In this document: one piece after another, positions 1-34,642 of the stretch
Numbering within the stretch: the stretch's first letter is position 1
Layout of the letters: each line of letters opens with the position of its first letter
Virus record (IMG/VR): IMGVR_UViG_3300025892_000006
Length of the DNA: 34,642 bases
Direction: 5' to 3' (one strand)
Origin: a virus
Made by a program: the position numbers and the translations under genes
The notes under the pieces: model-generated
What the model was told of the DNA's origin: nothing
The model's input: the letters and a program-made list of their open reading frames with translations, nothing else
The model's database searches: none

Positions 1-127
1 TCAGCATCAACTGCTACGACAAAAGCAAGTGAAGCATCTACTTCCGCCACTGCTGCTGCTACCTCTGCAACTGCTTCAGCTACATCGGCTACCGCATCCG
101 CTAGTTCAGCGACTGCATCTGCCGCAA
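1..127. repeat. Terminal overlap: 127 bp identical to 34516..34642 (circular closure of the contig)
   Basis: Direct base-by-base comparison of the two window ends. The overlap lies inside a coding region and preserves the reading frame. Confidence 0.95.
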
Positions 128-732
128 GTGCCGCTGCCGCTGCCGCAACTAAAGATAGTATTGATGAGTTCTATCTTGGCGCACAATCATCTAACCCAAC
201 AGTAGATAATAATGGTGATGCAGTTACCGCAGGTGATTGGTACTTTAATACAACAAGTAATGAAACAAGAATATACAATGGATCAGCTTGGCAAGTAACA
301 GCCGTATCAACTGCTGGATTACTTACTTCTGCTAATAACTTATCTGATGTTGCAAATGCAGGTACATCTAGGACTAACCTTGGATTAGGAACTGCTGCAA
401 CTACGGCAGCCACTGCGTATGTAGCTCAGACAGGAACAACTGCCTCAGCATCTATCCCAGCAGGTACAACAGGTCAGAGAGATGGCTCTCCAGCAAATGG
501 TATGTTTAGATACAACTCTACTCTCAGTGAGTTTGAGGGATATGCCGCAGGAGCATGGGGTTCTATTGGGGGTGGTGCATCAGCAGGTGGTGCTATCTAC
601 GAAAACACAGATGACATTACATCTAACTATACTTTAACTTCAGGATCGAATGGTATGTCAGTAGGGCCTATGACGATAGCATCAGGCGTTACAGTCACTG
701 TTCCTTCTGGACAACGATGGGTGATATTATAA
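1..732 (+). CDS. Tail fibre protein, C-terminal part. Same gene as 33490..34642, read through the circular junction; full length about 585 aa.
   Basis: Frame 1 is open from base 1 to the TAA at 730-732. Bases 1-127 duplicate 34516-34642 in the same codon phase as ATG 33490. Ala/Ser/Thr repeats are followed by fibre-like motifs (GDWYFNT..IYNGSAW, NLSDVANAGTSRTNLGLG, GMFRYNSTLSEFEGY). The track lists only 502..732. Confidence 0.85.
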   Translation, partial: SASTATTKASEASTSATAAATSATASATSATASASSATASAASAAAAAATKDSIDEFYLGAQSSNPTVDNNGDAVTAGDWYFNTTSNETRIYNGSAWQVTAVSTAGLLTSANNLSDVANAGTSRTNLGLGTAATTAATAYVAQTGTTASASIPAGTTGQRDGSPANGMFRYNSTLSEFEGYAAGAWGSIGGGASAGGAIYENTDDITSNYTLTSGSNGMSVGPMTIASGVTVTVPSGQRWVIL

Positions 733-733
733 T

Positions 734-1225
734 ATGAGTACAATAATTAATGCAGACACAAGTAATGGATTAAAGCTCACCTCTGATACCAGTGGTGAGA
801 TAAAACTACAAAGTGCAGGTGCAGATATTGCAACTGTAAATAGCAGTGGTATTACAATGGCAAGTGGAAAAACATTACCAGCTACATCACTAACAACAGC
901 AAGTGGTTCAGCACCTAGCTACTCTGCAAGAGCATGGGTAAACTTTAATGGTTCAGGTACAGTTGCTATTCGTGATAGTGAAAATGTAAGTTCGATTACG
1001 GATAATGGTACAGGTAATTATACAATGAACTTCACTACGGCAATGTCCGATGCTAATTATTGTGCTGTTTTTGGTTCAGAATATACTAGTAATTCTATTG
1101 CAGGAATAGTATGTGAAAACACTGGAACTACAAGAACCGCAAGCGCACTCCAAGTAAGGTCAGGAAACTCTAGTTCTGCGGGTGCTGTAAATTTAATAGC
1201 TATACAAATTGCAATCTTCAGCTAA
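734..1225 (+). CDS. Tail-fibre tip / receptor-binding protein, paralog A (163 aa)
   Basis: The ATG lies 1 nt after the fibre stop. The central block APSYSARAWVNFNGSGTVAIRDSENVSSITDNGTGNYTMNFTTAMSDANY is nearly identical to the block in ORF 1639..2127. The N- and C-termini differ. Confidence 0.8.
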   Translation: MSTIINADTSNGLKLTSDTSGEIKLQSAGADIATVNSSGITMASGKTLPATSLTTASGSAPSYSARAWVNFNGSGTVAIRDSENVSSITDNGTGNYTMNFTTAMSDANYCAVFGSEYTSNSIAGIVCENTGTTRTASALQVRSGNSSSAGAVNLIAIQIAIFS

Positions 1226-1235
1226 AGGAAAAAAA

Positions 1236-1424
1236 ATGAATAAAAGAATAGTATATACAAATGATGATGGGACAGTTTCTGTTATAGTACTAGCCAATGA
1301 ATGCGGATTAACTGTAGAACAAATTGCAGATAAAGATGTACCAGCAGGTAAGGAATATCACATTGTAGATGCAGCAGACATACCAACTGACAGAACTTTT
1401 AGGGATGCGTGGACATGGGAATAA
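1236..1424 (+). CDS. Small conserved protein, paralog A (62 aa); possible fibre assembly factor
   Basis: ATG at 1236 follows AAAGGA. The protein ends ..DRTFRDAWTWE and is paralogous to 2137..2304 (IVY..G.V.VIV....EYHIV....P.DRTFRDAW.WE). Confidence 0.65.
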   Translation: MNKRIVYTNDDGTVSVIVLANECGLTVEQIADKDVPAGKEYHIVDAADIPTDRTFRDAWTWE

Positions 1425-1639
1425 CAGTAAATATAACTAAAGCTAAAGACATCACAAAGGATAGACTGCGTGAAGAACGAAAGCCTCTACTTGAAGCACA
1501 AGATTTATTGTTTATGCAGGCTCAAGAACAAGGTGCAGATACAACTGCTATTGTAGCTGAAAAAAAGAGACTTCGTGATATAACTAAACAAGTAGACAGC
1601 ATGACAACTGTTGAAGAACTAAAAGGAGCATCTATCTAA
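1409..1639 (+). CDS. 76-aa helical protein, paralog A; possible fibre chaperone
   Basis: GTG at 1409 (or ATG at 1415) overlaps the stop of the upstream ORF. It is closely similar by eye at the amino-acid level to 2289..2522 (GITVNITKA..ITKDRLREERKPLLE...GADTTAIVAEK.RLRDIT.QVD.MTTVEELKGA). Its TAATG overlaps the next start. Confidence 0.7.
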   Translation: MDMGITVNITKAKDITKDRLREERKPLLEAQDLLFMQAQEQGADTTAIVAEKKRLRDITKQVDSMTTVEELKGASI

Positions 1640-2127
1640 TGGCTGACATAGTATTAACAGGAGACACCTCTGGATCTATTACAGTTGCAGCACCAGCAGT
1701 AGCAGGAACAAATACACTTACATTACCTGCAAGTACAGGGACAATGATAACTTCCGCAACAGCTGCAGCAGATGTACCAAAACCAACAGCACTTTCAACA
1801 GCTACTGGTGATGCACCAAGCTATTCAGCTAGAGCATGGGTAAACTTTAATGGTACAGGTACAGTGGCTATTCGTGATAGTGGTAATGTAAGTAGCATTA
1901 CTGACAGTGGGACTGGTACTTATAGGATTAACTTTGCGACTGCAATGCCTGATGCTAATTACGCAATGAATGCATTTTGTATTTTTAACACTACTGTTCC
2001 AGCAGGTAATGTAACTTATGGTAGTGATTACTCACAACTCGTAGGCAGCGTCACTATTAAATCAACAGTTCAATCAAGTAATGGTTTATTTGATTCAGCA
2101 TATGTATTAGCATCAATATTTAGATAA
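1639..2127 (+). CDS. Tail-fibre tip / receptor-binding protein, paralog B (162 aa)
   Basis: Shares the APSYSARAWVNFNGTGTVAIRDSGNVSSITDSGTGTYRINFATAMPDANY block with 734..1225. The C-terminal third has diverged. Confidence 0.8.
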   Translation: MADIVLTGDTSGSITVAAPAVAGTNTLTLPASTGTMITSATAAADVPKPTALSTATGDAPSYSARAWVNFNGTGTVAIRDSGNVSSITDSGTGTYRINFATAMPDANYAMNAFCIFNTTVPAGNVTYGSDYSQLVGSVTIKSTVQSSNGLFDSAYVLASIFR

Positions 2128-2136
2128 GGATAAATT

Positions 2137-2304
2137 ATGAGAATAGTATATAAAACAGAAGAAGGTGGAGTAGCAGTAATTGTACCTGCTGACACTATTG
2201 AAGCCTGTATGAAAGACATACCAGAAGGTGCAGAGTATCACATTGTAGAAGATTCAGAAGTACCATCAGATAGAACATTTAGGGATGCGTGGATATGGGA
2301 ATAA
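2137..2304 (+). CDS. Small conserved protein, paralog B (55 aa); below the ORF-track length cut-off
   Basis: Hand translation gives MRIVYKTEEGGVAVIVPADTIEACMKDIPEGAEYHIVEDSEVPSDRTFRDAWIWE. It holds the same position and has the same C-terminal motif as 1236..1424. Confidence 0.6.
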   Translation: MRIVYKTEEGGVAVIVPADTIEACMKDIPEGAEYHIVEDSEVPSDRTFRDAWIWE

Positions 2305-2522
2305 CAGTAAATATAACTAAAGCACAAAAGATTACTAAAGATAGATTAAGAGAAGAACGAAAGCCTTTACTTGAAAAACAAGACGTATTGTTCCAACGAG
2401 CATTAGAATCAGGGGCAGATACTACAGCTATCGTAGCAGAGAAACAAAGACTGCGTGATATTACTGACCAAGTAGATAACATGACTACAGTAGAAGAACT
2501 TAAAGGAGCGACTATATCATGA
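2289..2522 (+). CDS. 77-aa helical protein, paralog B; possible fibre chaperone
   Basis: Paralog of 1409..1639 with the same out-of-frame overlap with its upstream ORF (GTG 2289 / ATG 2295). An ATGA overlaps the next gene. Confidence 0.7.
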   Translation: MDMGITVNITKAQKITKDRLREERKPLLEKQDVLFQRALESGADTTAIVAEKQRLRDITDQVDNMTTVEELKGATIS

Positions 2523-3619
2523 GTGTAGCAATTAACGGAACTGATGGTATTACATATAATGATGGCTCATTACAACCCTCTGCTCCTGTAGGTAAGAATC
2601 TTATTATTAATGGCGATATGATGATTGACCAGAGGAATGCTGCAGCAAGTGCTACTTCTAATACTAGTGTCTATATGGTAGATAGATTTGAATTTCAAAT
2701 GTCAAGCGTTACTAATGTTCAAACTTACCAACAAGTGACAGATGCTCCAGCAGGGTTTAATAAGTCGTTAAAAATAACTAATAACTCAACAACTCAATCA
2801 ACAGCAGCAGGTGTTTTGTGTACTCCAAGACAAAAAATAGAAGGTTTTAATACAGCTCATTTAAATTGGGGAACTGCAAATGCTCAAACAGTTACAGTAT
2901 CATTTTGGGTAAAAGCCTCTGTCACAGGAACATACCCTGTAGCATTAACAAATGATGATTTTACTAGAAGTTTTGTAACTAATTATACAGTTTCTGTTGC
3001 TAATACTTGGGAAAAGAAAACTGTGACTATTACAGGAGATACATCAGGAACTTGGACTATTGATAATTCAACAGGAATTAATGTAATGTTTTCTTTAGAT
3101 ACAGGTTCAACTTATCAAACAACAGCAGATTCTTGGCAAGCAGGAAATTATAGAGGGACTTCTTCTGATGTACATTTTTTAGCTAACGCATCAGCAACAT
3201 GGCAAATCACAGGCGTACAACTAGAAGCAAATACAACAGCAACACCTTTTGAAAACCTTATGTACTCACAACAGTTGGCACTGTGTCAGAGGTATTATTA
3301 TATTCCTGCTCAAGGAGTTAATTCAGAAATAAATGTTGGCTGGTATTATAATAGTACTTGGCTGTCGTCTGCTATTGATATGCCAGTACCAATGAGAGTA
3401 AAACCAACTTTAACAGATACTACAGGTTCTAGTTATTATACTATGTATAGAAATAACACAGCAGATGCACTTGATTCATTAACACTAGAAAATAGTAATA
3501 ATAATCATACTTGTGTTTCTATATATAATAATTCTGATGTATCAGGAACAGGCGGTCAAGCTGGTATTTTACGAACAACAAATGCATTAGCTAAATTAGA
3601 ATTAGATTCGGAGTTATAA
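2519..3619 (+). CDS. Putative third receptor-binding / tail fibre protein (366 aa)
   Basis: Located in the fibre cluster. The N-terminal NLIINGDMMIDQR..YMVDRFEF pattern recalls jelly-roll fibre-tip domains (recollection). It is Ser/Thr/Asn-rich. Confidence 0.65.
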   Translation: MSVAINGTDGITYNDGSLQPSAPVGKNLIINGDMMIDQRNAAASATSNTSVYMVDRFEFQMSSVTNVQTYQQVTDAPAGFNKSLKITNNSTTQSTAAGVLCTPRQKIEGFNTAHLNWGTANAQTVTVSFWVKASVTGTYPVALTNDDFTRSFVTNYTVSVANTWEKKTVTITGDTSGTWTIDNSTGINVMFSLDTGSTYQTTADSWQAGNYRGTSSDVHFLANASATWQITGVQLEANTTATPFENLMYSQQLALCQRYYYIPAQGVNSEINVGWYYNSTWLSSAIDMPVPMRVKPTLTDTTGSSYYTMYRNNTADALDSLTLENSNNNHTCVSIYNNSDVSGTGGQAGILRTTNALAKLELDSEL

Positions 3620-3620
3620 T

Positions 3621-3797
3621 ATGTTAAAAAAATATCATAGACCAATAGGAATAGATGGAAAACTTTTAAATATAGTTTACTATGAAGAAAATAATAAAAG
3701 AGTTTCTATACCATTTGACCCAGCAAACACAGACTACCAAGCATACCTAGAATGGGTAGCTGACGGAAATACACCAGAAGAAGCAGATGAAGCCTGA
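3621..3797 (+). CDS. Small protein (58 aa), possible fibre-associated chaperone
   Basis: Hand translation gives MLKKYHRPIGIDGKLLNIVYYEENNKRVSIPFDPANTDYQAYLEWVADGNTPEEADEA. It starts 1 nt after the RBP stop. Below the track cut-off. Confidence 0.5.
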   Translation: MLKKYHRPIGIDGKLLNIVYYEENNKRVSIPFDPANTDYQAYLEWVADGNTPEEADEA

Positions 3798-3948
3798 AGA
3801 ACAAAAACAAGCGATCAAAGAAGGATTATCTGAATGGCTGAATGACAAGTTCTCTGAGTTTGGAAAGTTTTCTCTTCGTGGCATATTTGCTTTGATGTTA
3901 GTTGCTTTAGTTTACTTGTGGGCCACATCTCAAGGCTGGAAAATATGA
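3787..3948 (+). CDS. 53-aa single-pass membrane protein (lysis-cassette accessory?)
   Basis: Hand translation gives MKPEEQKQAIKEGLSEWLNDKFSEFGKFSLRGIFALMLVALVYLWATSQGWKI. It has a C-terminal hydrophobic helix and overlaps both neighbours. Confidence 0.5.
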   Translation: MKPEEQKQAIKEGLSEWLNDKFSEFGKFSLRGIFALMLVALVYLWATSQGWKI

Positions 3949-4016
3949 CAGAGGAAACTCTTATTGCATTCTTTGGACTCATAGTATTATTTACATACTG
4001 CTATGCATTGGTTTAA
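3945..4016 (+). CDS. 23-aa hydrophobic micro-ORF
   Basis: MTEETLIAFFGLIVLFTYCYALV. An ATGA overlaps the upstream stop. Very short, so tentative. Confidence 0.25.
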   Translation: MTEETLIAFFGLIVLFTYCYALV

Positions 4017-4119
4017 AATTTTTCTAACAAAACCTATAACTGTTACCATAGCTTTATTGGCAGCACTTCCTGTTACTCCTTTAATTTTATGTTTATTATA
4101 TGGATGGACTGAATCATGA
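4003..4119 (+). CDS. 38-aa hydrophobic micro-ORF
   Basis: MHWFKIFLTKPITVTIALLAALPVTPLILCLLYGWTES. Its stop overlaps the holin ATG (ATGA at 4116-4119). Confidence 0.35.
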   Translation: MHWFKIFLTKPITVTIALLAALPVTPLILCLLYGWTES

Positions 4120-4508
4120 TACAAGCATTACTACCATTAATTGGAAATGTTATAGATCGAGTTGTTCCTGACAAGAACGCTAACGCAAAAGCAAAGAGAG
4201 AGATAGAAAAGTCTCTTACTGACAACGCTAACAAACTTTTACTAGCACAAACAGAAACCAACAAGATAGAAGCAGCTCATCAGAGTTTATTCGTTGCTGG
4301 ATGGCGACCTGCTATTGGATGGTCATGTGCATTAGGAGTCTTTTGGTTATTCATTGGTCATCCTTTGGCTACATGGATCGATCATTTAGATGGATCATTT
4401 CAGACACTCCCCTCTATAGATTCAGAGATACTACTTGAGCTTGTATTTGCAATGCTTGGGATTGCGGGATTAAGAACTTTTGAAAAGCTGAAGGGCCTAA
4501 CCAAGTAG
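4116..4508 (+). CDS. Holin, GTA-type 3TM holin family
   Basis: Motifs EAAHQSLFVAGWRPAIGW and GIAGLRTFEKLKG plus hydrophobic segments match my recollection of the GTA_holin_3TM family. It lies directly upstream of the endolysin. Confidence 0.8.
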   Translation: MIQALLPLIGNVIDRVVPDKNANAKAKREIEKSLTDNANKLLLAQTETNKIEAAHQSLFVAGWRPAIGWSCALGVFWLFIGHPLATWIDHLDGSFQTLPSIDSEILLELVFAMLGIAGLRTFEKLKGLTK

Positions 4509-4945
4509 TGCAACTCAGTCCTCACTTTACCTTAGCCGAGCTAAGTTATTCCAATACAGCTACAAGATTAGATATAGATAACACTCCCCTGGCAGAAGAA
4601 ATTGCTAACCTAGAAATTTTAGCAGAAGGATTAGAACAAGTTAGAAATAGATTAAACAGTATGCCAATATTTATATCAAGTGGGTTCAGATGCCTAGAAT
4701 TAAATCGTGCTTTAAAATCTAAAGATACTTCTTACCATATTTTAGGATTAGCAGCAGACTTTACTTGTCCTAGCTTTGGTAATATTCATGAAGTGATGAG
4801 AGCATTAGCTGATAGCTCAATACAGTTTGATCAACTCATCCTAGAGTTTGGAAGATGGATTCATATTGCTTTTCCAAAACAAGGAGAGAAACCTCGCAGA
4901 CAAATGATGAGGATAGGTAAGAGCGGAGTGTTGCTGTACGAGTAA
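4508..4945 (+). CDS. Endolysin, peptidase M15 (D-Ala-D-Ala carboxypeptidase-like) family
   Basis: GTG start overlaps the holin stop. Motifs: FTLAEL.., SSGFRCLELNRAL, SYHILGLAADF, WIHIAF (H/D/H zinc-site pattern). Confidence 0.85.
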   Translation: MQLSPHFTLAELSYSNTATRLDIDNTPLAEEIANLEILAEGLEQVRNRLNSMPIFISSGFRCLELNRALKSKDTSYHILGLAADFTCPSFGNIHEVMRALADSSIQFDQLILEFGRWIHIAFPKQGEKPRRQMMRIGKSGVLLYE

Positions 4946-4983
4946 ACCCTTGATAAATCAACAACATATGTTATTCTTATACA

Positions 4984-5691
4984 ATGAGTAATTATAAATC
5001 CGTATTAGTCATATCTGATCTACACATACCTTACCATCATCCTGATGCGTTTAAATTTTTAGCAGCACTCAAGAAAAAATACAAGCCAGATTTAATCGTA
5101 AACATCGGTGATGAAATCGATCAACACTCTATTAGCTTTCATAATCATCATCCAGATCTAAAGTCACCAGGCGATGAGTTGCGTGCAGCTAGAGTGTATG
5201 TCAAAGAACTAGAGAAAATTTTTCCTAAGATGACCTTGGTACACTCCAATCATTCATCATTAGTTTATCGTAAGGCAGTCGCTCATGGATTGAGCCTAGA
5301 GTATCTTAAATCTTACAACGAGTTTCTAAATGTAGGCCCTGGATGGGAATGGGTAGATGACTTAAAGGTTACGCTATCTGATGGTCAAAGATGTTTCTTT
5401 ACTCATGGCATGGCAGCCGATGTCATGAAAGTGGCGCAGCAATATGGCATGAATTCTGTTCAGGGACACTATCATTCTAAATTTAGTATTAGTTATTATT
5501 CTAACCCTGACAAATTAGTATGGGGATTACAAACAGGATGTCTCATTAATCAAAAAGAGCTAGCCTTTGAGTATGCCAAAAATTTCAAGTCTCGATTTGT
5601 TGTTGGTTGTGGCATGATTATAGATGGACAACCCAAACTAATGCCGATGGTGTTAAAGGATGGAGGCCGATGGACAGGGATGATAGTTTAG
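4984..5691 (+). CDS. Calcineurin-like metallophosphoesterase
   Basis: Motif series SDLHIPYHH, GDEIDQH, HSNH, THGM and GHYH, typical of the metallophosphatase fold. Confidence 0.85.
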   Translation: MSNYKSVLVISDLHIPYHHPDAFKFLAALKKKYKPDLIVNIGDEIDQHSISFHNHHPDLKSPGDELRAARVYVKELEKIFPKMTLVHSNHSSLVYRKAVAHGLSLEYLKSYNEFLNVGPGWEWVDDLKVTLSDGQRCFFTHGMAADVMKVAQQYGMNSVQGHYHSKFSISYYSNPDKLVWGLQTGCLINQKELAFEYAKNFKSRFVVGCGMIIDGQPKLMPMVLKDGGRWTGMIV

Positions 5692-5903
5692 ATGTAGAGT
5701 TTACTTCCGAGGCTGATGCAGATCAAGCTGAAACTTTAGATAAGTTGATCGGGAGAAAAATTTGGAATGTAGAATTGCTAGAAGATGATACACAATCTAT
5801 GATCAAAATCTGTTTATCCCAAGAAGATGATGATTATTTACTGATTCATTGCGAAGGTGCAGATTTATATCTAGTTGAACCTAAAATGAAGTCAGTCCAC
5901 TAA
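5670..5903 (+). CDS. Acidic hypothetical protein (77 aa from the internal ATG)
   Basis: The track ORF is 5607..5903. I placed the start at ATG 5670 to limit overlap with the phosphoesterase. Start uncertain. Confidence 0.5.
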   Translation: MDRDDSLDVEFTSEADADQAETLDKLIGRKIWNVELLEDDTQSMIKICLSQEDDDYLLIHCEGADLYLVEPKMKSVH

Positions 5904-6080
5904 AAACGACCTCTTGTAAGGCTCGTGGTGAGCTTTTCTCATGTGTTCCTAGGGGGTAGTATCAAATTATATCGAAGTATTTACCAAGAGCCTCACGACA
6001 ACTCAAAACAACATTCATGGTTTTCTGTATAGATTAAACAATAAATTAGAGTAATATGCTAAATGAAAGGAGACAATACT

Positions 6081-6152
6081 ATGTGGACAACACCAATTGC
6101 AACAGAAATGCGTTTCGGTTTTGAAGTAACAATGTATGTAATGAATAAGTAA
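6081..6152 (+). CDS. pqqA: PqqA-like pyrroloquinoline quinone precursor peptide (23 aa)
   Basis: MWTTPIATEMRFGFEVTMYVMNK has MW..P and R.G.EVT.Y with Glu15/Tyr19 spaced as in PqqA. GGAG lies 8 nt upstream. A strong hairpin terminator begins 16 nt downstream. Not in the track (<60 aa). Confidence 0.75.
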   Translation: MWTTPIATEMRFGFEVTMYVMNK

Positions 6153-6167
6153 TACTTGTAATACAGA

Positions 6168-6201
6168 AATAGAGGATCATTTTCGATCCTCTATTCTTTT
6201 T
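6168..6201. terminator. Hairpin terminator between the convergent pqqA-like gene and the methyltransferase gene
   Basis: Perfect 11-bp stem AATAGAGGATC (6168-6178) / GATCCTCTATT (6185-6195) with a 6-nt loop, followed by CTTTTT on the + strand. The stem overlaps the last codons of the - strand methyltransferase. Confidence 0.65.
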
Positions 6202-7814
6202 CCTAACCATTCCATAACAGGAACGGCCATACTGTTACCCATTGCTTTATATCTGTGTCCATCAGGACAATTTTCTTTAATGTTTGTATATCCATCAGGA
6301 AAACCTTGCAATCTTTCACACTCAATTGGTGTTAATTTTCTTACTGCCATATTTGTTTGCATTATTCCATCTGTTCTACCTCCTTGACCGCCACGAATTA
6401 AAGTACCCATTTTGTTTACATTTGGATTTAATTCTGCATCCCAAGAAATAGGGGAAGCAACCGCTGGTGTCTTACTTTTGTCCAAGGTAGGAGTAATCGT
6501 ATCAACTGACATAGATTGTGAGTCACTATTCTGCCAACCAAAAGCTACTGCTTGATCCAATACAAACAAATCATTTCCTGTGCTTGTTCTAGTTAAAGTA
6601 GGTGATGGTTTTTGACCATTGTGTATCCTGTTGCTTTGGTCATACTTACCATCTTTATACTCAATTGTCATAATGCTTTTATCAAAACTATCATCTGTAA
6701 TTCTTAATAGCTCTTTCAACACAGGCCACACTTCAGGCTCAGGAACAGAAAAAAACTTATCAGTTCTAAACCAATGCTCTGCTGTTGTTTTTTTAACACC
6801 TATCTTTTGAGCTATATCTTTTATTGGCATATTTTTATGCTTTTTGAGTAGCTGTTGTAACCTATTTATATCAACATCATATTTTCTTACTGCAACCTCT
6901 TGTATAACATCATAAAAGTTTTTATTTAGCACAAAAGGAACATTACCCCCTCCTGTACCCCATCTTGCAGTTACAGAATGGCAAGTGTCACCCATCTCTT
7001 TAACACGACTATCTGCTGGATGATTTTCAAAAACTTCAACAATAGCTTTCTTATCCAAGCTATCAGAGTTTAATCCTTTATAGTCTCTTGCACATAAAGC
7101 ATCTATGTGGTCTTGATGTAACAAAGGTATCATTTTTGCTGAGGTTTTGTTGAGTCCATCTGTTCCCATGTCTTTGTAATCTCTTGCTTGGAGTGGGCCA
7201 CTTGTGTCAATGCCAATTCTAGTGTCTTTGGGAGTGTCTTTCCTCTTTTTTCTGCTCTCCTCAATATGCCTTGACAAGCTTTCTGGCTCAAATAATACTT
7301 CTGCGGTAGGTCTCCAGTCTCCAAGATGTCCGACAACAAAGACTCTTCGCCTTCGCTGTGGGACTCCGAAGTTCTGAGCATCAAGCACTCGGTAGCTGAA
7401 CCCATACCCGAGTTCGCCCACCGCCCCGAGGAATGAACCAAAATCCCGTCCTTTCGATGAACTGAGGACGCCTGGCACATTTTCCCAAATGAACCACTTG
7501 GGTTTAAATTTGTCAAGAATTCCACAATAGATGAGGGCAAGATTGCCTCTCGGATCTTCAAGTCCTTTTCTGAGTCCTGCGACTGAGAAGGATTGACAAG
7601 GTGTTCCTCCGACCAAAAGGTCAATTGTTTTTTCTCCAAAATTCCACTCCTTATAATTAGACATGTCTCCAAGGTTAGGCACACCGGGATAATGATGCGC
7701 CAATACCTCACTTGGAAACTTCTCAATTTCAGAAAACGCAACAGGATTCCAACCTAGCTTATGCCAAGCTACTGTTGCAGCCTCTACGCCACTACATACG
7801 GATAGATAGTTCAT
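6177..7814 (-). CDS. DNA (cytosine-5)-methyltransferase with an unusually long variable (target-recognition) region
   Basis: Motifs in order: LSVCSGVEAA (I), GGTPCQSFS (IV), ENVPG (VI), QRRRRVF (VIII), then about 320 aa, then RKLTPIECERLQGFPDGYT and GNSMAVPV (IX/X). Confidence 0.92.
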   Translation of the reverse strand: MNYLSVCSGVEAATVAWHKLGWNPVAFSEIEKFPSEVLAHHYPGVPNLGDMSNYKEWNFGEKTIDLLVGGTPCQSFSVAGLRKGLEDPRGNLALIYCGILDKFKPKWFIWENVPGVLSSSKGRDFGSFLGAVGELGYGFSYRVLDAQNFGVPQRRRRVFVVGHLGDWRPTAEVLFEPESLSRHIEESRKKRKDTPKDTRIGIDTSGPLQARDYKDMGTDGLNKTSAKMIPLLHQDHIDALCARDYKGLNSDSLDKKAIVEVFENHPADSRVKEMGDTCHSVTARWGTGGGNVPFVLNKNFYDVIQEVAVRKYDVDINRLQQLLKKHKNMPIKDIAQKIGVKKTTAEHWFRTDKFFSVPEPEVWPVLKELLRITDDSFDKSIMTIEYKDGKYDQSNRIHNGQKPSPTLTRTSTGNDLFVLDQAVAFGWQNSDSQSMSVDTITPTLDKSKTPAVASPISWDAELNPNVNKMGTLIRGGQGGRTDGIMQTNMAVRKLTPIECERLQGFPDGYTNIKENCPDGHRYKAMGNSMAVPVMEWLGKRIEDRK

Positions 7815-8026
7815 AGTAGTTTGTACTCTGCAAAACTACATGGCTCATCGAACCGATTTAATACTGACTTTCTCTCGGTTTCGATCTCGTAGTTTTTATT
7901 TCTTAACTTAAATACCACATCACTTAATCTATAAATACCAAGTTCAGTCCAAGCTTCCATCGGACTAATCTTTTTGTTTAATTCTAGGTAATGCAATAAT
8001 CTTGTTTCTTGATTTGTCATATTCAT
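7811..8026 (-). CDS. Small winged-helix DNA-binding protein (HTH_39-like)
   Basis: 71 aa. The pattern LLHYLELNKKISPMEAWTELGIYRLSDVVFKLRNKNYEIET..........AEYKL resembles that family. AGGAGAG RBS. Confidence 0.65.
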   Translation of the reverse strand: MNMTNQETRLLHYLELNKKISPMEAWTELGIYRLSDVVFKLRNKNYEIETERKSVLNRFDEPCSFAEYKLL

Positions 8027-8328
8027 TTATCTCTCCTGGTGTACATATTTTTAAGATTAATATTGTTGTCTCGCATCTCTCGAACTCGTCTTAATAATCC
8101 ATCACGACTTATCCGAGAAACACCAAGGCAATAATATATAAGTCCATCATCATTCTCTAGCCAATCCAATGCTTGTTGTCTCACCCTTGCACCTGATTGT
8201 GCTGCAACTGCATCATGTATCGCATTAGCTAGTATTGCAATAAACAATCTAGCATCAGGGTTACCCATGTTTGGATTGCTAAATGTAAAGTTTTCGTACT
8301 CTGCATCTACTAAATAATGGTCTTTCAT
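8023..8328 (-). CDS. Hypothetical protein (101 aa)
   Basis: Long ORF in the operon with a 4-nt overlap with the downstream gene. No family recognised. Confidence 0.7.
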   Translation of the reverse strand: MKDHYLVDAEYENFTFSNPNMGNPDARLFIAILANAIHDAVAAQSGARVRQQALDWLENDDGLIYYCLGVSRISRDGLLRRVREMRDNNINLKNMYTRRDK

Positions 8329-8330
8329 AA

Positions 8331-8543
8331 CTAATCCCTATGCTTATTAAAAAGGTCATCCATTGCTCTTTTAATGTCTGACAATTTGAACTTCGATATG
8401 CGGTTTTCCAACACCGCTTTGTTAGTTTTAAATAATAGGTCTGCTTTTTCCTTTTTAGTTTTAGCATCTGTTGATGAGCCATCTATCTTATTAATTAAGC
8501 TTATAAATCCATCTGTAAACTTGTACTCATCAGGAAACATCAA
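8331..8543 (-). CDS. Hypothetical protein (70 aa)
   Basis: AAGGAGAG RBS upstream of the ATG at 8543. Tightly packed in the operon. Confidence 0.7.
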   Translation of the reverse strand: MMFPDEYKFTDGFISLINKIDGSSTDAKTKKEKADLLFKTNKAVLENRISKFKLSDIKRAMDDLFNKHRD

Positions 8544-8563
8544 CTCTCCTTTGCCTGGCAGAC

Positions 8564-8998
8564 TCAGGCTAATGGCTTTTTTACAGGAGCTACCGCCTTT
8601 AACTTTTCAGTCATTGACTTTGTTCCCGCATTGCCATCATCATCTTCAGGCGCAATACCTGTTGCAGCCATGATTGAATAACGCCTAGCATAAGTTAGTG
8701 CCGAGCCATAACCTTGCGGTGTTTGTTTATCAGCGGGTACATGAATCACACCCCCTGACATCTCTTCGCCACTCTCATGCAAAAAGATTGTCTCAACCCT
8801 GATGCCTGATTCTGCATCATGAGTCTTTTGTATTAGTGCTAACCCATGATTGTGTAATGCATCTAGTACCGCTTCAATACAACCTGCCAAGTCTACATAC
8901 TGACTTTTAAAGTGTGGATTGGTACTGTTCTTTAATGCAGGTGCAAATTCTTTTTGTGCTGACACGAATGCCTTAGCAATCTCCGATGTTGTTGTCAT
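8564..8998 (-). CDS. erf: Erf-family single-strand annealing protein
   Basis: Motifs NPHFKSQYVDLA, GSALTYARRYS and APEDDDGN are typical of the ERF family. AAGGAGAA RBS. Confidence 0.85.
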   Translation of the reverse strand: MTTTSEIAKAFVSAQKEFAPALKNSTNPHFKSQYVDLAGCIEAVLDALHNHGLALIQKTHDAESGIRVETIFLHESGEEMSGGVIHVPADKQTPQGYGSALTYARRYSIMAATGIAPEDDDGNAGTKSMTEKLKAVAPVKKPLA

Positions 8999-9113
8999 TG
9001 TCTTTCTCCTTAAAATAAAGTTTAATAATATCTTGCCTTTTACTTACATCTTTTACATTGCGATACAACACTTCTAAAAAAGTATGAGTATCTTTCATTT
9101 CATAATCTTCCAT
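8973..9113 (-). CDS. Possible 46-aa ORF bridging the exonuclease and erf genes
   Basis: Hand translation gives MEDYEMKDTHTFLEVLYRNVKDVSKRQDIIKLYFKEKDNDNNIGDC. It fills the 117-bp gap and overlaps the erf start. Tentative. Confidence 0.3.
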   Translation of the reverse strand: MEDYEMKDTHTFLEVLYRNVKDVSKRQDIIKLYFKEKDNDNNIGDC

Positions 9114-9115
9114 AG

Positions 9116-10081
9116 TTATAACTCCCTATCGCGTATGCGAAGTTTAGATTGTCGAATAGTTCTTGCTTCTTTTGCTTTAACTATCTTTTCAGGCTGCGCT
9201 TTATAATTAATCACAGGCCATGATATTTTGTAACGCCCTGACACAGCATGTTGATTGTCTCGCATAAAATTCATAATCTGAATCTGATGTAAGTCAATCT
9301 GCTCTTCCAAGTCTTTTATCATGTCTCTAAATTCAATTATCTTTTCAGCATAATGCTCGGCTTCAGGTATCTCGATCTCATCCTTGTCAGGCTGATCGAA
9401 AATAGATGATGCCTCAGATGGTGTTTTGATGTCATACCATTCAACCTCATCATTGGTTTTATACTTATCTAACCTACGCTGAAAGTCATTGATAGCATCA
9501 TGTATTTGAGCCAATACATCTACATCCCTTTGGTAAACAAAAGTCCGTAGTGTTGTACCACGATACAAGACACACACTGCACCCCAAGTCGCACCGACTG
9601 TATCCATCTGCATTTGCAGTTGCAATGGGCCACGATAGAGAGGCAGTTGGTCAGCACTTTCTACCTCATGCGCAGTTAGTTTGGCTTCTACAACACCTAC
9701 GCCCTCTAACCTTATCTCGTCCTCATTGACACAGATAATACCTTTATCCAAGTCAGTCATAATCATTGAGTCATTGCCTTTGACATCACCATCTAAACTA
9801 CATGCAAATGGCAAGTCTTTATGGAAGTAAGGCTTAGGATGTTTAGTCGTTAAATCTTTGACATCTAATCCTAAACGCTTACACGCTTGAACCAAGATAG
9901 TCTCCTCCAAGGTATTGCCCCAATCCATTGATTCGTTAGATATAAATGGTGGTTCAATCCCTGAGATAATATCCATCTTTTCTTTTAACAGTTCATTGAC
10001 TGTTTTAAACTTACTAGCACCCATCAATACAGGTATCTCGGATGCTGAAAGTTGGTCGTTCGGTGTAACTTTTCCTACCAT
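9116..10081 (-). CDS. YqaJ-type (lambda Exo-like, PD-(D/E)XK) recombination exonuclease
   Basis: The N-terminal SASEIPVLMGASKF.T..EL..EK, WGN.LEE, SLDG, and VVEAK...Q.QMQ pattern is as in YqaJ viral recombinases. It is adjacent to erf. GGAGAG RBS. Confidence 0.85.
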   Translation of the reverse strand: MVGKVTPNDQLSASEIPVLMGASKFKTVNELLKEKMDIISGIEPPFISNESMDWGNTLEETILVQACKRLGLDVKDLTTKHPKPYFHKDLPFACSLDGDVKGNDSMIMTDLDKGIICVNEDEIRLEGVGVVEAKLTAHEVESADQLPLYRGPLQLQMQMDTVGATWGAVCVLYRGTTLRTFVYQRDVDVLAQIHDAINDFQRRLDKYKTNDEVEWYDIKTPSEASSIFDQPDKDEIEIPEAEHYAEKIIEFRDMIKDLEEQIDLHQIQIMNFMRDNQHAVSGRYKISWPVINYKAQPEKIVKAKEARTIRQSKLRIRDREL

Positions 10082-10083
10082 GT

Positions 10084-10311
10084 TTACTCTCCTTTTCTTA
10101 GGTTATTAAAAGCCATTGATAACTCTTGTCTTGCATCATCATCTAATTGACTTATGACCGCTGTTGAGCCAAGTTCTAGCACGAGTTCACCAAAATCTCT
10201 AATGAGAAAATATTGGTGCGCTTCCTCTAGTTCTTTTTGTTGTTGGAATCCGTCCATTGGGATGTCGTCCTCATCCCCAAAATATTCGTTAGTTCCTCGG
10301 TTATCGTTCAT
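10084..10311 (-). CDS. Acidic hypothetical protein (75 aa)
   Basis: GGAGGTG RBS. Second gene after the putative early promoter. Rich in D/E. Confidence 0.7.
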   Translation of the reverse strand: MNDNRGTNEYFGDEDDIPMDGFQQQKELEEAHQYFLIRDFGELVLELGSTAVISQLDDDARQELSMAFNNLRKGE

Positions 10312-10808
10312 GATTGCACCTCCACATTGAAATTATTTTTAGTTACGATTTTTCCATAAGAACCCTCAAAGAAATCAAATAAATCACCATCTAAAATATC
10401 TTCTTTGGTTAAATCACCATTGTCTAAATCTTCAAGCACCTCATCAATGATGTCATTGAGTGTCTCTTTACTATACAAGGGAGTTACTTCACAGATATTT
10501 GGCTCAAACAAAAATGCTTTAATGGTGTCATCGTATGGCATGAAACCAATAAAATCACAATCTTCTCGGTCATTGTCATAACCAAATGCTGTATTATAAA
10601 TAACCTGTAAACCTGGTATGACCTCTTCACCACCTGATGTGATTCTGCCACGAGTATCTTTAGTGACTTTTACATCTTGACCAAGGTCATTGATATAGTT
10701 TTCCTGGATGTGTGATTCTATGTCAGAATCATTTTTTGCATTGATGATCGACACGCCTGAACTTGACATGTCATCACCATTGGTTACATGAATGATTAAA
10801 TATTTCAT
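10308..10808 (-). CDS. Strongly acidic hypothetical protein (166 aa), first gene of the leftward operon
   Basis: Conspicuously rich in Asp/Glu by eye. Located directly downstream of the promoter-like region at 10861-10890. Confidence 0.75.
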   Translation of the reverse strand: MKYLIIHVTNGDDMSSSGVSIINAKNDSDIESHIQENYINDLGQDVKVTKDTRGRITSGGEEVIPGLQVIYNTAFGYDNDREDCDFIGFMPYDDTIKAFLFEPNICEVTPLYSKETLNDIIDEVLEDLDNGDLTKEDILDGDLFDFFEGSYGKIVTKNNFNVEVQS

Positions 10809-10840
10809 AGTTTATTTTTCCTTATCAAAGTTTAAAAATA

Positions 10841-10979
10841 GGTATCTCAACCTGGATACAATTATATATCATAGATATCGTTTTGTGCAAATTTAATTAC
10901 TGCAGCCATTGAATTTGGTATCTCAACCCTTATGATCGATCATTGAAATATAGGGCCATATTTCGATCATTGAGATATT
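10841..10979. repeat. Operator-like repeats in the early control region
   Basis: GGTATCTCAACC occurs at 10841-10852 and 10917-10928. CGATCATTGA(A/G)ATAT occurs at 10937-10951 and 10964-10978. The 8-mer TATCTCAA recurs inverted at 10970-10977. Palindrome GAAATAT-agggcc-ATATTTC at 10945-10964. Confidence 0.8.
10861..10890 (-). promoter_or_regulatory. Sigma70-like promoter for the leftward operon
   Basis: On the - strand: TTGCAC (10890-10885), an 18-nt spacer, then a perfect TATAAT (10866-10861). One GGTATCTCAACC repeat sits at the predicted start site. Confidence 0.45.
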
Positions 10980-11006
10980 TGGAGGCATTTTAAGGCGTTC
11001 TAAGGC

Positions 11007-11040
11007 AAAAAAAAAGGGTTGCCAATACTATGACAACCCC
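11007..11040 (-). terminator. Rho-independent terminator of the upstream leftward transcription unit
   Basis: On the - strand: GGGTTG / CAACCC stem (11039-11034 / 11021-11016), a 12-nt loop, then nine T (the A-run at 11007-11015 on the + strand). Confidence 0.55.
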
Positions 11041-11056
11041 ATTTTCAATGCTTTAA

Positions 11057-11179
11057 TTACTTGTATATCTTGCTCTTATAGTCGTACTCCCTATCAAAAT
11101 AATGTTCTAGTATCATGGCGCAAAATACAACCAATGCTATGCATAAAAATGGTATTGCTATGATTAAAAGTAGTTTCAT
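11057..11179 (-). CDS. 40-aa membrane peptide
   Basis: Hand translation gives MKLLLIIAIPFLCIALVVFCAMILEHYFDREYDYKSKIYK. The ATG lies 1 nt after the upstream stop, with a GGGGGA RBS. Below the track cut-off. Confidence 0.45.
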   Translation of the reverse strand: MKLLLIIAIPFLCIALVVFCAMILEHYFDREYDYKSKIYK

Positions 11180-11180
11180 A

Positions 11181-11930
11181 CTATCCCCCCTTTGTGAGAA
11201 TGAATTGAGTATCAATCCCTTTTTGAATTTCACCTTTTAAACCCTTCGCATATAACCCTAGAATTGAGTTTTTAGGCTTTGTGAATGTAAGGTCGTTATC
11301 GTCCCCGCTTAAAACTTCACGATCATGAAACTTGATAGGCATTGTCTCGACCTTATCGAAGACAACCGCTATTCTAACGCCTTTATCAATTGCGCGTTGA
11401 TTGTACTTTTTGAAGGCGGGCGCGCCCGAATATGAGAAGGTTAAATCGTAATTAGTAGGAAAATCATTTAACCCGTTTTTACTATCTACCCTGTTCGGTA
11501 TTTTTGTATAATCCATAAATTGAACGTTAGGGAAAAATTCAAAGATATTACGATAATAAATATCTTCGAATACGAAGCCGATATTTTCCCACCTGATATC
11601 CGAAGTACCGTTTAATCGTATAAGCGGGCGCAATTCTTTTTTAGCCGCCTTTTTGATTAATGCGCGTATTTCAGTTATTAACTGTTTAAAATACTCGGCT
11701 TGATTATTTAAATATAACTTCGTTCTGTTTAATCTTGCATCTTGTACATTTTGAAATTTCCCGCGCCCCGAATAATATAAGCATGAGTCTATACAACCCG
11801 CCTTTTCGGCCATGGGGCATAAATTAACCCCGCTTGTATTATAAGGCGCAAAGTATTGAATACCCGTTAAATATCCGTATTTGGTATTTTTCGAGGTCTT
11901 CGCGTTCGTATCTATTGATAATAGTTTCAT
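11181..11930 (-). CDS. Cys-cluster phage protein (GP88-like by recollection), function unknown
   Basis: 249 aa with CPMAEKAGCIDSC (C-x7-C-x3-C), followed by RLNGTSD. It contains visibly more CpG (for example GGCGCGCC) than neighbouring genes. Confidence 0.8.
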   Translation of the reverse strand: MKLLSIDTNAKTSKNTKYGYLTGIQYFAPYNTSGVNLCPMAEKAGCIDSCLYYSGRGKFQNVQDARLNRTKLYLNNQAEYFKQLITEIRALIKKAAKKELRPLIRLNGTSDIRWENIGFVFEDIYYRNIFEFFPNVQFMDYTKIPNRVDSKNGLNDFPTNYDLTFSYSGAPAFKKYNQRAIDKGVRIAVVFDKVETMPIKFHDREVLSGDDNDLTFTKPKNSILGLYAKGLKGEIQKGIDTQFILTKGG

Positions 11931-11984
11931 GATATTTTCACCTTTAATGGTTTATAAAATGATTGTTAATAAATAACAATCTCA

Positions 11985-12009
11985 TAAGGCCCGAAAAAAT
12001 CAGGCCTTA
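11985..12009 (-). terminator. Intercistronic hairpin (weak terminator or attenuator)
   Basis: TAAGGCC (11985-11991) / GGCCTTA (12003-12009) form a 7-bp stem with an 11-nt loop. A U-rich tail follows on the - strand. Confidence 0.35.
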
Positions 12010-12024
12010 CAAGATTAATACTTA

Positions 12025-12216
12025 TTATTTTGATGGTATTTCAAATAAAAATTCGCCTAAATAAAATTCATATTCTATAACTATCTCATCCATATCCATT
12101 AAGTTATATTCTTGTCTAATAAAACTTCTATTTGAATCTTTTATATCATCACGCTCGTTTAAAATACAATTGATTAAAAAATTCTTAGTTTCTTGTCTAT
12201 TCCATAATTCTTTCAT
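12025..12216 (-). CDS. Hypothetical protein (63 aa)
   Basis: First ORF left of the control region. Its leader and RBS duplicate those of the 11930 gene. Confidence 0.7.
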   Translation of the reverse strand: MKELWNRQETKNFLINCILNERDDIKDSNRSFIRQEYNLMDMDEIVIEYEFYLGEFLFEIPSK

Positions 12217-12271
12217 AATATATTCACCTTTTATGGTTTATAAATACTCTCTAATTTGAGAGCTTAACGAT

Positions 12272-12300
12272 ATCTTAATTTATCTAATTTTAAAATGCAA
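12272..12300 (-). promoter_or_regulatory. Candidate sigma70-like promoter for 12216 -> 11057
   Basis: On the - strand: TTGCAT (12300-12295), a 17-nt spacer, then TAAGAT (12277-12272). Confidence 0.35.
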
Positions 12301-12452
12301 CTATTAATAATATGAAATCAGAAAAGGCCTCAATATATAATCAGTTGTCAATTGATTGTCATTGATGCAATTGACATATCATATTAAATGGGGATAGATA
12401 TAAACTAGTTTGATTTGAATGTCTCAAATAACTAATTAATCAAAGCAGCCAT

Positions 12453-12550
12453 TGTGGATAACTTGTGGATGGAAACTAGGCCACTGTGGATTATTCTGTG
12501 GATAAGTGCCAGGAATTCTGTGGATCGATCTGTGGATTTCCTGTGGATAA
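12453..12550 (+). promoter_or_regulatory. Array of seven phased DnaA boxes (putative replication origin)
   Basis: TGTGGAT cores start at 12453, 12464, 12485, 12497, 12519, 12531 and 12542, all in the same orientation. Three are the perfect TGTGGATAA, the complement of TTATCCACA. Confidence 0.7.
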
Positions 12551-13120
12551 GTGTACCTTTGCCCCCCCGTACCCCCTACTACATATATAGGGTGTCATAC
12601 ACAAATTTTTGCTGATAATCTCAAAAAACTGTTTATAGGAAATTGTTGACTGACTGATCGTTACAATTGATCGTTACGATATGATTGTTTTTAAGAAAGT
12701 CTTTTTTAAAGACTAATATGACAACATATTATCGTTACGCTATTGACCTACTCTGATAGTTAAAAGCGACAGAAGACCTAACCCGTATAGAAAAAGAGTA
12801 TTTTCGATATGGGGTCACTCCCTTAAAAAGGAGGGATGGCTCTCGTTTATCTAGTATAGGTTATTAACCTCCGCTTTCACGATCCCTGTACTCTCTATAT
12901 ATCGATGAACTGATATGGATTATTAAGGTATCTCTGCGGTTAAACTCGTTTATTCCCTTGGTCACCATCTACCGACGGGAGGGCTGGGTAATGGCCCCGT
13001 ATTTATTAATTTACAGTATTGAGCAGATAAGTCAATTAGTTTATTTACCACAGTTTAATCAAGAGTTTTCTGTGTAATAGTTTGGGGTAATCAATTAACC
13101 CATAATTGCGGACACCAAAT

Positions 13121-13175
13121 ATAATCCCTGGATAATCCCTGGATAGTCCTAGTATTGTCCTAGGATTGTCCTAGG
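13121..13175 (+). repeat. Five tandem 11-bp iterons upstream of the wHTH gene
   Basis: ATAATCCCTGG x2, ATAGTCCTAGT, ATTGTCCTAGG x2, head to tail with an 11-bp period. A TATAAT hexamer (13120-13125) overlaps the first unit. Confidence 0.85.
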
Positions 13176-13202
13176 ATAGTTTATACTTGACCTAAGATAT
13201 CT

Positions 13203-13643
13203 ATGAGATATACTTATTGTATGGAATATAAGATACCTGAGTCTATAGAGATAAAGAAGTTAAGGAATAAAGACCATAGACACTTTGTTGTGTTGCCGTT
13301 CAAAGCGATTATAGATAAGAAAGTATCTGCCGCCAATATAAGAACATTAGGTATATTAGCAGCGTACTGTAACAAACAAGGATTTAGTATTGTTGGCTTG
13401 AGGACAATGGCGAGTAAGTTACGAACAAGCTATCAGAATGTCTTTAACCAACTAAAGAAGTTAGAAGAGCTAGGATATGTAGAAAGTAGAAAGCGATCTG
13501 CCTATCCAGGCATCAGAGGTAACTTAAGACGAATTATATTTGATGACTCAATCAAATGGGATGATGTTAAAGGATATATGTTGGACAACGAAGATATTAA
13601 GCATATAGTAAAGGTAAATAAGATTAACAACTTTGAGGAGTAG
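13203..13643 (+). CDS. Winged-helix DNA-binding protein, candidate replication initiator or regulator
   Basis: 146 aa. The wHTH-like segment GLRTMASKLRTSYQNVFNQLKKLEELGYVES follows the iteron array. The start (13203 or 13221) is uncertain. Confidence 0.7.
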   Translation: MRYTYCMEYKIPESIEIKKLRNKDHRHFVVLPFKAIIDKKVSAANIRTLGILAAYCNKQGFSIVGLRTMASKLRTSYQNVFNQLKKLEELGYVESRKRSAYPGIRGNLRRIIFDDSIKWDDVKGYMLDNEDIKHIVKVNKINNFEE

Positions 13644-13645
13644 TT

Positions 13646-13930
13646 ATGATTGAATTTGCATTTGTTATGGTAATTAATTTAATGCCTGAGCCATTTTCTA
13701 AATGGGAGTATGTTGGAAATTTTAACTCGTGCCAAGAAGCGGTTTTGTATGTCAACTTACATTATCCAGATCCAAATAAAGTTGAAATGGAATATAAGTG
13801 TTTACAAAAAGAATATATTTCCCTACCAAAAGATACACAGATTATTAATAGAGACATGAAGCATGGATCTGTAAGATATTATGATTCGCATGATGTCTGT
13901 AAAGTAAAAAGGAATTGTACTGAAACTTAA
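13646..13930 (+). CDS. Hypothetical protein (94 aa)
   Basis: GAGGAG RBS. Starts 2 nt after the upstream stop. Confidence 0.65.
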   Translation: MIEFAFVMVINLMPEPFSKWEYVGNFNSCQEAVLYVNLHYPDPNKVEMEYKCLQKEYISLPKDTQIINRDMKHGSVRYYDSHDVCKVKRNCTET

Positions 13931-13943
13931 AGAGTTCTACCAT

Positions 13944-14174
13944 ATGATATGCGATGAGTTTAACGGAGGGGACAACTTAGAGTATAAGTGGACAAGAGCA
14001 GATGGGTATTGGAAAATGACTAAGGGGTTTTTCAATGGTGGTCGGTCAGTCTCTGTCCACTCCCTAGCACAAGCGTTGAGGTACGATAAGCAAGCGAAAG
14101 AGTTAAAGAAGAAGAAGAAGAAGAAGAAGCAACCCAAGAGTAAGAAAATTATTAATAAATACAAAGGAGATTAG
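13944..14174 (+). CDS. Hypothetical basic protein with a Lys8 tract
   Basis: 76-aa ORF containing in-frame (AAG)8. Confidence 0.6.
   Translation: MICDEFNGGDNLEYKWTRADGYWKMTKGFFNGGRSVSVHSLAQALRYDKQAKELKKKKKKKKQPKSKKIINKYKGD
14106..14129 (+). repeat. (AAG)8 trinucleotide microsatellite
   Basis: Eight perfect AAG units in the frame of ORF 13944..14174. Confidence 0.95.
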
Positions 14175-14175
14175 C

Positions 14176-14478
14176 GTGAGTGATTTTAAAGTACAAAAAT
14201 TAGTTGGACAGTATTTTCATACTTATAAATATAATGAGACAACTAACAGATTAGAAATAGAAAACCAAGGATGTATTGAAGGAAAAGCAACTGAAGAATA
14301 TTACATTTGCCAATTATTTAGCTTCATGGATGGAAGCGCAACTAATAGCAAGTTAGTTCACATAGAAGATATGAAAGATTGGAGATTTTATAAAACGAAT
14401 ACACTTATGAATGAAAAATATAGTAATTATCAACCAGACTACTTAGATAGATTATCAAGATTAAAGGAGACAGCATGA
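14176..14478 (+). CDS. Hypothetical protein (100 aa)
   Basis: GTG start with an AAAGGAGA RBS 6 nt upstream. Confidence 0.7.
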   Translation: MSDFKVQKLVGQYFHTYKYNETTNRLEIENQGCIEGKATEEYYICQLFSFMDGSATNSKLVHIEDMKDWRFYKTNTLMNEKYSNYQPDYLDRLSRLKETA

Positions 14479-14654
14479 GTGATTTAAAACCATTTCTAGT
14501 TAGACTAACACCAACCAGTGTTGATCTGCTAGGTAAGGCAGCAAAGGAACAGGAAAAGACTAAAGCTGGAATTATTAATGAAGCAATTATATTTTATTTA
14601 AGCAAAGGCAAAAACAAAGTGTCTGATATAAATAGTAGACTAAACAAGTTATGA
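14475..14654 (+). CDS. Ribbon-helix-helix (CopG/Arc-like) protein, 59 aa
   Basis: Hand translation gives MSDLKPFLVRLTPTSVDLLGKAAKEQEKTKAGIINEAIIFYLSKG.., a strand-helix-helix pattern. ATGA overlaps at both ends. Below the track cut-off. Confidence 0.6.
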   Translation: MSDLKPFLVRLTPTSVDLLGKAAKEQEKTKAGIINEAIIFYLSKGKNKVSDINSRLNKL

Positions 14655-15034
14655 AAAAAACTGTTCGGCTAGATTTACCTTACCCACCTAGTGTTAATAG
14701 TTATTGGAAAGCAAATGGACATAGAAGGTATATAAGTCCTGCTGGGGTAAAGTTTACCGAAGAGGTATCGTTTATTGTTAAAAATAAAAAACCGCAAACA
14801 TTTGGCGATAAACAAGTTGCCATAAGCGTAATGATTCATCCTAGATCTAAACGAAAGTTTGATTTAGACAACACCTTAAAAGCTATTTTAGATGCTTTAA
14901 TGAAAGCTGGCATGTATGATGATGATAGCCAGATTGAATATATCGAGATTGCTAGAGGGGAACACATCGATGGCGGTAAAGCTGTCGTACATTTATATGA
15001 TTATATAGGAGAAGAACATGGCTCAGGATTATGA
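14651..15034 (+). CDS. rusA: RusA Holliday junction resolvase
   Basis: Motifs PPSVNSYW, DLDNTLKAILDAL and YDDDSQI are typical of RusA. Confidence 0.88.
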   Translation: MKKTVRLDLPYPPSVNSYWKANGHRRYISPAGVKFTEEVSFIVKNKKPQTFGDKQVAISVMIHPRSKRKFDLDNTLKAILDALMKAGMYDDDSQIEYIEIARGEHIDGGKAVVHLYDYIGEEHGSGL

Positions 15035-15299
15035 AGTTAAACCAGGACAAGGATCAGTTTGGCCGAACGACCGCAAAACAGAAGATTGGCATGCAGATCA
15101 TAGAGGGAAAATATTATTACCTGATGGAAGTGAACACTACATCGATTTATGGAATAACGAAAAGGGTGGAAAGACTTGGATGGGGATCAAGATTGGTAAT
15201 CCTGTTCAGAACGCAGGTAGCCCCACACCAGTACAAAATAAAGCCCCAGCTAGTGCGCCTGAAAGTTTTTCAGAAATAGAAGATGACTTACCCTTTTAA
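15018..15299 (+). CDS. Small protein with an SSB-type acidic C-terminal tip (putative ssDNA-binding or SSB-mimic protein)
   Basis: 93 aa. The compact N-terminal domain (GSVWPND.....HADHRGKI..DG.....LW...KGG..WMGIKIG) is followed by a Pro/Ala/Ser linker and ends EIEDDLPF. Confidence 0.7.
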   Translation: MAQDYEVKPGQGSVWPNDRKTEDWHADHRGKILLPDGSEHYIDLWNNEKGGKTWMGIKIGNPVQNAGSPTPVQNKAPASAPESFSEIEDDLPF

Positions 15300-15715
15300 T
15301 GGCTGAAACTAAAAACAAAAACAAACCTATACCTAGTCTATCTGGGTATGGCGGTGTCCGAACGCTACAGAGAAATCTGGAGAAAAGCACGACACTCGCT
15401 GCAAACAGAGAGGCTGTTGCGTACAGCCTTCTTTGTATGGCAAACACTAAAATAACTGATGTTATGGAATGGGATGATAAAGGTAATGTTCAAGTTAAAG
15501 CAAGTAAAGATATTCCTGAGCATTCACTACAAGCTATTAAATCAATTAAAATTGATAAGGATGGTATGATAGCTGTAGAGTTTTGGGACAAGGTACAGGT
15601 ATTACGCTTACTTGCAAAAGCAAGTGGCTTACTTGATAACCCAGATGAATCCGATAAACCAAGTGTAATTGGTATTAATATTAAAGCACCAGAGGTAATA
15701 GATGACGAATCCTAA
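15299..15715 (+). CDS. terS: Terminase small subunit (Terminase_2-like)
   Basis: Lies upstream of terL. The C-terminal pattern IKSIKIDKDG.I.VEFWDKVQVLRLLAKASGLL resembles that of TerS. Confidence 0.6.
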   Translation: MAETKNKNKPIPSLSGYGGVRTLQRNLEKSTTLAANREAVAYSLLCMANTKITDVMEWDDKGNVQVKASKDIPEHSLQAIKSIKIDKDGMIAVEFWDKVQVLRLLAKASGLLDNPDESDKPSVIGINIKAPEVIDDES

Positions 15716-15935
15716 AGATACGCAAGTAGGTGGTAATCACTACACGCAAATGAAAATCCAGCCGATGCAGTTTTCTATGGCTAATAAATTAAATGCAATG
15801 CAACATACAATCATTAAGTATGTCACAAGGGTAGACCTAAAAGGTAATGGTGATGAGGATATAGATAAGGCAATACACACTTTACAACTTTGGAAGCAAT
15901 GGAGAAAAGAGCATGGACATCAAGCTACAGATTGA
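15702..15935 (+). CDS. DUF3310-like protein
   Basis: The pattern VGGNHY....IQP......N......IIKYVTR...KG...DIDKAIH matches my recollection of DUF3310. Confidence 0.65.
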   Translation: MTNPKDTQVGGNHYTQMKIQPMQFSMANKLNAMQHTIIKYVTRVDLKGNGDEDIDKAIHTLQLWKQWRKEHGHQATD

Positions 15936-16074
15936 TCAACTGCGTAAAGAGTTTGAGATGGCAAATCAAAACAACTCAAGGGTTATGGAAGTTATTGATA
16001 TTTTGTATACAGAGAATCAAGAACTCAAGCGTATGCTGACAATGAAGTTCAAAGACATAGACGATGAGCAATAA
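15913..16074 (+). CDS. 53-aa coiled-coil-like ORF
   Basis: Hand translation gives MDIKLQIDQLRKEFEMANQNNSRVMEVIDILYTENQELKRMLTMKFKDIDDEQ. It fills the gap and overlaps the terL start. Confidence 0.45.
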   Translation: MDIKLQIDQLRKEFEMANQNNSRVMEVIDILYTENQELKRMLTMKFKDIDDEQ

Positions 16075-17617
16075 GAAAGTCCGTAGTGCCAAAACTCTTG
16101 CTGGCCCAGGAATTGATTTAGATTTTACTGGAGCTAGAACAACTTACGATTTCTTACAGGATAATTCATTTGTGCGTGGACTCATGGGGCCAGTAGGTAG
16201 TGGTAAGTCTTACGCTTGTGCTGCTGAAATTATGATGCGTGCTGTCAGGCAGAAACCATCACCACATGACAATGTTCGTTACACGAGATTTGTTATCGTT
16301 CGTAACTCATATCCTGAACTAAAAACAACAACAATTAAAACATGGCAAGAGATATTTCCTGAAAATACTTTTGGGCCAATGTTATATACACCACCAATAA
16401 CACATCATATTAGATTGCCTAAGCGTGGTGATGCATGTGGAATAGACTGTGAGGTTATATTCCTAGCACTTGATCAACCAAAGGATGTACGCAAACTACT
16501 ATCCTTAGAACTTACAGGAGCGTGGGTAAATGAAGCTAGAGAACTTCCTAAAGCAGTTATTGACGGCCTTACTCATCGTGTGGGTAGGTATCCTACTAAG
16601 CGTGATGGTGGCCCTACATGGCATGGAGTCTGGATGGACACTAACCCAATGGATGACGACCACTGGTGGTACAGACTGTCAGAAAAAGACAAGCTGTCAG
16701 GAAAGTTTGCTTGGCAATTTTTTAAACAACCAGGCGGTGTGGTCGAAGTCCAGCCTGAAGATTTACCAGAAAATCCAGAAGCCAACGATCATGTTTTCTC
16801 AGGAGGAAGATGGTGGACACTTAATAGAAAAGCAGAAAATGTAAATAACTTACCTAGTGGTTACTATATGCAAATGCTAGGCGGTAAAAACCTAGATTGG
16901 ATACGCTGTTATGCTGAAGGTAAATACACTTATGTACAAGAAGGCAGACCAGTATGGCCTGAGTACAATGATCAAATGATGAGTGGCGAAGTAGAATATG
17001 ATCCACAACTACCTATTCATGTTGGACTTGACTTTGGTTTAACACCTGCCGCAGCAATTGGACAAAGATTAAACAATGGTCGATGGGTTATCTTGCATGA
17101 AATAGTGACAGAAGATATGGGACTAGAAAGATTTGGTAATCAGTTGTTAGCAGAACTGAATGCCAAGTATCCTAAAGCACAAGTATTAATATGGGGCGAT
17201 CCTGCGGGTATGCAACGAGATGCAATCTATGAAGTAACGGCATTTGATTATTTACGAACATTAGGATTGCGTGCGCAACCCACTGCATCTAATAACTTTA
17301 AGGTTAGGCGAGAGGGAGCAGCTGCGCCAATGCAAAGATTAATTAATGGAAAACCTGGCTTGATTGTGGATAAATCATGTAAGATGATAAGAAAGTCATT
17401 AGCAGGTGGCTATCATTTTAAGCGTATTGCTGTCGGTGCAGGACATGAAAGGTTTAAAGATAGTCCAAATAAAAACGAACACTCACACATTGGTGATGCT
17501 TTTGGTTATTTAATGTTAGGTGGGGGCGAGCATAAACGAATGACTAAGAACAGTTTAGCAGCTAATACGATGATTGTGCAGACTGTTGCGACAGCAGAGT
17601 TTGATGTATTTAAGTAA
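16064..17617 (+). CDS. terL: Terminase large subunit
   Basis: 517 aa. Walker A motif GPVGSGKS, an ATPase domain followed by a nuclease domain, and placement between terS and the portal gene. Confidence 0.92.
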   Translation: MSNKKVRSAKTLAGPGIDLDFTGARTTYDFLQDNSFVRGLMGPVGSGKSYACAAEIMMRAVRQKPSPHDNVRYTRFVIVRNSYPELKTTTIKTWQEIFPENTFGPMLYTPPITHHIRLPKRGDACGIDCEVIFLALDQPKDVRKLLSLELTGAWVNEARELPKAVIDGLTHRVGRYPTKRDGGPTWHGVWMDTNPMDDDHWWYRLSEKDKLSGKFAWQFFKQPGGVVEVQPEDLPENPEANDHVFSGGRWWTLNRKAENVNNLPSGYYMQMLGGKNLDWIRCYAEGKYTYVQEGRPVWPEYNDQMMSGEVEYDPQLPIHVGLDFGLTPAAAIGQRLNNGRWVILHEIVTEDMGLERFGNQLLAELNAKYPKAQVLIWGDPAGMQRDAIYEVTAFDYLRTLGLRAQPTASNNFKVRREGAAAPMQRLINGKPGLIVDKSCKMIRKSLAGGYHFKRIAVGAGHERFKDSPNKNEHSHIGDAFGYLMLGGGEHKRMTKNSLAANTMIVQTVATAEFDVFK

Positions 17618-18098
17618 GACAGTAGAAATATTAAAAGAAATGCCAGTAGTAAAGGGAGCTTATTTTTTACCATTTCATATTGATCATATTAAAAACTTTG
17701 AGTGGGACATAAAGTATGAATCGCCTAAATCAATTACGCTTAAAGATAGAATCCGCCACTTGGACATACAGTCTCAATGTGGCCCTAGTATTACTGCATT
17801 CGTTGGCGATACTCCTGTTGCTGTGTTTGGGTGTTTTGTCATGTGGCATGGTGTTGCTGAAGCGTGGTCTATATTTTCAGAGAAAGCTAGACGATATCCA
17901 ATAGCTATGACTAAAAGTGCTATATCATTCTTTGATACCTGTGAGATATCATTTAGTTTACATCGTCTACAAATAACAGTAAACTCTAACGATAAGCGAG
18001 CTTTGTCTTGGGCAAAATATTTAAAGTTTGAATCAGAAGGTTTGATGAAACAATATAGTGCTGACAAAGATGATACATTTATAATGAGGAGAAAGTAA
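17604..18098 (+). CDS. Hypothetical protein with a GNAT-like C-terminal pattern
   Basis: LHRLQITVNSNDKRALSWAKYLKFESEGLM resembles the end of a GNAT fold. No clear acetyl-CoA motif. The start is ambiguous (17574, 17604 or 17640). Confidence 0.55.
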   Translation: MYLSKTVEILKEMPVVKGAYFLPFHIDHIKNFEWDIKYESPKSITLKDRIRHLDIQSQCGPSITAFVGDTPVAVFGCFVMWHGVAEAWSIFSEKARRYPIAMTKSAISFFDTCEISFSLHRLQITVNSNDKRALSWAKYLKFESEGLMKQYSADKDDTFIMRRK

Positions 18099-18340
18099 TG
18101 GGTGGTATTATGGGTGGCGCACCAAAGCCAGATACATCAGCAGCAGAAGAATCTTTAAGAATGTCTAGGGAACAAACTGCTAAAGCAACAAAAGAAGCAG
18201 AAGAAGAAAGAAGAGAAAGAGGAGAAACAATGGCTTCTAAAAAACGAGCATTAACTCGTGGTGGTTCTCGTATGTTATTAGCAGATCGTCTAACACCTGA
18301 AACAGGAATAGATGATGAATATAAAAAGACTTTAGGTTAG
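18098..18340 (+). CDS. Small charged virion-region protein (80 aa)
   Basis: TAATG coupling. Gly-rich N-terminus and a Lys/Arg/Glu-rich body. Confidence 0.7.
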   Translation: MGGIMGGAPKPDTSAAEESLRMSREQTAKATKEAEEERRERGETMASKKRALTRGGSRMLLADRLTPETGIDDEYKKTLG

Positions 18341-18344
18341 AACG

Positions 18345-18908
18345 ATGGCATTAGATTTTGGAATGGCATTATCTAAAGGATTAGTTGCTCCACAAAAAGA
18401 ATTACAAGAAGAGCTACGAAAGCTTGCTGGCGATCAGTTTAAATCAGAGGATTGGTGGAACAAACAACTTGATCGACAAATCAAAGAAGGCATTACAGAA
18501 AAGAAAACCAAAACACAATACCTTGCTAGGTCAGGCAATTATAGCTTTTTTGCTGGTGGTGGTCAGCCATATTGGGTAGATGGTACAGGTCAAGGAGCTA
18601 CAGGTATGTATGGATCTGGGCCTATTCCTTATAGGCAAGGTATGTATGGTCCTATACGAACTAGACAAGTTGATTATCAAGAGCAAAGAGATTTAGATGT
18701 TGGCGAACTTAAATCAATTGAATCTCAAGCAAAAGAAAGAACAAGGCTGTCAAAAAGAGCTACTGCACAAAGTAAAAAAGGTAAGCGTACCGCAAGAGGT
18801 AGTAGTGGTCTGATGGGAAGATCAACAAGGAAAGATGAAGGATTAGCAACAGGGTTACCAGCACTTGGTAGTTTAGGTCTTGGTATTGGCAAAACAAAAT
18901 TAGGATAA
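18345..18908 (+). CDS. Hypothetical basic protein (187 aa)
   Basis: Long ORF in the packaging/head region. Its basic C-terminus ends KTKLG, like the KKTLG end of the upstream protein. Confidence 0.7.
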   Translation: MALDFGMALSKGLVAPQKELQEELRKLAGDQFKSEDWWNKQLDRQIKEGITEKKTKTQYLARSGNYSFFAGGGQPYWVDGTGQGATGMYGSGPIPYRQGMYGPIRTRQVDYQEQRDLDVGELKSIESQAKERTRLSKRATAQSKKGKRTARGSSGLMGRSTRKDEGLATGLPALGSLGLGIGKTKLG

Positions 18909-18911
18909 ACA

Positions 18912-19145
18912 ATGGCAGAAGATAAAAAATCAAAAACAGCACAAAGAATGGAAGCGGCTACAAAAGCAGGATTAAAAAATCCAATATCAGCTGCTGCAAC
19001 TAGAATGCTTGATAGGGCATTTAGTGGAGATACTGCTTCAGGAAAAAAGCAATATGATAAATTTTATGAAGAAGCTAAGAAAGCTAAATCTCTAGCAGAG
19101 TTTAGAAAGAAAATTAAAAAGTTAATGACAAAGGAGAAAAAGTAA
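18912..19145 (+). CDS. Lys-rich small protein (77 aa)
   Basis: ORF with a TAATG overlap to the next ORF. Confidence 0.7.
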   Translation: MAEDKKSKTAQRMEAATKAGLKNPISAAATRMLDRAFSGDTASGKKQYDKFYEEAKKAKSLAEFRKKIKKLMTKEKK

Positions 19146-19285
19146 TGCCTAAAGGTTTATATGCAAATATGAATGCAAGAAAGAAAAAAGGGATTAGTCG
19201 TCCTAAATCTAAATCTACTATATCAGACAAAGCATATAAAAACATGTTAGCTGGCTTTCCTAAGAAGAAAAAGAAAATAGCATAA
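19145..19285 (+). CDS. Very basic 46-aa protein
   Basis: Hand translation gives MPKGLYANMNARKKKGISRPKSKSTISDKAYKNMLAGFPKKKKKIA. TAATG overlaps at both ends. Below the track cut-off. Confidence 0.5.
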   Translation: MPKGLYANMNARKKKGISRPKSKSTISDKAYKNMLAGFPKKKKKIA

Positions 19286-19557
19286 TGGTAGCAGAGAAAT
19301 ATCAAAATCCAAAGGGAGGATTAAATGAAGCAGGTCGTAAACATTTTAAAAGAACTGAAGGTTCAAATCTTAAACGCCCCCAAGGGTCTGGGACTGATAG
19401 CAGGCGCGTGTCTTTTGCTGCTCGTTTTGGCGGTATGGATGGGCCACTAAAAGATTCAAAAGGCAGACCAACAAGATTAAAACTTGCATTAAAGAAGTGG
19501 GGTTTTGGCAGTAAAGAAGCCGCTCGTAATTTTGCAGCTAAAAATAAAAAGGCATAA
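19285..19557 (+). CDS. Conserved basic small protein (90 aa)
   Basis: The pattern GGLNEAGRKHFKRTEGSNLKRP...RRVSFAARFGGM.GP.KD.KG.PTRL.LALKKWGF resembles a recurrent phage family (recollection). Confidence 0.7.
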   Translation: MVAEKYQNPKGGLNEAGRKHFKRTEGSNLKRPQGSGTDSRRVSFAARFGGMDGPLKDSKGRPTRLKLALKKWGFGSKEAARNFAAKNKKA

Positions 19558-19559
19558 CT

Positions 19560-21152
19560 ATGGCAATGATGAGATTAGATGCAAAGCAAGTATTAGCTAG
19601 GCATGATAAAGCACTAACTAAAAAAGAAGATTTTAGAAGTCTTTATGATGAAGCTTACGAGTTTGCATTACCACAAAGAAATTTATACGATGGCTACTAT
19701 AATGGTGGCGTACAAGGTCAAAAGAAAATGAATCGTGTGTTTGATTCTACTGCAATCAACTCTACACAACGATTTGCAAATAGAATGCAATCAGGCATAT
19801 TTCCACCACAAAGAAAGTGGTGTCGACTAGAGCCTGGTTCAGATATACCACAAGACAGAAAAGCAGAAGCACAAGCTGCATTAGATGCGTATGGCGATAA
19901 GTTATTTGATACATTAAAACAATCTAACTTTGATATTGCTATTGGTGAGTTCTTATTAGACCTATGCGTAGGTACAGCAGTTATGCTAGTGCAACCAGGA
20001 GACGATACAAATCCTATAAACTTTATTTCTGTACCACAATTTTTAGTTGCATTTGATGAGGGTGCTAATGGTCAAGTAGATAATGTCTATAGAAGAATGA
20101 AGTTAAAAGCAGAGTCTATACAAAGACAGTGGCCTGATGCAGAACTTCCAGCAGAGCTAAAAAATCTAATAGATCAAAAACCAACAGAAGAAGTTGAGTT
20201 AGTTGAAGCAACTATATTCGATCCTGAGCGTGGTGACTATTGTTATCATGTAATTGACAAAAGAAGTAAGACAGAATTAGTGTATAGAAGAATGGATAAT
20301 ACACCTTGGATTGTTTCTCGTTATGCAAAAGTTGCAGGAGAAACATATGGCAGAGGCCCACTTATTACTGCTATGCCTGACATTAAAACACTCAATAAAA
20401 CATTAGAGTTAGTATTAAAGAATGCTTCATTATCTATTAGTGGTGTTTATACTGCGGCAGATGATGGTGTATTAAATCCAAACACAGTTAAGATTATGCC
20501 TGGTGCTATTATTCCTGTAGCTAGAAATGGTGGCCCACAAGGTGAATCATTAAGACCATTACCAAGAGCTGGTGACTTTAATGTATCACAAATTGTTATG
20601 GATGATTTAAGAGGTAACATCAAGCGTACATTACTAGATGAATCATTACCACCAGATAATATGTCAGCACGATCAGCAACAGAAGTTGTAGAGCGTATGA
20701 AAGAATTATCACAGAATTTAGGTTCTGCATTTGGTCGTTTAATTAACGAAACAATGATTCCTGTTGTAAAGCGTATGCTACAAGTAATGGATGAAAAAGG
20801 TTTGATTGCATTACCATTAAAAGTAAATGGATTAGAAATAAAAGTATCACCTGTTGCGCCATTAGCAATGGCACAGAATATGGAAGAAGTGCAACAAGTA
20901 TTACAGTATGCACAGATTGCACAAGGTGCTGGGCCTGAAGGCGCAGTTAATATTAAGGTAGATGAAATGATGGATTACATTGCTGAGAAGTTAGGCGTAC
21001 CACAAAAGCTTAGACCAACACCTCAAGAGCGCATGATGATGAAACAACAAATGCAACAAGCTGCACAACAACAACAAATGATGCAGATGGCAGCAGAAAA
21101 TCCTGAAGCAACTGCACAAGTAGTAGAAGCAGCAACACAACAACAAGGATAA
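19560..21152 (+). CDS. Portal (head-to-tail connector) protein
   Basis: 530 aa, placed after terL and before the scaffold and capsid genes. The N-terminus resembles podovirus connectors. Gln-rich C-terminus. Confidence 0.88.
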   Translation: MAMMRLDAKQVLARHDKALTKKEDFRSLYDEAYEFALPQRNLYDGYYNGGVQGQKKMNRVFDSTAINSTQRFANRMQSGIFPPQRKWCRLEPGSDIPQDRKAEAQAALDAYGDKLFDTLKQSNFDIAIGEFLLDLCVGTAVMLVQPGDDTNPINFISVPQFLVAFDEGANGQVDNVYRRMKLKAESIQRQWPDAELPAELKNLIDQKPTEEVELVEATIFDPERGDYCYHVIDKRSKTELVYRRMDNTPWIVSRYAKVAGETYGRGPLITAMPDIKTLNKTLELVLKNASLSISGVYTAADDGVLNPNTVKIMPGAIIPVARNGGPQGESLRPLPRAGDFNVSQIVMDDLRGNIKRTLLDESLPPDNMSARSATEVVERMKELSQNLGSAFGRLINETMIPVVKRMLQVMDEKGLIALPLKVNGLEIKVSPVAPLAMAQNMEEVQQVLQYAQIAQGAGPEGAVNIKVDEMMDYIAEKLGVPQKLRPTPQERMMMKQQMQQAAQQQQMMQMAAENPEATAQVVEAATQQQG

Positions 21153-21154
21153 TT

Positions 21155-21562
21155 ATGACTGATATGAATATGCCTCGTCATATGATGACTTTAAGTAAGC
21201 AAGAAAAAAATATTGTAAAGTATCATAAAGACACAATGAAGTCAGGTAAAGTTGGTCGTGATTCAGAAGGTAGACCAGTAACTGTTTACTCAACAGGTAT
21301 AATGATTCCTGAAGGCCCAAACAAAGGAAAATTTGTTTCTGTTCCTGGATATATAAGAGATCAAGGTAAGATTATTACTAATGAAGATCAACTTTATAAT
21401 ATATGGAAAAAGGATATTCAATCTAATAAATTTCCTATTTATGATAATCCACAACAACTAAACAAACGCTCTCAAGAAATACACACCATTATGGATCAAG
21501 AAGCAGGTCAGGCTAGAAGATCAGGCAGACCATTAATGCAAGATGCAGAGATAGGAGAATAA
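21155..21562 (+). CDS. Hypothetical head-region protein (135 aa)
   Basis: ORF packed directly after the portal gene. Confidence 0.7.
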   Translation: MTDMNMPRHMMTLSKQEKNIVKYHKDTMKSGKVGRDSEGRPVTVYSTGIMIPEGPNKGKFVSVPGYIRDQGKIITNEDQLYNIWKKDIQSNKFPIYDNPQQLNKRSQEIHTIMDQEAGQARRSGRPLMQDAEIGE

Positions 21563-21563
21563 C

Positions 21564-21827
21564 ATGGCTGGATGGGATGACTTAGAACAAGCATTACCAC
21601 TTGATGTGCGTGATGTTAAACAACAAAGAGACGATACAGACCGATTATGTTTAAGAGTATTCGGTAATGAGAACGGAATAGAATTAATGGAATGGTTACG
21701 CAAAACCATTTTAGAGCAACCTGTAGCCTTGCCAGGTAGCGACTCTAGTTACGCATTTTATCGAGAAGGGCAAAATTCAATAATTAGAGATATAGAAGCA
21801 AGGATAATTAGAGCAAGGAAATTATAA
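21564..21827 (+). CDS. Small conserved head-region protein (Bbp19-like by recollection)
   Basis: 87 aa with the pattern VFGNENG.ELMEWL........ and REGQNSIIRDIE. Confidence 0.6.
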   Translation: MAGWDDLEQALPLDVRDVKQQRDDTDRLCLRVFGNENGIELMEWLRKTILEQPVALPGSDSSYAFYREGQNSIIRDIEARIIRARKL

Positions 21828-22636
21828 TGGAAGAAGCAATCGAGCCTAGTACGACTGAAGAAACTTCGGAAGAGGTAACTGAAGAAACAACTGGCCTACT
21901 CGACGATGCAACACCAGAAGAGGAAGTCAGTGCAGATCCAAAAGAAACAGAAATCGATCATCGTGATCCTGAAGTAGTAAAAGCAGAAGAGGGAGATGAT
22001 GAACCATTAGAAAGACCAGAATGGTGGCCTGAAAACTTTTGGAAAGAAGATGGAGCAGAACCTGATTTAGAAGGTATAGCTAAATCTTGGATGGACTTAA
22101 GGAAACAAATATCTCAAGGAACACACAAAGCACCAAAAGATGGTAAGTATGATTTAGGTGCATTTGGTGAAACTCCTGAAGATGATCCTGTTAGACAACA
22201 TGTTGTTGGATGGGCAAAAGAAAATGGTATTAGTCAAGCTGCACTAGATTCATTAGTAAGTGAAGTTGTTGGCATGAATCAAAATGCTACAGAAGAATAT
22301 CAAGTTAATTTAGAAGAAGAAAGAAGACAACTCGGCCCTAACGCTGATGCTAGAATTAATGGCATGGTTAAATGGGGTGCTGGATTAGTCCAGAAAGGCG
22401 TGTGGGGAAAAGACGACTTTGAAGAGTTTAAAATAATGGGAGGTACGGCAAGAGGACTTGCAGCTTTAGAAAAAGTTAGAAGTTCTTATGAAGGTCGTAT
22501 TCCTGTAGAAACTGCCCCAGTAGATGGTGCGCCATCAAAAGAAGAACTATACGCTATGGTCGGAGATGAAAAATATCAAACTGATCCTGTATACAGAGCC
22601 AAAGTAGAAAAAGCTTTTTCACAAAACTTCGGTTAA
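21827..22636 (+). CDS. Scaffolding protein (putative)
   Basis: 269 aa with a very acidic N-terminus, lying between the portal and capsid genes. Confidence 0.65.
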   Translation: MEEAIEPSTTEETSEEVTEETTGLLDDATPEEEVSADPKETEIDHRDPEVVKAEEGDDEPLERPEWWPENFWKEDGAEPDLEGIAKSWMDLRKQISQGTHKAPKDGKYDLGAFGETPEDDPVRQHVVGWAKENGISQAALDSLVSEVVGMNQNATEEYQVNLEEERRQLGPNADARINGMVKWGAGLVQKGVWGKDDFEEFKIMGGTARGLAALEKVRSSYEGRIPVETAPVDGAPSKEELYAMVGDEKYQTDPVYRAKVEKAFSQNFG

Positions 22637-22823
22637 TATTTATTGCAATAGCCTTGATTGTATGCTACTTTACAGTTAAGGCTTATTGTATTCACTCGTA
22701 ATACAACCCTTAAACGCAAGTAACCTTGTCGTATGGCTATCGTAATTAGCAAGCACAGGCCCAGACTTCTGGCATACCAAAGCGATTAATTTTTTTATTT
22801 ATTAATTTCTAAGGAGAATATAT

Positions 22824-23651
22824 ATGTCTATCGGATTATCCCCAGCATATGTAACGCTCTTTGATGCCGAAGTTAAACAGGCTTACCAAGGTAAAGCTGC
22901 ACTTGTAGAAGCTACAAGACAAAGACGAGGCGTTGAAGGCAATTTAGTTAAATTCCCAAAAGTTGGGAAAGGCGTGGCTACACTTCGTGTACCACAAACA
23001 GATGTTACACCACTCAATACTGACTTTTCACAAGTTACTGCGACTATGCAAGATTGGAACGCAGCTGAGTATTCAGACATCTTCATGCAACAAAAAGTTA
23101 ATTTTGAAGAAAGAACAGAGTTAGTTCAAGTAGTAGCGAACGCTATTGGTCGTCGACAAGATCAACTTATTCTTGATGCTCTTTTAGCAGGTAAAGGTTC
23201 TACAGTAGCTCATGGCTCTGCAAACCTAACAGTTGCTAAACTTCGTGATGCAAAGAAAACAATGGACACTAACAATGTACCAGCAGAAGACAGACACATG
23301 ATTATTCATGCAAACAACCTAGCACACTTACTATCAGAAACAGCAGTAACATCCGCTGATTTCAACACAGTTCGTGCGTTAGTATCTGGCGAAGTTGACA
23401 CATTCTTAGGATTTAAATTCCACACATTAGGTGATCGTACTGAAGGTGGTCTTTCTATTGATGGTTCAAATATTCGTTCTTGCCTAGCATTCCATAAGAC
23501 TGCTATTGGTTATGGCGAAGGCATCGGCCCTAAAACTGAAATCAACTATGTACCTGAAAAAACATCACACTTAGTAAACGCAATGCTATCAGCTTGCTCA
23601 GTTGCTATTGATGGCGAAGGTATTGTTGAAGTTCAAGCAGACGAATCATAA
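22824..23651 (+). CDS. Major capsid protein
   Basis: 275 aa. Strong TAAGGAGA RBS, its own 187-nt leader, a position after the scaffold gene, and a terminator after the next small gene. Confidence 0.85.
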   Translation: MSIGLSPAYVTLFDAEVKQAYQGKAALVEATRQRRGVEGNLVKFPKVGKGVATLRVPQTDVTPLNTDFSQVTATMQDWNAAEYSDIFMQQKVNFEERTELVQVVANAIGRRQDQLILDALLAGKGSTVAHGSANLTVAKLRDAKKTMDTNNVPAEDRHMIIHANNLAHLLSETAVTSADFNTVRALVSGEVDTFLGFKFHTLGDRTEGGLSIDGSNIRSCLAFHKTAIGYGEGIGPKTEINYVPEKTSHLVNAMLSACSVAIDGEGIVEVQADES

Positions 23652-23668
23652 TTTAAGGAGATATAAAA

Positions 23669-23938
23669 ATGGCTTATAACATAGATGGACTAAGCCCAGC
23701 TGGCGCACAGTCAAAAGCTGGTGATGCTCCTCAAATGTGGACTTACAAATCAGCAGATGCTAAAGCAACAGTAGCAGCTTCTGGTTATTTTAACGATGCA
23801 TCAAGCGTGCTTAAAGTGGGTGATTTAGTAATGATTTATGATACTGCTACACCAGCAGCATCACTACACATCGTACTAACTAACACAGCGGCAGGCGTTG
23901 TTGATGTGTCAGCTGGCACAGATATTTCTGTAGCCTAG
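23669..23938 (+). CDS. Small virion-associated protein (possible head decoration protein)
   Basis: 89 aa. AAGGAGA RBS, co-transcribed with the capsid gene. Confidence 0.6.
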   Translation: MAYNIDGLSPAGAQSKAGDAPQMWTYKSADAKATVAASGYFNDASSVLKVGDLVMIYDTATPAASLHIVLTNTAAGVVDVSAGTDISVA

Positions 23939-23958
23939 TTGTAGTTTAAATACAAAAA

Positions 23959-23987
23959 GGTGAGGGTTTCGGCTCTCGCCTATTTGT
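23959..23987 (+). terminator. Rho-independent terminator after the capsid unit
   Basis: GGTGAGGG (23959-23966) pairs with CTCTCGCC (23973-23980): 8 bp including 2 G-U pairs, with a 6-nt loop, then TATTTGT. Confidence 0.5.
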
Positions 23988-24004
23988 ACAATTGGAGAAT
24001 ATAA

Positions 24005-24619
24005 ATGGCATCTGGAGACACCTCATTATCAATTTGTTCTGATGCATTATTAATGCTTGGAGCAAGTCCTATATCATCGTTCACTGAAGGTACGGACGAG
24101 GCTAACATATGCGATAGTTTATACAAAGATATTAAGATTAAGACTTTAGCAAGTTATCCTTGGTCTTTTTCATTTAAAAAAGTTCAGTTAGCTAGATTAA
24201 TTACTACGCCTACAACTGAATACAAATACGAATATGCACTACCTGCTGATATGATAGGTACACCAAGAAAGGTGTTCATCAGTAGTACACAGGGATCAGT
24301 GCCACAAAGAGAATATAGATTAGTCGGTGGTAAGTTGTTATCTAACTATGAAGAAGTGTATGTTGATTATCAATATGCAGTAGAAGAATATGAAATGCCA
24401 CATTACTTTGTGCAAAACATGAAGTATCAATTAGCATGGCATCTAGCTATGCCTATTACAGACCAATTAGAAAAGACTGATTATTGGAGAACAGTAGCAC
24501 AAGGCACTCCATCAGAAAATGGTCGTGGTGGTTACATGCGCCAAGCTATGAACATAGATGGGCAAGGTCAACCAACAAACGGAATACAAGACTTTACACT
24601 TATTGATGTGAGGTACTAA
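24005..24619 (+). CDS. Tail tubular protein A / adaptor (T7 gp11-like)
   Basis: 204 aa. The N-terminal pattern SDALLMLGASPISSF.EG.DEA..C...Y......L....WSF parallels that of T7 gp11. Confidence 0.7.
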   Translation: MASGDTSLSICSDALLMLGASPISSFTEGTDEANICDSLYKDIKIKTLASYPWSFSFKKVQLARLITTPTTEYKYEYALPADMIGTPRKVFISSTQGSVPQREYRLVGGKLLSNYEEVYVDYQYAVEEYEMPHYFVQNMKYQLAWHLAMPITDQLEKTDYWRTVAQGTPSENGRGGYMRQAMNIDGQGQPTNGIQDFTLIDVRY

Positions 24620-26577
24620 TGGCACGCTTTGTTAGCATGCAAACCAACTTTACTTCTGGAGAGTTAGATCCTCTTGTCAGAGCTAGAATAGATATAGAAT
24701 CTTATAACAATGCGCTAGAAACAGCAAAGAATGTTATATGTCAGCCACAAGGTGGCGTTACTCGTAGACCTGGCACTAAATTTATAAATGAACTTACAGG
24801 AACTCCAGCAAGTGGCATTAGATTAGTAGCGTTTGAGTTTTCTGTAGATGATAGTTATATGTTGTGTTTTACAAGCGACACTATGTTTGTATACAAAAAC
24901 AAAGCATTAGTACATACAGAAGCTAGTACAGGAATTACTAGCGCTTTTTTAGACAAAATGTGTTGGACACAATCTGCTGATACATTAATTATTGTGCATC
25001 CAGATCTAGCACCTAGAAAGATAGTTCGTGGCGCATCAGATACTGATTGGACTATTAGCACTATATCATTTGATTCTATTCCTAAATACGCATTTACTAT
25101 TGTTATATTTAATACAAGTGCTGCTGGTCACTTAACACCAAGCGATGTTTCAGGAAAAGTTACTTTAACCTCACAGCATTCTATATTTACAGCTGCTCAT
25201 GTTGGACAATATATTAATGTAGTACCACAAGGTCGCGCAAGAATTGTAGAGGTAACAACAGGCACAACAGTTAATGTTGTAACAGAGTTTCCATTCTTTG
25301 ATACGTCACAAATAGCCAATGCTGATTGGGAGCTAGAAACAGGTTATGAAGATGTATGGTCAGCAACAAAAGGATACCCAAGAACAGTTACCTTTCATCA
25401 AGGACGATTATATTTTGGTGGTAGTAAGTCAAGGCCATCAACAATATGGGGATCGAAAGTAGCATTATTTTTTGATTTTGAAGCAGTAGAAGGACTTGAT
25501 GATGATGCAGTGGAAGCCACCTTGGATACAAATACTTTTAATGCTATTACGGATATTATCTCTGGTAGGGATTTACAAATCTTTACCACTGGTGGTGAGT
25601 TTGCTGTTATACAAGACAATATATCAGCTATAACACCATCTAACTTTTTCTTATCTACAACATCTCGTAATGGATCAAAAGAAGGTGTACGAGTAAAACA
25701 ATTAGAATCAGGCATCTTATTTATACAAAGACAAGGTAAAGCATTATCTACTATTAATTATTCAGACACTACACTATCTTATCAAACAGCTAAAATATCA
25801 TTGTTAAGCGGTCATTTATTAAAAGATCCTACTAACATGGATATTAGGCGTGCAGTAGCTACAGATGAAAATGATTTATTATTAATAACGAATGTTACTG
25901 ATGGCAGTATAACTGTTTACTCATTATTACAATCACAAAATGTTATAGCAGCATCTGAGTTTACAACAACAGGATCATTTATAGATGTAGGTGTAGACAT
26001 TACAGATATATATACAGTGGTTAAAAGAACAGATAGTGGCTCAGATAAATATTATGTAGAAGTATTTGATGATGATTCTTTAACTGATTGTGGCGTAGTA
26101 GGGACAACATCTACAACTGCTAACATGGCACACCTAGAAGGACAAACAGTTAATTGTATTTCAGATGGTTATGTAGAGGCAAATCAAACAGTACCAGGAG
26201 GAGGCACAGTTACTTTTACTAACCCACCAACTGCGAGTTCAGAGTGTGGATTACCTATTAGCATACAGATAACAACTATGCCATTAGAAACTAAGATGCA
26301 ATCAGGCACAAGAATAGGATTTAAAAAACGCATAGTAGAAGTCAATGCTTTATTGTTTGAAACACAGAACATAGTAATTAATGGTAATTTAGTTCCAATA
26401 AGAAGTTTAGGATCTGGAGCATTAGATACAGCAGTAGCAGAGTTTACAGGAACTAAAGTCTTACATGGTATACTTGGGTATAACAATAATGGACAAATTA
26501 CTGTAACACAGAGTGCGCCATTAAAGCTTACTTTATTGGGTTTAGAATATAAAATATCGGTTTATCAAGGAACATAG
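24619..26577 (+). CDS. Tail tubular protein B / nozzle (gp12-like)
   Basis: 652 aa. The N-terminal signature NFTSGELDPLVRARIDIESYNNAL....N......GGVTRRPGTKF is common in podovirus nozzle proteins (recollection). It follows the gp11-like gene. Confidence 0.68.
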   Translation: MARFVSMQTNFTSGELDPLVRARIDIESYNNALETAKNVICQPQGGVTRRPGTKFINELTGTPASGIRLVAFEFSVDDSYMLCFTSDTMFVYKNKALVHTEASTGITSAFLDKMCWTQSADTLIIVHPDLAPRKIVRGASDTDWTISTISFDSIPKYAFTIVIFNTSAAGHLTPSDVSGKVTLTSQHSIFTAAHVGQYINVVPQGRARIVEVTTGTTVNVVTEFPFFDTSQIANADWELETGYEDVWSATKGYPRTVTFHQGRLYFGGSKSRPSTIWGSKVALFFDFEAVEGLDDDAVEATLDTNTFNAITDIISGRDLQIFTTGGEFAVIQDNISAITPSNFFLSTTSRNGSKEGVRVKQLESGILFIQRQGKALSTINYSDTTLSYQTAKISLLSGHLLKDPTNMDIRRAVATDENDLLLITNVTDGSITVYSLLQSQNVIAASEFTTTGSFIDVGVDITDIYTVVKRTDSGSDKYYVEVFDDDSLTDCGVVGTTSTTANMAHLEGQTVNCISDGYVEANQTVPGGGTVTFTNPPTASSECGLPISIQITTMPLETKMQSGTRIGFKKRIVEVNALLFETQNIVINGNLVPIRSLGSGALDTAVAEFTGTKVLHGILGYNNNGQITVTQSAPLKLTLLGLEYKISVYQGT

Positions 26578-26580
26578 GAT

Positions 26581-27234
26581 ATGAGCAGTGTACTTAAAGT
26601 AGCAGTACCAATAGCATTAACAGCAGGGGCAATGTACGCAACAGGAGGTGCAGCAGGGGCAGGAGCAGCAGGTGCGGGAGGGGCATATACTGGCTCAACA
26701 TCTATGATGACTACTCTAGCAGCAGGTGGTGGTGGTGGTGGCGGATTACTTGCTGGTTTTTCAAGTGCATTATCATCTATGACTCCGTTTCAAATGCTTG
26801 CAACAGGAACTTCTGTATTACAAGGAATTAACTCTTTGTCTCAAGGTAATATGTTGCAAAGTCAATACGACTTACAAGCTCAACAAGTGCAAGCTCAAAA
26901 CGAAATAAACAAACTTAATTATATTAATGATGCTAATGAAAAAGCAAGAAGATTGATGGCTGTTAATGCCTCTGCTCTTGCGGCTGGATATGCAGGTGGA
27001 GTTAATGGTTTAGATGGTTCAGTTAAATTAATTATGAAAGAAAACGAAAAAGAATATATAAGTGATTTACAGATGGCAGAATTTAACCAATTAAATAATG
27101 ATAACTTTGCTGATGCTGAATCATCATTGTTAAGAGCTGCGGGTGACTCAGCTGCATTTGGATCAAAGGTAGAAGCTTTAGGATATATTGGGAGCGCAGC
27201 AAAACTATTTGAAGAATCAAGGATACCAACATAA
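26581..27234 (+). CDS. Internal virion / ejection protein (Gly/Ala-rich, membrane-active)
   Basis: 217 aa with a hydrophobic Gly/Ala-rich N-terminal half. It occupies the position of T7 gp13/14. Confidence 0.6.
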   Translation: MSSVLKVAVPIALTAGAMYATGGAAGAGAAGAGGAYTGSTSMMTTLAAGGGGGGGLLAGFSSALSSMTPFQMLATGTSVLQGINSLSQGNMLQSQYDLQAQQVQAQNEINKLNYINDANEKARRLMAVNASALAAGYAGGVNGLDGSVKLIMKENEKEYISDLQMAEFNQLNNDNFADAESSLLRAAGDSAAFGSKVEALGYIGSAAKLFEESRIPT

Positions 27235-29600
27235 TGGCTCAATTACCTACATATAAAAAGATGACTCCAACATACGAAGGTATTGCTGGAATAACGGATG
27301 TTGTTATTAGACAAGAAAATATTACAAGTCAGCGTATTAATAGATTTTTAGATACTGCAAAAACAGAGTTTCAAGCAAAAGCAGTTGAGTACGCTACAGA
27401 TAAAGCTGTTGAAGATGCAATAAGAAACCCAATTACTGCTGAACAATTAGATCAAGCTATGGATACTGGTGGCAATCCAGTAGAAAGTTACTTAAAAGGC
27501 GGTACTGCTTACAATGAAGCTATAACTAAAGTATTAGGTCAACAAGTTGCTGGTGAGCTTAGTATTGATTTAAATAAATACAATGCTGATGTTTTAGAGC
27601 AAGTAAGGACAGGACAAATAGCAAACTCAGAAGAGATGCTTGCTAAGTTAAAAGAGCCTATTCAAGCTCAAATAGAATTCTTTGCAAACATAGATCCAAA
27701 ACAAGCTCAATCTTATGGATCGAAAGCAACTGCTAATGCACACAATGTTTATTTACAAGGCGATCAAATATTTAAAGGGCAACAACAAAAGCAAGCAGAA
27801 GCTAATGCTTTAACAATGATTGCGCAAGAAAAAGACAACTATAGTAATTTTTTAAAGAACTACCCAGATGCTACTAACGAACAAAAAGAAATGTATAGAC
27901 AAGCAGTAGAAAAGACTGCTGTTGATACAAGTCTTAGTATGACTAGAAATCAACTAGAGCTTACTAATGTATTAAAAGGTGAATTAAAAACTATAGATAA
28001 TATGGATGTAGCTAAAAAAATTGCTGTTGCATACACAGGCAACGACATTGGTGAAGTGCTTAATGATTTAGATAAATATGATGCTACTAAAAGAAAATAC
28101 AGTGGAGATACATTAAATCCAGAGCAACATCAACTTGCAGAATATTATCAAAATATGGATGCTGAAGAGCAAGCTAATTTTAAAAGCTTAATTAATGCTG
28201 AGTTAAAAATTGCAAACTCAGGGTTAAAAGAAGTACAGAGAAAAGTTAAAGAAAATGTAAAAGAAAGCAAAGTTTACATTGACACTTTTCAACCTATTCC
28301 TCAACAGTTAGTAGATAAAATTAATAAAAACATTGATGTAGATTCAGATGTGTACACTGCATGGCAAACATTACAAAAGTTTTCAGACAATATTGAGATT
28401 TATAACGCAACTCCGTATGTTGAATTAGTAGATAGTTTAAATGCTGCGCAACAAGACATGATGGATATTACTAAAGTAAAAACTCCAGAAGAGTTAGGAA
28501 CATTTGATTTACTTAATAGATATGTAAGTAATATTAATAGTGCTTTTAAAAATGATCCTGTAGGCACTATGATTAAAAGAGCAGGGGTGAGTGAGCCTTT
28601 AGATTTTTCTAATCCTGATCAATTGATAGAGCAAGTACAAACAAGAGAAAAGCAATTAGGTACATATGGGCCATTGTATGGATTAAGTGAAGCACAATAT
28701 ACTGCAAACATTATGACTAAATCAGAAGTTAGTGGATTTGTTAGTGCATACATGAATGGCGATGGAGCAACAAGAGTTGCTTTATTACAAACAATAGATA
28801 AAGGATTTGGAGATAGTAACTCACAAGCATTAATGCAATTAGTTAATGGTGGATTGCCATCAACAGCAGAGCTATCATCTTACTTTGGTGATCCTGTACT
28901 TACTGAAAAGTTAATTAGTTTCGATAGCAAAGAAAAACGAGATGATTTGAACGCATTTGCTAAAGACAGAAACACAAGTTATGAAGCTATTAGAAAGCTT
29001 GTAAGAGAAAGATTAAAAGATTTTGAAGAGGTAGTTATGATTGGTAGTAATTTTAATACGACTGTAGCAACTAAAAAATTAGACACTATTGTAGGTACTT
29101 TAAGTTATCTTGCTATTCAAGAAATGCAAACAAACCCTGGATATGATGAAGGTGATGGAGCAAAGGCTGCGGCAGATTTAGTAAACAACGCTTTTACTTT
29201 AGAAAATGATTATTACATACCTAATATTTATAATGGTCAATCAACAAACCCAGAGCAGATTGCAGCAAAAGCTAGTTTAATTAAAGACCATTACTTACAA
29301 GATTTTAATCCTGTTGCTTTTAGATCAGATAATCCAGACATTACTGATGAAGAATATAATGAAGAAATGAGAAATCAGATGATTGAGAATGGTGTATGGC
29401 GTAATAGTGCTGATGGAACTTCTTTAGTGTACGGCATTGTTTTACCATCAGTAGGATTTACACCAATAGAAAATGATCAAGGACAATTGTTAAGTTTTAA
29501 ATTTAATGATTTAAGTTACATCTTACCTAATACTAATGTAGTGTTGGATACTTCAAAAGCTAAATTTGATATGTTTAATCCAACGCCAGATCCATTTTAA
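27234..29600 (+). CDS. Internal virion / ejection protein (788 aa)
   Basis: Large helical ORF between the nozzle and fibre genes, the position of T7 gp15. Confidence 0.65.
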   Translation: MAQLPTYKKMTPTYEGIAGITDVVIRQENITSQRINRFLDTAKTEFQAKAVEYATDKAVEDAIRNPITAEQLDQAMDTGGNPVESYLKGGTAYNEAITKVLGQQVAGELSIDLNKYNADVLEQVRTGQIANSEEMLAKLKEPIQAQIEFFANIDPKQAQSYGSKATANAHNVYLQGDQIFKGQQQKQAEANALTMIAQEKDNYSNFLKNYPDATNEQKEMYRQAVEKTAVDTSLSMTRNQLELTNVLKGELKTIDNMDVAKKIAVAYTGNDIGEVLNDLDKYDATKRKYSGDTLNPEQHQLAEYYQNMDAEEQANFKSLINAELKIANSGLKEVQRKVKENVKESKVYIDTFQPIPQQLVDKINKNIDVDSDVYTAWQTLQKFSDNIEIYNATPYVELVDSLNAAQQDMMDITKVKTPEELGTFDLLNRYVSNINSAFKNDPVGTMIKRAGVSEPLDFSNPDQLIEQVQTREKQLGTYGPLYGLSEAQYTANIMTKSEVSGFVSAYMNGDGATRVALLQTIDKGFGDSNSQALMQLVNGGLPSTAELSSYFGDPVLTEKLISFDSKEKRDDLNAFAKDRNTSYEAIRKLVRERLKDFEEVVMIGSNFNTTVATKKLDTIVGTLSYLAIQEMQTNPGYDEGDGAKAAADLVNNAFTLENDYYIPNIYNGQSTNPEQIAAKASLIKDHYLQDFNPVAFRSDNPDITDEEYNEEMRNQMIENGVWRNSADGTSLVYGIVLPSVGFTPIENDQGQLLSFKFNDLSYILPNTNVVLDTSKAKFDMFNPTPDPF

Positions 29601-29617
29601 TAGGAAGATAATATAGT

Positions 29618-30823
29618 ATGGCTCAAATAGGGTTTGGATTAAATACCTTTGATGGCGGTAAAGAAGTTGGATACGATTACTATGAAACTTCTTTTGCTGA
29701 CACTATGGGTGCAGTTGCATCAGAAACTTGGGCAAGAAATCCTTTATCATCTTTATCTACTTTAGGTGAATTGCGTACAGCAGAACAAAAGAAAGAAAGT
29801 CCTTTAGTTCCAAGAGATGATTTAAACAAAGAGTATTCTAACTTAGGGTTATTCTTTGAAGAAGATGAATATCAATCTGTTGTTGATATTATGGTAGAAG
29901 AAAAGAAATTAGAAAGAGCAAGGCAAGATATTATTAATAGAGGCCCAAAAGGATTTGGAGTAGGGGCAGCTAAGTTTGGTGTAGGTTTGGGTGTTAGTAT
30001 GCTTGATCCTATTAATGTAGCATCTGCATTTATTCCTGTGTTTGGACAAGCTAGGTTTGCAAGTTTGGTAGCACGCCAAGGATTTGGTAGGGCAAGAGCA
30101 GTAAGAGGTGCAGTAGAGGGTGCTGTTGGTGCAGCATTAGTAGAGCCATTTATTGGATATGCAGCAAGTGAAATACAAGCTGACTATGGATTAGCAGATA
30201 GTTTTTTAAATGTTACTTTTGGTTCTATCATGGGTGGTGGATTGCATTTTGGAGGTGGTAAGTTAAAAGACATTTATACTACTAGAAAACTAAGAAATAA
30301 AATAAGAGAAGGTAGAGAAAAACTTGGAATAGAAAGTTCCAGAGATATGGAGATTAATCTTTACAAAGCTTACTATCCTGAAGATTCTGCAATTATGAGG
30401 GATTTACAAAAAACAGATCCTCAAACAAGAGAGCTGTTATTAAGAAAATCAGTTAATGATTTGTTGTTAGAAGAGCCTGTTGATGTTGCTCCTATTGTAA
30501 ATTCAAATGAAACACTTAAACAATCATCAGACATGCCTGGGCCAAGCAATACAAAAGTTCAGACACAAAATGAAATACCTCAAAAAGATTTAAACACAGT
30601 TGAAAAGAATACAGTCAATAAAGAAGATGTAGATTTAGATACAGAGATAGATAGTTTATCTGCAAGATTAGAAGAGCAAAGAGAAAAGACAGCAGATTTA
30701 CGATTTGATCAAGATAGAATAGAAATTACAAAAGTTACAGATGAGTTAGATCAAGCTAATGCTAACCCAAAAGACTTAAATGAAGCAATTGTAGATGCAA
30801 TTAACTGTATGAATGGAAGATAA
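29618..30823 (+). CDS. Internal virion / ejection protein with Gly-zipper hydrophobic segments (401 aa)
   Basis: Segments such as GVGAAKFGVGLGVSML and GAVEGAVGAALVEPFIGY suggest membrane insertion. Confidence 0.6.
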   Translation: MAQIGFGLNTFDGGKEVGYDYYETSFADTMGAVASETWARNPLSSLSTLGELRTAEQKKESPLVPRDDLNKEYSNLGLFFEEDEYQSVVDIMVEEKKLERARQDIINRGPKGFGVGAAKFGVGLGVSMLDPINVASAFIPVFGQARFASLVARQGFGRARAVRGAVEGAVGAALVEPFIGYAASEIQADYGLADSFLNVTFGSIMGGGLHFGGGKLKDIYTTRKLRNKIREGREKLGIESSRDMEINLYKAYYPEDSAIMRDLQKTDPQTRELLLRKSVNDLLLEEPVDVAPIVNSNETLKQSSDMPGPSNTKVQTQNEIPQKDLNTVEKNTVNKEDVDLDTEIDSLSARLEEQREKTADLRFDQDRIEITKVTDELDQANANPKDLNEAIVDAINCMNGR

Positions 30824-30825
30824 CT

Positions 30826-33417
30826 ATGGCTAAAAAAAATACCTGTTTAGTAAGATTACAAGGAATGCTAGACAAATCTTCTATTGGATTTGTTGAAAAA
30901 GACGAAATAATGAATGCAATTAAGCTTGCTCAATCAGAGTTAAAACTTAATAGTATTGATGAGATTAATGTAGATGCAGTTGCCAAAGATGTACAGTCAC
31001 AAATTATATTACAGAAAAAGATTAATAAACGAAATGCTATTGAAGATGAAATCAAAGGTAGAGAATTAGTTGATTATGTATTAAGAGAGTTTCCAGAAAA
31101 TCCAGATGAAGGTTTAACTGCTATATTAGTAGGTTCTAATGAACAAAAAACAGGAGCAAGAGCTTCAGTAGCAGTACAACAACATGCAGCAGTTAATCAA
31201 GCTATTAATGGTTTTGTAAAGAAGTTAGCTGATAATAATTTAGAAAATTTATTTGCTAAAGCTGATAAACCTACACAAAGAAGAATTGCAAGAACTATGT
31301 TTGAGTTAGGACAAAAGCCAACTAAAGCAGAAGCTGACACAGGGATTAAGCCTGTCATTACAGAAAAAAATCCTGAAATAATTAAACTTGCTACTATTAT
31401 GCACGAGTATTCTGAAATGATGAGGATTAAGCTAAATGATCGGGGTGCTAATATTGGTAAAATTTGGGGTTATGTAGTTAGGCAATCACATGATCCATAT
31501 TCAGTTAGAGCTGCTGCTAAAGTTTTAGGTGATACAACTACAGAAGCTGATCCTAGCATTGAAAGTAAGTGGGATAAAAATTACAATAGAAACTATAAAG
31601 CTTGGAAAAATTTTGTCATGGAAAGATTAGACCAAGAAAGAACATTTGCTTCAACACAAGATATTGATGAATTTATGATTGCAGCATACAATTCTCTTGT
31701 AAAAAATGACAATTTAAAATCTGATGGTGCTGAATTTGCATACAATGCAAAAGCAACAAAAGATATAGGTAAATCATCACAAATGAAAAGAATATTGCAT
31801 TTTAAAGACTCTGATGCTTGGTTTGATTACAATGAAAAATTTGGTATGGGTAATTTAAATGAGTCTTTCTTTTCAGGATTAACTTCTGTTGGTCGTAATT
31901 TAGGCATTATGGATACATTAGGCACAAAGCCAGAAATGAACTTTGAAAAAATTAGGAAAGCAGTTTCTTTGCGTTTAAATCAATCAGGGAGAGATGCTGG
32001 AGCAGTAGCAGAAAAAAAGTTTTACAAGTTTTTAGATGTGGTTACTGGCAGAATATACGAAACAGGAAGTTTTACTGGAGCAAAGTGGGGTGCAATTACT
32101 CGTGCCATTGCTAGTATGGCAAAGCTAGGTGGAGCTGTAGTTAGTGCAGCAGCGGATTTGGCTCAGTATGGCGGAGAAATGAGGTATCAAGGTAGATCCT
32201 TTTTTGGCGGCATGGGTGAAGCAATGGGGTCTTTAGCTAAAATAAAGAATAAAAAAGATAGAAAAGATATTGCTCAAATGCTAGGCATTATGTTTGACAA
32301 TAGTATCTATGATGTATCAGGTAGATTTCAAGTTGGCGATAGTATGTCTAAGGGATGGACTAAGGCTCAAAGAACATTTTTTAAATACAACTTACTTTCT
32401 TGGTGGACAAACAATTTAAAAGAGAGTGCTATGCTTGGCATGGCTAATTACTTTGCTAAACAAAAGAATATAAAATTTGATGATTTAAATCCTGGCTTAA
32501 AGACTTTATTTAAACAGTATGATATTAATTCTACAAGATGGAACATCATTAGAAATATTGCTATGGAAAAAGCTGATGATGGTACAGAGTTTATAAACAT
32601 TGCGTTACTAGATAAGATTACAGATAGCGAAGCCAAACTAATATCTGGACTAGATAATCCAAGTCCAAGAGAATTAAGAAACATTAAAGATAGTTTTAAA
32701 GCATCAGTATCTGGTATGTTATTAGATCGATCAACTTTTGCTGTAATTGAACCTGATGCTAGAGTTAAAGCAACATTAACAAGAAGCACTATTGCTGGAA
32801 CATGGGGCGGTGAGTCTTTAAGATTTTTTGCTCAATTTAAAGCATTTCCAGCATCTATCATAATGAAAACTTTATCTAGGGAAAAGTCTTTTTTTAAAGC
32901 TGGCAATAGTGTAAGAGCAATGGAAGGTATGGCATCAATTATAGTAATGTCTACTTTAATGGGTTATGTATCTATGACTGCTAAAGATATATTAAAAGGG
33001 AGAGAGCCAAGAGTCCCTGATGATTTAGAAACAGCTAAGAATATATTTTACGCGGCTTTCTTGCAAGGTGGTGGATTAGGTATATATGGCGATGTGTTGT
33101 TTCAAGAAACAAGATCAGGTGGCGACATTGCTGCTAATTTATTAGGGCCAGTACCTTTAAGTGTATTTGATTATCTGCAAGCAATAAAATACGCACTTAT
33201 TGATGGAGAACCTGGTAAGTCAGGTAAGCTGGCTTATAGAACTACTATAGCTAATATACCATTTTTAAATGTATTTTACACTAAAGCAGCGTTTGATTAT
33301 TTAATTGGACATAAGATGACAGAGTTTATGAGTCCTGGTGTATTAAAAAGAGTTGAGAAAAGAATGGAGAAAGATTATAACCAAGGGTTTATCTTTACTA
33401 AACCATCACAATTATAA
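30826..33417 (+). CDS. Large internal virion / ejection protein (863 aa)
   Basis: The largest ORF, in the position of T7 gp16. It has several hydrophobic segments. I recognise no transglycosylase motif. Confidence 0.65.
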   Translation: MAKKNTCLVRLQGMLDKSSIGFVEKDEIMNAIKLAQSELKLNSIDEINVDAVAKDVQSQIILQKKINKRNAIEDEIKGRELVDYVLREFPENPDEGLTAILVGSNEQKTGARASVAVQQHAAVNQAINGFVKKLADNNLENLFAKADKPTQRRIARTMFELGQKPTKAEADTGIKPVITEKNPEIIKLATIMHEYSEMMRIKLNDRGANIGKIWGYVVRQSHDPYSVRAAAKVLGDTTTEADPSIESKWDKNYNRNYKAWKNFVMERLDQERTFASTQDIDEFMIAAYNSLVKNDNLKSDGAEFAYNAKATKDIGKSSQMKRILHFKDSDAWFDYNEKFGMGNLNESFFSGLTSVGRNLGIMDTLGTKPEMNFEKIRKAVSLRLNQSGRDAGAVAEKKFYKFLDVVTGRIYETGSFTGAKWGAITRAIASMAKLGGAVVSAAADLAQYGGEMRYQGRSFFGGMGEAMGSLAKIKNKKDRKDIAQMLGIMFDNSIYDVSGRFQVGDSMSKGWTKAQRTFFKYNLLSWWTNNLKESAMLGMANYFAKQKNIKFDDLNPGLKTLFKQYDINSTRWNIIRNIAMEKADDGTEFINIALLDKITDSEAKLISGLDNPSPRELRNIKDSFKASVSGMLLDRSTFAVIEPDARVKATLTRSTIAGTWGGESLRFFAQFKAFPASIIMKTLSREKSFFKAGNSVRAMEGMASIIVMSTLMGYVSMTAKDILKGREPRVPDDLETAKNIFYAAFLQGGGLGIYGDVLFQETRSGGDIAANLLGPVPLSVFDYLQAIKYALIDGEPGKSGKLAYRTTIANIPFLNVFYTKAAFDYLIGHKMTEFMSPGVLKRVEKRMEKDYNQGFIFTKPSQL

Positions 33418-33489
33418 TTAATATAAGAGATATCATTTAGTAGAATTTAATAAATATTATAGGTAAAATAAAGCAGAGGATTATAAATT

Positions 33490-34642
33490 ATGGCAATTGA
33501 CATTTCAGCAACAACAAGGCGTATCGTCTATACTGGTTCAGCAGGTACAGGCCCGTATGCTTATGCCTTTAACATATTAGTTAATACTGATCTAGCCGTA
33601 TACTTTAATGATACAGAGCTAACACTAACGACTGATTATACAGTTGCTATTAGTGCTGATGGTACAGGTAGCGTAACTATTGTTGTAGGTGGTAGTGCAA
33701 GAGTTCCAAGCACACCAGATGCTGATGATCGAATAACTATTGTTGGTGATAGAACCATACAAAGGACTACTGACTTTACGACAGGTGGCCCACTCTTTGC
33801 TGCATCACTGAATGATGAGCTAGACAGTCTTACTATCTTTACCCAACAAAACCTAGAACAATCTAATCGATCACTTCGTGCGCCAAACACAGATCCTACT
33901 ACAGTCAACATGGAATTGCCTGACAATACAACACGAGCCAACAAAACATTAGCATTTGATTCTACAGGTAATCCTGTTATTGGTGAGCTGATTGGTGACT
34001 ATCGTGGTGATTGGGCAGCAAGTACAGCATACAACAAGCGTGACTTAGTAAAAGATACATCAACTAGCAACATATTCATGGCTAACACTGCTCATACATC
34101 GAGTGGTTCACAACCATTAACAACGAATACTGATGCAGCTAAATGGGATTTAATTGTAGATGCAGCTACGGCTGGAGCAAGTGCAACTGCTGCTGCGGCT
34201 AGTGCGACTGCTGCGGCTGCGAGTGAAACTGCTGCGGCATCAAGTGCTACTAGTGCTGCAACATCTGCGACTACAGCAACTACAAAAGCAGGAGAGGCTT
34301 CTACATCGGCAACTGGCGCAGCATCCTCTGCTACTTCAGCAACAAGCTCTGCAAGTACAGCAACAACTAAAGCATCAGAAGCAAGCACTTCTGCAACTGC
34401 CGCTGCCTCTAGCGCAACAGCAGCCGCTTCATCAGCAACTAGTGCGACTAGTTCAGCATCATCAGCTACCTCTTCAGCATCAACTGCGACAACAAAAGCA
34501 AGTGAGGCAAGTGCATCAGCATCAACTGCTACGACAAAAGCAAGTGAAGCATCTACTTCCGCCACTGCTGCTGCTACCTCTGCAACTGCTTCAGCTACAT
34601 CGGCTACCGCATCCGCTAGTTCAGCGACTGCATCTGCCGCAA
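33490..34642 (+). CDS. Tail fibre protein, N-terminal part (T7 gp17 N-terminal-like adaptor-binding domain). It runs off the window end and continues at 1..732.
   Basis: Hand translation from ATG 33490 shows no stop before the window end. IVYTGSAGTGPYAYAF....DLAVYFN...L....DYTV......I.IVGDRTIQRTTDFTTGGPLFAASLNDELD parallels the T7 fibre N-terminus. Absent from the track because the ORF is open-ended. Confidence 0.88.
   Translation, partial: MAIDISATTRRIVYTGSAGTGPYAYAFNILVNTDLAVYFNDTELTLTTDYTVAISADGTGSVTIVVGGSARVPSTPDADDRITIVGDRTIQRTTDFTTGGPLFAASLNDELDSLTIFTQQNLEQSNRSLRAPNTDPTTVNMELPDNTTRANKTLAFDSTGNPVIGELIGDYRGDWAASTAYNKRDLVKDTSTSNIFMANTAHTSSGSQPLTTNTDAAKWDLIVDAATAGASATAAAASATAAAASETAAASSATSAATSATTATTKAGEASTSATGAASSATSATSSASTATTKASEASTSATAAASSATAAASSATSATSSASSATSSASTATTKASEASASASTATTKASEASTSATAAATSATASATSATASASSATASAA
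34150..34642 (+). repeat. Ala/Ser/Thr-rich imperfect coding repeats in the fibre shaft (continue to about base 165)
   Basis: Four copies of the unit ATTKA(G/S)EAS(T/A)SA start near 34276, 34366, 34486 and 34528. GCN/TCN/ACN codon runs lie between them. Confidence 0.85.

Follow-up and report, generated by a model that had tools for sequence, protein, structure and literature searches.

A 23-codon pqqA gene in a marine MEP301-like phage genome is probably a host-derived, moron-type auxiliary metabolic cassette

PqqA is a peptide of about 23–29 amino acids, in which the Glu and Tyr of an E-x3-Y motif are cross-linked by the radical SAM enzyme PqqE together with PqqD, and pyrroloquinoline quinone (PQQ) is made from the product. 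OM43 and LD28 are methylotrophs that reach high numbers in coastal seas and in lakes, and they oxidise methanol via the PQQ-dependent XoxF. Two kinds of phage gene are useful for comparison with a viral pqqA. The psbA gene of cyanophages (D1) supplies a rapidly turned-over component while the host supplies the rest, and the classic morons are promoter-gene-terminator units of temperate phages that are expressed from the prophage. The closest described system is the PqqA of the Lake Baikal viral population VP_266, which was predicted to infect methylotrophs (Methylophilaceae) (Coutinho et al. 2020; Microbiome 8:163; 10.1101/2020.04.02.019802; PMC7678222), and a PQQ-boosting role for the viral PqqA was already proposed in that work (PMC7678222). 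Viral pqqA is also among the auxiliary genes listed in a 2026 paper (PMC13188868). These reports contradict the first-pass annotation of the DNA analysed here, which knew of no described phage-borne pqqA, so viral PqqA is already known, and what is new is how widely methylophages carry it.

The stretch that we analysed (the window, 34,642 nt) resembles VP_266 in having a PqqA gene in a methylotroph virus that can be read as an auxiliary gene for PQQ-dependent methanol oxidation. However, VP_266 is a freshwater population known from metagenomes and was described with a viral methanol dehydrogenase, whereas the window is the complete genome of a marine MEP301-like phage, with no other methylotrophy gene detected. 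Copies in cultured methylophages, the structure of the cassette and the selection regime are not part of the Baikal paper, and all are reported here.

The window ends in an exact 127-bp terminal direct repeat, and its tail-fibre genes have 82–84% nucleotide identity to those of OM43 phages (blastn). A megablast of positions 5000–9000 against GenBank phages gave no match, and the relatives appeared only with blastn or tblastn. Since the phage is a MEP301-like OM43 phage, its hosts should be methylotrophic Methylophilaceae, which bears out the methylotrophic proteobacterial host guessed earlier. pqqA is flanked by bona fide viral genes, with terminase, portal/adaptor, major head, tail, holin, endolysin, Erf and exonuclease families all represented. 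The lysis/late genes on the + strand are holin (4116–4508), endolysin (4508–4945) and a metallophosphoesterase (4984–5691; PHROG 221, E = 6.6e-65), which is the upstream neighbour of pqqA. The early genes on the − strand are a C5 DNA methyltransferase of 545 aa that is convergent with pqqA (6177–7814; PHROG 116, E = 1.4e-92), Erf (8564–8998) and a RecE-like exonuclease (9116–10081). The pqqA unit therefore sits between + strand lysis/late genes and − strand early genes, and these neighbour gene families agree with the convergent late and early blocks between which the unit had been placed. The window contains no tRNAs and hence no sign of tRNA-linked integration.

The pqqA coding sequence lies on the + strand at 6081–6152, with ATG at 6081, 23 codons and TAA at 6150–6152, and it encodes MWTTPIATEMRFGFEVTMYVMNK. 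The cross-link residues Glu15 (GAA, 6123–6125) and Tyr19 (TAT, 6135–6137) have the E-x3-Y spacing inside RFGFEVTMY, so the ORF and the spacing are where the first-pass annotation had put them. The two profile searches that it had suggested as checks on a PqqA identity were both above cut-off. Pfam PF08042 gave 39.9 bits (cut-off 21.1; E = 3.8e-10; full model, 1–19) and the NCBIfam equivalog TIGR02107 gave 37.4 bits (cut-off 20; E = 1.6e-9; model 1–21 of 21), and because the E-values stay below about 1e-6 after correction for the few hundred small ORFs of the window, a chance match is excluded. The peptide is identical in 22 of 23 residues to MWTTPAATEMRFGFEVTMYVMNK, with A6I as the sole difference, and MWTTPAATEMRFGFEVTMYVMNK is found directly upstream of pqqBCDE in Methylophilaceae genomes (e.g. 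L009, L037, L047, L080 and L089). The exact window peptide is itself present, under the name PqqA, in NCBI Methylophilaceae assemblies (MDA7691711.1 and relatives; contig up to 1.37 Mb), and an operon-linked Acinetobacter PqqA has the same core. The arithmetic of the 14 of 23 residues that the first-pass annotation had matched to a Pseudomonas PqqA also holds. Judged by its sequence, the ORF of 23 aa is a genuine PqqA. There is another in-frame ATG at 6063, which would give 29 aa, but its position is 5' of the Shine-Dalgarno sequence and relatives do not conserve it, so the start was set at 6081.

As had been noted before, the window has no pqqB–E; tblastn of the complete genome with Acinetobacter and Methylophilaceae PqqB–E queries found no similarity, and no pqqB–E was found in 205 phage/viral loci (1.66 Mb searched around pqqA copies). 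For the pqqBCDE of the hosts we relied on published work and on related genomes. In the table of Salcher et al. 2019 (supplement to PMC6794327), every Methylophilaceae group is scored positive for pqqB–G, Methylophilaceae have 3–12 copies of pqqA against single pqqBCDEFG (PMC4109929), and in a different methylotroph unlinked copies of pqqA rank among the most strongly expressed (PMC9851590). The multiple host copies and the high expression of unlinked ones suggest that extra solo copies are the host's own precursor boost. Likewise, 93 of 120 bacterial stretches with a pqqA peptide had no pqqB–E within the stretch examined. Given these stretches and the 3–12 pqqA copies per single pqqBCDEFG, the missing linkage to pqqBCDE is no bar to membership of the PqqA family. 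The window gene resembles these unlinked Methylophilaceae and methylotroph copies in its peptide (22/23 to 23/23 identical), in its position away from pqqBCDE, and in its mini-cistron layout of Shine-Dalgarno sequence, 23 codons and strong terminator. Unlike the chromosomal copies, it lies between phage lysis and early genes, and its terminator is partly phage methyltransferase coding sequence.

The Shine-Dalgarno sequence AAAGGAG is at 6066–6072 (+), and its GGAG (6069–6072) is separated from the ATG by an 8-nt spacer, in agreement with the earlier reading. A similar motif precedes 108 of 114 viral copies (among the matches listed) and 111 of 115 bacterial copies. The hairpin noted downstream was recovered as an intrinsic terminator by the terminator scan (6168–6201, +), with a perfect 11-bp stem (6168–6178/6185–6195), a 6-nt loop and C-TTTTT (T-run 6197–6201). 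Its fold of −16 kcal/mol (z = −5.0) was equalled in 0 of 200 shuffles. Terminator-like hairpins were found 3' of 51 of 114 viral copies (among the matches listed) compared with 7 of 342 random control windows, and MEP301-like relatives have a different, GC-rich hairpin in the equivalent position. The − strand methyltransferase ORF ends at 6177, inside the hairpin, which means that the right arm of the terminator is methyltransferase coding sequence and that the loop overlaps it too. The last codons of this gene (..RIEDRK*) lie within the terminator, while siblings that lack pqqA end in ..RIELVSKTS*. The methyltransferase has no part in pqqA function, yet its 3' end is shaped by the pqqA cassette.

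The unit had also been called self-contained, and this holds for the terminator and less clearly for a private promoter. The consensus scan found no sigma-70-type promoter at 5904–6080. There is a weak candidate −10 element, TAATAT (6052–6057, +), which has no −35 match and aligns with the CATAAT box of MEP301-like relatives, and −10-like hexamers concentrate 30–50 nt upstream of the ATG across viral pqqA copies. It may be that pqqA is transcribed by read-through out of the late/lysis operon, in which case the peptide would appear late in infection. For a peptide made that late, a metabolic boost is less obviously useful. A conserved CTGTAT...ACAG palindrome upstream of pqqA in relatives was considered as a LexA box and rejected, as its spacing is N12 and not N8. 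In an Rfam search of 5700–6400, all hits were below threshold and attributable to chance (sraA, 23 bits vs 56; SNORD44).

By tblastn, an intact pqqA was found in all nine GenBank Methylophilales/Methylophilaceae phage records and in one uncultured freshwater phage. The lineages that carry it include MEP301, P19250A/Venkman, MEP401/402 (Zobellviridae) and the T4-like myovirus Melnitz (Kyanoviridae). The gene is unannotated in every GenBank phage record inspected, two of which have a spurious opposite-strand ORF over it, just as the first-pass annotation had remarked that ORF calling overlooks it in the window; pqqA is a clear case of a probably functional gene missed by standard phage annotation. 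At least 120 IMG/VR contigs carry it as well. A Pseudomonas-type PqqA probe against 50,697 phage records found the same methylophages plus two mislabelled bacterial contigs only, and within these records pqqA is absent from the phages of Pseudomonas, Acinetobacter and Klebsiella. The matches labelled 'Acinetobacter phage MD-2021a' were rejected as phage examples, since they are bacterial contigs with pqqABCDE. A Methylorubrum-type probe gave marginal matches only (E = 8), to the same Melnitz locus. It is an even bet, in our view, that pqqA is a laterally mobile cassette of nearly all Methylophilaceae phages, always without the pqq enzymes. If it is, the 72-nt gene could serve as a simple marker by which uncultured viruses are assigned to methylotroph hosts, and viral infection would directly modulate one step in the marine cycling of one-carbon compounds.

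Relatives of the window phage were also sampled through the neighbouring metallophosphoesterase, which is independent of pqqA, and 80 IMG/VR relatives were retrieved. The conservation in related phages that had been proposed as a check was found here too, with an intact pqqA ORF in 47 of 64 relatives; the other 17 had no pqqA remnant (blastn, E ≤ 1e-3). The gene keeps its position even where the flanking gene of a relative has only 71–89% amino-acid identity. Among the nearest siblings, the window phage, L140, L248 and L257 share the cassette, while in L250, L251, L253, L254, L255 and L256 it is replaced by about 30–45 nt of unrelated sequence. In blastn of the window against these pqqA-less siblings, similarity ends at 5986–6004 and restarts at about 6184–6190, and the flanks are 92–97% identical. 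From these breakpoints, the indel is about 180–200 bp and the cassette spans 5987–6184 (+), with a 5' leader, the Shine-Dalgarno sequence, pqqA and the left terminator arm. Since near-identical siblings do without it, pqqA behaves as a moron-type accessory gene, and its absence from 17 of 64 relatives, some with flanks 92–97% identical, means that the gene is dispensable. Its contexts are varied, with 73 different neighbour combinations in 110 viral loci (among the matches listed), in 45 of which pqqA is antisense to both neighbours. A lineage count by single-linkage tblastx flank clustering was dropped because mosaic gene sharing put 117 of 127 loci in one cluster, and the neighbour-family combinations were used in its place. 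pqqA shares with phage morons its small size, a host-like sequence, a terminator of its own, varied insertion contexts and a clean indel between siblings. Unlike classic morons, it is in phages that are T4-like or have no integrase among the ORFs scanned, and the private promoter of the window copy is no more than a candidate.

The same polymorphism between near-identical phages, together with the tiny, host-like nature of the gene, could mean that pqqA is a neutral passenger, a scrap of host DNA taken up by illegitimate recombination and not yet purged, with no role in infection. Selection on the peptide makes this unlikely. In 43 distinct phage sequences dN/dS was 0.08 with pS = 0.57, so the peptide is conserved although synonymous sites are near saturation, and at codons unconstrained by the detection filter dN/dS was 0.09. 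The phage peptide is under strong purifying selection, and M1, W2 and P5 never vary across the 107 distinct viral nucleotide sequences (among the matches listed). A passenger would also fit poorly with the fact that every copy detected in the neighbour-sampled MEP301-like relatives is intact while the rest have no remnant, with retention at the same site across the divergence of the flanking gene, and with the presence of pqqA in at least four unrelated phage lineages.

A conserved peptide could also be a decoy or inhibitor that titrates PqqD/PqqE or the processing peptidases and so lowers host PQQ synthesis. The phage does bring a binding partner only, without enzymes, and the window copy has the A6I substitution in its N-terminal part. 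However, the exact A6I variant is also found in Methylophilaceae assemblies, and 45 of 120 viral copies (among the matches listed) encode a peptide identical to one of the two commonest host PqqAs, which argues for a substrate and not an inhibitor. Glu and Tyr are kept in every copy recovered, where it should be noted that the search criteria demanded both, and neighbour-sampled relatives that lack the ORF have no remnant. There is also no evident rationale for a lytic phage to cut the energy supply of its host. The decoy that the first-pass annotation had offered as its alternative is therefore very improbable.

We give still less credence to a role at the DNA level, in which the 72 nt would not be a gene but a patch of homology, an attachment or recombination site, with host pqqA copies, used for instance in gene exchange or integration mediated by Erf/RecE. 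Hosts do have 3–12 dispersed copies (PMC4109929), Erf and a RecE-like exonuclease are encoded near pqqA, and the cassette has spread to many phage contexts. Against this, a scan of the 20 larger window ORFs detected no integrase, pqqA is present in T4-like Melnitz phages, and nucleotide identity between viral and bacterial copies is only about 80–90%, with 1 of 107 distinct viral nucleotide sequences (among the matches listed) shared with the genome set. The divergence is mainly synonymous, as expected when selection acts on the peptide rather than on the DNA, and start codon, Shine-Dalgarno sequence and stop are maintained throughout the viral copies.

The reading that we prefer, with a probability of roughly 75%, is that the host-derived pqqA is a moron-type auxiliary metabolic cassette of a lytic MEP301-like OM43 phage and supplies PQQ precursor during infection. 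Its expression, its processing by host enzymes, for which the sequence identity to host substrates speaks, and its benefit to the phage are inferred. The 23-aa peptide would be translated from its own Shine-Dalgarno sequence on a transcript ending at the hairpin 6168–6201, host PqqD would bind it, PqqE would cross-link Glu15 to Tyr19, and PqqF/G, PqqB and PqqC would convert the cross-linked peptide to PQQ. Since one PqqA is consumed per PQQ and the enzymes are catalytic, the phage need bring only the consumable. PQQ supply would then be kept or raised for the periplasmic XoxF-type methanol dehydrogenase, giving energy as host transcription fails. PQQ might instead be made for another benefit, such as redox or oxidative-stress protection or another PQQ-dependent enzyme, as nothing links the product to XoxF specifically and no methanol dehydrogenase is encoded among the window ORFs scanned. 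But among the 50,697 phage records pqqA is confined to phages of obligate methylotrophs, and Baikal viruses pair PqqA with methanol dehydrogenase (10.1101/2020.04.02.019802), so we regard a benefit outside methanol oxidation as quite unlikely.

If methylophages do systematically carry this one consumable of PQQ synthesis, the precursor peptide and not the enzymes would be the bottleneck of PQQ/XoxF energy metabolism in infected methylotrophs, and a limit set by precursor supply would be of interest for industrial PQQ production. pqqA could then be the heterotroph counterpart of cyanophage psbA, which it resembles, by analogy, in that only the consumed or turned-over part of a host energy system is carried. 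Unlike psbA, which encodes a subunit of an energy complex, PqqA is a sacrificial substrate of cofactor synthesis, and the role of the phage copy is predicted. The isolates MEP301, Venkman, Melnitz and MEP401/402 are cultured and bear pqqA, so the hypothesis is directly testable. Media for OM43 cultures routinely contain added PQQ (PMC9004378), so a fitness effect of phage pqqA could be condition-dependent.

The pqqA ORF, from ATG 6081 to TAA 6150-6152 on the + strand, is a 72-nt gene that encodes the 23-mer MWTTPIATEMRFGFEVTMYVMNK. The cut-offs of both PqqA models proposed for checking this peptide were exceeded: Pfam PF08042 (PqqA) matched over the whole length with 39.9 bits (gathering score 21.1; E = 3.8e-10), and the equivalog-level NCBIfam TIGR02107 gave 37.4 bits against 20. 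For the host copies, reference bacterial genomes were searched with a degenerate nucleotide pattern that encodes the core EMRFGFEVTMY, which matched at least 120 stretches, and the matches listed were mostly titled as Methylophilaceae genera or higher-rank betaproteobacterial MAGs. In 27 of the stretches listed, pqqB(-C-D-E) lay directly 3' of the peptide, and the operon-linked PqqA was typically MWTTPAATEMRFGFEVTMYVMNK, 1 residue off the window peptide. NCBI lists the exact window peptide under the name 'pyrroloquinoline quinone precursor peptide PqqA [Methylophilaceae bacterium]' for 11 contigs, of which the longest measures 1.37 Mb. Thus, by every sequence criterion, the window peptide is a PqqA of the kind that the host family itself encodes, and the identity that the first-pass annotation had proposed was borne out by both models and by the 1-residue difference from the Methylophilaceae operon copies.

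The ORF is preceded by the Shine-Dalgarno AAAGGAG (6066-6072, +) with an 8-nt spacer before the ATG, and followed by an intrinsic terminator hairpin, seen in the sequence and in a terminator scan, with a perfect 11-bp stem (6168-6178 / 6185-6195, +) and then a T-run, so all of these elements were present as first described. The hairpin had a folding energy of -16 kcal/mol (z = -5.0), which was equalled by 0 of 200 shuffles. A second in-frame ATG at 6063 lies 5' of the Shine-Dalgarno and is unconserved among relatives, so it was ruled out and the start is 6081. The minus-strand 545-aa methyltransferase ORF terminates at 6177, within the hairpin, and in its last codons (6177-6200, - strand) those for ..RIED.. 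form the right arm, so one stretch is both coding sequence and terminator stem. The scan upstream of pqqA found no consensus promoter in the window; TAATAT (6052-6057), the counterpart of the CATAAT box in alignments with relatives, is a candidate -10 only. The earlier description of a self-contained unit is thus half borne out, by the terminator, and pqqA may be transcribed either from a promoter of its own or by read-through from the lysis operon.

The window represents a complete phage genome with a GC content of 36.8%, since its two ends (1-127 and 34516-34642) share an exact 127-bp direct repeat, whether this reflects overlap in a circular assembly or genuine terminal repeats. PHROG matches on the + strand were tail fibre (2519-3619), holin (4116-4508), endolysin (4508-4945), metallophosphoesterase (4984-5691), large terminase (16064-17617), portal/adaptor (19560-21152), major head protein (22824-23651) and tail and internal virion proteins (24619-33417), and those on the - strand were C5 DNA methyltransferase (6177-7814), Erf (8564-8998) and RecE-like exonuclease (9116-10081). 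A 203-aa ORF at 7130-7741 (-), in another frame and wholly within the methyltransferase gene, is most likely spurious. No integrase was found among the 20 larger ORFs scanned, and tblastn of the complete window with Acinetobacter and Methylophilaceae genome queries gave no match to PqqB-E, confirming that the gene stands alone. The closest cultured relative is OM43 phage MEP301, with about 70% nucleotide identity across shared genes and identical gene order around pqqA. The tail-fibre region (461-3787) had 82-84% nucleotide identity to MEP401 and Venkman, otherwise unrelated OM43 phages, which points to an OM43-clade host, in line with the methylotrophic host guessed at first, and also suggests that host-recognition modules are exchanged laterally among methylophages.

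The 23-mer was then compared by tblastn with 50,697 GenBank phage records, and 12 matched, 10 of them methylophages. The search of related phage genomes suggested earlier thus found pqqA in all nine Methylophilales/Methylophilaceae phage records (P19250A, Venkman, MEP301, MEP401, MEP402 and four Melnitz isolates), and the tenth was one uncultured freshwater phage. The two matches to 'Acinetobacter phage MD-2021a' were rejected as phage pqqA, being bacterial contigs with pqqABCDE, and serve as a positive control; in CAKLQF020000010.1 and CAKLQH020000055.1, ppk and a 5'-nucleotidase gene border the bacterial pqqABCDE, and these records look misfiled as phage. A Pseudomonas-type PqqA probe recovered the same phage set only, so by these searches pqqA is specific to methylophages among sequenced phages. 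In IMG/VR the core pattern matched at least 120 contigs with peptides of host types, 45 of the 120 matches listed having one of the two commonest bacterial peptides unchanged. PqqB-E were found neither in these 120 contigs nor in 205 phage and viral loci (1.66 Mb).

None of the phage records inspected annotates pqqA, and in two of them a spurious opposite-strand 'hypothetical protein' (MW202481.1 2067-2195; Melnitz-1 MZ577095.1 74848-74943) covers it, probably an error of gene calling that masks the genuine gene. The pqqA of the T4-like Melnitz phages lies directly 5' of a tRNA-Leu gene in a tRNA-containing region (Melnitz-1 locus L006, 4001-4166), a setting unlike that in the small phages. 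PQQ genes go unmentioned in the publications on MEP301, Venkman, Melnitz and MEP401/402, and we found no literature report of pqqA in all cultured methylophages. The first-pass annotation knew of no phage-borne pqqA, which is refuted by PqqA in viral population VP_266 of Lake Baikal, whose predicted hosts are methylotrophs (Coutinho et al. 2020, 10.1101/2020.04.02.019802; PMC7678222), and by viral pqqA, pqqD and pqqE among the auxiliary genes of a 2026 reservoir-sediment study (PMC13188868). Viral pqqA as such is already known and our locus adds another case, but its breadth, cassette structure and selection signal look unreported so far. One more auxiliary gene alone would not astonish marine virologists; a 72-nt gene that was overlooked in all isolate genomes inspected, is methylophage-specific and can be tested in existing cultures is a useful, publishable lead.

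In six sibling phages without the gene (L250, L251, L253-L256; flanks 92-97% identical), similarity ends at about 5987-6004 and resumes at about 6184-6190, with about 30-45 unrelated nucleotides in place of the cassette. The methyltransferase ends in ..RIEDRK* in the window and in ..RIELVSKTS* in the pqqA-less siblings (L255 3400-3520). Three loci of the window's phage type (L140, L248 and L257) have the cassette, and farther relatives (L201, L266, L267 and others), collinear from the phosphoesterase on, carry pqqA in the matching position, so loss in the sibling clade appears more parsimonious than gain in the window. Both neighbours could be called at 110 viral loci; these showed 73 combinations of neighbour family and orientation, and pqqA was antisense to both neighbours in 45. 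A Shine-Dalgarno motif preceded 108 of 114 viral copies, and a terminator-like hairpin followed 51 of 114, compared with 7 of 342 random control windows; 102 of 115 bacterial copies had such a hairpin, the same mini-cistron form.

Because the pattern search fixes core residues, a second, pqqA-independent sample of 80 IMG/VR loci was drawn through the neighbouring metallophosphoesterase (71-99% amino-acid identity). In 64 loci the sequence continued for at least 2.5 kb downstream; 47 of them had an intact PqqA ORF, and in the other 17 blastn (word size 7, E <= 1e-3) found no pqqA remnant. The 43 distinct phage coding sequences gave pS = 0.57, pN = 0.08 and dN/dS = 0.08; the ratio was 0.03 in the core and 0.09 at codons that the detection regex does not constrain. 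In the larger viral set, among the matches listed, residues M1, W2 and P5 were invariant, their codons and neighbours varied freely, and of the 107 distinct viral nucleotide sequences only 1 recurred in the bacterial set. On these substitution patterns selection is on the peptide, not the DNA, which argues against a DNA-level homology patch (recombination or attachment site), the least probable reading of all. That the gene is a neutral passenger we consider unlikely.

PQQ is made from the Glu and Tyr of PqqA, which PqqD presents and the radical SAM enzyme PqqE cross-links (PMC9851590; Coutinho et al. 2020), so one PqqA is spent per PQQ and the enzymes turn over. Methylophilaceae have a single pqqBCDEFG and 3-12 pqqA copies (PMC4109929), and in a five-copy methylotroph an unlinked copy is among the highest expressed (PMC9851590). 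Salcher et al. scored pqqB-G as present in all Methylophilaceae groups tabulated, and their supplementary table gives pqqA as almost always absent (0.03, 'not necessary') beside universal pqqB-G (PMC6794327); since our scans detected pqqA across the whole family, host annotations have overlooked this short gene too. Since PqqA is consumed and hosts keep many copies, the phage copy is most plausibly a precursor supplement: as host transcription declines during infection, it would add to or replace precursor supply, and PQQ would thereby stay available to the XoxF-type methanol dehydrogenase that the obligate methylotroph hosts rely on. For VP_266, too, PqqA was proposed to aid PQQ-dependent methanol oxidation, together with a virus-encoded methanol dehydrogenase (PMC7678222). 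Beyond the identity, context, selection and distribution of phage pqqA, which were observed directly, we infer with a probability of roughly three in four that it is expressed, processed and beneficial in feeding PQQ supply for XoxF methanol oxidation. PQQ made for another purpose is improbable, and a decoy peptide, the alternative first offered, is judged very improbable.

Across viral copies, -10-like hexamers cluster 30-50 nt 5' of the start. In MEP301-like relatives (L201, L266, L267, L269, L288, L291, L295, L319 and L325) a near-palindrome, CTGTATTACATGTATTACAG, is conserved about 40-70 nt 5' of pqqA, just 5' of the CATAAT box. It looks like an operator, and a LexA box was rejected because the spacing does not fit; the window retains only its CTGTAT.
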